Source: Candidatus Zhuqueibacterota bacterium (GTDB lineage Bacteria; Zhuqueibacterota; Zhuqueibacteria; Thermofontimicrobiales; Thermofontimicrobiaceae). From it: a stretch of 64,000 bases of DNA. The DNA lies in NCBI GenBank assembly GCA_049322915.1, contig JBMOPW010000014.1, positions 669,527 through 733,526 of the forward strand, in the 5' to 3' direction. This document shows positions 1-64,000 of this stretch, piece by piece. The first letter of the stretch is position 1; every line of letters starts with the position of its first letter. Under the pieces are notes generated by a model. That model was not told the origin of the DNA, did no database searches, and was given only the letters and a program-made list of their open reading frames with translations. Both the position numbers and the translations under genes were made by a program.

Positions 1-121
1 CTGAATGGTGCTCTTTTTAGAATAAACGTATAAAAACTGAGTTTCAAAATAGCTTAGCCTTTAGCTAATTGAAAATCTGAATGTTGACTCAAATTATAAG
101 CAAGTTCATGAATAATTCAGG
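1..121 (-). mobile_element. Partial copy of 161-bp MITE family A (truncated by window start)
   Basis: Reverse complement matches the first ~120 bp of 36177-36337 and 41589-41749. It ends in ATGAATAATTCAGG followed by TTAG (CTAA on the element strand). Confidence 0.85.
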
Positions 122-156
122 TTAGAGGAGCAGTTATTGGAAGGAGGTTGGTTGTT

Positions 157-669
157 ATGTACAAAATGCTGATGAGTGTCATCCTTGTTATCTGCCTTAT
201 ACCGGCGATCGCTCTGGGTCAATTGAAAATTCAGGATAAGGCAACGGACGTGAGCAGCGAATTGAGGAAGACGTTTCCGAATCAATTCTCCCTCTTCGGC
301 TTCCTTGATCCCTCGAAATTCAGCATGTCGCACAGTGTTTCCATGTCTTATTTTTCCGTTGGCGGCAGCGGCATTGCTCAGAATATGTATTTGAACACCA
401 TGTCCTATCAGATTGCAGATCCGCTACTGCTTCGGGTGCAATGGGGAGTTCAAAATTACCCGTTCAATAATCTGGCGAAAGATAATCCGCTGTTTCAGAG
501 TGGATTTTTCCTGTCCGGCGCGGAGTTGAATTACAAGCCGAGCGATAACATGGAATTCAAAATTCAATTCAGCCGCATGCCGGGCTCCATGTACAACAAT
601 TATCGATATTATCGGGATCCGTTCAGTATTTACAACCGATCGATGTTTCAGGATGATGACGAAAATTGA
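157..669 (+). CDS. Hypothetical exported protein
   Basis: AGGAGG at 142-147 precedes ATG 157. N-terminal signal-peptide-like segment. Followed by a terminator. Confidence 0.75.
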   Translation: MYKMLMSVILVICLIPAIALGQLKIQDKATDVSSELRKTFPNQFSLFGFLDPSKFSMSHSVSMSYFSVGGSGIAQNMYLNTMSYQIADPLLLRVQWGVQNYPFNNLAKDNPLFQSGFFLSGAELNYKPSDNMEFKIQFSRMPGSMYNNYRYYRDPFSIYNRSMFQDDDEN

Positions 670-705
670 AGCAGCGATTGGGCGATGAAGGATTTTATTG
701 ATGTC

Positions 706-737
706 AATAACCGAGAGAGTTCTCGGTTATTTTTTTG
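706..737 (+). terminator. Intrinsic terminator
   Basis: AATAACCGAGA-gagt-TCTCGGTTATT stem followed by a T run. Confidence 0.8.
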
Positions 738-794
738 ATTTGAACGGCAGTCACTCAATATGAAATTTTTCATCTGAAGCAGACTCAACAACCT

Positions 795-1343
795 ATGGTT
801 GACAAAAACAGTGTAAACAAAAAGGGCCTTCGAAAGACGTTAGGCAAAGAAACTGAAGAGAAGAAAAAGAAAGAATCCCAGCAGCAGTGGCAGGGTTTCT
901 TGCTATCAGTATTCATGTACTTTCTCATCGGCGCAAACTTGATGTTTGTGGCTTCGTTATTAGTACAGAAATTATTAGCGCGCCAGACGCCAACGATTGT
1001 ATCCCCCATTCAGATTGAACGGCCACTGCTTGAAGATCGCGAGAATGTGATCAAAGTTGAAGTGCTCAATGGCTGCGGTGCTGGCGGGGTCGCGACTCAA
1101 TTGACGGATTATCTCAGAAAAAACAACGTCGACGTCGTTTATTTCGGTAATTTTGAAACCTGGAATACCCCTGAAACCTGGGTGATCGATCGAAGAGATC
1201 GGAAGATGAAAAAAGCCAAAACAATTGGCGATCTCATCGGATTGGATGATAGTCGAATTCATTACCAGATAAGTCCTGAACGACAATTGGATGTGACCAT
1301 TGTGATTGGCAAGAATTACTCCCAATTGAAAGCTTTCAAGTAA
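795..1343 (+). CDS. LytR C-terminal domain membrane protein
   Basis: One TM helix, then VEVLNGCGAGGVA...DVTIVIGKNY, typical of LytR_C. Confidence 0.8.
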   Translation: MVDKNSVNKKGLRKTLGKETEEKKKKESQQQWQGFLLSVFMYFLIGANLMFVASLLVQKLLARQTPTIVSPIQIERPLLEDRENVIKVEVLNGCGAGGVATQLTDYLRKNNVDVVYFGNFETWNTPETWVIDRRDRKMKKAKTIGDLIGLDDSRIHYQISPERQLDVTIVIGKNYSQLKAFK

Positions 1344-1385
1344 GAACCGGTTTATTCAGGACAGGCTGGGTTTGCTGGAGATAGG

Positions 1386-2705
1386 ATGAAACGGACACTT
1401 CTGGTTCTTTACAATATTGTCTTTGTACCTCTATTCTTTGTTGCCCTCTTCCTGGCGAGTTGGGTCAATTCAAAAATCAGACGGGGAGTCCGTGGAAGGA
1501 AGAATCTTCTGGGTCGTATCCGGATGGATATGGCCAAGCTGGGCCTGGATAAACCGAAAATTTGGATTCATGTTTCCTCGTATGGTGAATTTCTGCAAGT
1601 CAAACCGGTGCTCTATCAACTCAAAGCGCTGAACCCGAACATCATCACCTTCATCACGTTCTTTTCACCGTCCGGCTACGAGAATGTCCAGGTCGAACAT
1701 CCGGTGGATTGCATCAGCTATCTGCCGCTGGATTCGTATTTTCACGCCAGGAAATTTGTGTCCGTGGTGAATCCGCAGCTTGCCGTGATTGTGCGGCATG
1801 ATATCTGGCCGAATTTCGTCTGGCGTTTGCATCGCAACACGATTCCGCTGGTGCTGATCGATGCGACATTGCCGGATAATTCATCCCGTTTCTGGCCAAT
1901 TCTGAGAGGAATAAACAGGAAGCTATTCGAATTCCTGAGCGCGATTCTGGTGGTGTCGGAAGAGGAAAAATTGAAATTCCAGCGCGTGGTGACCAGTCCG
2001 GAAAAGATCATCGTGGCCGGTGAAACCAAATACGATCAGGTGATCGAGCGGTCGAAAAATTTAAGTCCAATTGAACATCTTCTGAACCATCGCTACCTAT
2101 CAACCCAACGGGTCCTTGTCGTTGGCAGCAGTTGGGAGAGCGACGAGTCCGTGCTGATCCCGGCGTTCGGCGAGCTGTCCGCCGTATTCGAAGACCTTGT
2201 GCTCATTATTGCCCCGCATGAACCGGCGCCTCACCGCGTCGACGAAATTAAAAATCGTCTCCATAGTTTAAAACTCCCGGCTGTGAGCCTTTCCGAATTG
2301 ACCCCTGCGGACGCTTCGTTCAAATGCCTGATCATCGATCGGATTGGCATTCTGGCGAATGTGTATTATCTGGGCGCTCTGGCATTTGTTGGCGGCAGTT
2401 TTCATTCTAAAATTCACAATGTGCTGGAGCCGGCAGTGTATGGCCGGCCGGTCATTTTCGGCCCGAAGATGAAGACCTCGGCCGAGGCGATTCAACTGCT
2501 CAAACACAACGCGGCCATTCAGGTACATTCGAAACAGGAATTCGTCACCGCCGTCACTGACTTGCTGCGGCATCCGGATCGCGCAGCTCAGTTTGGCCAG
2601 GCTGCCAGACAGACCGTGATGAAAAATGTCGGCAATTCGAAAAGTATCGCCGAGTACCTGTTGACGTTCATTCCCGGCAAAACAGCCGCAGCCACCAGCG
2701 CTTGA
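1386..2705 (+). CDS. waaA: 3-deoxy-D-manno-octulosonic acid (Kdo) transferase
   Basis: IWIHVSSYGE, FFSPSG, YLPLDS, IIAPHEP and FVGGSF...HNVLEPAVYG motifs. Confidence 0.92.
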   Translation: MKRTLLVLYNIVFVPLFFVALFLASWVNSKIRRGVRGRKNLLGRIRMDMAKLGLDKPKIWIHVSSYGEFLQVKPVLYQLKALNPNIITFITFFSPSGYENVQVEHPVDCISYLPLDSYFHARKFVSVVNPQLAVIVRHDIWPNFVWRLHRNTIPLVLIDATLPDNSSRFWPILRGINRKLFEFLSAILVVSEEEKLKFQRVVTSPEKIIVAGETKYDQVIERSKNLSPIEHLLNHRYLSTQRVLVVGSSWESDESVLIPAFGELSAVFEDLVLIIAPHEPAPHRVDEIKNRLHSLKLPAVSLSELTPADASFKCLIIDRIGILANVYYLGALAFVGGSFHSKIHNVLEPAVYGRPVIFGPKMKTSAEAIQLLKHNAAIQVHSKQEFVTAVTDLLRHPDRAAQFGQAARQTVMKNVGNSKSIAEYLLTFIPGKTAAATSA

Positions 2706-3034
2706 TGATTTTTTCCGGCATGCATTTCCGAAATGAGGGGGCTTTCAACGACCGGACAATTGACACGAGTATCGCGCCATGGCCCGATGAAAATTGAGCC
2801 GGGCCACTCATCTTGCCTTTGGGATGAACCCCACTGTGCGACCCTCGTTGACGCCGGCTGAGGATTTACTTTTTTGATGGCGCGACGATAAAGTGTTAGT
2901 GTGCAAAAGCCGATCACGCGAAGACGAGGCGCCCGGGCGGAAAATTACTTGAGGGCTGGGCTGGCTCTGAATGGCTGTAATGGCGCCAATCAGCGCCGGG
3001 CGTGGAACAACATGAATTTAATCAGGGAGCGGGT

Positions 3035-4051
3035 ATGCAGATCAACACAATTCAGTGGGTGGATGGCAAGGTTGTCATCATCGATCAGACGCGGCTGCCG
3101 CTGGAGGAAATTTATCTGGACATTACGGATTTTCGGATTCTGGCGGCGGGGATCAAGTCGTTGAAAGTGCGGGGAGCGCCGGCCATAGGCATTGCCGGGG
3201 CGTTCGGCGTATGTCTGGGGGCCAATGAGATTCAGACCGATGATGTTGCGGAATTCAAAACGCGGGTCAAAGCCATCATCGACGAACTGGCAGCGACAAG
3301 GCCGACCGCGGTGAATCTGTTCTGGGCGTTGGAAAAAATGCGCGCCAAAGTGAATTTTCCTGATGACGCCAGTGTGCCACGCATCAGGCAGCGGTTGCTG
3401 GACCAGGCGTTGCTGATTGAAGACGAGGACCGGCGCACCTGCCGGCGGATGGGCGAACATGGCGCGATGTTATTGAAGGACGGGGATACGGTGCTCACGC
3501 ACTGCAATGCCGGCGCGCTGGCGACCAGCGATTTCGGGACCGCTCTCGGCGTCATTTATAGCGCGCAGGCCGCTGGAAAAACGATAAAAGTCTACGCCGA
3601 TGAAACGCGGCCTCTGCTGCAGGGCGCGCGACTCACCTCCTGGGAACTGATGAAATCCGGCATCGATGTTACCTTGATCTGCGACGACATGGCCGCATCG
3701 GTCATGCAGCGGGGATTGATAGGCGCGGTCATTGTCGGCGCCGATCGCATTGCCCAAAACGGGGATACAGCCAACAAGATCGGAACATTGAATCTGGCCG
3801 TACTGGCGCATTATTTCGGCATTCCGTTTTACGTTGTGGCGCCGACATCCACCATCGACTCTTCGCTCGGTTCCGGGAAGGAAATCCCCATTGAGTTGCG
3901 CAGCCCCGACGAAGTGACGCAGGGTTTTGGCAGACGAACAGCGCCGGAGGGCGTCTCTGTTTTCAATCCGGCCTTTGATGTGACACCGCATGAATTGATC
4001 ACAGCGATTGTCACTGAAAACGGCGTGTCGTACCCGCCGTATAAATTCTAA
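3035..4051 (+). CDS. mtnA: S-methyl-5-thioribose-1-phosphate isomerase
   Basis: IDQTRLP, VRGAPAIG, RPTAVNL, LTHCNAGALAT, ETRPLLQGARLT and NPAFDVTP motifs. Start moved to ATG 3035. Confidence 0.95.
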   Translation: MQINTIQWVDGKVVIIDQTRLPLEEIYLDITDFRILAAGIKSLKVRGAPAIGIAGAFGVCLGANEIQTDDVAEFKTRVKAIIDELAATRPTAVNLFWALEKMRAKVNFPDDASVPRIRQRLLDQALLIEDEDRRTCRRMGEHGAMLLKDGDTVLTHCNAGALATSDFGTALGVIYSAQAAGKTIKVYADETRPLLQGARLTSWELMKSGIDVTLICDDMAASVMQRGLIGAVIVGADRIAQNGDTANKIGTLNLAVLAHYFGIPFYVVAPTSTIDSSLGSGKEIPIELRSPDEVTQGFGRRTAPEGVSVFNPAFDVTPHELITAIVTENGVSYPPYKF

Positions 4052-4099
4052 AATTAATTAGTTACAATTGGCATTGTCTCAAAAAAGCGAAAATAATTC

Positions 4100-4128
4100 T
4101 TGACTAAAGATTATTTTTGAGTTATATT
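4100..4128 (+). promoter_or_regulatory. Sigma70-type promoter
   Basis: TTGACT-17 bp-TATATT. Confidence 0.6.
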
Positions 4129-4386
4129 TTGACACTTTAATTGAACGGATTTTCAGGAGGCTGCTTAGCGTCGGCGCGACGGGAGAGAGCGTTTTCGCAG
4201 AAGAAAAAAAGCGGTCTTGATCATTGAACCTGGTTTAAAAAGCATGAAATGACGTCAGTTCTTTTTAGAGTGGACGCGTTCTTCAAAGCCATCGCTTCAT
4301 CGGCCGCGAACCGACAGCAGGTTTGACGAATTATTATTTTGAATAAATCAATAATGACTGTTTGAAAAACATTAAGGAGAAAGGTA

Positions 4387-5523
4387 ATGAGAAAAAGCAA
4401 TTCACTGATGACACTCGGTTTGGTACTTCTGCTTTTAGGGGTGATGTTATTTGGTTGCCGCTCGAAAGAAGTGGAATCCGCTTTGATCTACATCAATCAA
4501 CAGAATGATTGGGACAAAGCCATGGAACAATTGAATCTTGCGCTTCAGGTGAATCCTGCTGATATCGAGGCGCTGACGTTACGCGGCGAGGGCTATGGAC
4601 GATTGGCTGAATACGAAAAAATGAATGAAGATTTCACAGCAGCAGAGAAATTAATGGCAAACGCCCCAAGCGCCAATGCCAAAATGGCTGAGAAAGTAAC
4701 TTTCTTGAAAGACAAGTACTGGCGTCAGTCGTTCAATAAGGGCGTGGGCAATGTGAAGAGCGAAAAGCTGGAGGATGCCGGAAAGGACTTCCAAAATTGT
4801 ATAATCATCGATGACAAACGACAGGAAGCCTATAAAAATCTGGCGTATGTCCAGGTGCAGTTGAATCAAACGGACGCTGCCATGGCGAGCTACCGGGAAG
4901 TCATTAAAATTGATCCAAAAGATGTGGACGCCATGACGGCTCTGGCCAATCTGAATTTGATGGCCAAAAATTTCCAGGAAGTGATCGATCTGATGGACCA
5001 GGTGTTGGCCGTTGACCCAACCAATGTGGATGCCATTGCGCAGAAAGCCATGGCCTATGACTATCTGGGCGAAACCGACAAAGCTTTTGCAGCTTATGAA
5101 GAAGCATTGGCCAGTCGCCCGGACGATAAAGACTTGATTTTCAACCTGGGCCGGCTCTATTTCATGAAGAATGAGTATACCAAAGCGATCGACCAATTCA
5201 ATAAAGTCATCGCCACCACCCCGGATGATTTTGAGGCGAATCTCAATATCGGAAATGCTTACCTGAGTATGGCGGAGCAGGTTCGCAAATCATTGACCGA
5301 TCTCGATGACAAACAACTGGAGAAGATGCCTGAAGCCGAATTGAAAGCAAAACGCGATCTCACTAAAAAATATTTCACCGATGCCATACCCTATCTGGAA
5401 AAAGCTGTGAGCATTAAATCGGACAATGCGGTTGTCTGGAACAATCTGGGCGTTGCTTACATCAATGCCGGCATGGAAGATAAAGGCGCTGAAGCATTCA
5501 AGAAGGCTGAAGAGCTCAAGTAG
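4387..5523 (+). CDS. Tetratricopeptide-repeat lipoprotein
   Basis: Lipobox-like LFGC. Multiple TPR repeats (AYKNLAY, FNLGRLY, WNNLGVAY). AAGGAG RBS. Confidence 0.85.
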   Translation: MRKSNSLMTLGLVLLLLGVMLFGCRSKEVESALIYINQQNDWDKAMEQLNLALQVNPADIEALTLRGEGYGRLAEYEKMNEDFTAAEKLMANAPSANAKMAEKVTFLKDKYWRQSFNKGVGNVKSEKLEDAGKDFQNCIIIDDKRQEAYKNLAYVQVQLNQTDAAMASYREVIKIDPKDVDAMTALANLNLMAKNFQEVIDLMDQVLAVDPTNVDAIAQKAMAYDYLGETDKAFAAYEEALASRPDDKDLIFNLGRLYFMKNEYTKAIDQFNKVIATTPDDFEANLNIGNAYLSMAEQVRKSLTDLDDKQLEKMPEAELKAKRDLTKKYFTDAIPYLEKAVSIKSDNAVVWNNLGVAYINAGMEDKGAEAFKKAEELK

Positions 5524-5581
5524 TTGCTCGGCACAACTGATGTGAATGCTGCATTATCATTCGATTTCAGAGACAAGTTGG

Positions 5582-5620
5582 AACCCCCGATTCATCCAAA
5601 ATAATCGGGGGTTTTTATTT
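5582..5620 (+). terminator. Intrinsic terminator
   Basis: AACCCCCGATT...AATCGGGGGTT stem plus T-rich tail. Confidence 0.7.
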
Positions 5621-5759
5621 ATTCGAAGATCCGGCCGGAATGAAAGCGCGATTAAGGCATCGAATGTAGCTCGTGCCGCAATGAGCAAACTGCCATTTCT
5701 CCAGAGATTCGTTCATCATTGCAGCCGAATCGGCGGCCGGATGGGGTCGAAAAATGTGC

Positions 5760-5788
5760 TTGACATTTAGTTGAATTTACATTACATT
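5760..5788 (+). promoter_or_regulatory. Sigma70-type promoter upstream of uppS
   Basis: TTGACA-17 bp-TACATT. Confidence 0.6.
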
Positions 5789-5879
5789 TCACAATTCTTT
5801 TTTCAAACGAGGTGCATCTCTGTGTGGCGGAGCGCACCTGCAGGGTGATTACAAACGGAGCGTTTTTAAGGATCGAACG

Positions 5880-6653
5880 GTGGAAGCGAACGATTTAAAA
5901 GACAGGATTCTGGAGAACGGAAATATCCCTGAGCATGTTGCAATCATCATGGATGGCAATGGCCGCTGGGCCAAGTCCAGAGGGCTGAGCCGAATCAGAG
6001 GACACGAGGAAGGAATTAAATCGGTGCGGGAGGTCGTGGAAGCGTGCGGTGAGATTGGCGTTAAAATTCTCACCTTGTATACGTTTTCAAAAGAGAACTG
6101 GCGCCGGCCCAAGACAGAGATTGCCGGGCTCTGGCGGCTTTTATTGCGGACAGTGCGCCATGAAGTCCCTGATTTGATGAAGAATAACGTGCGGATGAAC
6201 GTCATTGGCGTTATTGCCGATTTACCATTGGGCGCGCGTGAGGGCATGCTGTACGCGATCAATGAATTGAAAAATAACACCGGCCTGATTCTCAATCTGG
6301 CATTGAGCTATAGCTCGCGTCAGGAAATTACCCAGGCTGTGCAGCGAATCAGCGAAGATGTATCCAATGGTCTGCTCGCGCCTAAAGATATTACCGAGAA
6401 AGTCATTTCCGATCGACTGTACACCGCCGGTATGCCCGATCCGGATCTGCTCATTCGCACGAGCGGAGAACAGCGCATCAGCAATTTTCTCCTGTGGCAA
6501 ATCGCCTACTCGGAACTTTGCATCACCGAAGTGCTCTGGCCTGATTTTCGCAAGAGGGAATTCTTCCAGACCATCGAAGCGTACCAGCATCGGGAGCGTC
6601 GTTACGGCATGGTGAGCGAACAGGTTACAATCGCCGGGAATGGTTCATTTTAA
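5880..6653 (+). CDS. uppS: Undecaprenyl diphosphate synthase
   Basis: HVAIIMDGNGRWA, YTFSKENWRRP and DPDLLIRTSGEQRISNFLLWQ motifs. Confidence 0.96.
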   Translation: MEANDLKDRILENGNIPEHVAIIMDGNGRWAKSRGLSRIRGHEEGIKSVREVVEACGEIGVKILTLYTFSKENWRRPKTEIAGLWRLLLRTVRHEVPDLMKNNVRMNVIGVIADLPLGAREGMLYAINELKNNTGLILNLALSYSSRQEITQAVQRISEDVSNGLLAPKDITEKVISDRLYTAGMPDPDLLIRTSGEQRISNFLLWQIAYSELCITEVLWPDFRKREFFQTIEAYQHRERRYGMVSEQVTIAGNGSF

Positions 6654-6806
6654 ATAAGTTGGGAGGATCAATCGCGCGTTGCTGTGAAGGAACTTTGCTT
6701 TTCGTGACTACGTTCAACAGATGAATTTTCGACAAGTGACTGCTTTGTCTGGCGATTCTGGTGATAATGAATCGCCTTTTTGTTATAGAAATATTCATAA
6801 ACCTAT

Positions 6807-9800
6807 ATGAAATCAAGACGCTGGATTCTTGTCCTTGCTCTGTTTATAGCAACGACTGCCCTCATTGTTTATTATGGCTGGAACCTGTTCGAAGCAAATG
6901 CAAGAATTAAAAGTTACTTGTTAGCTAAAATTAAGCCTGTTCTGGGCGAGGATTGTAATATCCGCGAGCTTGAAATGGCGCTCGGCGCTGTCCACCTGAA
7001 AGGCGTCGAAGTACATTTTAAGGATGACTATTTTACACTGTGGGTGCAAGATTTACGTGTCGGCCTCAATCTGTTCAATCTGATCCAGAACGGTTTTCGT
7101 CCCCAAAAAATTCCTCATGACATAATTTTCGTCAATCCCCGATTGACGATAAAACCTAAATACCAACAGTCCTCCAACGATTCGACAGCCGATTCCGAAT
7201 CCTTTGCTATTTCTCCGGATAAGTATCTGGAAAAAGTGAAGAATCTTGATTTCATCAAGCGAATGACTATCTCCAAAGGTGAAATTAATCTGGTTGACTC
7301 CCTGTCCCGGACAGTGCAGCTCGCTCACGATATCAACGGCTGGTTCAGTTCAAGAAATATTGGCTTTATATACACGCGGCTGGTGGGAAAATTATTCCAC
7401 AGCGATGACTACAATCTTATGATCACCGGCAACATCGACGTCGGTTTGGGGCGCATCGATTCGCTGAACATCAAATTGAAAAATTTTCAATGGCGCGAGC
7501 GAATTCCTGTCTTCATCCCAAGCTATTTTGAAATTGAACAGGGCATCATCGATGGCGCGCTGACGCTGTACGAGAAAGGTCCGGGCAAATCCGGATTCGA
7601 TGTGACCGGAGCGATTGAAGTGCGCCAGGCGACCTTTGAGGTGCTCAGTAAAAAATTGCTATTTGAGGACGTCAATCTGAAGGCGAAAATTGAAGACTGG
7701 GATTGCCTGGTCGATACGTCCAGATTTTTACTCAATGGTTCGCCGGTGACGGTCGCGGGACGAATAAAAAACATTCTCAATCCGCGACTGGATTTCAACG
7801 TGAGGGCTCGTCAGTTCGATATCAGAAAGACGCTCGCCAATTTCGCGCCGAAGTTGAAATTTCAGGGGTTAGCCGATCTGGAATTCGACATTGCCAACAC
7901 CTATGCCAATCCAACTATTACCGGACATCTGGCCAGTCAGCGCCTTCTCGTCGAAGGCAAACAGATCTCGCGCCTCTCGACGGCCATTGCTTTCAGCGAT
8001 TCGGTGCTCGCGTTATCCCGATTTTCCTGCTGGATCGATAGCGTCTCGTTCGGCGGCAATGGTTCCATCGATTTTACCCGCAGTGACAATAATATCCGAT
8101 TGGCGCTAACCAGTCATGGCCCCATGTTTCGTCAATTGCTGCCCCTGCCCGGCAGCGTTTTGAGCAGCAGCGCCAGTGAGGTGCAGTTGCAGTGCGCCGG
8201 GGATTGGAAGCAAATTGCCGGCAACCTGACGCTCCATGTACAATCCGATGACGCGCCGGACACGAACTATGCGTTCAATGTTAATTTTGCGCTGGCCGAA
8301 AAGGTACTCTCGCTCAATGTCGACTCGAAAACTCATTTGTTCAAAGCCCAGGGCCGGATCAATTATGCTGACGGGCTGCCGGTCTACAACGTGAAATTGA
8401 CCGATATTCACGATGTGCTGTTTGGCATCTCTCCGCTGGACAGGGCTAAAATTATTTTCGATCTGAAATCATCGACATTTAAAATCGCCGGCAAAGCGAG
8501 CGACCTGCACATTGACGGGGACGTCGTGTGGAATCAGGAGAAAGAGGATCTGAAGCGCTCAGCGGTCATGTCCTGCGATATAACTTCCCGTCGCTCCCGA
8601 AGTCAACTCGAAATGGTATGGGATATATCCAGCGGCGGCGCCCGGTTCACGTCTACCATGAAATTGGAGAAAACGCCGGACTATCTTGAAATCAAAAACT
8701 TCGAAATTGATCGCATTTTATTTTGCACCGGCAAAATGCAGTTGACTGCTGACCAGTTGATTGAGGCGAATATTATTATCCCGGATGCATCTTTGCCGGA
8801 TTTGAATCGTCTAATATTTAGCCATGAGCGATCGGCCCAAAATGGAAAACTGTACGGTTCCATCGGCATTGGCGGTTCTTTGAAAAAATTAGAACTTTCC
8901 GGTAAACTCGATTTCCTCGATGTGATCATCAATCAAATCGGAACATACGAAGGTTCGGTGGCGTTTCAATCGACCGATCGAACCGTGAAATTAAACGAAC
9001 TGGCAGTCAAATATCAGGGGGATCTGGTGCTGACGAGCCAGGGAGCATACCAGTTCGACCGGGATTCGCTCGATCTCAAACTTCATGGTGTGGGGATCGA
9101 TCTCAATTCCCTGATGACGACACTTTTCAACAAACCCAATGTGCTCAAAGGTCTCGGCGACGCTGATATGCAGGTGCGCGGTCGGCTGCGCCAGCCGGAA
9201 TTTGCCGGCACTGTGGAAGTGCAAAAAGGCGCGCTGGGGATGTTCACGTTCGACAGAATGGTTTGGGAACTGGGTGAATCGTCGGGTTCCCTGCCTTCAA
9301 ACTGGACAGGCGCAGCGCCCCAAACCCTGAATGGTTTGCTGTTGCGTCGCGTGTCCATTGTGCGAACCGGCCAGTTCCAGATGACCGGCAGCGGAGTGAT
9401 TCCCTTTTCAAATGAAGCGACCATGGACATCCGGCTCAATGGACAGGGTAATATTCTGTCGATTCTGCCTGAGATCACACCGTTCTTTCTTGAAACGGGC
9501 AGCAACGGGACATGGGCGTTTCATTTTACCGGCAGCCCCGGCAATTTAACTGTTGCCGATGCGCAGTTGAATCTCACCAATGGCTATTTGCGACTTGGGG
9601 ACGTGGCTCCGGAAATTGATGATATTCAGGTCGCAATTGAATTGGAACAGGATGGCTTTTTAAATGTAAAATTCATATCCGGAAAAATCAAAAAGCGGCC
9701 GTTCGCGTTTCGAAATATGCAGGCTGCGCCCGAGGTGGTGGATATCAATCTGCAACCATTTACCATACCGGAACTTGGGCTGAACCTGGGAATTTTTACG

Positions 9801-10997
9801 CTGGAGACCTCGTCCAAAGGGGTGCCGCTGTACATCCCCGGTTTTATGGAGCGGGGCGAGATCGGTCATTTCGAGTTCTCAGGAAAGAATGCCCAGGAGA
9901 GGTTCTACCTCGCCGGGCCAACCGAGCAACCTGTGGTGCGGGGAAAAATTGTCCTGCAGAATGTGAATTTCACCTATCCTTTTATCACTGAAAATGCTGA
10001 AGCGGCTGATTCCAGTCTTGTGGTTCGCGTGCTTCAGATGATCGATTGGAACGTAAGAGCGGAGGTTGGAAAGGATTTGCATTATCAGCGTCAGATACCG
10101 AGCGGCGTGGATAATGTTTACGTGGACCTGATTGTGGATGCCGGCGTGGGCGGGCTGGATTTCAACGGGGTGCTTGATGATAAAACGTTCGGCGTCATTG
10201 GTGAAATGGAATCGTCGCGGGGAACAGTGGAATATCTGGATCTGGATTTTCAAGTAACCAAGGCTGGCGTCGAATTTGATATGGACGTGTCACGAGCCTC
10301 GGATGTGGAGTTCGATAAAAGCACACTGCTGCCTATCATTTACGGGGAAGCCAGGACAACAGTCACCGATTCGACTGGATTTCCTTATTACATTTACCTC
10401 ACCATGCTGACCGTGGATAAAATCACCGGCCATAAACTGAAGCGCGGCCGGCTCAGCGATGTGGTGTTTGAGCTATCATCCGAGAATCAGGAGCTGGGCG
10501 ATTCCGAGGGGGAAATTCTGGCCTCGCTGGGATACTCAGTGACTAACATCCGAGAGAAGGCGACTGATATCATCGGCATCAGCACGGACAACCTGGTGTT
10601 CCGGCCGTTATTCCGGCCATTCGAGCGCCAGCTCGAGCGCACCTTTGGCCTGGACATGGTTCGATTCAGTTCCCGCTTCACGCGGAATCTGATTGAGATG
10701 AACGTCAAAGATGAGCGGAACTTCCAATTCGATTCGAAGTTATTCCTGCTGCGGAGCACGAAACTGATGGTCGGTAAATACCTTGCCGACGGATTGTTTT
10801 TACTTTACACCGGCCAGTTAGAGGCCGGGCTGGATTATCGGTATCAGCAGGAGGGATTCGGACTGCGCCACACGCTGGGGCTTGAATATCGTATCAATTC
10901 CAGCCTGCTGTTGCAGATGGAGTACGATTATAACAGTCTGCTCTTATGGCAACGCGAGGATAAAAAGATTTTACTGCGGCACTCGTTCCCGTTTTAA
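6807..10997 (+). CDS. TamB/AsmA-like translocation and assembly module protein
   Basis: 1396 aa with an N-terminal TM anchor, a long amphipathic beta-rich body and a DUF490-like C-terminus (GKYL..LGLEYRIN..RHSFPF). Directly upstream of bamA. Confidence 0.7.
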   Translation: MKSRRWILVLALFIATTALIVYYGWNLFEANARIKSYLLAKIKPVLGEDCNIRELEMALGAVHLKGVEVHFKDDYFTLWVQDLRVGLNLFNLIQNGFRPQKIPHDIIFVNPRLTIKPKYQQSSNDSTADSESFAISPDKYLEKVKNLDFIKRMTISKGEINLVDSLSRTVQLAHDINGWFSSRNIGFIYTRLVGKLFHSDDYNLMITGNIDVGLGRIDSLNIKLKNFQWRERIPVFIPSYFEIEQGIIDGALTLYEKGPGKSGFDVTGAIEVRQATFEVLSKKLLFEDVNLKAKIEDWDCLVDTSRFLLNGSPVTVAGRIKNILNPRLDFNVRARQFDIRKTLANFAPKLKFQGLADLEFDIANTYANPTITGHLASQRLLVEGKQISRLSTAIAFSDSVLALSRFSCWIDSVSFGGNGSIDFTRSDNNIRLALTSHGPMFRQLLPLPGSVLSSSASEVQLQCAGDWKQIAGNLTLHVQSDDAPDTNYAFNVNFALAEKVLSLNVDSKTHLFKAQGRINYADGLPVYNVKLTDIHDVLFGISPLDRAKIIFDLKSSTFKIAGKASDLHIDGDVVWNQEKEDLKRSAVMSCDITSRRSRSQLEMVWDISSGGARFTSTMKLEKTPDYLEIKNFEIDRILFCTGKMQLTADQLIEANIIIPDASLPDLNRLIFSHERSAQNGKLYGSIGIGGSLKKLELSGKLDFLDVIINQIGTYEGSVAFQSTDRTVKLNELAVKYQGDLVLTSQGAYQFDRDSLDLKLHGVGIDLNSLMTTLFNKPNVLKGLGDADMQVRGRLRQPEFAGTVEVQKGALGMFTFDRMVWELGESSGSLPSNWTGAAPQTLNGLLLRRVSIVRTGQFQMTGSGVIPFSNEATMDIRLNGQGNILSILPEITPFFLETGSNGTWAFHFTGSPGNLTVADAQLNLTNGYLRLGDVAPEIDDIQVAIELEQDGFLNVKFISGKIKKRPFAFRNMQAAPEVVDINLQPFTIPELGLNLGIFTLETSSKGVPLYIPGFMERGEIGHFEFSGKNAQERFYLAGPTEQPVVRGKIVLQNVNFTYPFITENAEAADSSLVVRVLQMIDWNVRAEVGKDLHYQRQIPSGVDNVYVDLIVDAGVGGLDFNGVLDDKTFGVIGEMESSRGTVEYLDLDFQVTKAGVEFDMDVSRASDVEFDKSTLLPIIYGEARTTVTDSTGFPYYIYLTMLTVDKITGHKLKRGRLSDVVFELSSENQELGDSEGEILASLGYSVTNIREKATDIIGISTDNLVFRPLFRPFERQLERTFGLDMVRFSSRFTRNLIEMNVKDERNFQFDSKLFLLRSTKLMVGKYLADGLFLLYTGQLEAGLDYRYQQEGFGLRHTLGLEYRINSSLLLQMEYDYNSLLLWQREDKKILLRHSFPF

Positions 10998-11086
10998 AGT
11001 TACAAAAAATTAAAGCTATCTGATTTTTCTCTTTACAAATATATAAAAATTTCTTATTTTACACTTCAAGTTATTGGAGGTTGAAC

Positions 11087-13411
11087 ATGCACCCTGGTGT
11101 TAATAATAAACGACTCGCCATTCAAGGGTTTCTTCTGATTATATTCCTGGCCGTTCCGTTCATGAGTTACGGGCAACGGGCATCGGTGAAAGTGCTGGGC
11201 GTGACGGCTGAAGGGCAGAAGACCGCGGATCCCACAATCATTCAGATCAATTCAGGATTGACATCAGGGAAAGAGATTACCAGCGATGAAATCCAGACCG
11301 CGATTAAAAATTTGTGGAGCCTCAATATATTTTCGGATATTCAGGTGCTGCTTGATAAAGAAGTCGCCGGCGGCGTGTACCTCACCATTCGCGTCAAAGA
11401 GTACCCCCGACTCGAAAAGGTTGAGCTCGAAGGCAATAAAAAATTGAAAAAGGACGAGATCGATAAAGAGCTGGATTTCTACAAAGGTCAGGTCCTTTCC
11501 GCGCATCAAATCAATCAGGCCAAACGAAAGATAAAAAAGCTGTACGCGGACAAGGGGTATTTATTGGCCGAGGTAGCGCCGGAGACGTTCGATTCGGAAA
11601 AAGAAGGGAAGGTCATCCTTCGAATTAAAATAAAGGAAGGCAACAAGGTTCAGGTTAAAAAGATTAACTTTTTTGGCAATGAGAATTTCTCCGATGGCAA
11701 GCTGCGCAAGCAAATGAAAGAGACGAAGGAAGACAGATGGTGGCGCGGCGCAGATTTCGACAGAAAAAAATTCGATGAAGATGCTGTGAAAGTGGTCGAG
11801 TTTTATCGGAATGAAGGTTTCCGCGATGCCGAAATTGTCAGCGATTCTGTCTATTTCGATGCGGCTAAAAAGGATATCTTCATTGATATTACTGTGACCG
11901 AGGGCAATCGGTATTACGTGGGCGATATTTCCTGGGAAGGGAATAAAATCCAATCCAATGAACGGCTGGAGTCGCTGTTGGGTTTTGAATCCGGCGATGT
12001 GTATAATCAGGAAAAACTCCAGAAAGCGATCATCGAGCGGTTGGGCACACTCTATTATGATTCAGGCTACATCTATTCCCAGATCAATCCCAAAGAAACT
12101 CCGGTCGCTTCGGATACAGTCGACATTCACTTTGTCATCAGTGAAGGCGAGCCGGTAAAAATCAATCTGGTGCATATTTCCGGTAATTCGCGGACAAAAG
12201 AGAAGGTCATTCGGCGGGAATTGATCATCAGTCCCGGCGATGTCTTCAGCAAGGCCGCCCTGGAGCGAAGTCAGCGCGAAGTGTGGGTTTTGAATTATTT
12301 CTCCGATGTGAAAATCGATTATTGGCCGGTGGATGAAGATGAGATCGATCTGAAATTTAACGTCGAAGAAAAGTCGACCGATCTGGCCAATATGTCCGCT
12401 GGCTGGAGCGAGCGGGATAAAGTCATCGGGAGCATCGGGGTTGCCATGAACAATCTGTTCGGCAACGGGCAACGCCTCAGCTTTGACTGGAACTTCGGAC
12501 GCTATTACCGGTCATTCCAGATTAGCTTCACAGAGCCGTGGCTGCGCGATACGCCGACGCTGGCCGGTTTCAGCTTTTACGACACCAATCGGGACGCTAC
12601 CTACATCGGGTATCGCCAGCGAAGCACCGGCGGGCAGTTGCGCCTGGGACGCCGGTTCCGTTGGCCGGATAATTATTTTCGCGGCGACTGGATTTACCGA
12701 ATCGATAGCACCGAACTTTCTGATTTCATCGACAGTATTGTCGCAGCCAATCCGCGGAATATTGTGGGCACCGACTGGCCGCTCATTTCCAGCAGCGTCA
12801 CGCAAATCATCAGCCGGAATAGTCTGAACCGGCCGGAGTTCCCCACCGAGGGTTCGGAAGTGTCGCTATCCACAGAATTTGCCGGCGGATTTTTGGGCGG
12901 CAATGTGGGTTACCAAAAATACATGTTCTCCGCCAGTTGGTTCACCCCGGCAATTTGGAAATTTGTACTGTATAATCACACCACAGCCGGCTTCATGGAT
13001 GGCTGGACCAGCGACTCAAAAATTCCGTACCTGGAATACTTCTTCCTGGGCGGCGAAGGCATGTCGCGCTCCACGCCATTGCGCGGTTACGACGATCCTC
13101 TGGCCGGATACGCCACGTCGGAAGGCGGAAAAGTACTGCTGAAATACACGACCGAAATACGTTTCCCGATTATTCCCAATCCGACCATGTTTGGTCTTAT
13201 ATTTGCCGAAGCCGGGAATACCTGGGCCAATGTCACTGATACGGATCCGTTTGATCTGCGGCGCTCCGTGGGCATCGGCGCTCGAATCTACATGCCTATG
13301 ATTGGCATCATCGGATTCGATTATGCCTATGGTTTTGATAATTATAACACATCGACCGGGAAGCGTTACGGTCAATGGAAACCTCATTTCGTATTTGGCA
13401 GAAGTTTTTAA
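11087..13411 (+). CDS. bamA: Outer membrane protein assembly factor BamA
   Basis: POTRA-like repeats, NNLFGNGQ, FTEPWL, LRGY loop motif, C-terminal Phe. GGAGG before ATG 11087. Confidence 0.93.
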   Translation: MHPGVNNKRLAIQGFLLIIFLAVPFMSYGQRASVKVLGVTAEGQKTADPTIIQINSGLTSGKEITSDEIQTAIKNLWSLNIFSDIQVLLDKEVAGGVYLTIRVKEYPRLEKVELEGNKKLKKDEIDKELDFYKGQVLSAHQINQAKRKIKKLYADKGYLLAEVAPETFDSEKEGKVILRIKIKEGNKVQVKKINFFGNENFSDGKLRKQMKETKEDRWWRGADFDRKKFDEDAVKVVEFYRNEGFRDAEIVSDSVYFDAAKKDIFIDITVTEGNRYYVGDISWEGNKIQSNERLESLLGFESGDVYNQEKLQKAIIERLGTLYYDSGYIYSQINPKETPVASDTVDIHFVISEGEPVKINLVHISGNSRTKEKVIRRELIISPGDVFSKAALERSQREVWVLNYFSDVKIDYWPVDEDEIDLKFNVEEKSTDLANMSAGWSERDKVIGSIGVAMNNLFGNGQRLSFDWNFGRYYRSFQISFTEPWLRDTPTLAGFSFYDTNRDATYIGYRQRSTGGQLRLGRRFRWPDNYFRGDWIYRIDSTELSDFIDSIVAANPRNIVGTDWPLISSSVTQIISRNSLNRPEFPTEGSEVSLSTEFAGGFLGGNVGYQKYMFSASWFTPAIWKFVLYNHTTAGFMDGWTSDSKIPYLEYFFLGGEGMSRSTPLRGYDDPLAGYATSEGGKVLLKYTTEIRFPIIPNPTMFGLIFAEAGNTWANVTDTDPFDLRRSVGIGARIYMPMIGIIGFDYAYGFDNYNTSTGKRYGQWKPHFVFGRSF

Positions 13412-13669
13412 TTTGATATGAATATTTCAGGATTGGATTCATTTAAATCACCATAGAAATCAATTGATTGGGAGAGAAAAATTCACAGCGGCGGGCGTGA
13501 TCGTTGCAAGAGGGGATGCACAGCCTAAAGTCGTTTCTGACTGATGCATTCGAAAGAATCAAACACGCGTCGCACTCCCTGGATTGATGTTCACCGTTCT
13601 CATAAATTGAAAAAGTCAGGATGATATTGTGAGATCGAATCAACAGCAAAATATAATTTGGAGGAAAAA

Positions 13670-14239
13670 ATGATGTTACGACATGTCGTTAAGGCGTCTC
13701 TGGTCGTGTTACTTGTGCTGCTGGTTGCAGCTCCCGGATTCGGACAGAAATTGAAGGTTGGATTTGTTCATTCTCAGAAATTATTGACGACGTTTCAGGA
13801 TGCCATTGATGCCAATAAAAAATTGGAAGAAATCGATCGGCAGTGGAAGACTGAAGGTCTGGAAATGCAGAAGGAAATGGAGCGGCTCAATGAGCAGTTC
13901 GAAACACAAAGTCTTTTATTGAGCGACGCCAAGAAGAAAGAGAAGCAGCAGGAAATTCAGACCCTTTACATGAAGATTCAACAATTTCAGCAGGATAAAT
14001 ACAATCCTCAGAATGGAGAGATTTACCGGAAACAGGCGGAATTGATGCAGCCGGTGTACGACAAGATCAATGAAGTCATTAAAAAAATCGGCGACGATGA
14101 AAAGTATGATATGATTCTGGATACAGCCTCTGGAATTTTCCTGCATGTCAGCAGCGCTGTGACCGATCTGACGGAACAGGTCATATCCGAGCTGAATAAA
14201 GGACAAAACGTCCCTAAAGAGACGACTGAAAATAAATAG
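13670..14239 (+). CDS. skp: OmpH/Skp periplasmic chaperone
   Basis: Signal peptide, KVGFV, coiled coil, YDMILD...DLTEQVI. Located between bamA and lpxD. Confidence 0.9.
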   Translation: MMLRHVVKASLVVLLVLLVAAPGFGQKLKVGFVHSQKLLTTFQDAIDANKKLEEIDRQWKTEGLEMQKEMERLNEQFETQSLLLSDAKKKEKQQEIQTLYMKIQQFQQDKYNPQNGEIYRKQAELMQPVYDKINEVIKKIGDDEKYDMILDTASGIFLHVSSAVTDLTEQVISELNKGQNVPKETTENK

Positions 14240-14530
14240 CCAACGCCCAATCCCTGACCCAACTGATCGTAAGGCAATAGGTATCAACCAGCAGTTCGTT
14301 TTTTTTGCAGATTGGGACAGAGGCGCCTGAACCAGGTTGACACGTCGTGGATCTGAAATTGAACGCGTTGATTTGTTTTCCGCGGTGGAGCACATATTTT
14401 TTTGTTTCACCGCGATGGCGTTTTCAGGCATACCGGCAGTGTCACCGTTTGGGCATGAGTCATTGAAAAATGGCCGGGCGTTCGTACGCCCTGCAGGATG
14501 CTGTTTTGACGCCGAATAGACAGGATAACT

Positions 14531-15553
14531 ATGGAACTATCGTTAGCTGAGATCGCACAGATTGTATCGGGTTCGTTCGAGGGGGACGGTTCTGTTAAAA
14601 TACGCAATGTTGCCAAGATCGAAGAGGCGGTTGCGGGAGAGATTACATTTATTTCCAATCCAAAATATGCCAGGTTCATCGAGACGACGAATGCGTCTGC
14701 GGTGCTTGTGGGAAAGGATTTTCCGGCAACGGACAAAACGATTATCCGCACGGAGAATCCCTATTTCTCGTTTTTGAAAATTTTACGGCTATTCCATCCG
14801 CCGGCGGGAATCGTCCCGCGCGGAATTCATCCCACAGCGGTCATCGAAGATTCGGCGACGATTGGAGCTGATGCGCATATTGGCGCGCTGGTCTATGTCG
14901 GCAGCAACTGCATCATCGGGAAAAATGTGACGCTGCATCCCGGCGTCATCATCAGTTCGAATGTGCAGATTGGCGATAATACCCTGATTTACGCCAACGT
15001 GTCCGTCCGTGAAAACATCAGGATCGGAAGCAAGGTCATCATCCATAGCGGAACGGTGTTGGGATCCGATGGATTTGGCTTTGCCCGGGAAGGCCAGGAG
15101 TATCATAAAATTCCGCAGGTTGGGACGGTGGTCATTGAGGATGATGTGGAAATCGGAGCGAATTGTTCCATCGATCGGGCGACGCTGGGTCAGACGGTCA
15201 TTCGCAAGGGCGCGAAGCTGGACAACCTCATTCAAATCGCGCATAACGTGGAAGTGGGTGAAAATACAGTGATTGCCGCGCAGACGGGTATTTCAGGCAG
15301 TACAAAAATTGGCCGGAACAATATCATCGGGGGACAGGTCGGTTTTGTCGGGCACATCGAAACAGGGGAGAATGTCACCATTGGCGCGCAGTCCGGCGTA
15401 TCGAAAAGTCTACCAGCCAATTCAGTTTATTTTGGTTACCCGGCGCGGCCCATCATGCAGGCAAAACGGGAAGAGGCTGCCCTACGCAGGCTGCCCGAAT
15501 TGCTGAAGCGTATCTCAGAACTGGAAGAGAAGCTGAATCGGCCGGATAAATAG
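14531..15553 (+). CDS. lpxD: UDP-3-O-(3-hydroxyacyl)glucosamine N-acyltransferase
   Basis: Hexapeptide repeats, GSDGFGF, KIPQVGTV and KLDNLIQIAHNV motifs. Confidence 0.96.
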   Translation: MELSLAEIAQIVSGSFEGDGSVKIRNVAKIEEAVAGEITFISNPKYARFIETTNASAVLVGKDFPATDKTIIRTENPYFSFLKILRLFHPPAGIVPRGIHPTAVIEDSATIGADAHIGALVYVGSNCIIGKNVTLHPGVIISSNVQIGDNTLIYANVSVRENIRIGSKVIIHSGTVLGSDGFGFAREGQEYHKIPQVGTVVIEDDVEIGANCSIDRATLGQTVIRKGAKLDNLIQIAHNVEVGENTVIAAQTGISGSTKIGRNNIIGGQVGFVGHIETGENVTIGAQSGVSKSLPANSVYFGYPARPIMQAKREEAALRRLPELLKRISELEEKLNRPDK

Positions 15554-15917
15554 GTCTGAATTTTTCAGGCAGAGAAGCAGTAACTTCAGATTTGAATCAG
15601 AGTGGGCACCAGCTATGAATTTCAAATGATATCTATAATTCTAAAATGAAAAGAAGTCGAAGGGATATCATGAATTGCTCCCATGGATTGCATCGTCTTT
15701 ATGCGATGCCTGCGATGCATAAAGGCACTCCGGAATAATTTCAAAAACAAGAGTTTAAGTTATATTTCTAAAAATCAGTTTAGAAATTTAGGTAACAGTC
15801 GCGTATCACTGAAGCCGGGCGACCGGCCGGGAAGCGATTCGCCGGCATCGGAAAGAACGAATTGTAGCATCTGAATATAGAGTCAGTTAACATCGTGTTT
15901 GTTGGATCGGAGGAAAA

Positions 15918-17315
15918 ATGCTGAAACAGCAGCGAACAATTAAGGAACCTGTATCTATTTCTGGAATTGGACTTCACACCGGCAACAGTTCCAATCTCAC
16001 ATTCAAACCGGCGCCGGAAAATTCAGGGATTCGATTCAAGAGAACTGATATTGAAAATTGTCCGGAGATTCTTGCGGATATCGATCACGTGGTTGATATT
16101 TCCCGGGGCACCACCATCAGCCAGAATGGCGCGGTGATACACACCGTGGAACATGTGCTGGCGGCTGTCGCTGGTCTGGAAATTGACAATATTCTGGTGG
16201 AGTTGACCAACAACGAACCCCCGGTTGTTGACGGCAGTTCCCTGCCGTTCACCGATATTCTGACGAAATCCGGATTTGTGGAACAGAGTTCGCCCAAGGA
16301 TTACGTCGTCATCGACAGCACCATCGCCTATCGCGACGACAGGCGAAGGATCGATATTGTAGTGGTTCCGTCGGACCATTTTCGGATTACGTTCATGGTC
16401 GATTATCAAAATCCCGCATTGGGGACGCAGTACACCTCGCTCTACTCGCTTGAAGATGAATTCTTGTCTGAGTTCGCTCCGGCGCGGACGTTCTGCTTTC
16501 TCCACGAAGTGGAAATGCTCAAAGAGCATGGACTCATCAAAGGCGGCAATGTGGATAACGCCATTGTGATTATCGATCGGAAAATCGAAGAGAGCGAGTT
16601 CGAACGGTTGAAGCGCCTGTTCAAAATTCCAGAGAAGACCATCCTCGGTGAAAATGGAATTCTCGATGGAAAAGAGCTGCGCTTTGTGAACGAGCCGGTG
16701 CGCCATAAGGCGCTGGACCTGGTCGGCGATCTGGCGCTGCTGGGCGCCCCGCTGATTGGGCACATAATGGCCGCTCGATCCGGTCATGCTGCCAACGTGG
16801 AACTGGTCAAATTGCTACGCAAGGAAGTTGAAAAGAAGAAGATAACGACAAAATACCAATCCCGTCCGGCCGGGAAAAATGTGGTTCTGGATATCAACGC
16901 CATTCAAAAGATACTGCCTCATCGGTATCCGTTTTTATTGATCGACAAAATCACAGACCTCATTCCCAAAGAGCATGTGTCCGGCATTAAGAACGTGACG
17001 GTCAACGAGCCGTTTTTCATCGGGCATTTCCCTGGTCGCCCCATCATGCCCGGTGTTCTGATCATTGAAGCTATGGCGCAGGTCGGCGGCATCCTCCTGT
17101 TGGATTCCGAGGGAAACCCGTCCGACAAGCTGGTCTATTTCACCGGCATTGACAATGTGAAATTCCGAAAACCGGTGGTGCCCGGAGACCAACTTCGGTT
17201 CGAGCTGGATATGATTCGTTACCGGCGATCGATCTGCCGAATGGGCGGCAAGGCCTATGTGGACGGCGATCTTGTGTGCGAGGCGGAACTGTCCGCCGCG
17301 GTTGTGGATCGCTGA
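15918..17315 (+). CDS. lpxC-fabZ: Bifunctional LpxC deacetylase / FabZ dehydratase
   Basis: LpxC: GIGLHTG, TVEHVL, HKALD. FabZ: LPHRYPFLLID, GHFPGRPIMPGVLIIEAMAQ. Confidence 0.95.
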   Translation: MLKQQRTIKEPVSISGIGLHTGNSSNLTFKPAPENSGIRFKRTDIENCPEILADIDHVVDISRGTTISQNGAVIHTVEHVLAAVAGLEIDNILVELTNNEPPVVDGSSLPFTDILTKSGFVEQSSPKDYVVIDSTIAYRDDRRRIDIVVVPSDHFRITFMVDYQNPALGTQYTSLYSLEDEFLSEFAPARTFCFLHEVEMLKEHGLIKGGNVDNAIVIIDRKIEESEFERLKRLFKIPEKTILGENGILDGKELRFVNEPVRHKALDLVGDLALLGAPLIGHIMAARSGHAANVELVKLLRKEVEKKKITTKYQSRPAGKNVVLDINAIQKILPHRYPFLLIDKITDLIPKEHVSGIKNVTVNEPFFIGHFPGRPIMPGVLIIEAMAQVGGILLLDSEGNPSDKLVYFTGIDNVKFRKPVVPGDQLRFELDMIRYRRSICRMGGKAYVDGDLVCEAELSAAVVDR

Positions 17316-17442
17316 ACCTGTGACGGTTACATTTCGTCCGTTGAAAATTCAATAAAATTTATGTGATAAATTCAACCGTTTTTATGAACCGGATGTGTTT
17401 GATTGAAGACTAAAAATTGAACAGAAAAAGAGGAGTCGAACG

Positions 17443-18213
17443 GTGGCGAATATTCATTCGACCGCGATTGTAGATGCACATGCTAATCTGGGCGACGATG
17501 TAACTGTCGGCCCCTATTCTATCATTGAAGCTGATGTCACCATTGGAAACGGCAGTCAGATTGCTTCCCATGTTCTGATCAGCGCCGGGACCACTCTGGG
17601 GCAAAATTGCCGCGTGTTAAAAGGTGCAGTGCTGGGAACCGATCCCCAGGATTTGAAATTTGCCCAGGAAAAAACGACGCTGGAAATCGGCGATAACACA
17701 ACGATCCGTGAATACTGCACGTTGAACCGGGGCACCAGGCACAGCAAGAAGACAGTCGTTGGAAGCAATTGCCTGCTGATGGCCTATGTCCATGTGGCTC
17801 ATGATTGCCGAATCGGCAGTAACGTTATTCTGGCCAATGCGGTGAACATGGCCGGCCATGTGACCATCGAAGATTTCGCATCGGTGGGCGGAATGAGTCC
17901 GATTCACCAGTTTGTAATTATCGGCAAACACGCTTTCATCGGCGGTGGCATGAAGGTCCGCAAGGATGTGCCGCCGTACATTTTAGCGGCTGGTGAACCA
18001 TTAAAATTCGCTGGGATCAATCGCATTGGATTGACGCGCCGGGGATTTTCAGCGGACGCGTTGCTGCAATTGCGACGCGCTTATAAATTGATCTACCGCT
18101 CGAAATTGAATGTGAGCCAGGCCGTGAGCCAGATTAAAGAAACCATGGAAATCACTCCTGAGATACAGGACATTCTTGATTTCATCGCGAAAAGCGAACG
18201 GGGCATCATTTAA
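17443..18213 (+). CDS. lpxA: UDP-N-acetylglucosamine O-acyltransferase
   Basis: PQDLKF, MAYVHVAHDC and KDVPPY motifs. AGGAG RBS with GTG start. Confidence 0.96.
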   Translation: MANIHSTAIVDAHANLGDDVTVGPYSIIEADVTIGNGSQIASHVLISAGTTLGQNCRVLKGAVLGTDPQDLKFAQEKTTLEIGDNTTIREYCTLNRGTRHSKKTVVGSNCLLMAYVHVAHDCRIGSNVILANAVNMAGHVTIEDFASVGGMSPIHQFVIIGKHAFIGGGMKVRKDVPPYILAAGEPLKFAGINRIGLTRRGFSADALLQLRRAYKLIYRSKLNVSQAVSQIKETMEITPEIQDILDFIAKSERGII

Positions 18214-18266
18214 ATCAAAAATGCTCGCACGTGGGCGATTGTTTTTTTCCGGGGGCTTAGAAGACA

Positions 18267-19091
18267 ATGAACAACTGGAGATTCCTCAACACGGGACTGC
18301 AAGATGGCTTCACGAACATGGCCATCGACGAGGTTTTGACGACGAAATCCGTTCCGGCCGATAAAAGTTCGATCTTCCGAATTTATGGCTGGAAGCCCTA
18401 TGCGATTTCTTTAGGTTACAACCAGGACGCCAACGAGTTGAACCTGGCCAAATGCAAAAAAAATGGAATTGATATTGTCCGACGCCCCACCGGCGGCAGG
18501 GCAGTCCTTCATGCGGAGGAGGTCACCTACAGCGTGATCATTCCGAAGAATTCTGATTTTTATTCCCAGGATATTTTAGCCACATACAATAAAATCAGTG
18601 AAGGATTGCTGGCCGGGCTTTTGTTGGCCGGCGTGAAAGCCGAACTGGTGGAGCGTTTTGCCAATGAAACCGAGAAGAGCTCTGCCTACAAAAATAGCAT
18701 CCCCTGTTTTTCGCATTCGGCCAAATACGAGATCGCGGTGCAGAATAAAAAGCTGGTTGGCAGCGCGCAGCGACGGTATGAGAATGCCATCTTACAGCAC
18801 GGCTCCATCCTCGTGGGCAAATATCATCTTCATCTTGCCGAATATATCCGGCAGGTGGATGAAAACCATGTGCTCGTTTTTCAGCAGGCCATGGAAAAGA
18901 AGACGATCTCTATTTCCGAAGTGCTGCCCCATGCGATCAGCTACGACAAGCTAATCTGGGCGATTAAGACCGGATTTCAGCAGCATTTTAATATTCACTT
19001 TTTCGAAGGCCAACTCACGCCGCGTGAGCGGATCGAAGTGAAAGCTATTGTTGGCAAATATAAAAAAGTCGTGTCAGAAGTTGTCGACTAG
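18267..19091 (+). CDS. Lipoate-protein ligase family protein (LipM/LplA-like)
   Basis: NMAIDE, VRRPTGGRAVLH, KLVGSAQRR and LQHGS motifs. Confidence 0.9.
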   Translation: MNNWRFLNTGLQDGFTNMAIDEVLTTKSVPADKSSIFRIYGWKPYAISLGYNQDANELNLAKCKKNGIDIVRRPTGGRAVLHAEEVTYSVIIPKNSDFYSQDILATYNKISEGLLAGLLLAGVKAELVERFANETEKSSAYKNSIPCFSHSAKYEIAVQNKKLVGSAQRRYENAILQHGSILVGKYHLHLAEYIRQVDENHVLVFQQAMEKKTISISEVLPHAISYDKLIWAIKTGFQQHFNIHFFEGQLTPRERIEVKAIVGKYKKVVSEVVD

Positions 19092-19233
19092 TCACGGCCT
19101 TGATAACTGCGGAGTCCTCATGAATTTTACAGATGAGATGCCTGTTTATCAGCTTCAACGATTACAGGTACGGATTGCTCCGCATGTTGGAAGGTTACCT
19201 TCAGAAAACCATACCAGAAATGGAGGCGTTTTT

Positions 19234-20079
19234 ATGAAAACAAAATATGGAATTGCCTTAGTCATCATGATGCTCTTCAGCGGATTGAGCAGCGTGTCGT
19301 ATGCCCAGGATTTGGATTTGGCGGCCATCATTACTCCGGCGAATAGTCAGGCGTCGGACGCCTTGTCCCAGGCCGAGGCCAATCTGGATGAAATTGTGGA
19401 TCCACTGCTCGATTTATTTGGCTTTTACACCGGCGGCGGTGTCTATCATTCCGCCAACGTGCACGGCATTGGTGGATTCGATGTGGGGGTTCGCGTTGTC
19501 TCCATGATGGTATCTGACGATCAAAAGCCAACGCTTCCTAACGGACAGTCCGAATTCAACGGCGGCGTCTTTCGCGATGTGGCGGCTGTGCCGCTGCCAG
19601 TGCTGCAACTGAGTTTGGGACTGCCGGGGAATCTGGAGGCGACCGGCCGATTTATGACCTACTCAATTGGCGAAGATGAAAAGAAGGGCAATGTGACCCT
19701 GGTCGGTGTGGGTTTGAAATACGGCGTGCTGCAGAATATGCTGTTACCCAAAGTCGCCCTTGCAGCGACCTACCACTATTTGACCGTGCCTGATGAATTT
19801 GATTTTAACACGGTGAACAGTTTCAATACATCGCTGATTGTGAGCAAAGGTTTCCTGCTCATCGATTTTTACGGCGGTCTGGGTTACGATTGGAATAAAT
19901 TCACGGCTGAGGTCGACCTGGGTTCCATTGGGACGATCAATAAAGATTACAGCAAAGGGAATTGGAGAGGGAATGTCGGTGTGAAAGTCAAACCATTTCC
20001 ATTGATCTACATTCATGCAGATTATGACTTCGGCCCGGTGAAAGGATTTAGCGCTGGCCTGGGAGTTAATTTCCTATAA
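19234..20079 (+). CDS. Putative outer-membrane beta-barrel protein (DUF6588-like)
   Basis: GGAGG RBS before ATG 19234, signal peptide, PLPVLQLSLGLP, GVGLKY, alternating beta strands. Family name is from recall. Confidence 0.6.
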   Translation: MKTKYGIALVIMMLFSGLSSVSYAQDLDLAAIITPANSQASDALSQAEANLDEIVDPLLDLFGFYTGGGVYHSANVHGIGGFDVGVRVVSMMVSDDQKPTLPNGQSEFNGGVFRDVAAVPLPVLQLSLGLPGNLEATGRFMTYSIGEDEKKGNVTLVGVGLKYGVLQNMLLPKVALAATYHYLTVPDEFDFNTVNSFNTSLIVSKGFLLIDFYGGLGYDWNKFTAEVDLGSIGTINKDYSKGNWRGNVGVKVKPFPLIYIHADYDFGPVKGFSAGLGVNFL

Positions 20080-20088
20080 GAGAATATC

Positions 20089-20122
20089 AGCGCCCGGCGC
20101 TGCGAAAGCGACCGGGCGCTTA
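20089..20122 (+). terminator. GC-rich hairpin, probable terminator
   Basis: AGCGCCCGG...CCGGGCGCT stem just after the stop codon. Short T tail. Confidence 0.5.
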
Positions 20123-20146
20123 AATTATGAATAGAATGTTTGTTTC

Positions 20147-21322
20147 ATGAAACGTATTACTTTACTCGGCTCGACCGGATCGATTGGCAGAAGTTGTCTT
20201 GATATTGTAAAAAACTATCCTGATGAATTTCGAATTGTAGCGCTTTCCACCCACCGACGGGTGGATTTGCTTTATGAGCAGTGTGTGTCATTCAAGCCGG
20301 ACATGGTTTGCATAACGGGCGACGATGTCCCGCTTGAAAGTTTTGAACGAATCAAACAGTTGGGAATTTCGGTTGTCGCCGGGAAAGAGGGATTGATTGA
20401 ACTGGCGTCGCTGCCAAATGTGGATATGCTGGTAAACGGGCTGGTTGGCGCCATCGGTCTCCTGCCCACGCTCACCGCGATCAACAGGAACGTCCATATT
20501 GCCCTGGCCAATAAAGAGACGCTGGTCATGGCCGGCGAAATTGTGACATCGCTGGCGCGCCAGAAGAATGTGCGCATTCTGCCGGTGGACAGCGAACACA
20601 GCGCCATTTTTCAATGCATCCGCGGGGAAAACGAATCGGATGTGTCGCGGCTTATCCTGACCGCTTCCGGTGGCCCGTTTCAAAGCTTGACGGCACGCGA
20701 GATGGAGCACGTCACTGTTGAACAGGCGCTCCAGCATCCCAACTGGTGTATGGGCAGTAAAATTACGATTGATTCGGCCACCATGATGAATAAAGGGCTG
20801 GAAGTGATTGAGGCTTACTGGCTTTTCCACATACCGCTCTCCCGAATTGAAGTCCTGATACACCCACAGTCGATTGTTCATTCTCTTGTCGAATTTGTCG
20901 ATGGTTCAGTGAAGGCGCAATTGGGGACGCCGGATATGCGCATTCCCATTCAATACGCGCTCACCTATCCGGAGCGCCGGCATCTTCAGTGCGAGCGAAT
21001 CTCGGTGAGCCAGCTTTCCGGACTCAGTTTTGAGCGACCGGACTTTCACAGATTTCCGGCATGCGCTCTGGCCTATGAATCGCTCGAAATGGGCGGCACA
21101 GCGCCAGCCGTACTGAACGCGGCCAATGAGATCGCTGTCAATTATTTCATTAACCGAAAGATAAAATTCACCCGGATTTCCCAATTGGTCGAGGACGCTG
21201 TCTATCACCATCGGCCGATTTCAGCGCCCAATCTGGATGATGTGCTGGCTGCGGATCTCTGGGCGCGCGAATTTGTAAAGGAACGGGTGGAAAAGAATGA
21301 GGTGCTGGTCGTCGCTTTTTGA
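20147..21322 (+). CDS. dxr: 1-deoxy-D-xylulose 5-phosphate reductoisomerase
   Basis: LGSTGSIG, LANKE, PVDSEHSA and KITIDSATMMNKGLEVIEA motifs. Confidence 0.97.
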   Translation: MKRITLLGSTGSIGRSCLDIVKNYPDEFRIVALSTHRRVDLLYEQCVSFKPDMVCITGDDVPLESFERIKQLGISVVAGKEGLIELASLPNVDMLVNGLVGAIGLLPTLTAINRNVHIALANKETLVMAGEIVTSLARQKNVRILPVDSEHSAIFQCIRGENESDVSRLILTASGGPFQSLTAREMEHVTVEQALQHPNWCMGSKITIDSATMMNKGLEVIEAYWLFHIPLSRIEVLIHPQSIVHSLVEFVDGSVKAQLGTPDMRIPIQYALTYPERRHLQCERISVSQLSGLSFERPDFHRFPACALAYESLEMGGTAPAVLNAANEIAVNYFINRKIKFTRISQLVEDAVYHHRPISAPNLDDVLAADLWAREFVKERVEKNEVLVVAF

Positions 21323-21526
21323 GCCATTGCGCCGGCAAGGAGGTCGGCATTGGGAATGAACTCAAATCCCTGCGCGTGGCGATTCGTTGATGTCGGGGTG
21401 CGTCGCAGGCAGGCAGCGAGCGAAGGGACGATTCAAAATTTCATTAAGCATATTTTCTGCGATTCAGGTTCGATCCGGCGGGAAAGGCTTGTTAAATCAC
21501 ATCATGATTAGATACGGAGTGAATCC

Positions 21527-22798
21527 ATGGAAGCTGTAATTAGATTGATTATTGGGTTGGGAATATTGGTATTTGTCCATGAATTGGGGCATTTTATATT
21601 GGCGAAGCTGGTGGGTATTCGCGTCGAGCGTTTCTCACTGGGCTTTCCGCCGCGGATGGTCGGCAAGCAAATCGGGGAGACCGATTACTGCATTTCATGG
21701 GTTCCGCTCGGCGGCTATGTGAAAATGGCCGGCATGATCGACGAAAGCATGGATGCGGATTCCATCAAGGGCGAGCCGTGGGAATTCATGTCCAAACCGA
21801 TCTACCAGCGGTTTCTGGTGATTTTCGCCGGTCCGGCCATGAATATCCTTCTGGCTATTCTGATCTTCGGTTTGATCACCTACTTCACCGGCCTGAGAGA
21901 ATCGGTCGGCGTTTCAGTGGGTGAAATGAATCCCCGCATCGCAGCCGCCACCACCATGCAGCCGGGAGACATGATTCTTGGCATCAATGGCCAGACCGTG
22001 AAAACCTGGTCCGAAGTGTCCTCTCTGACCGACATGTCCGAGCCAATTAACGTGACATTCGAGCGCCACAAACAAGAATTGTCGGCAACATTTCATGCGT
22101 CGCTGCTGGATAGCATGGAACAAACCCTGCCCCCTGTGGTGGGTTCGCTGCAGGAAGATTTCCCGGCCGTAAAAGCCGGGATGCAGATCGGCGATAGAAT
22201 CGTCGCCATTGACAGCGACACCGTGAAAACCTGGTCCGATATGACCGACCTGATTCACAGCAAGCCCGAGCAGACGCTGCACATCACCTGGGAGCGGGAC
22301 GGCCAACTTATGGCTGCCGACATGACCACGTTAAAACAGACGGCCCAGGGAAAGATCATCGGCTTGATCGGCGTGGCGTTCCCGACAAAAGAGATTGATA
22401 TCAGCCTGGCCTACGCCCTGGGTCACGGCGCCCGTTATTCATGGCAGATCACTAAACTTATCGGATATTCCATTCAGATGATCATCACCGGCGAGCAGAA
22501 ATTTAAGGAAGCCTTTGCCGGCCCAATTATGATCGCCAAGCTTGCTAAAGACAGCGCCCGCGAGGGGGAATCCAACTTCATCGCCTTCATCGCGTTTCTG
22601 AGTTTGAACCTCGGCCTGTTGAATTTGCTGCCCATCCCGGTGCTGGATGGCGGCCACATTGTTTTCCTCGCCATCGAAGCCATTATCCGAAGACCGATTT
22701 CTCCCAAGGCAAAAATGGTCATTCAGCAGGTGGGCATGGCGCTCTTGTTAGCGTTCATGTTATTTGTCATTGTCAATGATATCAGGAGGATATTGTAA
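21527..22798 (+). CDS. rseP: RIP metalloprotease RseP
   Basis: HELGH, PLGGYVKM, two PDZ-like segments, NLLPIPVLDGGH. Confidence 0.95.
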   Translation: MEAVIRLIIGLGILVFVHELGHFILAKLVGIRVERFSLGFPPRMVGKQIGETDYCISWVPLGGYVKMAGMIDESMDADSIKGEPWEFMSKPIYQRFLVIFAGPAMNILLAILIFGLITYFTGLRESVGVSVGEMNPRIAAATTMQPGDMILGINGQTVKTWSEVSSLTDMSEPINVTFERHKQELSATFHASLLDSMEQTLPPVVGSLQEDFPAVKAGMQIGDRIVAIDSDTVKTWSDMTDLIHSKPEQTLHITWERDGQLMAADMTTLKQTAQGKIIGLIGVAFPTKEIDISLAYALGHGARYSWQITKLIGYSIQMIITGEQKFKEAFAGPIMIAKLAKDSAREGESNFIAFIAFLSLNLGLLNLLPIPVLDGGHIVFLAIEAIIRRPISPKAKMVIQQVGMALLLAFMLFVIVNDIRRIL

Positions 22799-23148
22799 TC
22801 AGGCGCTCAGCCAATGAGCGCAGGCGACGCCGATTCGTGATATGGCGATTGGGCGAAAAGCTCCATCGTCCAGGGTGGTTGCAGCGCGCCTGTTCTATTC
22901 AGGAATGGTCATCCGTGAACCGGACGCTGACTTCAAAAGCGATAGTTTCTTAAGACAGGCGAATTGAAGCCATGTCGGAAATTTTTCCGGAGTGGAGAAT
23001 TCGCTTGACAATGAGATTTATTTTTACTATTTTTTTTAAAATTTAAAGCTGAGATTTCTAACTTCAGCCTTATTAAAAATTAAGAAACGATAAAACCACC
23101 TAATATTATTTTACTGAATGGGAGTTTTAAATTGGAAGGGGTAAGCGT

Positions 23149-24321
23149 ATGATGAATTTAGCTGAGAGAATGTCGCGCCTGGGTACCGAAACAGCCTTTG
23201 AAGTGCTGGCTAAAGCCAAAGCGCTGGAAGCCAAAGGCAAGGAGGTTGTTCACCTGGAAATTGGTGAGCCTGATTTTGATACCCCCAGAAACATCATTGA
23301 TGCAGCCATCAAGGCATTGAACGAAGGAAAGACCCACTATTGTCCAGCCGCAGGCATCCCTGAATTGCGGAATGCATTGGCAGCCGATATGAGCAAACTC
23401 AGAAATATTTCGATTTCACCCGATGAAATTGTGGTGACCCCTGGCGCAAAGCCCATCCTGTTTTTCACCATCCTGGCCCTCGTCAATGAAGGTGAGGAAG
23501 TGATGTACCCCAATCCGGGATTCCCCATCTACGAATCCGTCATCGACTTTATTGGCGCTAAATCGGTGCCCTATCCGCTGCGGGAAGAGCGCGAATTCAG
23601 TTTCGATATAGATGAATTTTTATCCCTGATTTCAGATAAAACCCGGCTGATCATTTTGAACACGCCCCAAAATCCCACGGGCGGAATTCTGACTCTGGAT
23701 GACCTCAAAGCCGTGGCCAAAGTGGCTCAGGAAAAAAATATTTACATCCTGTCCGATGAAGTGTATTTGAATATTATTTACGAGGGGAAGCATCACAGCA
23801 TCGCTTCGCTGCCGGGTATGAAAGAACGAACCGTCATTCTCGATGGCTTCTCGAAAACCTATGCCATGACCGGCTGGCGAATGGGGTACGGCGCTATGCC
23901 GACCCATCTGGCCAGCAAAGTGACTCAGTTGCAAATCAATAGCAATTCCTGCACCAGCACCTTCTCGCAATATGCGGCTGTGGAAGCGATCCTGGGGCCG
24001 CAGAATGAGGTCCACAAAATGGTGGCTGAATTTAAAAAACGACGCGATGTGATTGTGGATGGTCTGAATGCAATTGACGGGGTTTCCTGCCTGAAGCCGC
24101 ACGGCGCGTTTTACGTTTTCCCCAATATCAAACAGTTGGGCATGGATGGCAAGAAATTTTCTGAATTGCTGCTGGAAAAATACGGCGTGGCCGCTCTCTC
24201 CGGCACCGCATTTGGCAAATATGGCGCTGGTTATTTGAGATTTTCGTATGCGAATTCTGTGGAAAATATTAAAAAGGCATTGGAACGAATTGAACAGGCT
24301 ATGACTGATTTGAAAAAGTAA
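23149..24321 (+). CDS. PLP-dependent class I/II aminotransferase (aspartate aminotransferase-like)
   Basis: GEPDFDTP, NPTG, SDEVY and FSKTYAMTGWRMG motifs. Confidence 0.92.
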   Translation: MMNLAERMSRLGTETAFEVLAKAKALEAKGKEVVHLEIGEPDFDTPRNIIDAAIKALNEGKTHYCPAAGIPELRNALAADMSKLRNISISPDEIVVTPGAKPILFFTILALVNEGEEVMYPNPGFPIYESVIDFIGAKSVPYPLREEREFSFDIDEFLSLISDKTRLIILNTPQNPTGGILTLDDLKAVAKVAQEKNIYILSDEVYLNIIYEGKHHSIASLPGMKERTVILDGFSKTYAMTGWRMGYGAMPTHLASKVTQLQINSNSCTSTFSQYAAVEAILGPQNEVHKMVAEFKKRRDVIVDGLNAIDGVSCLKPHGAFYVFPNIKQLGMDGKKFSELLLEKYGVAALSGTAFGKYGAGYLRFSYANSVENIKKALERIEQAMTDLKK

Positions 24322-24347
24322 TCTGGACTGAAGAAAGGAAGCATACT

Positions 24348-25436
24348 TTGGAAATAAAGAAGACTGCGTTGTACGAGACGCATGTGAAACTTGGAGCGAA
24401 GATCGTCGAGTTTGCCGGCTTTTACATGCCCATTCAATACAAAGGGATAAATGAAGAGCATATCAGAATTCGCACCAGCGTTGGACTGTTCGATGTGTCG
24501 CACATGGGTGAGTTCGAAGTTACAGGTCCTGCGGCCGAGGACTTTCTGCAGTACATGACTTTAAACGATGTCAAAACGCTGAACACGTACCAGGCGCAAT
24601 ACTCCGCCATGTGCTACGAGGATGGCGGCATTGTGGATGATCTGTTGGTGTATCGGCTACCCGATCGGTTTTTGATTGTTGTCAATGCGGCCAATTTGCA
24701 GAAAGATTTTGACTGGCTGCAAAATCACCTCAGAAAGGGTGTGACGCTGAAAGACCGCAGCGATGAATTTACATTAATCGCCGTGCAGGGGAGAAGAGCA
24801 ATCGATACCCTGCAAAAATTGACCGATGTGAAATTGGCTCAGATAAATACCTACTGGTTCGGTGAGGGGAAGCTGGCCGATGTTCCGATGATCATCGCAC
24901 GGACTGGCTACACCGGCGAAGACGGCTTTGAACTGATGCTGCCTCCGGACAAGTCTGTACACGTCTGGGACGCTCTGATGGATGCCGGCCGCGAGTTCGA
25001 CGTGGAGCCCATTGGGCTCGGCGCCAGAGATACCCTGCGCATGGAAGTGAAGTACTGCCTGTACGGGAACGATATCGATCAGACAACCAATCCACTGGAA
25101 GCCGGGCTGGGATGGATCACTAAAATCGATAAAGGTGATTTCATCGGCCGAAACGCCATCGTCGCCGTGAAAGAAGCAGGACTGAAGCGAAAATTAATCG
25201 GATTTGAACTGGAAGGAAAAGCGATTCCGCGGCATGGGTATCCCATTGCCAAAAACGAGAAAACGATCGGCGTGGTCACCAGCGGAATGTTCTCTCCGAT
25301 ATTGAAACAGCCGATTGGTTTGGGCTATGTTGAAGCAGGCTCCTCCAAAGTTGGCGATCAATTTGATGTGGATATTCGCGGACGAAAGATCCCTGCCCGC
25401 GTCGTGAAAACTCCATTCTATAAAAGGGACTATTAG
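24348..25436 (+). CDS. gcvT: Glycine cleavage system aminomethyltransferase T
   Basis: GLFDVSHMGE, RTGYTGEDGFE and GLGARDTLRME motifs. Confidence 0.96.
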   Translation: MEIKKTALYETHVKLGAKIVEFAGFYMPIQYKGINEEHIRIRTSVGLFDVSHMGEFEVTGPAAEDFLQYMTLNDVKTLNTYQAQYSAMCYEDGGIVDDLLVYRLPDRFLIVVNAANLQKDFDWLQNHLRKGVTLKDRSDEFTLIAVQGRRAIDTLQKLTDVKLAQINTYWFGEGKLADVPMIIARTGYTGEDGFELMLPPDKSVHVWDALMDAGREFDVEPIGLGARDTLRMEVKYCLYGNDIDQTTNPLEAGLGWITKIDKGDFIGRNAIVAVKEAGLKRKLIGFELEGKAIPRHGYPIAKNEKTIGVVTSGMFSPILKQPIGLGYVEAGSSKVGDQFDVDIRGRKIPARVVKTPFYKRDY

Positions 25437-25613
25437 AAGCACGGCTGCCGGATTCGGCTCTGGAATCTCATATCGCGAATGTCGCTGGGACGGTAATAAT
25501 CGGTAGCGTAATTCGCGATTTTTATAAAAGAGCCATCGTGGGGATGGTTGCTGAGCAGGATAAAATGACTTAAGTGTGTCTTTCGTTTTGTGACTTAAGC
25601 ACAGGATTCAGGG

Positions 25614-27938
25614 ATGGACAATAAGAAAAAATTTAAAGCCGTTGGTCTGCTGTTGATTTCCCTGGGAATTTTTATCTTCCTGAGTTTGTACTATTTTGAC
25701 CCGACCGATGTCGAAGATGTGAGCGTGAATAACGTGAAGCATGCCATGGGCTTCATCGGTTTCAAGGTTTCGGCTTTTCTTTTTCGGCAGACGATTGGCT
25801 GGGCCAGCTACATTTTTCCCATCCTGATTATTCTCTGGGGAATCAATCAACTCCTGAAAACGAAATTAAAATGGCTCAGAAAAGTCTCTTTATACACGAT
25901 GCTGTTCGGTTTGTACGTATCAGTGGGCTGGGCGCTGATTGAGTTGATAAAAATTTCCGCATCCGGGACGCCGAACGAGATCAATATGACCCATGAAAAC
26001 TGGGGCAAGATTGGCGCCCTGATCGGCGATGCTTTTTATGGCCTGTTTGGGACCATCGGATCTGTGGTTATTTTCCCAACTATCTTCGTCGTGACCGTGC
26101 TGTTAGCCGTTGATATCAAATTCGATAAGCTCTTTCAAAAACTGGACAGGGAATTCAAGAAGGCGCTGGCCCATCTGTTTTTGAAATACGACCCACGTAT
26201 GTTCAAGCCCACGCGGCCGACCCCCACGCTGAATGAAATATTTGGGAGAAAGTCCGGGGAAAAGGAGAGTTCCCCTGAATCCGCGGACGTCCCGTTTCAG
26301 GATAGCGAGGAAGTGGACATGGAAGAGCCGCCCGGGGATTTCGTTCGTCCCGGCGTCGAGAAGCCGGTCGCTGATGTCGAGAGGGAAAGCCGCCGGCCCG
26401 AAAGGCCTGTCCCGGGGACTGAGCCTGCTCCAGCGACGAGAACAACCCGAAAGTATTATTATCCGTCTGTCCAGCTCTTGGATGAACCGCCGGTTGAGGC
26501 CGAAGATGAAGTGACCTGGGATGAGCTCATGAGCAGCGCGAAAATCCTCGAGGAAAAGCTGCTCGATTTTGGAATCCAGGGTAAAGTGGTGGAAATCAAC
26601 CCGGGTCCGGTCATCACCCGATTCGAGATTGAACCAGCTCCCGGCGTAAAAATCAGTCGTTTCACCAGTCTGGCGGATGATCTGGCGCTGGTCATGCGCG
26701 CGAAACGGATCCGCGTGGTGGCGCCCATCCCGGGAAAGGCTGCTGTCGGCATTGAAATCCCGAACCGAAAACCATCCATTGTTTTTCTGCGCAGCGTGCT
26801 GGATTCTTCCAAATTCAAATCGGCAAATTCCCCGCTGACCATGGCCCTGGGCAAGACCATTGCCGGAGATATTTTTATCGATGATTTGGCGCGAATGCCG
26901 CATCTGCTCATTGCCGGCGCGACCGGGGCAGGAAAAAGCGTCTGCCTGAACACCATCATCGCCAGCATTCTGTACAAGTCGCTGCCGTCGCAGGTGCAAT
27001 TCGTCATGATCGATCCGAAACGGCTGGAACTGAGCGGCTATGCGGCGCTGAAACATCATCATCTCACCTATCGGGATGACCTGCAGGAGGAGGTGATCAC
27101 CAATCCATCCAATGCAGTGGCGATTCTCCGCAGTCTGGAGATGGAAATGGAGCGGCGGTACGAGCTCCTGGCGCGTGCCGGCGTTCGCAACATTGAGGAT
27201 TATAATCAGTGGATAAAAAATATGCCGCCTTCGCAGCAGGAAGAAAATCAGAGCCATCGACACCTGGAATATATTGTGCTGATCATCGACGAGTTGGCCG
27301 ACCTGATGGTGACTGCTGCGCGGGAAGTGGAAGAACCCATTGCGCGGCTCACTCAAATGTCCCGGGCCGTGGGCATTCACTTGATTGTTGCCACCCAGCG
27401 GCCATCTGTCGACGTCATTACCGGCGTGATTAAGGCCAATTTCCCGGCGCGCATCGCGTTTCAGGTCGCTTCGAAAACAGACTCCCGCACCATTCTGGAT
27501 ATGAACGGAGCGGAGAAATTGTTAGGCCGCGGGGACATGCTGTTCATACCGCCGGGAAGCCCGGAGCCGATTCGCATTCACTCTCCGTTCATTTCTCACG
27601 AAGAAGTGAAACGGATTATCGAACATATCCGTCAGCAACCTGCTCAGGATCCAAAGACCAAACTGCCCACTGAAAATGATGATATGGTCTCCAATACCGC
27701 CAGAAAATTGCGCAACAGCGACCGGGACGAGTTGTTCAATGAGGCGTTGAAACTGGTCGTCAGGCACCAGCAGGGATCGGTCTCGCTACTGCAACGCCGC
27801 CTGAAAATTGGTTATGCCCGCGCAGCCCGGCTCATCGATCAACTGGAAGACGCCGGTTATGTGGGCCCGTTTGATGGGAGCAAGGCGCGCGAGGTCCTGG
27901 TTGATGAAGAACAGCTCATTGAATTGGGACTTATTTAA
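25614..27938 (+). CDS. ftsK: DNA translocase FtsK
   Basis: N-terminal TMs, PHLLIAGATGAGKS, IDELADLM, ATQRPSVDVITG and gamma domain LLQRRLKIGYARAARL. Confidence 0.96.
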   Translation: MDNKKKFKAVGLLLISLGIFIFLSLYYFDPTDVEDVSVNNVKHAMGFIGFKVSAFLFRQTIGWASYIFPILIILWGINQLLKTKLKWLRKVSLYTMLFGLYVSVGWALIELIKISASGTPNEINMTHENWGKIGALIGDAFYGLFGTIGSVVIFPTIFVVTVLLAVDIKFDKLFQKLDREFKKALAHLFLKYDPRMFKPTRPTPTLNEIFGRKSGEKESSPESADVPFQDSEEVDMEEPPGDFVRPGVEKPVADVERESRRPERPVPGTEPAPATRTTRKYYYPSVQLLDEPPVEAEDEVTWDELMSSAKILEEKLLDFGIQGKVVEINPGPVITRFEIEPAPGVKISRFTSLADDLALVMRAKRIRVVAPIPGKAAVGIEIPNRKPSIVFLRSVLDSSKFKSANSPLTMALGKTIAGDIFIDDLARMPHLLIAGATGAGKSVCLNTIIASILYKSLPSQVQFVMIDPKRLELSGYAALKHHHLTYRDDLQEEVITNPSNAVAILRSLEMEMERRYELLARAGVRNIEDYNQWIKNMPPSQQEENQSHRHLEYIVLIIDELADLMVTAAREVEEPIARLTQMSRAVGIHLIVATQRPSVDVITGVIKANFPARIAFQVASKTDSRTILDMNGAEKLLGRGDMLFIPPGSPEPIRIHSPFISHEEVKRIIEHIRQQPAQDPKTKLPTENDDMVSNTARKLRNSDRDELFNEALKLVVRHQQGSVSLLQRRLKIGYARAARLIDQLEDAGYVGPFDGSKAREVLVDEEQLIELGLI

Positions 27939-28041
27939 TTTTATACCAATAATTCTAAAATAGATACGTTAAGTACCACTCTTCAAATATTGAAATTTGG
28001 TCGTTGGTATTTATCACTACATAGTCAGATTACCCTTCGCC

Positions 28042-28184
28042 TGTCATTTCCGCTGGAATTCCTTCGATCTCCTGCGCGTTTTTTGCAGGAATCTCATTCT
28101 TAATCGTAAGGAGATTCCCGCTAAAAGCAAAGTCTGCCTTCATCTAAAAATAAAATGCAACTTTGCAGGCATGCGGGAATGACA
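28042..28184. repeat. REP/MITE-like element with TGTCATT(T/C)CCGC...GCGGGAATGACA ends
   Basis: Terminal inverted repeat with internal hairpins. Related motifs at 42486-42558 and 44132-44159. Confidence 0.65.
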
Positions 28185-28314
28185 AAAACGGAGGTGATGA
28201 TGCTTCGTATTTCGGGACGTTTTTTAATTTGACTATGTAGAATTATTTGTGATTTAAAAATTCTGGTTATGAGCATATCAAATTTCACCTGTAAAAAAGA
28301 ATTTGAGGTTTCCA

Positions 28315-28974
28315 ATGAATAAATTAAAAGAGATAGCGACGTACATCCTACTCGCGACAATGCTGCTGTTGCAGGGTGCGGAAGCACTTTGCGCTGGCGA
28401 TAAAAAAGCAGAAGACATTATTGATCAGGCAAAGAAGAAGTACGATGAGTTGAAATCGCTCAAAGCAAGTTTCACCCAGGAATTTCAATGGAAACTGGCT
28501 GAAAATATTCATCAACAGCAGGGGACCATCTGGCTCAAGGGGAAAGATAAATTTAAAATCGAAACGCAGGATCAAGTCGTTGTTTCCGATGGCGTGAATG
28601 TCTGGACGTATTCGGCGGCTAACAAGCAGGTCATCATCGATCTCGTGGACAAGAGCGCCGATATCACATTGCCAAAGGATTTGCTCCTGAGTTATTCGAA
28701 GCGCTACATCCCGAAATATCTTTCCATTGAAAAGATCGGCGCTATCGATTGCCACGTCATTGAACTGACGTCGGATATGGAAGATATATTCATCACCTAT
28801 ATGAAAATATGGATCAACAGCGATACATTGATCCCGGCGAAGATTCAGCAGACAGATCTGAACGAAAATATAAATACGTATATTCTCTCCGGCATTGAAA
28901 TTGATACGCCAATGCCTGACGATCTTTTTCACTATAAATCTCAAAGTGATGTTGAAGTCATCGATATGCGGTGA
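28315..28974 (+). CDS. lolA: Outer-membrane lipoprotein carrier LolA
   Basis: Signal peptide, LKASFTQ, VVSDGVNVWTY, QVII motifs. Follows ftsK. Confidence 0.85.
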   Translation: MNKLKEIATYILLATMLLLQGAEALCAGDKKAEDIIDQAKKKYDELKSLKASFTQEFQWKLAENIHQQQGTIWLKGKDKFKIETQDQVVVSDGVNVWTYSAANKQVIIDLVDKSADITLPKDLLLSYSKRYIPKYLSIEKIGAIDCHVIELTSDMEDIFITYMKIWINSDTLIPAKIQQTDLNENINTYILSGIEIDTPMPDDLFHYKSQSDVEVIDMR

Positions 28975-29099
28975 GCCTGCTGACAATCCCTGTTAGTCTG
29001 ATTTAAGCATGGTAAATTACTCTCTTTTTCAACGTGTTATACCATTTTAACTTTTATGTGGCATCGATAGGTGGCTGTTCCGTATCAACGCTGAGTATC

Positions 29100-29235
29100 T
29101 GCCACGAAGACACGAAGCCGCTAAGAGAGTAAAATACAAACAACGTGTACCGAATAATTCCTTTTATTGAATTCCTTTTCAGTCAAGAATTGCAAAATGC
29201 TCGGGCTATCTTGGTGTCTTGGCGCCTTTAAGGCA
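29100..29235. repeat. Degenerate 8-nt-periodic inverted repeat (CCACGAAGACACGAAG...CTTGGTGTCTTGG)
   Basis: Two arms of ACACGAAG-like units in opposite orientation. Confidence 0.45.
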
Positions 29236-29467
29236 ACGAGGATTTCCGGATGCAAAATCCATCGGTATGCCACTCAAAGGTTAACATGCTATTACATCCG
29301 TTTTATGCGTCGCTATACAGGCATGTAGTCTTGCCGAATCCGCAAAAAGAAAATTCGTTCTCCGACTCGACATACCGTCTCTCTCCCTTGTATTTCCACA
29401 GTGATTATCTCTTCGCACCCTCTGCCGGTGAATGACTATTAAGATTTCTTAAGAAATGGGAATTAGC

Positions 29468-29496
29468 TTGACTAAAGAGAAAAAGATTAGTATTAT
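29468..29496 (+). promoter_or_regulatory. Sigma70-type promoter of wzc
   Basis: TTGACT-17 bp-TATTAT. Confidence 0.65.
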
Positions 29497-29557
29497 TGTA
29501 TGCTTTTTTTGAAAGATATAAGAATTCTTTTGCCGAACAACGACAAGGAGAAGTTTC

Positions 29558-31918
29558 ATGGATCAGCAACACGAACGACAAGCAAATATTTATGATTATA
29601 TACGAATGTTCTATAAAGGACGATGGATTATCCTCATTTCATTTTTGACCGTCTTTGGATTTGTAACCTACTATACGTTCACCACAGCTCCTACCTACCA
29701 GGCAACCGCCAAGGTGATGATCAAAGAAAATAAGAATCAGATATTCAACGCCTTTTCTGGTAACTATTTTGAAAAAGATAAAATCATCAATAATCAGGTC
29801 GAGATTTTAAAAAGCCGGACATTGGCCGAAAGAGTGGTTGTCAAATTGCAGAAATCTGAAAGAGCGAACCGGCTGAGAGTTTTGGGCTATATCCCTGAAA
29901 GTGAAAAAAGTCGTTTCAGCTTCAAATCAAAGATAAAGAAATTTGTCGCCGGGTTCTGGGGCTCTGAAAATGGCGACTCAACAGGGAGCGCCGACCATGA
30001 AATGCAAAATCCTGTGGAGCGATATGCTGAATCGTTGCGTACGTCGGTGAACGTCCAGCCGATTCGGAACACGGATATGATTGAAATCAGCGTCACAGGC
30101 TCATCGCCGGAGGAGGCAGCATACATTACTAATGCAGTCGCTTTGGTCTATCAGGAACAAAATCAAATGGAGAGCCAGGAAGAGGTCAAAAAAGTCAAGG
30201 ACTTCCTGTCCGAACAATTGAAAATTTTCCAGGCGCAGCTTCAGCAATCCGAGCAGGAATTGAAACAGTATAAAGAACAAGAAAAAATGGTAGCTCTGCC
30301 TCAGGAGATTGAGGAAATGGTCAGCAAACTTGCAGAGTTTGAAACGCTGTACCATGAGGCAGACCTTGAATTGAGTTCGAATCGGAAACGCCTCTCCTAT
30401 ATTGACGATCAACTCAATGAGAATAAACAAAATCTGAACATGGAGAACATTCTCACGGCTCCGTACTTGCAACAATTGCTGACACAGATGGCTGAGTTGG
30501 AGTCGAAAAAAGCGAAATATATTTCCAGCCTGATCAATGAGAATGTGTACGACCCGGACAATCAGACCGTAAAAAACTATGAAGAACAAAAAAAGGTATT
30601 AGCGGATAAGCTCAAGGATGGGATAACACAATTGGCAGCGGCAGAGACTGGCGATCCCATCACCCTTTCGGAAACCCTGTTCCAGCGGAAAATTGAAATC
30701 GAAGCGACGATTCAATCTTTACTGCCCAAAGTATCGGCGCTTAAAAAAATTGTTGACGAATACAGTCAGAGTCTCGAGACGGTTCCGGAGCGAAGCTTGA
30801 AATTGGCGCGATTGGAGCGCTCCGCACGACTTGATGAAAAAATTACGTTGATGATGAAAGAGAAATACGAAGAGTCGAGAATTTCAGAAGTCGGCCAATT
30901 GGGCAATGTTCGAATTATTGATCCGGCAAAACCGGTCCATGCGCCAATTAAACCCAAGAAAAAAATGAATCTCATCATGGGAGTGATATTGGGGCTCGGG
31001 CTTGGCGTTGGAATAACATTCATGCTGGAATACTTCGATAATTCTGTGCGTTCGGTCGAGGATGTTGAGAGAGCCGGGATTCCCATATTAGGGTCGATTC
31101 CAGTGATCAAACTCGAAGAAGCGGCCAGGAAAATTCAGCAAAGCCGGAAACTTGAATCTGGTAAATCTCCATTGAATCCTCATGAGGCGCGCACGATTGC
31201 CGGCCGGCTCATCACACATTTTGCGCCCAAGTCCCCGATCTCCGAGGCCTACCGCAGTTTACGTACAAGCATTCAATACGCCAAAGCGGACACGCCCATC
31301 AAAACGATCGTTGTCACGAGCCCCGGCCCGCAGGAAGGGAAATCCACGACGGTTGCTAATCTGGCAATCACCATCGCGCAGATGGGTACGCGCGTGCTGC
31401 TCGTGGATACGGATTTGCGCCGGCCAGTGCTGCATTCCATCTTCAATCTCAATCGCTCCAAAGGTATTTCCAATTATTTAATAGGGAAAATACCTATTGA
31501 TGAAGCGATTTTTAAGACTGACATCGATAATCTGTACTTGATGCCATGCGGAACATTGCCGCCCAATCCGTCTGAATTGCTGGGTTCCAAGGCGATGCAA
31601 AAATGTATTGCTGAACTCCGGGAGATGTTCGATATTGTCTTGTTCGATAGCCCGCCGGTTATGGCTGTGACCGATGCGGCGGTGCTCAGTTCCGGAGTGG
31701 ATGGATTGATTTTAGTGGTTAAATCCGGGCAGACCGATAGAAACGCCATTGCGCGGAGTTATGAAATCCTGAAGAACATACCGAACAACATTCTCGGCGC
31801 GTTATTGAACGTGGTCAATGTGGAAGGCGTCTACGGATCGTATTATTACTATTATTATCACTATTATTACTACGGAAAAGATGGCACCAAAAAGTCCCGC
31901 AGAATCAAACGGGCATAG
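29558..31918 (+). CDS. wzc: Polysaccharide co-polymerase / tyrosine autokinase (Wzc family)
   Basis: Two TMs flanking a coiled coil, EAYRSLRT, Walker A GPQEGKST, DTDLRRP, FDSPP, C-terminal Tyr cluster YGSYYYYYYHYYYYG. Confidence 0.93.
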   Translation: MDQQHERQANIYDYIRMFYKGRWIILISFLTVFGFVTYYTFTTAPTYQATAKVMIKENKNQIFNAFSGNYFEKDKIINNQVEILKSRTLAERVVVKLQKSERANRLRVLGYIPESEKSRFSFKSKIKKFVAGFWGSENGDSTGSADHEMQNPVERYAESLRTSVNVQPIRNTDMIEISVTGSSPEEAAYITNAVALVYQEQNQMESQEEVKKVKDFLSEQLKIFQAQLQQSEQELKQYKEQEKMVALPQEIEEMVSKLAEFETLYHEADLELSSNRKRLSYIDDQLNENKQNLNMENILTAPYLQQLLTQMAELESKKAKYISSLINENVYDPDNQTVKNYEEQKKVLADKLKDGITQLAAAETGDPITLSETLFQRKIEIEATIQSLLPKVSALKKIVDEYSQSLETVPERSLKLARLERSARLDEKITLMMKEKYEESRISEVGQLGNVRIIDPAKPVHAPIKPKKKMNLIMGVILGLGLGVGITFMLEYFDNSVRSVEDVERAGIPILGSIPVIKLEEAARKIQQSRKLESGKSPLNPHEARTIAGRLITHFAPKSPISEAYRSLRTSIQYAKADTPIKTIVVTSPGPQEGKSTTVANLAITIAQMGTRVLLVDTDLRRPVLHSIFNLNRSKGISNYLIGKIPIDEAIFKTDIDNLYLMPCGTLPPNPSELLGSKAMQKCIAELREMFDIVLFDSPPVMAVTDAAVLSSGVDGLILVVKSGQTDRNAIARSYEILKNIPNNILGALLNVVNVEGVYGSYYYYYYHYYYYGKDGTKKSRRIKRA

Positions 31919-32045
31919 CCAGAGGAAATAAATGAGTAGCAGTCAAAAATCTGTTGCGGTGAACGTCCAGGAAAAACATGGAACGCGGATGACGCTTTTT
32001 ACACGGATTAAAATTTTGGCGCCTGTATTATTATTGGACATACGC

Positions 32046-32073
32046 GTAGAGGACGGTCGCGACCGTCCACTAC
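32046..32073. repeat. GTAG-type REP palindrome
   Basis: GTAG-a-GGACGGTCGCGACCGTCC-a-CTAC. Confidence 0.7.
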
Positions 32074-32187
32074 AGATAAAAAAAGTATAGAATTTATTGC
32101 ACATGCCTTCACCTCGTCATTCATATTCATAGTGAAAATCAGAATTAATTGCCATTATTACAATACATTCTATAAAAAAAATATATA

Positions 32188-32382
32188 GAAGCCGTTGAAA
32201 CGGCTTCGGACATGTTTCATTCATGCAGTAAACACCTTGATGCATTGCCCAGTCTTCCATATTTTTTAAGGAGACAATACTGGGAATCATGGTGTTGATT
32301 CAAAGGGGAGTTGAACTAACACCACAATTTATTGTGGTGTGTCAACAGAGGTGGGGACAACCAATGAACTGCTTCAGCAGTT
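32188..32382. repeat. Multi-hairpin REP cluster
   Basis: GAAGCCGTTGAAACGGCTTC, ACACCACAATTTATTGTGGTGT and AACTGCTTCAGCAGTT hairpins. The same architecture occurs at 44326-44484 and partially at 43097-43159. Confidence 0.65.
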
Positions 32383-32717
32383 TCAATTTTCACGATGCTT
32401 ATACAATATAGTAACTTTTCGGAATCACATCCCTCTCTGTTCAATTCGTTAGCTCATTGCTCGTTTATTTTGTAGCCACGTAGCAAGGTTCGAATTGAGT
32501 CATCGTTAGAAATTCTTAATTGTGCGGATGTATCTGAAGGAGTCTGGAGCTGTGGAAACATGGCTGGTTATTACGGGAACAGTGGCTGTCCGAAAAAAAC
32601 ATCACGTTTTAAAGAAAAATGAGGAAAAGAAAATATTTAATCTCTGCAATATAATTGCCACCCTTATTTGCTGTCTGTTAATTTATCTTTAAAATAGTTA
32701 AGATGTTGCAATAAACA

Positions 32718-32746
32718 TTGACTTTTACAGAAAATATGGTTATTTT
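32718..32746 (+). promoter_or_regulatory. Sigma70-type promoter of orphan gene 32853
   Basis: TTGACT-17 bp-TATTTT. Confidence 0.5.
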
Positions 32747-32852
32747 CGGCCATTCATTTCGTTCGGGATCCAGTGCAAAGTAAAAAAAATCATGTGTTAG
32801 AGCCACAATAATTAATTCAGGTGCGGTTTAATTAGCAATAGGGATATGAAAG

Positions 32853-33203
32853 ATGAAAGAGACAAGTGAAAGTTTTCCGAGGAATACCTTGAGACAGGCT
32901 GAATTAGCATTAGAAGGCTGGAAAGAACTGTACGAACGGCTCAATGTACCCAACCTATCGCTCGATGATTTTGCCGAGAAAATATCATTCGCAACCGATA
33001 AGGTGGACCTTGCTGAAAGGTTGAAGGAAGAAAGAAGCAAGGCGGTCCAGGTCCGAAACGATAGTCTTAAGGAAGTGTGGGATTTGACCAAAAGAATTCG
33101 CAATGCTGCCAAAGCGACGTTTGGAGATAATTCAAACGAAATTGAAAAATTTGGGGGCAAATCGTCCCGTCAACGCAACAAGGGCGAGAGGGATTTTGAC
33201 TGA
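32853..33203 (+). CDS. Hypothetical alpha-helical protein (RIRNAAKATFGDNSNEIEKFGG motif)
   Basis: 116-aa ORF with its own promoter and terminator. Amphipathic helical pattern and basic tail. Confidence 0.75.
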   Translation: MKETSESFPRNTLRQAELALEGWKELYERLNVPNLSLDDFAEKISFATDKVDLAERLKEERSKAVQVRNDSLKEVWDLTKRIRNAAKATFGDNSNEIEKFGGKSSRQRNKGERDFD

Positions 33204-33329
33204 TCGCCGGTTATGTGTTCCATCAGATGTGGATTATTCATGAAATAGAATGTATTCCATGTGCTGCTCATTGCATCCCCTGAATAGCCAACCGAAGGAT
33301 TTTGAATTTTAAATATGCGACAGATCGGG

Positions 33330-33360
33330 AAAAAGCTCAAATTCAATATTTGAGCTTTTT
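33330..33360. terminator. Bidirectional intrinsic terminator
   Basis: AAAAAGCTCAAAT-tcaat-ATTTGAGCTTTTT. Confidence 0.75.
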
Positions 33361-33485
33361 ACTAATTGAACAACCACGGTTTTCATGTTCCGAAAATTGA
33401 GGGATCATTGTGCTGACAATTATTCAGGCATATCTACTTGTCTCGAAGTTACAAAAAGGGCTCTATTCTAAATTGTGTGGGTAAT

Positions 33486-33650
33486 TGTAAATTTCAAGTG
33501 AAAAGTGTACCATTGTATTAATTGAAAAGTATACCAGTGGATTAACAATGTGCCCAATACTCACTGTATTGGATACGGCCCCTGTCCGAAGGAAACGGGA
33601 TGGCAAATGTCGGAATGAAGCAGCGAACGGTTATTAATATCCTTTCATAA
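33486..33650 (+). mobile_element. Orphan IS21-family-like end / remnant
   Basis: 5'-TGT end with tandem TGAAAAGT(G/A)TACCA boxes at 33499 and 33523. No istA/istB in the window. Confidence 0.55.
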
Positions 33651-34127
33651 TTAAGAAAAATAAGTATCTAACTGAATGTAAAACAAAGATAAAAAAAAAT
33701 ATTAACTGTAATACGATGAAAATATGAGTTCTATCACATACTATTTATACCAGTATCATTAACTTTCAAACGAATAAAACATTGCGATATAATGTCGGAT
33801 GCCAGAGTGTAACGCTATTAAAATTAACGCATTAAAATTTATTAAGAATACGTCACAAGGATTGATTTTTAATTTAAAACTTATATATTGTAATCTGATG
33901 TTTGAGTAATAAAAGCATTTTGCGGTTGATGAAGACGTGCGTGAGTCTATCATTATTTGGCCTGAACAAGGCCAATGCCAAACGATCCTGTGCTCACACT
34001 TCAACTAACGAGCTCACCTGATTTTATTGACGTTTACAAACGACGTTGCTGATTAAAAAAAATGAATCATCCATTCAGGATGTCATGAAACGCCGGCGGA
34101 GTTTCGGTATGTTCTATCCGCTGATGG

Positions 34128-34235
34128 TTAACCTTACTACGTCACATAGATTTATTATCGTTATATGCTGTTTTTTGGATAGATGATAAATTCAGCATAT
34201 TGTGATAAATTTGCTAAATGACATTGTAGGGTTCA
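34128..34235 (+). mobile_element. ~108-bp MITE family B, copy 1
   Basis: TTAACCTTACTACGTCA...TGACATTGTAGGGTTCA. Reverse complement of 42770-42877 along its whole length, with scattered substitutions. Confidence 0.8.
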
Positions 34236-34842
34236 TTGAAATGATGACATGAAAGTCAACATTATTACTTTCCTAGCGCGCTAAATCGCAAGTGAAACGT
34301 CAGACGAGAGAAGTGAGATGTAAAACATTATTCGTTTGACATTTCACTTCTCACGTTTCACTATGTGTTAGAAGGGATTCCTGTGTTATATTAAAATATT
34401 TTGCACAAAAATGCAAAAGTTATGTTGTAATACTTTAGGTAGCTTGAAGTGGATTGGCTATGTGATGCCAGCGGTATATTCGACACTCGGCAGTTCCAAT
34501 GGAAAGCGTCTGGATATTATGACAAGAATCCATAGAGTAATCGGCTCAGAGTTCAGAATATGAGCACCAGCCATTGTTATAATAATGAGTCTATTGTTTC
34601 ATCTTACATGGGCTCAATTCCTAAAGCAGACGAGGCTTCATGTTAAAAGGCTTGTAATAAAGTCCGTCAATGGCTGAAGAAATTCTGGCAGTAACAATAT
34701 GTTTAGAGAAACACTGCGATGCTTAAAGCCATCGCACCACGAATTGTGAGCTAAATTTCTCAGATTCAACCTGGGAATTTAGGTGGTGTTTAAAATTCGA
34801 AGCTGCTTCTGTGGAATTCGCTGCAATTCCAGAGGAGTCGCA

Positions 34843-34890
34843 ATAGCCCCGTGTCAGTTTTGGTTCGTGTGACTGACGGGGCGGAGCTAT
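34843..34890 (+). promoter_or_regulatory. Leader hairpin with ops-like GGCGGAGC just upstream of upxY
   Basis: GCCCCG-tGTCAGT pairs with ACTGAC-GGGGC, ATAGC pairs with GCTAT. 18 bp before the upxY ATG. Function is inferred. Confidence 0.45.
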
Positions 34891-34908
34891 GCCCGGGAAC
34901 AAAATAGA

Positions 34909-35445
34909 ATGAGTCATGAATATTCCAAATCGATCTTTGGCGAGTTAAACGTTGAGCCGAATTGGTATGCCGTTACGACAAAACCGAGGCATGAAAAAAA
35001 AGTATTCCAATTACTCACAATAAAAGGAATAGAAAGCTATCTGCCATTACAAAAACTATCGCGAAAATGGAGCGACCGCTATAAAGTAATCGAACAGCCC
35101 TTATTCAGTTGCTATGTTTTTGTACGAATCGCCTTGAAAGACAGGCTTCCGGTTTTACAGACAGATGGGGTGGTGAAGCTGGTGACATTTAACAACATTC
35201 CGGCGACCATTCCTGATTCGCAAATTCAGGCTGTGAGACTCGTACTGGAAAAATGTCACACGATCGAGCACATTGATTTTCTCACCCCTGGCCAGAGAAT
35301 TGAGGTCGTTCAAGGGCCGCTCAAGGGGATCTCAGGATTGTGCGTCGAAATTAAAAACAGCCACCGACTTGTGGTCCGATTGGAAAGCATACAGCAAGCG
35401 ATCTCCGTGGATATTGATCTGAGGGACATTAAAATTCTGGAATGA
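34909..35445 (+). CDS. upxY: UpxY-family (NusG paralogue) transcription antiterminator
   Basis: WYAVTTKPRHEKKV, YLPL...RKWSDRYKVIEQPLFSCYVFV, KOW motif GQRIEVVQGPLKG. Confidence 0.92.
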   Translation: MSHEYSKSIFGELNVEPNWYAVTTKPRHEKKVFQLLTIKGIESYLPLQKLSRKWSDRYKVIEQPLFSCYVFVRIALKDRLPVLQTDGVVKLVTFNNIPATIPDSQIQAVRLVLEKCHTIEHIDFLTPGQRIEVVQGPLKGISGLCVEIKNSHRLVVRLESIQQAISVDIDLRDIKILE

Positions 35446-35451
35446 GAAATG

Positions 35452-35598
35452 CCAGATAGCAGAAATCAGATACCAGATAACTGATACCGGATGCCAGATA
35501 ACAGATGCCAGATAACAGATAACAGATACCAGATACCAGATAACAGATACCGGATGCCAGATAACGGATACCGGATGCCAGATAACGGATACCGGATG
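35452..35598 (+). repeat. 21 x 7-bp tandem repeat (CCAGATA/ACAGATA/CCGGATG)
   Basis: Units counted by eye. A higher-order 21-mer CCAGATAAC(A/G)GATACCGGATG occurs at the 3' end. Confidence 0.9.
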
Positions 35599-36176
35599 TC
35601 TCATGTGCCTTTGATTTGAGGAAGATGAATATCACGAATCTTAAATAAGGAGTTTGAGATTTATTATAAACTCACCTAACCTGGACAAGCCAAAACCAAA
35701 AAAGAAATGGAACGCTGATTACGCGGATGATCCTCCTAAAAGCTTGGCGGACGTTCCGCGCTGATCTTCACGGATTCTTAATCAGTATTAATCTGTGTTA
35801 TCAGTGTCCCATAAAATTTTCTGCCAAAAAATGCAAGAATATTATTTGTAAGTTATTAAATCCTCTCTTGAAAATGGAGGACTTAAAAATGAGTCTGCGG
35901 TAAGAAGCCTGCACAGGTATTGATGGGATGGTTCGACTATTTTTCCACGCCATGAATGACGTGGCTATTCATTTAAATATATTAGCCCTTTTGAATAGCC
36001 CCGACTTTTAAGTCGGGGATCAGAGAAATCCATTAAATTTTGGGCTTTAGCCCCATAGGGAGTAGTTCTAAAATCGAGACAAAAGAGGCAGTCAGAAATT
36101 TAAAGCAATACCACATATTTTATTTTTTCATTAATAAGACAAAATTGGTGTTGAGATTTTTTATAAACTCACCTAA

Positions 36177-36337
36177 CCTGAATTATTCATGAACTTGCTC
36201 AGAATTTGAGTCAACATTTAGATTTTCAATTAGCTAAAAGCTGAGCTATTTTAAAACTCAGTTTTTGTACGTTTATACTTAAAAGAGCACCATTCAGGTT
36301 AGCCAGCCTCCTTTCAAAATACTATGAATAATGCAGG
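36177..36337 (+). mobile_element. 161-bp MITE family A, copy 2
   Basis: TIRs CCTGAATTATTCAT / ATGAATAATGCAGG, flanked by CTAA/CTGA. Confidence 0.85.
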
Positions 36338-36526
36338 CTGAATCCTCTCTTGAAAAGAGAGGACTAAAAACGAAATCTGGTGACCAATCTATTGGTAATT
36401 TTATTTTCCACCAAGAACGAAAATCAATTTTCAACATGGAAATTCGAACTACCAAAATCGAACTAGGAGCATCGAATCACCAATAACCAAATCACATACA
36501 CCAACGACCAATTCACCAAATATTAC

Positions 36527-36555
36527 TTGCTTTTTAATACGGTTGTAGTTATGTT
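36527..36555 (+). promoter_or_regulatory. Possible sigma70 promoter of the first AbiEii cassette
   Basis: TTGCTT-17 bp-TATGTT. Confidence 0.4.
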
Positions 36556-36609
36556 CCGTGAAACGATTCTAATAATAACGATCCTGAAACATAATAATAA
36601 TGTGTGCTT

Positions 36610-37305
36610 ATGCTTAAAACTCCGAAAATTACAGCGCCGAAATCATTGAGTTCTCTTGCTACTGCATGCCTGAAAGCCTTGCAAGATTCAGGGTTTGGGA
36701 AGTATATTACTTTAGGGAGAGCAGTTGGATTAGCACATTATTATGATTACAGAACGACAAAGGATGTTGATGCATGGTGGACAGTTGACGCCACAGAAAA
36801 GATTAAGAGTCAAGTTATTAATTTACTAAAAACAACGCTGGAAGATTTTGGTGAAATTTCAGTCAGAAGGTTTGGCGACGTGATAAGCGTAGATGTGAAA
36901 GAAAATAAACAGGTAATATTTAATTTTCAGATTGCATCGCGTAGCGCCTTGTTGAAATCACCTGTGGAAAGTCCGTGGCATCCAATTCAACTGGATTCGA
37001 TTGATGATTTGATTGCCAGCAAGATGACGGCTCTCATCGAGAGAGGCGCGCCAAGAGATTTCCTTGATATTTATGAATCATGCAAGCAAAAACTGGTTAC
37101 AGTTCAAGATTGTTGGGAGCTCTGGCAAAAACGAGAGCGATTGAGGGGGATTGAAAATATGGATGTAAAAATCGGCTGCGAAGCGTTGTTGTTGCATTTG
37201 AAACGAATTGAGAAAATCAGACCACTCGAGAGTATCGAAAATTTGGAGCAACGAGAAAACGCTGAAACAGTGAGAAAGTGGTTTAAGAATGAATTCTGCA
37301 AATGA
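36610..37305 (+). CDS. AbiEii/AbiGii-family nucleotidyltransferase (variant G-R motif)
   Basis: LGRAVGLAHYYDYRTTKDVD and DLIASKMTALIERGAPRDFLDIY. Confidence 0.8.
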   Translation: MLKTPKITAPKSLSSLATACLKALQDSGFGKYITLGRAVGLAHYYDYRTTKDVDAWWTVDATEKIKSQVINLLKTTLEDFGEISVRRFGDVISVDVKENKQVIFNFQIASRSALLKSPVESPWHPIQLDSIDDLIASKMTALIERGAPRDFLDIYESCKQKLVTVQDCWELWQKRERLRGIENMDVKIGCEALLLHLKRIEKIRPLESIENLEQRENAETVRKWFKNEFCK

Positions 37306-37612
37306 TAATTCGATCTGGATTGACGGAAGTCTTTTTCCTGATTGCGAAGCGCCAGGAGCATTGACCACGTTGAATGAACGCATTGATTTTATTTCCCGAT
37401 TATGCAGCGCGTGGGATTTCGGTGTATTGCCGCTTCCGGAAACATTGGCAGAAGTCCGGAAAAGCGAATGGATGGAAGCGGTTGAAGAAACCAATCTGTT
37501 AACTTCATGCGCATATCATTTGCTCAGGGATTTTCATGGTTTAGAACCACTGCCATATTTAGGCCCTAAACCTAATGACATTTTGAATGATCCGTGTTTA
37601 GAGTTTATTTAA
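37289..37612 (+). CDS. Hypothetical protein, overlapping partner of the AbiEii gene
   Basis: 107-aa acidic ORF overlapping the upstream stop by 17 bp. Confidence 0.7.
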   Translation: MNSANDNSIWIDGSLFPDCEAPGALTTLNERIDFISRLCSAWDFGVLPLPETLAEVRKSEWMEAVEETNLLTSCAYHLLRDFHGLEPLPYLGPKPNDILNDPCLEFI

Positions 37613-38002
37613 TTGGGCCGATTCTGATAAGCTACGACTAGTAAGTCGTATAAGAAAAATCATAATAGGTTAATCTAAAATAAGCAGTCAGCCTGCAGCT
37701 ATCAGCACTCAGCAAAAGAAATATAAGTACATTGATTGCATGTATGAAATCACCCAAAAGGCGAAAAAGTTTATCAAGCTAAGCTGATGACTGAAAGCTG
37801 ACAGTTCTAAATCCGCCATTTTTTAGGCGGGCTAATCGCTCAATTCAGGTGTAAATATTCCCGACTTTAAAATCGAGGGAAAAATTACTGTTCGCCATTC
37901 ACCAATAACAAATTCATCAATTTAACACTCACCTATACATAAAAATGGTGAACATGTTTACTACCAATATTTCGCCATTATGTGGATTTGAAAATCGTCA
38001 AT

Positions 38003-38096
38003 CACCAACAAATCCCGTAGGGATGGGATATGGGTAGAAAAAAGTAATCCCCCTGAAAGATAAAACCCCGTCAGGGGTGACATATTCTTTAAAACA
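38003..38096 (+). repeat. ~94-bp REP-like direct repeat, copy 1
   Basis: AATCCCGTAGGGATGGGATATGGGTAGAAAAA...AAAACCCCGTCAGGGGTGACATATT. Copy 2 is at 39924-40014. Confidence 0.85.
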
Positions 38097-38308
38097 TAAC
38101 GCGCTGAAGCGCACGTGAAACGTAAGACGTGAGACGACTTTTCAGCCCATGATAAAAATGCGAACATCCCGAAACCCGATTCCCGAATCACCAACTCATA
38201 CGGAACTTTTTCAGTAAAATACAATATAAAAGATACAACGAAAAATTATGTAATAACCCGATTAAATGATAAGTCTGGTTTTAAATATATCGCTTAAATA
38301 TTAAAACA

Positions 38309-39568
38309 ATGCATATTCAACGACAAATTTTGCTTAAAATTTTGTCTCATTTGTCTGCCAAAGAAATGACGTTGATCACCGGCGCGCGCCAGGTGGGTAA
38401 AACAACGGTGATGAAGGAAGTCAAAGATATTTTAGATAAACAGGGCAATCAAACACTGTTTTTCAATCTCGACTTTGAAACCGATTTCAGCTATGTCGAA
38501 TCCCAGGGTAAATTCTTGCAAAAAGTTAAATTGGAATTCGGTGACAAGCCGGGATTTATTTTCATCGACGAAATCCAGCGAAAAGAAAATAGCGGCTTGT
38601 TTCTAAAAGGATTATTCGACAGGAATCTGCCTTACAGATTTATCGTGTCCGGGTCCGGCAGCATGGAATTAAAAGAAAAAATTCATGAATCCCTCACCGG
38701 CAGAAAACGAACGTTCGAATTATCGACCATTTCTTTCCGGGAATTTGTCAATTTCAGAACTGACTATCGCTACGAAAACAATCTCAATGATTTTTTTGAT
38801 GTGGAAAAAGAGCGAACAGAACTCCTTCTGAACGAATATTTGGCGTGCGGCGGCTACCCGCGTCTTGTTGTTGAATCCACAAAACAGGAAAAGAGCCAAT
38901 TAATCAATGAAATTTACACCAGCTACTTAAAACGAGACGTGGCCTATCTGCTGAATATTGATCGTCCTGAATTATTTACCCGGCTGATTCAATTACTCGC
39001 CCATGCCACAGGATCAATCCTGAATTACAGCACGTTAGCGTCCGATGTTGGCGTTTCCGTTCCAACATTAAAAAAATACTTCTGGTATGCAGAGAACACA
39101 TTCATTATAAAAATCATCACTCCATATTTTAAAAATAAACGCAAGGAAATTAAAAAATCGCCCGTCGTGTATTTTAACGACCTTGGCTTGAGAAATTTTG
39201 CCCTGAATCAATTTGGCAAAGAACATCTAATCGAGGGCGCCGGGCTGCTCTTCCAGAATTTTGTGTTTAATATCATTCAGGAATTAAATCAATACGCGTT
39301 TGCAGAAATCAATTTTTGGCGAACAACGGATCAGGCAGAGGTCGATTTTATCATTCATTCAGGCGATGAAATTGTTCCGGTCGAAACAAAATGTTCCCGC
39401 CTGAAAAATGACCGAGTAAGCCGATCGTTCAGGAATTTCATTGAGGCCTATGAACCCAAAAATGCATATATTGTCAATTTAGACTATACATCAGAAATGA
39501 AAATTAACAACACCACTGTAAAATTTTTACCCTACTATAAATTATACCAGGAAAAAATACTAGAGTGA
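38309..39568 (+). CDS. AAA+ ATPase (AAA_14 + DUF4143-type, COG1373-like)
   Basis: GARQVGKT, FIDEIQ, SGS, ESLTGR, GGYP, YFNDLGLRN, FWRT...EVDF...VETK. Confidence 0.9.
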   Translation: MHIQRQILLKILSHLSAKEMTLITGARQVGKTTVMKEVKDILDKQGNQTLFFNLDFETDFSYVESQGKFLQKVKLEFGDKPGFIFIDEIQRKENSGLFLKGLFDRNLPYRFIVSGSGSMELKEKIHESLTGRKRTFELSTISFREFVNFRTDYRYENNLNDFFDVEKERTELLLNEYLACGGYPRLVVESTKQEKSQLINEIYTSYLKRDVAYLLNIDRPELFTRLIQLLAHATGSILNYSTLASDVGVSVPTLKKYFWYAENTFIIKIITPYFKNKRKEIKKSPVVYFNDLGLRNFALNQFGKEHLIEGAGLLFQNFVFNIIQELNQYAFAEINFWRTTDQAEVDFIIHSGDEIVPVETKCSRLKNDRVSRSFRNFIEAYEPKNAYIVNLDYTSEMKINNTTVKFLPYYKLYQEKILE

Positions 39569-39771
39569 AAGAGTCGATTTAGTCATAACCTCACCTAACC
39601 TGGATGAACCAGAAATTCCAAAACACAAAAATCAAATCTTCATAAGGCAGAGCCTTTAAATAAATTGATCCGCCGAAGGAGGATAACAAATAAAATCCAA
39701 ACTTTAAAAAGACAAATTCAAAACAATATTATTTTAATATCTTCACTGGATCTATTTCAGCCTGTGGTAAA

Positions 39772-39930
39772 AATTCGAAAATCCCGAATCCCGAACATCG
39801 AATTACTAATCACCAACATCAAATATCCAATATCTAAAATCTAATATCCAACATCGAATATCGAAAATGAAAAATCGAATCACCATAACCAATCACCAGT
39901 TTACCAATACCCAGTCACCAATTCACCACC
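39772..39930 (+). repeat. Degenerate 7-nt-periodic A/C-rich array
   Basis: ATCCCGA ATCCCGA ACATCGA ATTACTA ATCACCA ACATCAA ATATCCA ATATCTA... Confidence 0.8.
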
Positions 39931-40014
39931 AAATCCCGTAGGGATGGGATATGGGTAGAAAAATTAGCCTCTGGATGAGAAAACCCCGTCAGGGGTGACA
40001 TATTATTTAAAACA
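39924..40014 (+). repeat. ~94-bp REP-like direct repeat, copy 2
   Basis: Matches 38003-38096 except for a variable middle segment. Confidence 0.85.
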
Positions 40015-40150
40015 CAAATTCCAAAATTACAGGTCACCAAATATCAAAAATTGCAGGATGGAACAGGGTTTGAAATTTATTATAAACTCACCCTAAAAAC
40101 GAAATACAAAAAACAATCTAACGGTAATTTTTCATTTCAGTAGTTTTTCT

Positions 40151-40394
40151 CATCCAACATCCAATAACAAGTATCGAACATCCAGTATCTAATATCCAAA
40201 ATCGAAAATCCCGAAACCCGAACACCAAATCACGAATCACAAATATCCAATTTCTAATATCTAATAACGAAACACTAATAACCAATCACCAATCAACAAT
40301 TCACAAATTCACCAATCACCAACATCCAACATCCAATATCGAATATCCAAAATCGAAAATCCCGAATCACCAATATCGAGTAACGAACATTAAA
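40151..40394 (+). repeat. Degenerate 7-nt-periodic A/C-rich array (>30 units)
   Basis: ACATCCA ATAACAA GTATCGA ACATCCA GTATCTA ATATCCA AAATCGA ... ATCACCA ATATCGA GTAACGA. Confidence 0.85.
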
Positions 40395-40497
40395 AATAAA
40401 TCTTGATTGTTAAAATATATTTGATAAATTATTATTGAATTTACAAGATGTAATGATATGTTTTCCCGGTTCATTTAAATATTGTGGTGTAAAATTA

Positions 40498-40788
40498 ATG
40501 TCTGAAAAAAATAGCGTAAATAATGACCAATTAAAGGAGTTCATCAATCGGCACAGTTTGCTTTGGTGGTGGGTGCCTGATGAGAAGAAAGAAAATTTAA
40601 GTTTGAAATCGGTAGTCGAAGCAATTCTGAATTATGGAAGTCTGTCAGACATTAAAGAATTATTCGAACTTGTTGGTTTAAAGACAGTTGCTGACGTTTT
40701 TTATGAGGCAACCAATAACCGCCAGCGTTCCAATTATTCTCCTGAAATTGAAAACTTTTTTAAACTGTACTTTGAACGTCATGCATGA
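40498..40788 (+). CDS. Small putative antitoxin (DUF6922-like)
   Basis: LWWW...VVEAILNYGSLSDIKELFELVG pattern. ATGCATGA overlap with the downstream AbiEii gene. A TTGATT..TAAATT promoter-like site lies at 40403-40430. Confidence 0.65.
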   Translation: MSEKNSVNNDQLKEFINRHSLLWWWVPDEKKENLSLKSVVEAILNYGSLSDIKELFELVGLKTVADVFYEATNNRQRSNYSPEIENFFKLYFERHA

Positions 40789-41398
40789 AGAAATTTTGAC
40801 AAACAGGCAAGTAGAATTGATTCCATTAATTCGTCTCTTCAATCGGTCTTTTTACCTGGTTGGCGGCACCGCAATCGCACTTTATCTTGGACACAGACAC
40901 TCAATCGATTTCGATTTATTTAATCCCAAAACATTGAATAGAAAGAATATTTATAATAAGATTATCGAAAACAATTTTCATATCGATAATACGCTGGTAG
41001 CGACGAATGAAGAATATACCTTAATTACCAACAGGGTAAAGATAACGTTTTATAATTTTCCCTTTGACATTCCGCATAAAATTAAATTTAAAAATATTAT
41101 AAGTATGCCGACATTACTGGACCTGGCTGCCATGAAAGCATACGCGCTGGGAAGAAGAGCGAAATGGAAAGACTATGTGGATCTTTATTTTATTCTACAG
41201 TATCATTACTCCCTGAATGAACTCTGCAAAAGAGCAGCAGAATTATTCGGTGATCTTTTTAGCGAAAAGTTGTTTCGGGCGCAATTATCATTTTTTGCTG
41301 ATATAGATTATTCAGAACCGGTGAGCTATGTTTCAGATTCAATTGATGAAAACGAAATCAAAGAGTTTTTAAAAGAAATAACAACCCGACCGTTGTAA
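40781..41398 (+). CDS. AbiEii/AbiGii-family nucleotidyltransferase
   Basis: FYLVGGTAIALYLGHRHSIDFDLF and LAAMKAYALGRRAKWKDYVDLY. Start at ATG 40781. Confidence 0.9.
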   Translation: MHEEILTNRQVELIPLIRLFNRSFYLVGGTAIALYLGHRHSIDFDLFNPKTLNRKNIYNKIIENNFHIDNTLVATNEEYTLITNRVKITFYNFPFDIPHKIKFKNIISMPTLLDLAAMKAYALGRRAKWKDYVDLYFILQYHYSLNELCKRAAELFGDLFSEKLFRAQLSFFADIDYSEPVSYVSDSIDENEIKEFLKEITTRPL

Positions 41399-41588
41399 AT
41401 TTCTCCAAACGTTCTGGAAATCTTTCCTGAATGCTGAAGCCAAATATACTGAAAATACCAAAGATCAACAGCCAGAAATCAAACAAGCCACAAAATCCAA
41501 CAATGAATCACCTTTAATCCTTGTTTTCCTAACGATAAAAAAATTGTAGGATTAAATTGGTGTTGGGATTTTTTATAAACTCACCTAA

Positions 41589-41749
41589 TCTGAATTATTC
41601 ATGAACTTGCTCAGAATTTGAGTCAACATTCAGATTTTCAATTAGCTAAAAGCTGAGCTATTTTAAAACTCAGTTTTTGTACGTTTATTCTAAAAAGAGC
41701 ACCATTCAGGTTAGCCAGCCTCCTTTAAAAATACTATGAATAATGCAGG
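41589..41749 (+). mobile_element. 161-bp MITE family A, copy 3
   Basis: Near-identical to 36177-36337, including the flanks. Confidence 0.85.
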
Positions 41750-42020
41750 CTGAATCCTCTCTTGAAAAGAGAGGACTTAAAAATGGGTCTGCGCTAAAAT
41801 GCCGGCAAAGGCATTGATGGGATGGTTCGGATATTTTTCCACGCCATGAATGACGTGGCAATTCAAATGAGCTATTCTCCCCCGACTTAAAAGTCGGGGC
41901 TATTCAAAGGGAAAAGAAATCAAACCCAATGTATCAACGCCTTTTAAGGCTTTTTGAGTCGACCCATAATAAAATAGAGGCATTTAACAACCCAAAAATC
42001 CAGTCTTCATTCCAGTTCAA

Positions 42021-42319
42021 ACAATCTTACATTCGAGAAAAATCGCCTCTCCTCTGAGAAATACAATTTTACATCCGAGAAATACAATCTTACAACCAGG
42101 AAATACAATCTTACATCCGAGAAATGCAATCTTACATTTGGGAAATACAATCTTACATCTGAGAAATGCAATCTTACATCCAGGAAATACGATTTTACAT
42201 CCGAGAAATGCAATCTTACATCCGAGAAATACAATTTTACATCTGAGAAATGCAATCTTACATCCAGGAAATGCAATTTTACATCTGAGAAATGCAATCT
42301 TACATCCGGGAAATGCAAT
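42021..42319. repeat. ~14 x 21-bp tandem repeat (RCAATYTTACATCCGAGAAAT)
   Basis: Units counted by eye. The minus-strand frame 42007-42318 is open as (H/Y)FSDV(R/K)L heptads. Confidence 0.92.
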
Positions 42320-42446
42320 GGTGCAACAAAGAAATGGCGACTTGTGAATGGTGAATTTTGAATGGTGAATGCTTATGTGGGAAGCGTGAATTTTAAAAGG
42401 GGCGGCCAGATGGAGACATCGCTTTTATGTGATTGGTGGACAGTAT

Positions 42447-42620
42447 CTAAGTATACCATTTCATAAATTTTTGGAGGGTTCATCCGTCATGCCCGTCCCG
42501 AAGCATCGGGATTAGCGGGCATTCACTGGATTCCCGCCAAAAACACGCGGGAATGACGATCAATGAAAACTCATTCTCACCATTGAAACCCTAAATAGAT
42601 TTGTGAAACGCTGTACTAAG
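42447..42620. mobile_element. MITE family C with CTAAG target duplication, carrying an internal REP
   Basis: CTAAG-TATACCATTTCATAAAT...ATTTGTGAAACGCTGTA-CTAAG. Confidence 0.65.
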
Positions 42621-42769
42621 TCGAAATCCCAGAAAATACAAAAAACAATTAACCCTTTGTTGAGCGAATAGCATTCAGCTTTCAGCACTTATTAAAAAAA
42701 AATAGAAACAGTTACAGGGTTTACCGCATTTGCTGACAGGGTAATTCCATCGCTGATCTTCACGGATTC

Positions 42770-42877
42770 TTAACCCTACAACGTCATTTAGTAAATTTAT
42801 CAAAATATGTTGAGTTTTTCATCTATCAAAAATACAATATACAACGATAAAAAATCTATGTGACGTAGTAGGGTTAA
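42770..42877 (-). mobile_element. ~108-bp MITE family B, copy 2 (inverted relative to copy 1)
   Basis: TTAA-CCCTACAACGTCA...TGACGTAGTAGGG-TTAA. Confidence 0.85.
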
Positions 42878-43290
42878 TTCATAAAGGCACCGAAGGACGC
42901 AGGTAAACCTGAAAAGATAAAAATTCAATAATCAACTAACACGCCAATCACAAAACCAAATTCCCAAAAATTTAACCCGGACAGGGATGTTCGGTTCTTC
43001 ATTCTAGAAAAAAGTCTGTAAATTTAAGATTTGTATTTGGAATTTGTTGAGTACCAGCCGCAGACAGGTGCGTTCTTTGGCGCATCTACCATTATCACCA
43101 TGCTGAAGCGTGGTGTTCAAAAATAATCCAGCCAGCTAACCAGCCGCTTCAGCGGCTTCTGGAATATATGAGTTGATTCGTTATCATTTTTTCTCAATAA
43201 AATTGTGAATAAAATTTTCGGTTTGGGGGAGTTAGACTATAAAACCACTATAACTCTCGTATCATTCAGGTTAAAGAAAAGGAGCCTGCC

Positions 43291-43935
43291 ATGACAAAAC
43301 GTGAAATGAACAAACTCATGATGTACAAATCCGTGAACGGATTGCTGAAAGAAAAGACGAGTATCACCACAACGGTTCCGGCGTTTGCGACTGTGGCGCA
43401 GCAGTTTCAGGCAGCGATCGATGCGATTGAAACCAAACATAAGGAACACAAGAGCGTGGCCAAAGGGCGGGCGCAGCAGAAGGGGGCGAATGAGGATGAA
43501 TTGGTGGACAGCCTGGTGACTGTCTGTTCCATTTTATACGTTTTAGCGGTGCAAACGGGCGATAAAGCGCTGCAGGAAGCGGTGCGGGTGAATGAATCCA
43601 TGCTGAAAAGGCTGCGGGATGTTGATCTGCTGAACCGCGCGAACACGATTTACAGTTACGCCAATAACAAAGCGGCGGAACTGGCGAATTATGGCCTGGA
43701 TGCGGCTTCTCTGACATCTCTGGGTGAAAAAATAAAAACATTTGGCGGCGCTCTGGAAAATACCGAAGTTGGGGCCGCAGAAAAGACAGCCGCCCGCCAT
43801 ACATTGAGCGAAGGGATAGACCATGCGGATCATGTGTTATATGATATGCTGGATCCACTGATGGAAATTTTCCGATCATCCCAGGTGGAGTTTTACAATC
43901 AATATATGAGCGCGCGAGTGATTAAGGATTTGTGA
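43291..43935 (+). CDS. Hypothetical all-alpha protein (N-term NKLMMYKSV, C-term FYNQYMSARVIKDL)
   Basis: 214-aa ORF with AAGGAG RBS. Visibly more GC-rich than its flanks. Confidence 0.8.
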   Translation: MTKREMNKLMMYKSVNGLLKEKTSITTTVPAFATVAQQFQAAIDAIETKHKEHKSVAKGRAQQKGANEDELVDSLVTVCSILYVLAVQTGDKALQEAVRVNESMLKRLRDVDLLNRANTIYSYANNKAAELANYGLDAASLTSLGEKIKTFGGALENTEVGAAEKTAARHTLSEGIDHADHVLYDMLDPLMEIFRSSQVEFYNQYMSARVIKDL

Positions 43936-44306
43936 GACCCTCTCATGGGGAATGCCATGCCGTCGCCGGGTGAAAAACGTGAGAAGTTGGAAGTCTGATA
44001 CCTGATAACAGATAGCAGATATCTGATGACGGATACTTAATGACAGAGTGGTTTTCGGATGCGCTACGCTGCCATGTCTGCGAATGTTTTTGATGCGCCC
44101 TGGCGTGCAGGCATCTCTTCACAGTCGCATGGGGGATCCCCGCATTCTCGGGAATGACATCATGTGTAAAAAATCCTAAAAACAATCTGTTCCGAGAGTA
44201 GTAAATATGTAGGTTACGTCGGGTATTCGATGCTTGCTATTTGAGTATTGGCGCCTGCATTTCTTCTTTTTTTATAATAAGTTGCATCGTACATCCACTA
44301 TTTTAT

Positions 44307-44514
44307 GTCTGTCCGAAAAATACAGGAAACCGTTAAAATGGTTTTAAAAAAACGATTTGGATTGCAAGGACACCGCGTTAAAACGTGGTGCTCGTTCAAT
44401 ATCTTATTTTAAATCAGCACCTCCAATTTATTGGGGTGTGGATGCAAATTGGATACTATTTCAATAACCATTTCAATGGTTTTCAATCATATAACTAACC
44501 ATTTTCGGACAGAC
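44307..44514. mobile_element. MITE family D enclosing a four-hairpin REP cluster
   Basis: Perfect 13-bp TIR GTCTGTCCGAAAA...TTTTCGGACAGAC, ending 73 bp before gmd. Confidence 0.75.
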
Positions 44515-44587
44515 TCAATTTAGAAGCTCATATCGAACAAAGAGAATTGAGCACCTAATTATAATTTTTTAGCAACTAAAGGATAAA

Positions 44588-45625
44588 TTGAAGACAGCAT
44601 TAATAACAGGAATCACCGGACAGGATGGCTCGTATTTAACTGAGTTGTTGATCCAGAAAGGCTATCAAGTCCATGGAATAATCCGACGCAGCAGTTCAAT
44701 TAATACCGGGCGGATTGATCATTTATACCGAGATCCTCATGTAAATAACCGAAAGATGATTTTACATTATGGGGATCTCATCGATTCAAGTAATTTAAGC
44801 CGATTGATTGAAAAAATACACCCGGATGAAATTTATAATTTGGGCGCGCAAAGCCATGTTCAGGTATCGTTTCAGGTCCCTGAATATACCGCAGAAGTGG
44901 ATGGCCTGGGAACGCTACGTTTGTTAGATGCAATTCGTGAAGTTGGCATCAAAACCAAATTCTATCAAGCCTCGACAAGTGAATTATTTGGTAAGGTTCT
45001 AGAAATTCCACAAACAGAAAACACCCCTTTTTATCCTCGTAGCCCTTACGGAGTTGCAAAGCTTTACGCCTACTGGATAGTTAAAAACTATCGGGAGGCT
45101 TATAATTTATATGCCTGTAATGGAATTTTATTCAATCATGAATCCCCGCGCCGTGGCGAAACATTTGTCACACGAAAGATTACGAGGGCTGTAGCACGGA
45201 TTAAAATGAATTTACAGGATAAACTGTATCTTGGTAATTTAAATGCAAAAAGAGACTGGGGGTATGCGCCTGACTATGTGGAAGGCATGTGGAAAATGCT
45301 GCAGCAAGACCAGCCGGATGATTTTATACTGGCAACGGGTGAAACACATTCAGTGCGGGAGTTTGCTGAATTGGCGTTTCAGGAAATTGGTATCGACCTG
45401 GAATGGAGTGGAAAGAATGAGGACGAGGCTGGAATTGACTCAAAAAATGGCAATGTGATGGTTAAGGTGGATAAAAATTACTACAGACCGACTGAAGTCG
45501 ATTTACTTATCGGAAATCCTGAAAAAGCAAGAGAAAAATTGGGATGGGAAATTAAAGTAAATTTTCATAATTTAGTTAAATTGATGGTTCAGGCTGATCT
45601 CGATGAATTACAAAACCGACAATAA
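44588..45625 (+). CDS. gmd: GDP-mannose 4,6-dehydratase
   Basis: [32 protein letters not shown] and [17 protein letters not shown] motifs. Confidence 0.97.
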
Positions 45626-45643
45626 ATTCTGCGGACAGAAACG

Positions 45644-46579
45644 ATGAATTATTTTAAAGATAAAAAGATAACAGTCACCGGAGGAAATGGTTTTCTCGGT
45701 AAATATGTGGTCAAAAAGCTACATGACCGTGGCGCTGAAAATGTCAACATAGCGGATATAGATCGTTATGATTTGACAAAAACAGAAGATGTTGTAAGAA
45801 TGTATGAAGAGCAGCGCCCGGATATCGTAATTCATTTAGCCGCCGTGGTCGGAGGGATAGGCGCAAACAGAGAAAATCCGGGCAAGTTTTTTTATGACAA
45901 TGCTATCATGGGAATTCAACTCATTGAATATGCCCGCAGATTTAATATTCAAAAATTTGTATGCATTGGGACTATTTGCGCCTACCCAAAATTTACACCG
46001 GTCCCTTTTAAAGAAGAAGATTTGTGGAACGGGTACCCTGAAGAAACAAACGCGCCGTATGGCCTGGCCAAAAAAATGCTCCTGGTTCAGCTCCAGGCGT
46101 ATCGCCAGCAGTATGGATTTAATGGCATTTATTTATTGCCGGTAAATTTGTATGGCCCGGGAGATAATTTTGATCCAAGATCTTCCCATGTTATTCCTGC
46201 CCTGATTAAAAAATGTGTAGATGCAGTTAGAGAAGGTAAAGACGAAATTGTTGTGTGGGGCACTGGGGAGGTATCGCGGGAATTCATTTATGTGGAAGAC
46301 GCAGCCGAAGGAATTGTGTTGGCAACTGAAAAATATGATAAACCCGAGCCTGTGAATATTGGTGCTGGATTTGAGATAATAATAAAAGATATAGTAAATT
46401 TAATAGCAAAATTGACTAATTTTAAGGGCAGGATTATTTGGGATAAGTCTAAACCTGATGGACAACCTCGGAGGATGTTGGATACTAGCAAAGCCTTCTA
46501 CGAATTCAATTTTAAAACAAAAATAAATATATCAACGGGATTGAAAGAAACGAATAAGTGGTATCTCGAGAATTTCTGA
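45644..46579 (+). CDS. fcl: GDP-L-fucose synthase family epimerase/reductase
   Basis: [28 protein letters not shown]...SHVIPALI and KPDGQPRR motifs. Confidence 0.92.
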
Positions 46580-46697
46580 ACTTAAAAGGTTTTAGGATTG
46601 ATTTATAAAAATTTCGTATAACCAAAAGTAGAAGTTAGAATCGCTTTTACAAAATCTATGTGATTTTTTAAAAAAATCAAACGGAAAGGTAGAAAAT

Positions 46698-47654
46698 ATG
46701 AGCTACGATAAAAAAAATACTAAAATACTTGTAACAGGGGGAGCTGGATTTATTGGTTCGCATTTGACAAAAGAACTCGTGAAATTAGGTTATCAGGTTA
46801 GGGTTTTGGACAATTTATCTAGAAATGTAAATCACGTATCAGATTTAATAGAGCAAAAAAAGATTGAGTTTATAAAAGGAGATATTCGTGAAAAAATGCA
46901 TGTTTTACAAGCTGTAAAAGGAGTTGATTATATTTTTCATGAGGCAGCAGTCTGTTTAAATCGATGCAAGGCATTTCCAAAGGAAGCAATGGAGGTGAAT
47001 TTAGAGGGGTCATATAATGTTTTCGGGGCTGCAATACATGAAAATATTAAGAAAATCATCTATGCTTCAACTTCAAGTGTATATGGACAACCTGATTATC
47101 TTCCAATGGATGAGAATCATCCCACGAATGCTAAAGAACCTTATGGTGCGACAAAACTTTGCGCTGATAAATTTATGGATTTTTTATCAAATAAACATGG
47201 ATTGAAGTTTGTATGCTTAAGATATTTTAATGTTTATGGTACGTATCAAAGCACGGATGCATATTATACCTCAGTTATAAACATTTTTATAAAAAGAATT
47301 TTGAATGGTGCTTCTCCCGTAATAAATGGAAAGGGAGAACAATCACTTGATTTTACACATGTTTCTGACGTAGTAAAAGCTAACATTGCAGCTTTGGAAA
47401 GCGATGTCACTAATGAAATATTTAATGTCGGATATGGTGAGGAACATTCGCTGAAAGAGCTTGCAGAAATTATTCTAAGGCTATTAAAATCTAATCTTAA
47501 ACCAGAGTTCGCTGATCGAGATGTTCTAGTATCAAAACGTAGATGTGATAATTCTAAATTAAAGAAAATGTTAGGTGTGGAGTGTAAAATTAATTTGGAA
47601 GAAGGACTTAAAGAACTAGTTGAACATGTAAAAAAATATCCTGAGATATATTGA
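46698..47654 (+). CDS. NAD-dependent nucleotide-sugar epimerase/dehydratase
   Basis: TGGAGFIG, YGATK and LRYFNVYG motifs. Confidence 0.9.
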   Translation: MSYDKKNTKILVTGGAGFIGSHLTKELVKLGYQVRVLDNLSRNVNHVSDLIEQKKIEFIKGDIREKMHVLQAVKGVDYIFHEAAVCLNRCKAFPKEAMEVNLEGSYNVFGAAIHENIKKIIYASTSSVYGQPDYLPMDENHPTNAKEPYGATKLCADKFMDFLSNKHGLKFVCLRYFNVYGTYQSTDAYYTSVINIFIKRILNGASPVINGKGEQSLDFTHVSDVVKANIAALESDVTNEIFNVGYGEEHSLKELAEIILRLLKSNLKPEFADRDVLVSKRRCDNSKLKKMLGVECKINLEEGLKELVEHVKKYPEIY

Positions 47655-47655
47655 A

Positions 47656-48300
47656 ATGAATATAACTGAATTGGAATCATTATTAAAGGAGCTCAGATAC
47701 CATCTATTTGAAAAACAAAAATCTGAGTGGGAAAGGTCATTAAGTTTTGAAGATGAATTGTTTGATAGATGGGAACGGGCAAATTTTCTTGGATTTGGGG
47801 AGAAAACTAGTATCTATCAAAGTTCCTTGGTTTATGGTGATGTAAAAGTAGGGAAAAATACATGGATCGGGCCATATACAATACTTGATGGATCAGGAGG
47901 TCTTGAAATTGGAAATAATTGTAGTATTAGCTCAGGGGTTCAGATTTATACTCATGATACAGTAGAAAAACGAGTTTCAAATGGTTTTTCGGAAGTTATC
48001 AGGGAAAAAACTACGATTGGTAATTCTTGCTATATCGGGCCGTTGTCGGTTATTCGAAAGGGGATTAAGATTAATAACAATTCAGTTGTAAGCGCATTAT
48101 CTTATGTAAATAAAGAGGTGCCATCATACACAGTCGTTGCAGGTACTCCTGCAAAAGTAATTGGTAAAATAAAACTAAATAAAGCTAAAGATGTAACGTT
48201 TATATTTGATAAAGAGCATGATCAAATGAGGTCTATGCAAGTTGAGATAATTAGGTTAAAAAAGAGATTATTACACTTGGAGAAGCAACTTGAAAAATAA
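47656..48300 (+). CDS. Hexapeptide-repeat acyltransferase
   Basis: Left-handed beta-helix repeats and VAGTPAKVI. Confidence 0.85.
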   Translation: MNITELESLLKELRYHLFEKQKSEWERSLSFEDELFDRWERANFLGFGEKTSIYQSSLVYGDVKVGKNTWIGPYTILDGSGGLEIGNNCSISSGVQIYTHDTVEKRVSNGFSEVIREKTTIGNSCYIGPLSVIRKGIKINNNSVVSALSYVNKEVPSYTVVAGTPAKVIGKIKLNKAKDVTFIFDKEHDQMRSMQVEIIRLKKRLLHLEKQLEK

Positions 48301-49402
48301 AACAATTAAATTAATGAAGCCAAATGTAGGCGATTTAGAGTTAAAGTTAGTTAAGGAAGTTATTAAATCCGGTAATCTGGTTGAAGGAAAGATGGTTCGG
48401 GAGTTTGAAGATACTGTTAAATCTTTCATTGGAGTGGAATATGCTATCGCATGTACTTCAGCAACAACAGGTCTTGAACTGACCTTGAGAGCATTGAAGA
48501 TTGGCGTAGGTGATGAGGTTATCGTTCCTGATTTCACACATCCAGCTTCTGCGTTAGTTGTACAAACCGTTGGAGCTTCTCCTATTATTATTGATGTAGA
48601 TATCGAATCTTATAATACAACAGCTTCAATGATTGAGGAAGCGATAACTGAAAATACAAAAGCAATCATGCCTGTTTCAATTTTTGGGAATCCACTTGAT
48701 ATGGATCCGATAATGGTTCTCGGGGATAAGTATGGAATTCCTATAGTTGAGGATGCTGCCTGTAGTCTTGGTTCAATATATAAAGGAAAAAAAGTTGGTG
48801 CTATGGCTGACATGACAGTCTTTAGTTTCCATCCGAGAAAAGTTTTTACAACGGGTGATGGAGGTTTAATTGTTACTAACAATGAAGATTATGCAAATTT
48901 AATTGTATCTATGAAAAAATTTGGAGTTGGTGTTTTAAATGGGAAATCCACTTTTGTAAGATGGGGAACGAATTATAGAATGAGCGATATCTTGGGAGCA
49001 GTTGCTTTAGCTCAATCAAAAAGAATTGAACAGATTGTGAAAAGTAGAATTCAGAAAGCTAAAATATACAATAACCTTTTGAATAGTATAGATGAGATTG
49101 TAGTACCAAAGATCGAAGAACACTCGACAAGTAATTTTCAGACTTATGCAATATTACTGAAAACAGATAACAGAGATCTTCTTTTGAATGAAATGAGAAA
49201 AAGAGGAATCGAAGTGCAAATTGGTACCTACGCATTGCACTTATTGCCTGTCTTTTATGGCATCACAAAATTTGGGAATATGAAAAATTCTGAATTACTG
49301 TATAATAATCTTTTAGCTTTACCCATTCATGCTTCCTTAACTGAAAACGAGCAGCATAGAGTAGTAGATTGTATTAAAGAATTGCTTGGTGAATACAAAT
49401 AA
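48290..49402 (+). CDS. DegT/DnrJ/EryC1/StrS sugar aminotransferase
   Basis: GDEVIVP, EDAACSLG, FSFHPRKVFTTGDGG and NYRMSD motifs. Confidence 0.93.
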   Translation: MKNKTIKLMKPNVGDLELKLVKEVIKSGNLVEGKMVREFEDTVKSFIGVEYAIACTSATTGLELTLRALKIGVGDEVIVPDFTHPASALVVQTVGASPIIIDVDIESYNTTASMIEEAITENTKAIMPVSIFGNPLDMDPIMVLGDKYGIPIVEDAACSLGSIYKGKKVGAMADMTVFSFHPRKVFTTGDGGLIVTNNEDYANLIVSMKKFGVGVLNGKSTFVRWGTNYRMSDILGAVALAQSKRIEQIVKSRIQKAKIYNNLLNSIDEIVVPKIEEHSTSNFQTYAILLKTDNRDLLLNEMRKRGIEVQIGTYALHLLPVFYGITKFGNMKNSELLYNNLLALPIHASLTENEQHRVVDCIKELLGEYK

Positions 49403-50577
49403 TGAATATTTTAATTTTAACAAATATGTTCCCGCCAATAAGAACTGGTTCTTCACATTATGCAGCAGATTTGGCAAAAGTACTATTTGAAAGTGGAAAT
49501 AAGGTTATTGTCGTCACTGTAAAATTGAAAAACTATGATCCAAAAGTAGACGCAAAATTCCCCTTCGATGTTTATAGATTGCCAAATATTCATCTTAAAT
49601 TTAAAGCTCTTTTTGATTTTTTCACCGTCACATCAATTAATCTATTTAATTATATCCGAGTATACCGTCTTATTCGTAGGAATCAAATTCAGGTAATTCA
49701 CCAGGTAAGTCACTATTTGGATACTGCAATATTAGCAAGAATTATTAGCATGATTTGCCGAATACCTTTTGTAGTTTCAATTCATACTCAATTAGATTTT
49801 GAAAAAAAAATTTATAAAAGCATTTTAAATTTTATTGATCGGATTATATGTGGAGAGTTTATTCTCAGAAATTCTGAGAAAATAATATCGCTGGATAATG
49901 AAATCATACGATATATTAACAATACATATCGTGAAAAAGGTATCGATAATAAGTGTGTAATCGTTCCACATGGTATTGAAATAAATAATCATCATTTTGC
50001 AATTAAAAAAAATTATCAACTTTCCAATTTAATTGTTTCAGTTGGTCATGTGATTAACCTCCGAAATAGACTTGATCTTATTCGGGCAATGAAAATAATC
50101 AAGAAAGAATTTAAAGAAATAAAACTTGAAATAATTGGAAGAATTTACTATTTAAAAACACAAGAATTAATCGACGAACTAAACTTAAATGATTATGTGA
50201 TTTTGAGAGGGGAATTATCACATGAAGAAACTTTGAAAAGATTGATGACTGCTGATATGAACGCAGTTTGGATTACAGGCCAATATGTTGGAATGGGGAC
50301 AGCTATTTCAGAATCAATGTTGTGCGGAATCCCAGTGGTTAATAATTCTCCTGAAGAGTTGTTGGGAACTGATAAATTGAAAAATTTTGAAAATATAGTT
50401 TTAGTGAATAACAACAGCATTGATGATATTGCAGAGAAAATTATTTGGCTATTAAAAAATGATGAAAGAAGAGAACAAATTGGTAAAGCAGGACGAGATT
50501 TTATTCTTGAACATATGGATATAAAGAAAACAAAGGATATGCTACTAGATATTTATTCTTCGGTACAGAGAAATTGA
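49402..50577 (+). CDS. Glycosyltransferase, GT4-like
   Basis: MNILILTNMFPP start, VPHG, ESMLCGIPVV GT-B C-terminal motif. Confidence 0.8.
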   Translation: MNILILTNMFPPIRTGSSHYAADLAKVLFESGNKVIVVTVKLKNYDPKVDAKFPFDVYRLPNIHLKFKALFDFFTVTSINLFNYIRVYRLIRRNQIQVIHQVSHYLDTAILARIISMICRIPFVVSIHTQLDFEKKIYKSILNFIDRIICGEFILRNSEKIISLDNEIIRYINNTYREKGIDNKCVIVPHGIEINNHHFAIKKNYQLSNLIVSVGHVINLRNRLDLIRAMKIIKKEFKEIKLEIIGRIYYLKTQELIDELNLNDYVILRGELSHEETLKRLMTADMNAVWITGQYVGMGTAISESMLCGIPVVNNSPEELLGTDKLKNFENIVLVNNNSIDDIAEKIIWLLKNDERREQIGKAGRDFILEHMDIKKTKDMLLDIYSSVQRN

Positions 50578-50663
50578 TTTAGGAAAAAATTATTCCAGCT
50601 TCTTAGACGAAAAAAGTTAAATTAAGACAATAAAGATTTGATTTATTGAAGGAATGATGATGT

Positions 50664-52706
50664 ATGTGTGGAATATTTGGATTTTGTTTTAATGAGAAGG
50701 CGACTATTCAGTCAGCGACTTCAAAGCAAATAGCCAGAGAACTTTATAAGTTATCGGAATCACGAGGAAAAGAAGCAGCCGGATTTGCAGCTTTGGGGGA
50801 TGGTATTATCAATGTATATAAAAGTCCAAACCCTGCTTCAAAACTAATTCGAACAAATATTTATAAAAATACTGTTGAAAAGTTTTTAGAGCTGAATGGT
50901 CCAATAAAACAAAATGGTGGTAAGTGCCTCATTGGTCATTCTAGGTTAGTGACAAATGGATTTGAACAGTTTAACGATAATAATCAACCTGTAATTAAGA
51001 GTAATATTGTTGGTATCCATAATGGAATAGTTGTGAATGTCGAAAGCTTATGGGAAAAATACAAAGAAGAAAAACGTAATTCACAAATAGATACAGAAGT
51101 AATCCTGACATTAATGAGAAGATTCTACAGTAACAACAACACTTTAAAAACTGCTTTAAAACAAACATTCATTGAAATTTACGGTATGGCCTCAATAGCG
51201 CTAATGTTTAATGAGCTGAATAATTTATTATTAGCAACAAACAATGGATCTCTTTATTATTTAATTTCAGAAAATAAAGAATGTTTTATTTTTGCATCGG
51301 AAATTTTTATTCTCAGAACACTAATTTTTCGTAACTCTTTGAAAAAATATTTCGATTCTGAAAAAATTGTGCAATTAAAGCCTTGGAAAGCATGTCTAGT
51401 TGACCTTGATAATGTAGAGGTTGATGAGGTTGATTTAATGGACTCTTCTAATATTGAAGAGGAATTTTGTACAATTAATTATTGTTCAAAAAATTATGAG
51501 ATTATAAATTTATCCGATCAAAATGTAGATGCAAATAAAATAGATAACTTACAAGAGTTAAACTTATATATTCCAACAGAATTAGCAATCCATTTTTCGA
51601 ATATAGAAAAAAAAATAGAAACATTAAAAAGATGTTCAAAATGCCTGCTTCCAGAAACATTTCCTTTTATTGAATTTAATGAACATGGAGTATGTAATTA
51701 TTGTTTAAATTATAAAACGATTGGGCATAAAGGAAAAGATAAATTATTTGAAGATATCGAAAAAATTAGAAGTAAAGATGGTAGCCCAGATTGCCTTGTT
51801 ACTTTTAGTGGTGGTCGTGACAGTAGCTATGGCTTACATTTCATAAAAAAAGAATTGAATATGAACCCACTAGCTTACTCATATGATTGGGGTATGATAA
51901 CAGATTTAGCCAGAAGAAATCAGTCAAGGTTGTGTGGAAAATTAGGCATTGAACACATCTTAGTTTCAGCAGATATTAGAAAAAAAAGGTCCAATATTAA
52001 AAAAAATGTGTTAGCTTGGTTAAAACGACCAAAATTAGGCACGGTCACCCTATTTATGGCTGGAGATAAACAATATTTTTATTATGCCAATAAATTAGCC
52101 CAACAAAATGATTTAAAGTTAATAATATTATGTTCTAATCTATTAGAAATAACAAACTTTAAAAATGGATTTTGTGGGATTAAGCCATCATTTATGGAAA
52201 CTCATGGTTATTCATTATCCTCTTTGAGTAAGTTGAAATTAATTTCATTTTTTGGGAAAGAATGTCTATTGAACCCCCTGTTCTTAAACGCTTCAATATT
52301 TGATACGCTAGGAGCATATCTCTCGTATTATTTTGTTTCACATGATTTCTTAAATATTTATGAATATATAAAATGGGATGAAGAAATTATTGAATCGACT
52401 TTGATCGATGAATACGATTGGGAAATTGCATATGATACAAAGTCCACTTGGAGAATTGGAGATGGAACAGCATCGTTTTATAACTACATCTACTATGTTG
52501 TATCAGGTTTTACTGAGAATGACACATTTCGTAGTAATCAAATTCGAGAGGGCATAATTTCTAGGAACAAAGCTATGGCAACTATTTCTACTGAAAATAA
52601 ACCCAGATTTGACAGTATTAAATGGTATTGTAAAACAATAGGTATTGATTTTGAGAGAACTCTAAGGGTCATCAATTCTATTCCAACTCTTTATAATAGG
52701 GGCTAA
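50664..52706 (+). CDS. Fusion of class II glutamine amidotransferase and N-acetyl-sugar amidotransferase (WbpG-like PP-loop)
   Basis: GATase: MCGIFG, GHSRL, HNG, DTE. Synthetase: CSKC..CNYC, SGGRDSSY. Confidence 0.8.
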   Translation: MCGIFGFCFNEKATIQSATSKQIARELYKLSESRGKEAAGFAALGDGIINVYKSPNPASKLIRTNIYKNTVEKFLELNGPIKQNGGKCLIGHSRLVTNGFEQFNDNNQPVIKSNIVGIHNGIVVNVESLWEKYKEEKRNSQIDTEVILTLMRRFYSNNNTLKTALKQTFIEIYGMASIALMFNELNNLLLATNNGSLYYLISENKECFIFASEIFILRTLIFRNSLKKYFDSEKIVQLKPWKACLVDLDNVEVDEVDLMDSSNIEEEFCTINYCSKNYEIINLSDQNVDANKIDNLQELNLYIPTELAIHFSNIEKKIETLKRCSKCLLPETFPFIEFNEHGVCNYCLNYKTIGHKGKDKLFEDIEKIRSKDGSPDCLVTFSGGRDSSYGLHFIKKELNMNPLAYSYDWGMITDLARRNQSRLCGKLGIEHILVSADIRKKRSNIKKNVLAWLKRPKLGTVTLFMAGDKQYFYYANKLAQQNDLKLIILCSNLLEITNFKNGFCGIKPSFMETHGYSLSSLSKLKLISFFGKECLLNPLFLNASIFDTLGAYLSYYFVSHDFLNIYEYIKWDEEIIESTLIDEYDWEIAYDTKSTWRIGDGTASFYNYIYYVVSGFTENDTFRSNQIREGIISRNKAMATISTENKPRFDSIKWYCKTIGIDFERTLRVINSIPTLYNRG

Positions 52707-52707
52707 T

Positions 52708-54093
52708 ATGATCGGAAGAGAAGTTATTAGAAAATCCACAATTCCTAGTAAATCAACAATTTATGCTGGCTGGAAATTATCCATGATACATTTGATGCTT
52801 GATAAGCTATTAAAAAAAATGGAAGTTTCCTATAAATTTTTCTCTGACTTGAGTTGGAATGTAATAAGTTTTGGAGTTATGGGTGTTACTGGGATATTAT
52901 TGAATATTATAATTGCAAAAATGTACAACACTGAAATATTAGGCGTTTTCAATCAGTTATATGCAATATATATATTATTATCTCAACTTGCTGTTGCTGG
53001 TATTCATTTGTCAATTTTAAAAAATGTTTCACAGTATTCTGAAAAACCAGATGGAAATATTAGAGAAATATTTTCTTCTGCAATTTACTTAGTAGGTTTA
53101 CTTTCGGTATTAGTGATACTATCTGCATTTTTTTCTCACTCACTTTGGATAGATATTTTTAAAAGTAGCGGAGTAAAAACCGGATTTATATACATGTTGC
53201 CAGGGTTGTTTTTTTTTTCAATTAACAAGACTTATTTAGCTTATCATAATGCTTATCGTCGTATGAAAGCATATGCAGTGTTTCAGTCGTTAAGATATAT
53301 ATTGTTAATGATATTTTTAATTCTATTTATTATTTTATTAGTTGATGGAAATAAAGTAGTTGCAATATTTACACTTTCGGAAATAGTTTTAAGTGTGATA
53401 TTATTACTATATTCGCTTAAATATATCAAATTTTCTGTATCGAGAAAAGTTATATTCTGGGCCAAGGAACACTTGCGTTTTGGTACAAGAGCTATTGTTG
53501 GATATGTCTTGGCAGATGTGAATACACGAATTGATGTTCTTATGTTAGGTGTTTTTGCATCTGATAAAATCGTTGGAATTTATAGTTTTGCAGCGATTTT
53601 AGCCGATGGATTCAACCAATTACCTATTATTATTCGAACGAATGTGAATCCTATTATTACAAGATATCGTTTTTCAAAAAGTATTGCAGAATTAGAAAAT
53701 GCAATTTCTAGAGGTAAAAAACTTACTTATAAATTTTTAATTCCTATTGGAATCCTAGCATTGTTGAGCTATCCATTAATTCTTTATATTTTCCGTTTTA
53801 GAACAGAATTTTCAATATTATTTAATAGCTGGGGAATATTTTCTATATTAATAGCTGGGTGTATGATTAGCGCGGGATATCTACCATTTCAAATGATTTT
53901 AAGTCAAATTGGTTGTCCTGGTAAACATACAAAGTATTTGACACTGTTTTTTTTGACAAATTTGATTTTAAATGTGATATTAATTAGCATACTAGGGATG
54001 TATGGAGCCGCTGTGGCAACGGCTTTGGCTTTTATTTCGCAGGTTTTTTACCTGAAGTATTTTGTTAAATCAGCAATTAAATTAAAGATATAA
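52708..54093 (+). CDS. wzx: Wzx-type flippase 1
   Basis: Multi-TM profile with RIDVLMLG...VGIYS and GMYGAAVAT motifs. True start may be slightly downstream. Confidence 0.85.
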   Translation: MIGREVIRKSTIPSKSTIYAGWKLSMIHLMLDKLLKKMEVSYKFFSDLSWNVISFGVMGVTGILLNIIIAKMYNTEILGVFNQLYAIYILLSQLAVAGIHLSILKNVSQYSEKPDGNIREIFSSAIYLVGLLSVLVILSAFFSHSLWIDIFKSSGVKTGFIYMLPGLFFFSINKTYLAYHNAYRRMKAYAVFQSLRYILLMIFLILFIILLVDGNKVVAIFTLSEIVLSVILLLYSLKYIKFSVSRKVIFWAKEHLRFGTRAIVGYVLADVNTRIDVLMLGVFASDKIVGIYSFAAILADGFNQLPIIIRTNVNPIITRYRFSKSIAELENAISRGKKLTYKFLIPIGILALLSYPLILYIFRFRTEFSILFNSWGIFSILIAGCMISAGYLPFQMILSQIGCPGKHTKYLTLFFLTNLILNVILISILGMYGAAVATALAFISQVFYLKYFVKSAIKLKI

Positions 54094-54207
54094 CATAATT
54101 ATTCTCAATATATTGATTAACAATATCTGATAGTTAATAAAAACAAATAACTGCGTTACAAATATGATTCATCATTATTATATCCAAATTATTAAAGCCA
54201 AAATTGA

Positions 54208-55572
54208 ATGAAAACTACCAATTTCCTCAATATCAATATTTTTGGCAGGGAATATTCTCACAAACACAAGCTGTTATTTATTTTTTTTCTTGCATTGATA
54301 CTCAGGTTCAGTTTTTTATTTCTTAGTTATCAAAATTGGAATCCTGCTTTAGGTGATGATGAGCAATACATTTCTTATGCAAAAAATATGATTGACCAAG
54401 GAGTTTTCGTTCCGGAAATCTCAAAATTATTCCGGGGCAGTCATATTGTTGGCCCTGGTTTTCCACTGATTGTTGCAACCATTTTCAGTATTTTCGGAGA
54501 AAATTATTTAATTGTATTTGCAGTAAATGCGATAATTAGTGCTCTTACATGCGTATTAATTTATTTCCTTGGAAAAGAGCTATTCAATGAAAAAATCGCT
54601 TTCTTTTCATCTCTTTGGAGTTGTTTTTATTTATTAAACATTATATATATCCCTAGAGTACTCAAGGAAAGTTGGTTATTTTTTTTGTTTGCCTTAACAA
54701 TTTATCTTTTTATTGTTGAGATTAAAAACAAAATAATTACGTGGAGAATGTTGTTTTTTGCATTTATATATACTTTTCTTATTCACCTGGATGAAAGATT
54801 TTTTTCGTATTTTCCATTATTTGTTCTTGCTTTTATTTTACTAGATTTATCAAGGTGGAAAATAGGTGCTAAAAAGGGACTCATTTTTTCTTTTGTCGTT
54901 TTAATATTTATGATACCATGGACAATTAGAAATTATGAAGTATATGGTAAGATAGTAATACTTACTGTTAGAACATCAATGATTACAGACAGGTTGTTTT
55001 ATATTAAACATCCTATTGAGCAAAACAATAATCGGCTTTCCGTACTATGGCATACGATCACAAATGAGGATTCATTTCGAATAAATGAACACAATAATGC
55101 AGTTCAAGAAGAGCTGGAGAGTAACATTAAAGCAGCAGAGGTTTATGGATTAATTCCTTATAAATATAATTCGTTAAAAAAATTGTACATAGAATTAAAA
55201 GAATTTTGGACACCGATGAGATTTAAACCAGAATTTGTAGAAGATGGCTTTCGTTTTGAAAAGCCTTGGTCTTTGAAACACAACTTAATTTCTGGTGTGT
55301 TATATGGAACATTATTGCCATTTTTTATATTTGGATGTGTTATTCTTATTAAAAAGAAAGATCAATATGGGATATTCATCCTCAGTGTGATCATAATCCA
55401 TACAGCCATCCACCTGTTTTTAGCCTTTGCGCGAAATCGCTATCGAGCGCCAATAGATTCTTTCATCATATTGATTGCTTTTTATGGAATACAACGAATT
55501 CATTTCTTTTTAAAAGGAAAAAGTAAAAATTATCTTTCATGGAGTTTGAAAACAGCAGAACGGTTTCGTTAA
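54208..55572 (+). CDS. GT-C fold membrane glycosyltransferase (ArnT/PMT_2-like)
   Basis: DDEQY..A, PGFPL, KE, PWTIRNY and RYRAP motifs with many TMs. Confidence 0.75.
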   Translation: MKTTNFLNINIFGREYSHKHKLLFIFFLALILRFSFLFLSYQNWNPALGDDEQYISYAKNMIDQGVFVPEISKLFRGSHIVGPGFPLIVATIFSIFGENYLIVFAVNAIISALTCVLIYFLGKELFNEKIAFFSSLWSCFYLLNIIYIPRVLKESWLFFLFALTIYLFIVEIKNKIITWRMLFFAFIYTFLIHLDERFFSYFPLFVLAFILLDLSRWKIGAKKGLIFSFVVLIFMIPWTIRNYEVYGKIVILTVRTSMITDRLFYIKHPIEQNNNRLSVLWHTITNEDSFRINEHNNAVQEELESNIKAAEVYGLIPYKYNSLKKLYIELKEFWTPMRFKPEFVEDGFRFEKPWSLKHNLISGVLYGTLLPFFIFGCVILIKKKDQYGIFILSVIIIHTAIHLFLAFARNRYRAPIDSFIILIAFYGIQRIHFFLKGKSKNYLSWSLKTAERFR

Positions 55573-55620
55573 ATTGAATACCTGAATCAATTCATTTAAT
55601 AACATAGAAATTAATAACTG

Positions 55621-56331
55621 ATGGATGTACTAGCAATTATCCCAGCTAGAAAAGGGTCTAAGACCATTAAAAATAAAAATATTCGCCTAATAAATGGAAA
55701 GCCTTTGTTTGCATTTTCAATCGAGCAGGCTTTAAATTCAAAATTTATTAGTAGAACTATTGTTAGCACAGATAGTCCCAAATACGCAAAACTGGCAGAG
55801 CAATATGGAGCAGAAGTACCATTTTTGCGTCCTGATGAGATTTCCGGTGATTATTCAACAGACTTGGAGGTGTTTCAACATGCTCTTCTCTGGCTTCGGG
55901 AGAACGAAAACTATGTACCAGAGATTTGCGTCCATCTGCGACCAACCCATCCAATTCGATCTGTTGTTGATATCGATAATATGATTCAGATTTTAATTAA
56001 TAATTCAAAAATTGATGCAGTACGGAGTGTTGTACCCGTTCTTCACACTCCGTATAAAATGTGGTTCAGAAATGATGATGGGCTTATAAACCCGATTTTA
56101 AAATGTGAGGTAGCCGAGGCATACAATGCACCGAGACAGTCTTTACCAGATGTATATTTGCAGAACGCAAATATTGATGTAGTTCGAACTGATGTCATTT
56201 TACATAAAAATTCTATGACCGGAGATACTATTTATGGCTATGTCATGGATCGAATATTTGATATAGATACAATGGATGATTTGTATGAAGCAAGAAGATA
56301 TTATAAATCAAGAGGAAAAATAAATGAGTAA
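55621..56331 (+). CDS. neuA: Acylneuraminate (nonulosonate) cytidylyltransferase
   Basis: IIPARKGSK..KNI, VSTD, LRPTHP, RQ and DIDT motifs. Confidence 0.9.
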   Translation: MDVLAIIPARKGSKTIKNKNIRLINGKPLFAFSIEQALNSKFISRTIVSTDSPKYAKLAEQYGAEVPFLRPDEISGDYSTDLEVFQHALLWLRENENYVPEICVHLRPTHPIRSVVDIDNMIQILINNSKIDAVRSVVPVLHTPYKMWFRNDDGLINPILKCEVAEAYNAPRQSLPDVYLQNANIDVVRTDVILHKNSMTGDTIYGYVMDRIFDIDTMDDLYEARRYYKSRGKINE

Positions 56332-56635
56332 AACTTTTTGTTTTGATATCGACGGTGTTATTATGACTTTGGTTCCTAATAATGATTATCGTAAAGCCGA
56401 ACCATTGCAAGAAAATATTCAAGTGATTAACAAACTTTATGATAGTGGTCATTATATCATTTTAAATACAGCGAGGGGATATGTCACAAAAATCGATTGG
56501 ATAGATTTAACTAAAAAACAATTAGAAATGTTTCAAGTAAAATATCATGAACTTCATTTTGGAAAACCTGCAGCAGATTTTTATATTGATGACAAAATGA
56601 CGACAATAGATATAATAAATAAAGATTTTTTGTAG
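56324..56635 (+). CDS. Small HAD-superfamily phosphatase
   Basis: FDIDGV, TARG and GKP.ADFYIDDK motifs. Confidence 0.85.
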   Translation: MSKTFCFDIDGVIMTLVPNNDYRKAEPLQENIQVINKLYDSGHYIILNTARGYVTKIDWIDLTKKQLEMFQVKYHELHFGKPAADFYIDDKMTTIDIINKDFL

Positions 56636-56693
56636 AATTTTTTATTTAACTATTTTAATTCAAAAGAATTAAGATTATTTTATGAGGTGGGCT

Positions 56694-58184
56694 ATGAATA
56701 AACTATTTGACAAGCTGTTTATATTTGAAATGGCGAATAACCATCAGGGAAGTGTTGATCATGGTATAAAAATAATAAGAGAAATGGGAAAGATCACGCG
56801 AAAGTATGGTATTAATGGAGCGGTGAAATTTCAATATAGGGACCTGGATACATTTATTCATAAAGATTTTATTGGTAGTACGGAAATAAAACATATTCCA
56901 AGATTCCTTGGGACACGGTTGTCGCCGAATGAATTTGCAGCAATGGTACAGACCGTCAGGGATGAAGGAATGGTGACAGTTTGTACACCCTTTGATGAAA
57001 ATTCAGTTAGCCTGATTTTAGATCATGGTATTGATATTTTAAAAGTAGCAAGCTGCAGCGCAAACGATTGGTCTTTGTTGGAAACGATTAGCAAGACAAA
57101 AAAGCCTGTCATTTGTTCGACAGGCGGACTCCCGCTATATAAAATTGATAATGTTGTGAGCTTTTTCATCCACAGGGAAGTTGAATTTGCATTGCTGCAT
57201 TGTGTCGGGATGTATCCAACACCGGTGGAAAATATTTTTGCTAACTTTCTTTCCAGATTAATAAAGAGGTTTCCTTATATTACACTCGGATATTCCGGAC
57301 ATGAAAGCCCTGACGAAACTGACATAGTTAAAGTTATGATTGCGAAAGGAGCAAAAATTTTTGAACGACATGTTGGTGTGGAAACTGACACTATTAAACT
57401 TAATAAATATTCAATGAATCCAAAACAAACCGAAGAATGGATAAAAAATGCACAGAAAGCATTTGCAATCTGTGGAGAATCCGATAATAAAAAAATTACA
57501 CAGGATGAAGTAGAGTCATTGCGCTCGCTAATGCGGGGTGTTTACGCTAAACAAGATATTAAAGCTGGTGAAAAATTATCGCCAGATAAAGTTTATTATG
57601 CGCTTCCATGTATTGAAAATCAGACAAGTACCTCAGAATATTTGGATACTTTGATGGCAACCAGAGACTACAGTGCAGATGAAGCCATAATGGAACGACG
57701 TCCATTCGATAAGGTAATGGCGTTACGTGAGGTAATACATGACATTAAAGGTATGCTCTACGAGGCAAATATTACGGTGAGAAAGAATTTTACGATTGAC
57801 CTGTCCCATCATTATGGAATAGAGAGAATTCGTCAATGGGGTGCAGTGATTGTTAATATGGTGAACAGAACCTATTGTAAAAAATTGATAATTGTATTAC
57901 CCGGGCAAAAGCATCCTACTCATACACACAAGATCAAAGAAGAAACTTTCCAGCTATTATGGGGGGATATAGAAATATTGATGAATGGAGAACAGAGATT
58001 TACTCTCAAACCAGGAGAGAGTTTGTTGGTTGAACCGGGGATTAAGCATAGCTTTAGTTCTGTAGGAGGCGCAATTTTAGAAGAGATTTCGACCACTCAT
58101 ATTAAAGGTGATTCCTATTATGAGGATGAAGAAATTGCTAAAAAGGATTTGATAGAAAGAAAGACAGTAATAGAAAATTGGTGA
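56694..58184 (+). CDS. neuB: NeuB-family synthase with SAF-like and C-terminal cupin (sugar isomerase-like) domains
   Basis: EMANNHQG, VKFQ, GYSGHE and FERH motifs. C-terminal YCKKL...HPTHTHKIKEETF cupin. Confidence 0.85.
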   Translation: MNKLFDKLFIFEMANNHQGSVDHGIKIIREMGKITRKYGINGAVKFQYRDLDTFIHKDFIGSTEIKHIPRFLGTRLSPNEFAAMVQTVRDEGMVTVCTPFDENSVSLILDHGIDILKVASCSANDWSLLETISKTKKPVICSTGGLPLYKIDNVVSFFIHREVEFALLHCVGMYPTPVENIFANFLSRLIKRFPYITLGYSGHESPDETDIVKVMIAKGAKIFERHVGVETDTIKLNKYSMNPKQTEEWIKNAQKAFAICGESDNKKITQDEVESLRSLMRGVYAKQDIKAGEKLSPDKVYYALPCIENQTSTSEYLDTLMATRDYSADEAIMERRPFDKVMALREVIHDIKGMLYEANITVRKNFTIDLSHHYGIERIRQWGAVIVNMVNRTYCKKLIIVLPGQKHPTHTHKIKEETFQLLWGDIEILMNGEQRFTLKPGESLLVEPGIKHSFSSVGGAILEEISTTHIKGDSYYEDEEIAKKDLIERKTVIENW

Positions 58185-58193
58185 TAAATTATT

Positions 58194-59081
58194 ATGAATT
58201 TTGATTGTTTAATATGTGGATATTCCTCAGGGAATGTGGTGACAGAGAAAGTTCGTGACTCATCTGAATTCAAAGTAATGAGATGTAGCAATTGCAGCCA
58301 CATACAGCTATATCCTACACCCTCTCAAGAATTGGATAGGAAATTTTATGATGAGAATACACAGCTAAAGAATTGGGGTGGCACAAAAAATATAGAATTG
58401 TTTAAGCAAAATTCTTATCATGATACGATTAGGAGAGTCCACTACGCTGAACAAATATTTGGAGAAAAAGAGAAAAATAAGTACAAGATGCTTGAAATTG
58501 GCGCTGGGTATGGTTTTTTTGTTCAAGAACTTCTATTAAGGGATTATAATATTATCGGACAAGAAATTTCAACTGAAAAAATATTGACTGCCCAGAAACA
58601 TTATAAAGTAATTTTAAAAGATTTAGATTATAATGAATTCCAAAACCATTTTGATGGAATATTCATGTTTCAAGTTCTTGAGCATATAATTGATCCTATA
58701 AAGTTTTTAAAAATGATTAGAAATTCTTTAAAGAATAATGGGAAATTAATAATTGAAGTACCAAATGCATCAGATATTAATTTATTGAATATAAAAAGTT
58801 ACAACGATTGGTACTGGCAAAGAGCACATATTCATTACTTTAATAAAAAGAGCTTACGTCATGTATTGTATGAAGTTGGTTTCAAAGATATTAATTTTAT
58901 TCCGGTTCAAAGATATAGTATAGTCAATATGATGAACTGGTATTTAAATAGACAACCTCAATTAGAAAATCCAATATATTATATCAATGAAGAAGAGTAT
59001 AAATGGATTGATGATTTTTATAAAGATCATCTAATGAAAAATTTTATTTGTGATACTATTGTTGCAATTGGAAAAAATTAA
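58194..59081 (+). CDS. Class I SAM-dependent methyltransferase
   Basis: CxxC...CxxC N-terminus, LEIGAGYG, VLEH and IEVPN motifs. Confidence 0.88.
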   Translation: MNFDCLICGYSSGNVVTEKVRDSSEFKVMRCSNCSHIQLYPTPSQELDRKFYDENTQLKNWGGTKNIELFKQNSYHDTIRRVHYAEQIFGEKEKNKYKMLEIGAGYGFFVQELLLRDYNIIGQEISTEKILTAQKHYKVILKDLDYNEFQNHFDGIFMFQVLEHIIDPIKFLKMIRNSLKNNGKLIIEVPNASDINLLNIKSYNDWYWQRAHIHYFNKKSLRHVLYEVGFKDINFIPVQRYSIVNMMNWYLNRQPQLENPIYYINEEEYKWIDDFYKDHLMKNFICDTIVAIGKN

Positions 59082-59163
59082 TATTATTGAACCTTCCAAC
59101 CTTTTATAGTATTAATAAGAATGAAAGGTAGTTGATTAGATATGATCATTAATTTGAGATTAG

Positions 59164-60780
59164 GTGCTTAGGAAAAAAATGAAATATATAAGGCATTTCT
59201 TGGTAAGGATTTATCGAGGTTTTTTATACAATATTTCTGATCTCTTTAGTTCGATTCAGGTATTCTTTGGTTTCGAGCCTTCGTTAATAAAAACATCTTA
59301 CTCTGCACTTTTGCAATGGAAAATGGGCGTGAGCCAAAGCGATAAAAGAAAAAACATGAAAATTGCTATCGCTGCTATTCGTAATTATACGTGGATTGAA
59401 TTTGCAGTTTTTGCGGCACATTATCTTTACAAAATGGGGTGTAATGTACTTGTAATTTATAGTGAGAAGGAGATTGAGAAATTATATAAAAATAAACGAA
59501 TTCTTGAAAAATTTGGAATGAATTTCTGGACTGAGTTTATGAAATGTGAATATATTGAAAAGATAAAAATTGAACAGCAAATAACTGAAGACAGAACATC
59601 CAATGATGATATTAAAGATGTGATCGATAAATTAGCCAATACGATAGCAGCTTACAATTTAAGAGTTGAGGAATATGAAGAGGATGTTGAGCCTGAAAAT
59701 TATGCAATTGAGTTAGATAGGTGCAAAAAAATGCTTTTTAAGACTATTCCATCAATAAGTGGTATATTAAAAGAAAATCAAGTAGAACGTATTTTGTGTC
59801 CATCAGGGCTCATAGATAAGTCAGTTGCTTTTTTGGAAGCTACGAAGCAAATTGATATGACAGCGATATTTATTGAAGGTTGGGCATGGAGACCAGGTCA
59901 TCTTATTTGGTCATTTAATCAACCAGCTTTAAATTATGATATTAAAGGTTGGATTGAAGCAATCGGTGGATGGAATGATACAATGGAGAGTGATAGTAAG
60001 GAGTTTATACAGTTTCAAGAATGCCAAGAAGTATCCCATGATGATTGGCTGAAAAATTTTCATCGTGTGCAGCGATCTAAAAAAATAAGCGAATTGCCTC
60101 AAGAATTAAAATATTTTATCAAGAGGAAAGGGCCAAAATTTTTTATGGGATTAAATGTTGTTGGGGATAGCGCGACATTGAATCGCCAATCCATTTACAA
60201 AAATCAAAAAGAATGGTTACAGCATGTTATTACTTATTTTAAAAAAAATCATAACTATAATTTGATTATTAGAGCACACCCTGATGAAGTTTGGGCAAAA
60301 GCCAAAGTAAAGCTTGGTGATTTCGCTTTGAAATATGCAAAGGATAGCTCCAATATTTATGTTGTAATGGGAGATGAAAATATAAATACATATTCCATCT
60401 TAGATCATATTGATATAGGATTAATCTGGTTAAGCAATATTGGAATTGATATTATAATCAGAGGTAAGCCTATAATATTGGCAGCACGATCCAATTACGC
60501 AAATACAGGTATTGCGGAATATCCTCAAACAAAGAATGAATATTTTAGTGCCATAGATAAATATGCAAAAAATCTCATCAAACCAACAAGTAATGAGATT
60601 AAACTAGCAAAATTATATCAGAGAATAGTTTTTAAAGAAATGTCATTGGAAGCAACAGGCAAAAGATTCAATGCGGTTGAATATAGATTAGGAAATAATC
60701 GAATGCATCCTGATCAGGAAAAATTTTATAAAATAATAATTGGAGAATTGGATCCAAAAGGCAATGCAATAAATGGGTGA
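59164..60780 (+). CDS. Capsule-synthesis (KpsS/LipB-like) protein, candidate nonulosonate transferase
   Basis: IIRAHPDE HP motif followed by S..G.D..I.GKP. Adjacent to neuAB. Confidence 0.55.
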   Translation: MLRKKMKYIRHFLVRIYRGFLYNISDLFSSIQVFFGFEPSLIKTSYSALLQWKMGVSQSDKRKNMKIAIAAIRNYTWIEFAVFAAHYLYKMGCNVLVIYSEKEIEKLYKNKRILEKFGMNFWTEFMKCEYIEKIKIEQQITEDRTSNDDIKDVIDKLANTIAAYNLRVEEYEEDVEPENYAIELDRCKKMLFKTIPSISGILKENQVERILCPSGLIDKSVAFLEATKQIDMTAIFIEGWAWRPGHLIWSFNQPALNYDIKGWIEAIGGWNDTMESDSKEFIQFQECQEVSHDDWLKNFHRVQRSKKISELPQELKYFIKRKGPKFFMGLNVVGDSATLNRQSIYKNQKEWLQHVITYFKKNHNYNLIIRAHPDEVWAKAKVKLGDFALKYAKDSSNIYVVMGDENINTYSILDHIDIGLIWLSNIGIDIIIRGKPIILAARSNYANTGIAEYPQTKNEYFSAIDKYAKNLIKPTSNEIKLAKLYQRIVFKEMSLEATGKRFNAVEYRLGNNRMHPDQEKFYKIIIGELDPKGNAING

Positions 60781-62050
60781 AGTCATAAGGAGAAATTTTC
60801 TATTTTTATCCAAGATCGTAGATGGTAAAAAATACAGAAGCGTTTCAATATTTAGTATTTCTTCAATAATATTAAATTTTTCAAATTTAATTTCAGGATT
60901 TTTAGTTTATAAATGGATTGATCCCTATTTCATGGGTATTTGGCAGTCGATGGTATTGCTACAAACTTACAGCAGTTTTGCCAGGTTTGGTGTTATTAAT
61001 GGAATGAATCGGGAGCTACCATTTAGTTTAGGTCAAGGTGATGTTGAGAAATCGCGTAAATATGCTGAGACTGCACTATATTATAATCTTTTAAATACTA
61101 TTATTTTTACTATTGTTTTCATCTCAGCCTTCTCATTTTTCAAAATTCGTGATGATTGGTATTTACCATTACTAACTATTGCAACTATAATATTAGTAGC
61201 TTTTTATGATTCCTATCTATTAGGGACATTCCGAGCAAATGCAGACTTTGATAAACTTAGTATTATCCAATTTATCAATGCGTTTATTAAATTAGTAAGT
61301 TTGGTTTTTGTATTTTTTTATGGATTTGACGGCTTTTGTATTCGTGAGATTATAACTATAGTAGTATTAACAGCGATAACACATTTTCTTCGCCCAATCA
61401 AAGTTAAACCAAAGTTTGATCTCCACATCATTAAGATTCTGCTTAAAACCGGATTCCCGATCTTTTTAGGTAGTTATTTTTTTAATTCCGCTTTGACAAT
61501 ACCTCGCTTGGTTATATTAAAGTTTGGTAGTATTGAATCATTGGGATTTTATAGTCCGGTTGTTACGTTGATTAATGCATTAATGATCTTGCCGAACTCT
61601 ATAGCTACATATTACTATCCCAAATTTGCTTTCCACCTGGGTGTAACGAATAAAAAAGTAAGTCTATGGAGAAAGTCAAAACTTATTCATATATCATTGG
61701 TATTGATAGGATTGCCAGTATTGATTTTTGGATGGTTTAGTTTCCCTATTATCGTAAGGACTTTTATTCCCAGGTATATAGAGTCGATATTTCTGTTAAA
61801 AATTGGATTGATAATCGGATTATTTTCAAGTTTTAAATTTGGATTTACTACACTGGCAACGTTAAAATCCTGGAAATATATGGCAATTTATATTGTCAGT
61901 TTTATTTTAGTGCAAACATTATTTCCAATTCTTTTCCTTAATTTTTTTGATACTTTGAAGGCGGCTGTTCTGGGCCAATTAGTGGCAGCAGTATTTATGT
62001 TTGGCATATCTCTCTTTACAAATTATTCAGCGGCTCATGAAAATGAGTGA
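60773..62050 (+). CDS. wzx: Wzx-type flippase 2
   Basis: Multi-TM profile with GMNRELP, LLKTGFPI and LGFYS motifs. Confidence 0.8.
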   Translation: MGEVIRRNFLFLSKIVDGKKYRSVSIFSISSIILNFSNLISGFLVYKWIDPYFMGIWQSMVLLQTYSSFARFGVINGMNRELPFSLGQGDVEKSRKYAETALYYNLLNTIIFTIVFISAFSFFKIRDDWYLPLLTIATIILVAFYDSYLLGTFRANADFDKLSIIQFINAFIKLVSLVFVFFYGFDGFCIREIITIVVLTAITHFLRPIKVKPKFDLHIIKILLKTGFPIFLGSYFFNSALTIPRLVILKFGSIESLGFYSPVVTLINALMILPNSIATYYYPKFAFHLGVTNKKVSLWRKSKLIHISLVLIGLPVLIFGWFSFPIIVRTFIPRYIESIFLLKIGLIIGLFSSFKFGFTTLATLKSWKYMAIYIVSFILVQTLFPILFLNFFDTLKAAVLGQLVAAVFMFGISLFTNYSAAHENE

Positions 62051-62691
62051 TCGCTAAAATATTTCCGATGAATATGAATAAACTCAAAATTGATTTTTCA
62101 GGGGTGTTATTTTCAACTGTAAGACGATTAACATCTTGTCTTTCCAGAACATGCTGGTCTTTGATTGTGAAGTTGTCTTTAAAATTAAGGGGCATTTCTT
62201 ACGGACAAGCTTGTATTTTCTATGGATTGTCTCATTTCCGTAGATATTATAATAGTAAAATTGATATTGGTCACGATTGCAGGTTTCGCTCTTCCTTTCT
62301 ATCTAATTATATTGGACTCAATAGAAGATGTTTGATTGCTACTCATGCAGAAAACTCAGAAATAATTATAGGGCATAATGTTGGATTCAGTGGCACAGTA
62401 ATTGGCGCAGCTGAAAAAATTACTATTGGTAATAATGTATTGTGTGGTGGGAATACATTAATTACAGATTTTGACTGGCATCCAGTTAAAAGAAATGGTA
62501 CAAATAATAAGATTTATTCAGCTCCAATTTCTATAGAAGATAATGTTTGGTTAGGTGTAAATGTGGTTGTTTTAAAGGGTGTTACTATTGGAAAAAGAAC
62601 TGTTATTGGTGCTAATAGTGTTGTCACAAAAAGCATTCCAGGCGATGTAATCGCTGCTGGCAATCCGTGTAAAGTGATAAAGTATCTTTAA
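62047..62691 (+). CDS. Hexapeptide-repeat O-acetyltransferase
   Basis: TDFDWH, IEDNVWLG and AAGNPCKVIK motifs. Confidence 0.88.
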   Translation: MIAKIFPMNMNKLKIDFSGVLFSTVRRLTSCLSRTCWSLIVKLSLKLRGISYGQACIFYGLSHFRRYYNSKIDIGHDCRFRSSFLSNYIGLNRRCLIATHAENSEIIIGHNVGFSGTVIGAAEKITIGNNVLCGGNTLITDFDWHPVKRNGTNNKIYSAPISIEDNVWLGVNVVVLKGVTIGKRTVIGANSVVTKSIPGDVIAAGNPCKVIKYL

Positions 62692-62703
62692 ATTCATATA
62701 TCA

Positions 62704-63987
62704 ATGTATAAAAAAATAAATATAATCAACCTATCATTTGGTCTTGCAATTTTTTTGCTATTTCTTCAAAGATCTACAACATTTTTTGAGGTAATTGGAA
62801 TAGGTTCAGTCTTGTCGAGATGGACCTTAAGACCTGCTTCTTTATTGCTAATTTTAGCGGCGTATTATTCAGTAAAGAAGGAAAGTCAGGGATTAAATAT
62901 AATCCAGGAACGTTACAGGTTTTGGCTGAAAGGTTTAATATTTTGGCTTATAATTTTGGTTTTTTATGGTTTATTTCAAAAATCACCCTTTCGACTTATT
63001 ATCAATGATTTACAGGTGATGTTATTTTTTATTGTTGGAATTTTTATAGGAGCAAGAAAAGAAAATTGGTATTTTATAGAGAAGACTTATATTAACGTGT
63101 TGTTTTTTGGTCTACTTGTTAATGTTTTTGCAATTTCTATGATACCGAATATATCACGAAATTTCACCTATAATTCAATAGCTTACAAAATACAATATCT
63201 CATTTGGCCAGTACTATTTTTTTTATTAACTGTAAATTTCAGGCGTGATAAAAAAATTAAATTTTTAATAATTACAGTCTATGTTATAAATATTATTGAA
63301 CAACTAATATTTCAAAAAAGATTAGAACTGTTTAAATTTATTGTGATCCTATTTCCGTTATTTATTATCATTAAAAGTAATAAAATACGACCATTCCGAT
63401 TTGGAAACAAGGTAGCAATTTTGTTGACAATACTGATGATTTTTTATGCCAGTGTCAATATTACAATAGGGTACAATTTAGATATTTTTAGTTCTTGGGA
63501 TATGATAATGAATCGATTTATGGGAAATTACGGTGTTGTTGAGACAACAACAGAAGATAATAGATGGAAAATGGCTGGAGTAGTAATTGATAATATTCGT
63601 GGTCATGAAATATTAATAGGAAAGGGACTGGGAAGCTATATTGCAGACACACGGCTACATTGGAATGCTAGTGTGGGTTATGAAGAAGCATTTTTAGGAG
63701 TGACAGAAATTGAGGTTGGGCATGTATGGCCATATTGGAAAGGTGGGATTATTTTATTTTTTTTTCTCAATAGCATTTTTATTTTTATAATGTTTTCATA
63801 TAAAAATTATAAGAATAATCCATTTTTAATTATTTGTTGGTCAGTAGTAACAATGCAATTTTTCTATTTTTTTTCTGGTGCATGGAGTTCTGAAGATGTT
63901 TTCAGTATGATTTTATTGGGTTTGTGTATCGGTCAGTGTATTTCTGCTCAACCTGTAGACGTAAATGAGCTATATGGAACGAAGTAG
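62704..63987 (+). CDS. wzy: Probable O-antigen polymerase Wzy
   Basis: About 10 TMs, a large loop with GKGLG, very AT-rich. Locus context. Confidence 0.65.
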   Translation: MYKKINIINLSFGLAIFLLFLQRSTTFFEVIGIGSVLSRWTLRPASLLLILAAYYSVKKESQGLNIIQERYRFWLKGLIFWLIILVFYGLFQKSPFRLIINDLQVMLFFIVGIFIGARKENWYFIEKTYINVLFFGLLVNVFAISMIPNISRNFTYNSIAYKIQYLIWPVLFFLLTVNFRRDKKIKFLIITVYVINIIEQLIFQKRLELFKFIVILFPLFIIIKSNKIRPFRFGNKVAILLTILMIFYASVNITIGYNLDIFSSWDMIMNRFMGNYGVVETTTEDNRWKMAGVVIDNIRGHEILIGKGLGSYIADTRLHWNASVGYEEAFLGVTEIEVGHVWPYWKGGIILFFFLNSIFIFIMFSYKNYKNNPFLIICWSVVTMQFFYFFSGAWSSEDVFSMILLGLCIGQCISAQPVDVNELYGTK

Positions 63988-64000
63988 AGAACCGAAAATT

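Follow-up and report, generated by a model that had tools for sequence, protein, structure and literature searches.

Evidence that accessory genes and repeats have accumulated at the head of an UpxY-type polysaccharide locus

Defence and toxin-antitoxin (TA) islands and the variable ends of polysaccharide loci are sinks for accessory genes; Correia, ERIC and BIME-type elements typify intergenic regions laden with MITEs and REPs, and the cyanobacterial STRR are short tandem repeats comparable to some of those described below. Intergenic direct repeats of the heptamer TAACTGA occur in Beggiatoaceae, Cyanobacteria and some Bacteroidetes, according to PMC4679880. The Bacteroides capsular polysaccharide operons, as presented in PMC11685472, combine UpxY/UpxZ with opsX leader pause sites. 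The interval between wzc and gmd (31919..44587) in the window, that is, the whole 64-kb stretch of DNA analysed here, recalls each of these systems in part, and the analysis supports reading it as a real and exceptional zone in which accessory genes and repeats have accreted where an UpxY-type polysaccharide locus begins.

The coordinates and gene content given in the preliminary description are correct: wzc ends at 31918, gmd starts at 44588, and the eight ORFs between them are all co-oriented and intact. Its statement that well over half of this DNA is non-coding is also borne out, the share being 59.7% with a mask of ORFs of at least 100 aa, and 62.9% with refined gene starts, versus 11.6% genome-wide. 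Only 5 of 5,807 sliding windows exceed the interval in this respect, all of them in one CRISPR-type region. As had been noted, profile searches detect no integrase or transposase domain, either in the eight ORFs or in another 78 open frames that were scanned; nor were gene remnants detected among the latter. The island had been placed inside the leader of the locus; the position at the locus head stands, but most of the island follows upxY, which is separated from gmd by 9.1 kb. The suggestion that several cassettes have their own promoter-like site does not hold, given that the 50 such sites in the interval are not above chance (41.5 +/- 7.0 in shuffles); within 650 nt upstream of gmd, the scan finds none on the + strand. 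The supposed orphans orf116, orf107 and orf214 turn out to be members of conserved families, with 152 and 455 homologues and 2,540 cluster representatives (E<=0.001), respectively. A PADLOC search assigns the ATPase to the candidate system PDC-S01.

Table 1. Positions of genes, motifs and repeats in and around the wzc-gmd interval (whole-window numbering).
Feature	Position	Strand	Evidence or remark
wzc (tyrosine autokinase/chain-length determinant), conserved left flank	29558..31918	+	Pfam GNVR, Wzz, AAA_31; NCBIfam Wzc models
MITE F1 copy	32008..32136		47 blastn hits; left terminal repeat missing in this copy
orf116, small protein, conserved core gene after wzc in KSB1-type genomes	32853..33203	+	
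Candidate upxY-operon promoter	33862..33889	+	TTGATT-N16-TATATT; predicted from sequence only
MITE F4, 108 nt	34126..34233		TTAACCCTAC... terminal inverted repeats; 51 blastn hits; inverted copy of 42770-42877
ops-like motif GGCGGAGCTATG	34880..34891	+	17 nt before upxY start
upxY (NusG paralogue), operon head	34909..35445	+	NF033644, 143 bits (cut-off 100)
CCAGATA-type 7/21-nt array	35449..35611	+	TRF: 20.9 copies; starts 4 nt after upxY stop codon
Two local copies of box-MITE-hairpin unit	35654..36402		inserts F6 35675-35808, F8 36173-36343
F7	35889-36057		55 hits
AAYATCN-type array upstream of AbiEii1	36425..36520	+	27 C, 9 G
AbiEii1, AbiEii-like nucleotidyltransferase	36610-37305	+	Pfam AbiEii, 30.9 bits (cut-off 22.5)
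orf107, 107-aa partner overlapping AbiEii1	37289-37612	+	conserved pairing with AbiEii1
REP unit copy 1, locus-specific	38002..38099	+	88% identical direct repeat of 39923-40017
AAA_14/DUF4143 ATPase, PADLOC candidate system PDC-S01	38309..39568	+	Pfam; PADLOC E-value 3.3e-83
AAYATCN arrays around REP copy 2 and box	39771-39922, 40150-40390	+	C:G 41:10, 69:14
Unoccupied box	40046-40131	+	between REP copy 2 and second AAYATCN array
DUF6922-like small protein	40498-40788	+	Pfam match 18.5 bits, below cut-off 27
AbiEii2, second AbiEii-like nucleotidyltransferase	40781-41398	+	GG...DFD motif; Pfam AbiEii, 49.6 bits (cut-off 22.5)
Third box-F8-hairpin copy and F7-related sequence	41539..41978		97% identical to 36142-36370
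21/42-nt satellite-like tandem array	41982..42340		TRF: 12.6 copies; related arrays on contigs C17, C39
MITE cluster	42447..43230		F10 42447-42620, F11 42664-42751, F4 42770-42877, F12 43096-43230
orf214, large uncharacterised family	43291..43935	+	no Pfam domain
gmd and fcl, first biosynthetic genes	44588..46579	+	TIGR01472, 595.7 bits; gmd 44588-45625

KSB1-type relatives share the order wzc-orf116-upxY as core synteny, with wzc orthologues at 61-86% identity and syntenic orf116 at 70-83%; orf116 and upxY are core genes rather than cassettes. The orf116 model (pLDDT 85.8) contains one long helix (residues 37-90). Both hexamers of the candidate promoter are kept in G001, a genome of the same genus, although the surrounding spacer has diverged. 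The core GGCGGAGC of the ops-like motif is present in 9 of the 12 aligned loci; the full motif has its sole exact match within the window at this site, and its extended context is unique in the genome. The upxY gene is single-copy (one tblastn match). In five relatives' loci, the next ORF, a polysaccharide gene, starts 90-141 nt after upxY, and the DNA downstream of upxY is 63-94% coding in relatives versus 41.7% here. DNA and protein searches find no interval cassettes in G001, where the contig ends 0.7 kb after upxY.

Both AbiEii genes of the genome (PF08843) and one of its two PF13635 genes are located in the interval. The AbiEii1-orf107 neighborhood is intact in four other loci and decayed in two to three more; the orf107 model (pLDDT 88.6) matches no solved fold. 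The DUF6922-AbiEii2 pair is found 74-78% identical inside the polysaccharide locus of G013, and in G011 too, and orf107-DUF6922-AbiEii2 are contiguous in both of these genomes. The two AbiEii-type pairs are an old tandem, adjoining each other in two relatives. TA-like modules are also encoded within the upxY-headed loci of G013, G009, L061 and L062. The ATPase is 92% identical at the amino acid level and 91% at the DNA level to its counterpart in G018, a member of another family, where it is placed between upxY and gmd; gmd-fcl is likewise common to the two genomes (88% DNA identity), the ATPase and gmd-fcl together being shared at about 90%. The upxY-ATPase-gmd-fcl layout of G018 is compact, and its homology with the interval breaks at 39553 and 44578. 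G018 further contains a broken orf214 remnant upstream of upxY; 19 of 20 scanned members of the orf214 family lack a Pfam match.

That the spacers reuse the same modules, as had been proposed, is confirmed well above chance: four of the six genome copies of ATAAACTCACC fall within the interval (0.012 expected), together with 5 of 25 copies of TCCTCTCTT and 2 of 27 copies of GTAGGGATG. The overall repeat density per non-coding base is nevertheless about normal, at 16.4% versus 12.8% genome-wide, which counts against an integron-like reading. Terminal inverted repeats characterise the MITE families, which give 47-104 blastn hits each (104 for F8); the box, hairpin, REP and MITE modules fall into two kinds, MITEs spread over the whole genome and local duplications confined to this locus. 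The two REP copies bracket the ATPase, and the 29-nt and 19-nt core strings of the unit have no further occurrence in the genome; in G001, two REP-unit copies follow upxY as well. As to the idea that the repeats are cassette boundaries, none of the box, hairpin, REP or MITE modules marks such boundaries in relatives; in a weakened form, the idea survives for the 7-nt-period arrays.

Of the 16 tandem-repeat rows of the window, 14 lie within the interval. Arrays with a 7-nt period are 36-fold enriched there over other non-coding DNA (6 observed, 0.30 expected, Poisson 7e-7). The CCAGATA-type array, which is not G-poor, is also seen after upxY in G001 and G018; in 10 of 13 loci, no array follows upxY. 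The AAYATCN type is found in the genome only in this interval, about 70-110 nt before each of three cassettes; it is C-rich and G-poor (C:G about 3-5:1) and is predicted to be almost structure-free, the two arrays around REP copy 2 having minimum free energies of -0.041 and -0.017 kcal/mol/nt, respectively; none of 300 controls was less structured. Arrays of differing sequence occupy cassette junctions in G000, G013, G011, G009 and G018: they precede the ATPase and gmd in G018 and lie beside cassettes in G013, G011 and G009, some of those in G013 being G-rich on the coding strand.

These observations are best compatible, with a probability of about 0.65, with a single long KSB1-type polysaccharide operon of uniform orientation whose promoter-proximal end is the wzc-gmd interval and whose upxY-gmd part is an accretion zone. 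This zone would be tolerated because RNA polymerase that has taken up UpxY at the ops-like site would pass through its hairpins and terminator-like MITEs. The core layout would comprise wzc, orf116, the promoter and leader with the ops-like site, upxY, and then the biosynthetic genes. The cargo would be the AbiEii-type tandem of TA-like pairs, the ATPase and orf214, with the PDC-S01-type ATPase horizontally exchanged and inserted between the two pairs; transposed MITEs of genome-wide families, local duplications and expanded 7-nt-period arrays would form the padding. Gain and loss would follow ordinary routes, namely transposition, homologous recombination with foreign polysaccharide-locus DNA, slippage and duplication, with no dedicated site-specific system involved, and the cargo, co-oriented and promoter-less, would rely on operon transcription for its expression. 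Read-through is plausible in view of the single conserved ops-like site upstream of upxY, the co-orientation and the compact operon in G018; it is suggested, along with tolerance, by analogy with the Bacteroides opsX/UpxY system (PMC11685472). A point against this reading is that gmd or the cassettes may have promoters of another type.

Neutral accretion leaves unexplained both the enrichment of the 7-nt-period arrays and their recurrence at cassette junctions of other genomes. Under a functional alternative, which we consider unlikely, the arrays are working intercistronic RNA or DNA elements, and the regulation of TA and defence cargo is deliberately tied to that of the surface glycan; possible roles are Rho loading, which would make downstream genes UpxY-dependent, structure-free ribosome landing pads, or protein-binding iterons. 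The abundance of the arrays, the confinement, composition and predicted lack of structure of the AAYATCN type, the positions relative to cassettes here and in four other genomes, and a rho gene in the genome are all in line with such roles, but array sequences vary between genomes up to the G-rich cases in G013, the array after upxY has a different composition and is usually missing in relatives, and neutral expansion of slippage-prone repeats is possible wherever a spacer is tolerated. The integrase-free, integron-like array favored in the preliminary description, with shared box, hairpin, REP and MITE repeats as recombination points for cassette gain and loss, is largely refuted and scarcely credible. 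Reused modules do bracket every cassette, and direct repeats that could mediate RecA-dependent deletion flank the ATPase (the REP copies) and the whole three-cassette block (36142-36370 and 41554-41782, 97% identical). However, besides the fact that no integrase or other recombinase domain was detected in the interval, attC-like cores in the interval are at chance (2 versus 1.8 +/- 2.1), MITE modules are genome-wide whereas box and REP units are confined to a single locus, the same cassettes occur in G018, G013, G011 and L061 without these flanking modules, and two of the supposed cassettes, orf116 and upxY, are core genes.

It is also highly improbable that the order is mis-assembled across multi-copy MITEs, or that the interval is the silent, decayed scar of a larger mobile element. 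The short public contigs of the probable source run end at every repeat and none crosses the interval, so that the long-range order rests on assembly and synteny; moreover, the GC content of 38.2% falls between that of the core (48.6%) and that of the polysaccharide genes (32.1%). Against this, all ORFs are intact, the additional open frames hold no detectable gene remnants, and the main joins are backed by independent synteny, namely wzc-orf116-upxY in many relatives, AbiEii1-orf107 in four loci, orf107-DUF6922-AbiEii2 in G013 and G011, and ATPase-gmd in G018; a second metagenome contains pieces of wzc, upxY, AbiEii1 and orf107 at 96-98% identity.

As an operon head with an accretion zone, the locus can be set against known systems. 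Like Correia, ERIC and BIME-type elements, the interval repeats are short and non-autonomous, with terminal inverted repeats and stable hairpins, some stems being terminator-like, and lie between probably co-transcribed genes; here, however, at least 10 families are nested in 12.7 kb, and these MITE families are themselves undescribed. With integron cassette arrays, the interval shares small, promoter-poor, co-oriented genes separated by structured repeats behind one likely promoter, but it has no IntI or attC-like sites above chance, and its repeats are MITEs, local duplications and 7-nt arrays with boundaries unconserved in relatives. As in defence and TA islands, a low-GC, horizontally exchanged locus has gathered AbiEii-type and HEPN/MNT-type modules together with a PADLOC candidate ATPase; unlike there, the cargo lies within an operon behind a processive antiterminator, not beside integrases or tRNA genes, an arrangement on which a search of one paper library found no paper. 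The 7-nt units resemble the TAACTGA heptamers (PMC4679880) in being tandem, intergenic and often just upstream of start codons, but are of CCAGATA and AAYATCN types concentrated at one locus, with a 21-nt super-period and a position at cassette junctions. Compared with the Bacteroides operons, the genome has a single upxY, without an UpxZ gene after it at the locus or an evident invertible promoter, and 9 kb of accessory genes and repeats separate upxY from the first biosynthetic gene, in a KSB1-type lineage; in common with them (PMC11685472) are an UpxY-family NusG paralogue that opens a long polysaccharide operon of co-oriented genes and a short conserved GCGG..AGC-type motif just before its start codon.

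The window lies on a 1.09-Mb contig of a 6.25-Mb genome (G000; 45 contigs, ~49% GC), and the names of homologues ("candidate division KSB1 bacterium") identify the lineage as KSB1-type. The window has 47 long ORFs, every one encoded on the + strand, and eight intact, co-oriented ORFs are found between wzc and gmd (positions 31919-44587, the interval). The preliminary description of this interval as a co-oriented, ORF-poor island is confirmed: 59.7% of it is free of ORFs of at least 100 aa, compared with 11.6% genome-wide (the non-coding share is 62.9% with refined gene starts), and only five of the 5807 same-size sliding windows of the genome are poorer in ORFs. These five all fall in one region adjoining a Cas2 gene (contig C34:~415000-427000, locus L076); no other 12 kb of the genome is as poor in ORFs or as rich in repeats, and the region is probably a very long CRISPR array. 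The next most ORF-poor place is an rRNA operon. The GC content falls from 48.6% in the core part of the window to 38.2% in the interval and to 32.1% in the polysaccharide genes. A search for pseudogene remnants found none of the 78 further open frames of the interval above a Pfam cut-off, and a PHROGs search left six of the seven scanned proteins without a match, the ATPase giving two weak ones (best E-value 5e-4).

Genes of the interval between wzc and gmd and of its flanks (window positions)
Feature	Position	Strand	Remarks
Envelope housekeeping genes	upstream of interval		waaA, uppS, bamA, lpxD, lpxC-fabZ, lpxA, dxr, rseP, ftsK, lolA, then wzc
wzc	ends 31918	+	
orf116	32853-33203	+	
upxY	34909-35445	+	NF033644
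AbiEii1	36610-37305	+	AbiEii-like nucleotidyltransferase; overlaps orf107
orf107	37289-37612	+	107 aa
AAA_14/DUF4143 ATPase	38309-39568	+	PADLOC PDC-S01
DUF6922-like small ORF	40498-40788	+	under Pfam cut-off; overlaps AbiEii2
AbiEii2	40781-41398	+	second AbiEii-like gene
orf214	43291-43935	+	
gmd	starts 44588	+	
Polysaccharide genes	downstream of interval		gmd, fcl, then long series of sugar-modifying and glycosyltransferase genes

The interval is best described, with a probability of roughly 65%, as an accretion zone tolerant to insertions, at the head of a polysaccharide operon under antitermination. In this zone, an old toxin-antitoxin (TA) tandem would have been retained vertically, a block of ATPase, gmd and fcl would have been exchanged horizontally, and the spacers would have been filled through the transposition of MITEs, duplication within the locus and the expansion of arrays. 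The preliminary description favored an integrase-free, integron-like cassette array. In agreement with that description, no integrase or transposase was detected here: the eight ORFs and the 78 further open frames yielded no recombinase or transposase domain, and an NCBIfam scan of 46 window ORFs, of which 14 match no family, gave no recombinase either. Accordingly, the IntI tyrosine recombinase expected beside an integron array was not found. In integrons, each cassette is followed by an attC site, i.e., paired RYYYAAC...GTTRRRY cores; a crude count finds two such core pairs in the interval, compared with 1.82 +/- 2.06 in 200 shuffles. Given the lack of a recombinase domain and the nature of the shared modules, which are MITEs or local duplications, an integron-like mechanism is not borne out, and the locus does not hold up as an integron analogue.

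The reuse of repeats in the spacers is real: the short motifs noticed initially are strongly concentrated in the interval (4/6, 5/25 and 2/27 of their genome copies), as are 14 of the 16 tandem-repeat rows of the 64-kb window. A blastn search started with the 31-45 kb segment identifies 598 matches in the genome outside the interval, and 2,339 nt of the interval are present in at least three copies elsewhere. Alignment of these copies with their ends and flanks reveals classical MITEs, that is, short multi-copy elements with terminal inverted repeats and no transposase: F4 (108 nt, terminal inverted repeats TTAACCCTAC..., 51 matches), F8 (171 nt, ends CTAACCTGAATT..., 104 matches), F10 (174 nt), F1 (~150 nt, 47 matches, the interval copy lacking the left end), and the further families F2, F6, F7, F11 and F12; the target duplications, TTAA and CTAA, were judged by eye. 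Elsewhere in the genome, at C14:1008765-1009080, three F4 copies are arranged head to tail with common TTAA ends. The fraction of non-coding bases in 14-mers that occur at least five times is 16.4% in the interval vs 12.8% genome-wide. Relative to the non-coding bases available, MITEs thus have an ordinary density, and the extraordinary feature is how much DNA of the interval is non-coding.

Insertions of F6 and F8 are bordered directly on the left by the ATAAACTCACC box and on the right by the TCCTCTCTT hairpin. Both belong to a unit of which the locus holds three diverged copies (35654-36057, 36127-36402 and 41539-41978) and two partial ones, and one of the latter, at 40046-40131, contains no MITE. 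The GTAGGGATG REP is part of a ~100-nt unit with only two copies in the genome, 38002-38099 and 39923-40017, and with two copies shortly after upxY in the same-genus relative G001. Another ~100-nt element, with a 24-nt tandem (33480-33582), has three other copies that are 99-100% identical (C36:219507, C12:42463 and C29:61704) and no match in Rfam, the scan of which gave no match at the gathering score; it represents a small element with very recent activity or, alternatively, a small gene that is conserved.

Contrary to the preliminary description, neither orf116 nor orf214 is an orphan, and the two show no similarity to each other. The KSB1-wide gene orf116, for which a search identifies 152 homologues, has no Pfam domain and is always located between wzc and upxY. 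The wzc-orf116-upxY synteny is conserved, both among relatives at the family and order levels and on metagenome contigs, and orf116 is a core gene. Its predicted model consists of one 54-residue helix and short helices, and a role as a regulator, or as a partner of the machinery for export or antitermination, is conceivable. The orf214 family comprises 2,540 representatives of 50% identity clusters and has no Pfam model; a few members contain a C-terminal CarboxypepD_reg domain. In G018, a relative from a different family, a broken orf214 remnant lies upstream of upxY.

Both AbiEii proteins can be assigned to the AbiE nucleotidyltransferases, with PF08843 scores of 30.9 and 49.6 bits (cut-off 22.5) and motifs of the G-x-D-x-D type (GR..DVD and GG..DFD); the PADLOC AbiEii matches are weak (2.9e-7 and 3.3e-7). 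Upstream of AbiEii1, no ORF with any family match, and hence no AbiEi wHTH antitoxin, was found, and the upstream partner of AbiEii2 matches only DUF6922 (18.5 bits, cut-off 27) and does not qualify as AbiEi. The two AbiEii proteins are only remotely similar, which rules out a recent duplication. The partner of AbiEii1, orf107, has 455 homologues but belongs to no known family. In four other loci, an AbiEii1-like gene likewise immediately precedes it, and 2-3 more loci have decayed forms; AbiEii1-orf107 is thus a conserved two-gene module. The structural model of orf107 is confident (pLDDT 88.6), but no solved fold is recognizable: Foldseek gives 0 matches with E<=0.001, and VIA-align yields generic helical matches, the best of which has a Z of 5.5. 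In G013 and G011, which belong to the same family as G000, the genes for orf107, the DUF6922-like protein and AbiEii2 are contiguous, with nothing between them, and the two AbiEii pairs therefore represent an old tandem; in G013, this module is located in the middle of the polysaccharide locus and co-oriented with it. The ATPase cassette separates the two pairs in G000 only. AbiEii1 has disappeared from G013, and a 45-aa remnant of it is left in G011; such decay, with the small partner kept, follows the usual order, the toxin being the first to go.

The ATPase matches the PADLOC model PDLC04789 (PDC-S01, a PADLOC candidate system) over its full length (residues 1-395 of 419, E-value 3.3e-83). 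In G018, with a wzc that is 61% identical, the locus has the compact order upxY-ATPase-gmd-fcl. The ATPases of G000 and G018 are 92% identical at the protein level and 91% at the DNA level, and gmd-fcl is 88% identical in DNA; the homology stops at window position 39553 and restarts at 44578, with segments 38176-39553 and 44578-46488 matching 6685-8062 and 8131-10040 of locus L020 (G018:C28). Given that the DNA identity of wzc is ~66%, the 88-91% identity of the ATPase and gmd-fcl indicates that the head segment of the polysaccharide locus has, as judged from these alignments, been recently exchanged horizontally between families. The 5.0-kb spacing between the ATPase and gmd in G000 is not present in G018, where the two are ~60 nt apart. 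Such a context was found for only one of 22 loci with ATPase relatives.

Analysis of the upxY-headed loci of relatives shows a coding share downstream of upxY of 63-94% in six genomes, vs 41.7% in G000; the next ORF lies 90-141 nt 3' of upxY in five loci, and in G000 no ORF immediately follows this gene. The cassettes have no match in G001, the contig of which ends 0.7 kb past upxY. Both PF08843 genes of the whole genome and one of its two DUF4143 ATPases are located in the interval. In relatives, TA-type modules are likewise embedded in these loci and co-oriented with them: the AbiEii2 pair in G013, two MNT-HepT pairs in G009 (3/7 of the HepT matches of that genome), DUF5674, HepT and AbiEii1-orf107 on contig L061, and a DUF2204-type nucleotidyltransferase on contig L062. 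With G000 counted, TA modules are present in five of the eight loci with at least 4 kb downstream of upxY; G018 carries the ATPase, and G008 and G019 were scanned at 2/8 and 1/14 downstream ORFs, respectively. The interval is thus an accessory-gene hotspot. The second HepT gene in the G009 locus is broken by an in-frame TAG (L016 (G009:C14) 11172-11453; G009:C14:116216-116565).

Contigs from two DNA runs stop at every repeat, and none joins a cassette boundary in an alternative order. A joint of 42877 to 44343 is a paralogous locus on C34, two joints of opposite strands have short sides of 48 and 32 nt within multi-copy repeats, and gmd-fcl is thinly covered. In the second run, X2, which comes from a different habitat type, contigs of low depth match wzc, upxY, AbiEii1 and orf107 (window 29504-37643) with 96-98% identity, so that a close strain carrying the island at least in part exists elsewhere; homologue searches with orf116 and orf107 also imply a 97%-identical metagenome contig.

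The part of the locus that ordinary accretion leaves unexplained is the heptamer arrays. Of the 34 non-coding arrays with a period of 7, 14, 21 or 28 in the genome, six are in the interval, where 0.30 are expected (Poisson 7e-7), and arrays make up 9.2% of the non-coding DNA there vs 0.25% elsewhere. A CCAGATA array with a 21-nt super-period begins 4 nt past the upxY stop; this type was found after upxY also in G001 and G018 and not in the other 10 of 13 loci. Seven of the 34 arrays, this one included, start within 10 nt of a stop codon (e.g., C14:748703, C2:124743, C26:140847, C26:213925, C16:1514 and C20:203627), which looks like a genome-wide class. Within this genome, the AAYATCN type is limited to the interval, ~70-110 nt before each of three cassettes, and has a C:G ratio of ~3-5:1 (C 41, G 10 in 39771-39922; C 69, G 14 in 40150-40390). 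The RNA of these two arrays is predicted to be nearly structure-free (-0.041 and -0.017 kcal/mol/nt, respectively, vs -0.22 +/- 0.06; 0/300 controls less structured). Rho is loaded at rut sites, unstructured RNA stretches of 80 nt or more that are rich in C and poor in G, and by length, composition and predicted structure both arrays would qualify. Arrays with a 7-nt period and other sequences also precede the ATPase and gmd in G018 and the MNT-HepT pairs in G009; in G013 they flank the AbiEii2 pair on either side, and in G011 they lie between its two modules. None was found around the AbiEii1-orf107 pairs of another family. It is conceivable, but unlikely, that in KSB1-type bacteria the 7-nt-period arrays, above all those of the AAYATCN type, have a function as junction elements in UpxY-antiterminated operons and mark the splice points of foreign cassettes, acting either in Rho loading, with everything downstream then dependent on UpxY, or as ribosome landing pads for Shine-Dalgarno-independent translation, with array microhomology favoring gain and loss and the antiterminator turning the head of the glycan operon into a regulated platform for TA and defense cargo. 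The accretion zone remains the preferred reading; the recurrence of TA modules across the operons of relatives and the strong enrichment, specific to this locus, of structure-free heptamer arrays at cassette junctions deserve follow-up.

The first gene of the polysaccharide operon, upxY, encodes a protein with a Pfam NusG NGN domain that matches NF033644 with 143 bits (cut-off 100, E-value 8e-42). The sequence TTGATT-N16-TATATT at 33862-33889 is kept in G001 and is a candidate promoter; the leader would therefore be ~1 kb long, with two repeat insertions inside. Promoter-like sites had been noted at several cassettes, but their count in the interval is at the chance level (50 vs 41.5 +/- 7.0). 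Terminator-like sites are enriched (23 vs 11.6 +/- 3.1), 16 of the 23 being on the - strand, the + strand being A-rich. Over the 650 nt that precede gmd, the scan detects no promoter-like site on the + strand, and a Bacteroidetes-type promoter pattern has four matches vs 2.66 expected, with none on the + strand. An invertible promoter was considered and rejected: the 17-nt inverted pair 33761/34328 is no better than expected by chance and lacks conservation in G001. On the + strand, a weak hairpin in F8 is followed directly by a U-run, the transcription path includes two copies of F8, and the genome has a rho gene. The motif GGCGGAGCTATG is located at 34880-34891, 17 nt before upxY; it occurs once in the window, and its extended context once in the genome. 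Its GGCGGAGC core is present in nine of 12 loci, 17-40 nt upstream of upxY, in otherwise diverged DNA, and we take the motif to be similar to the E. coli ops sequence. Because this ops-like motif is conserved, no promoter-like site was detected over those 650 nt before gmd and the gap between the ATPase and gmd in G018 is so short, read-through by UpxY-modified polymerase can be reasonably inferred. If so, a processive antiterminator would make the operon tolerate massive insertion of selfish DNA, and promoter-less TA and defense genes would ride on surface-glycan expression. The locus further offers a conserved, uncharacterized pair of a nucleotidyltransferase and a 107-aa protein, three large families without annotation, a class of locus-enriched heptamer arrays, and a conserved ops-like motif for a non-Bacteroides UpxY in an uncultured phylum. 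The ops-type recruitment sites described for RfaH and Bacteroides UpxY are GCG/AGC-stemmed hairpins of the non-template strand in the leader (PMC11685472). The GGCGGAGCTATG motif resembles these sites and, judged by its sequence, is a putative recruitment site.
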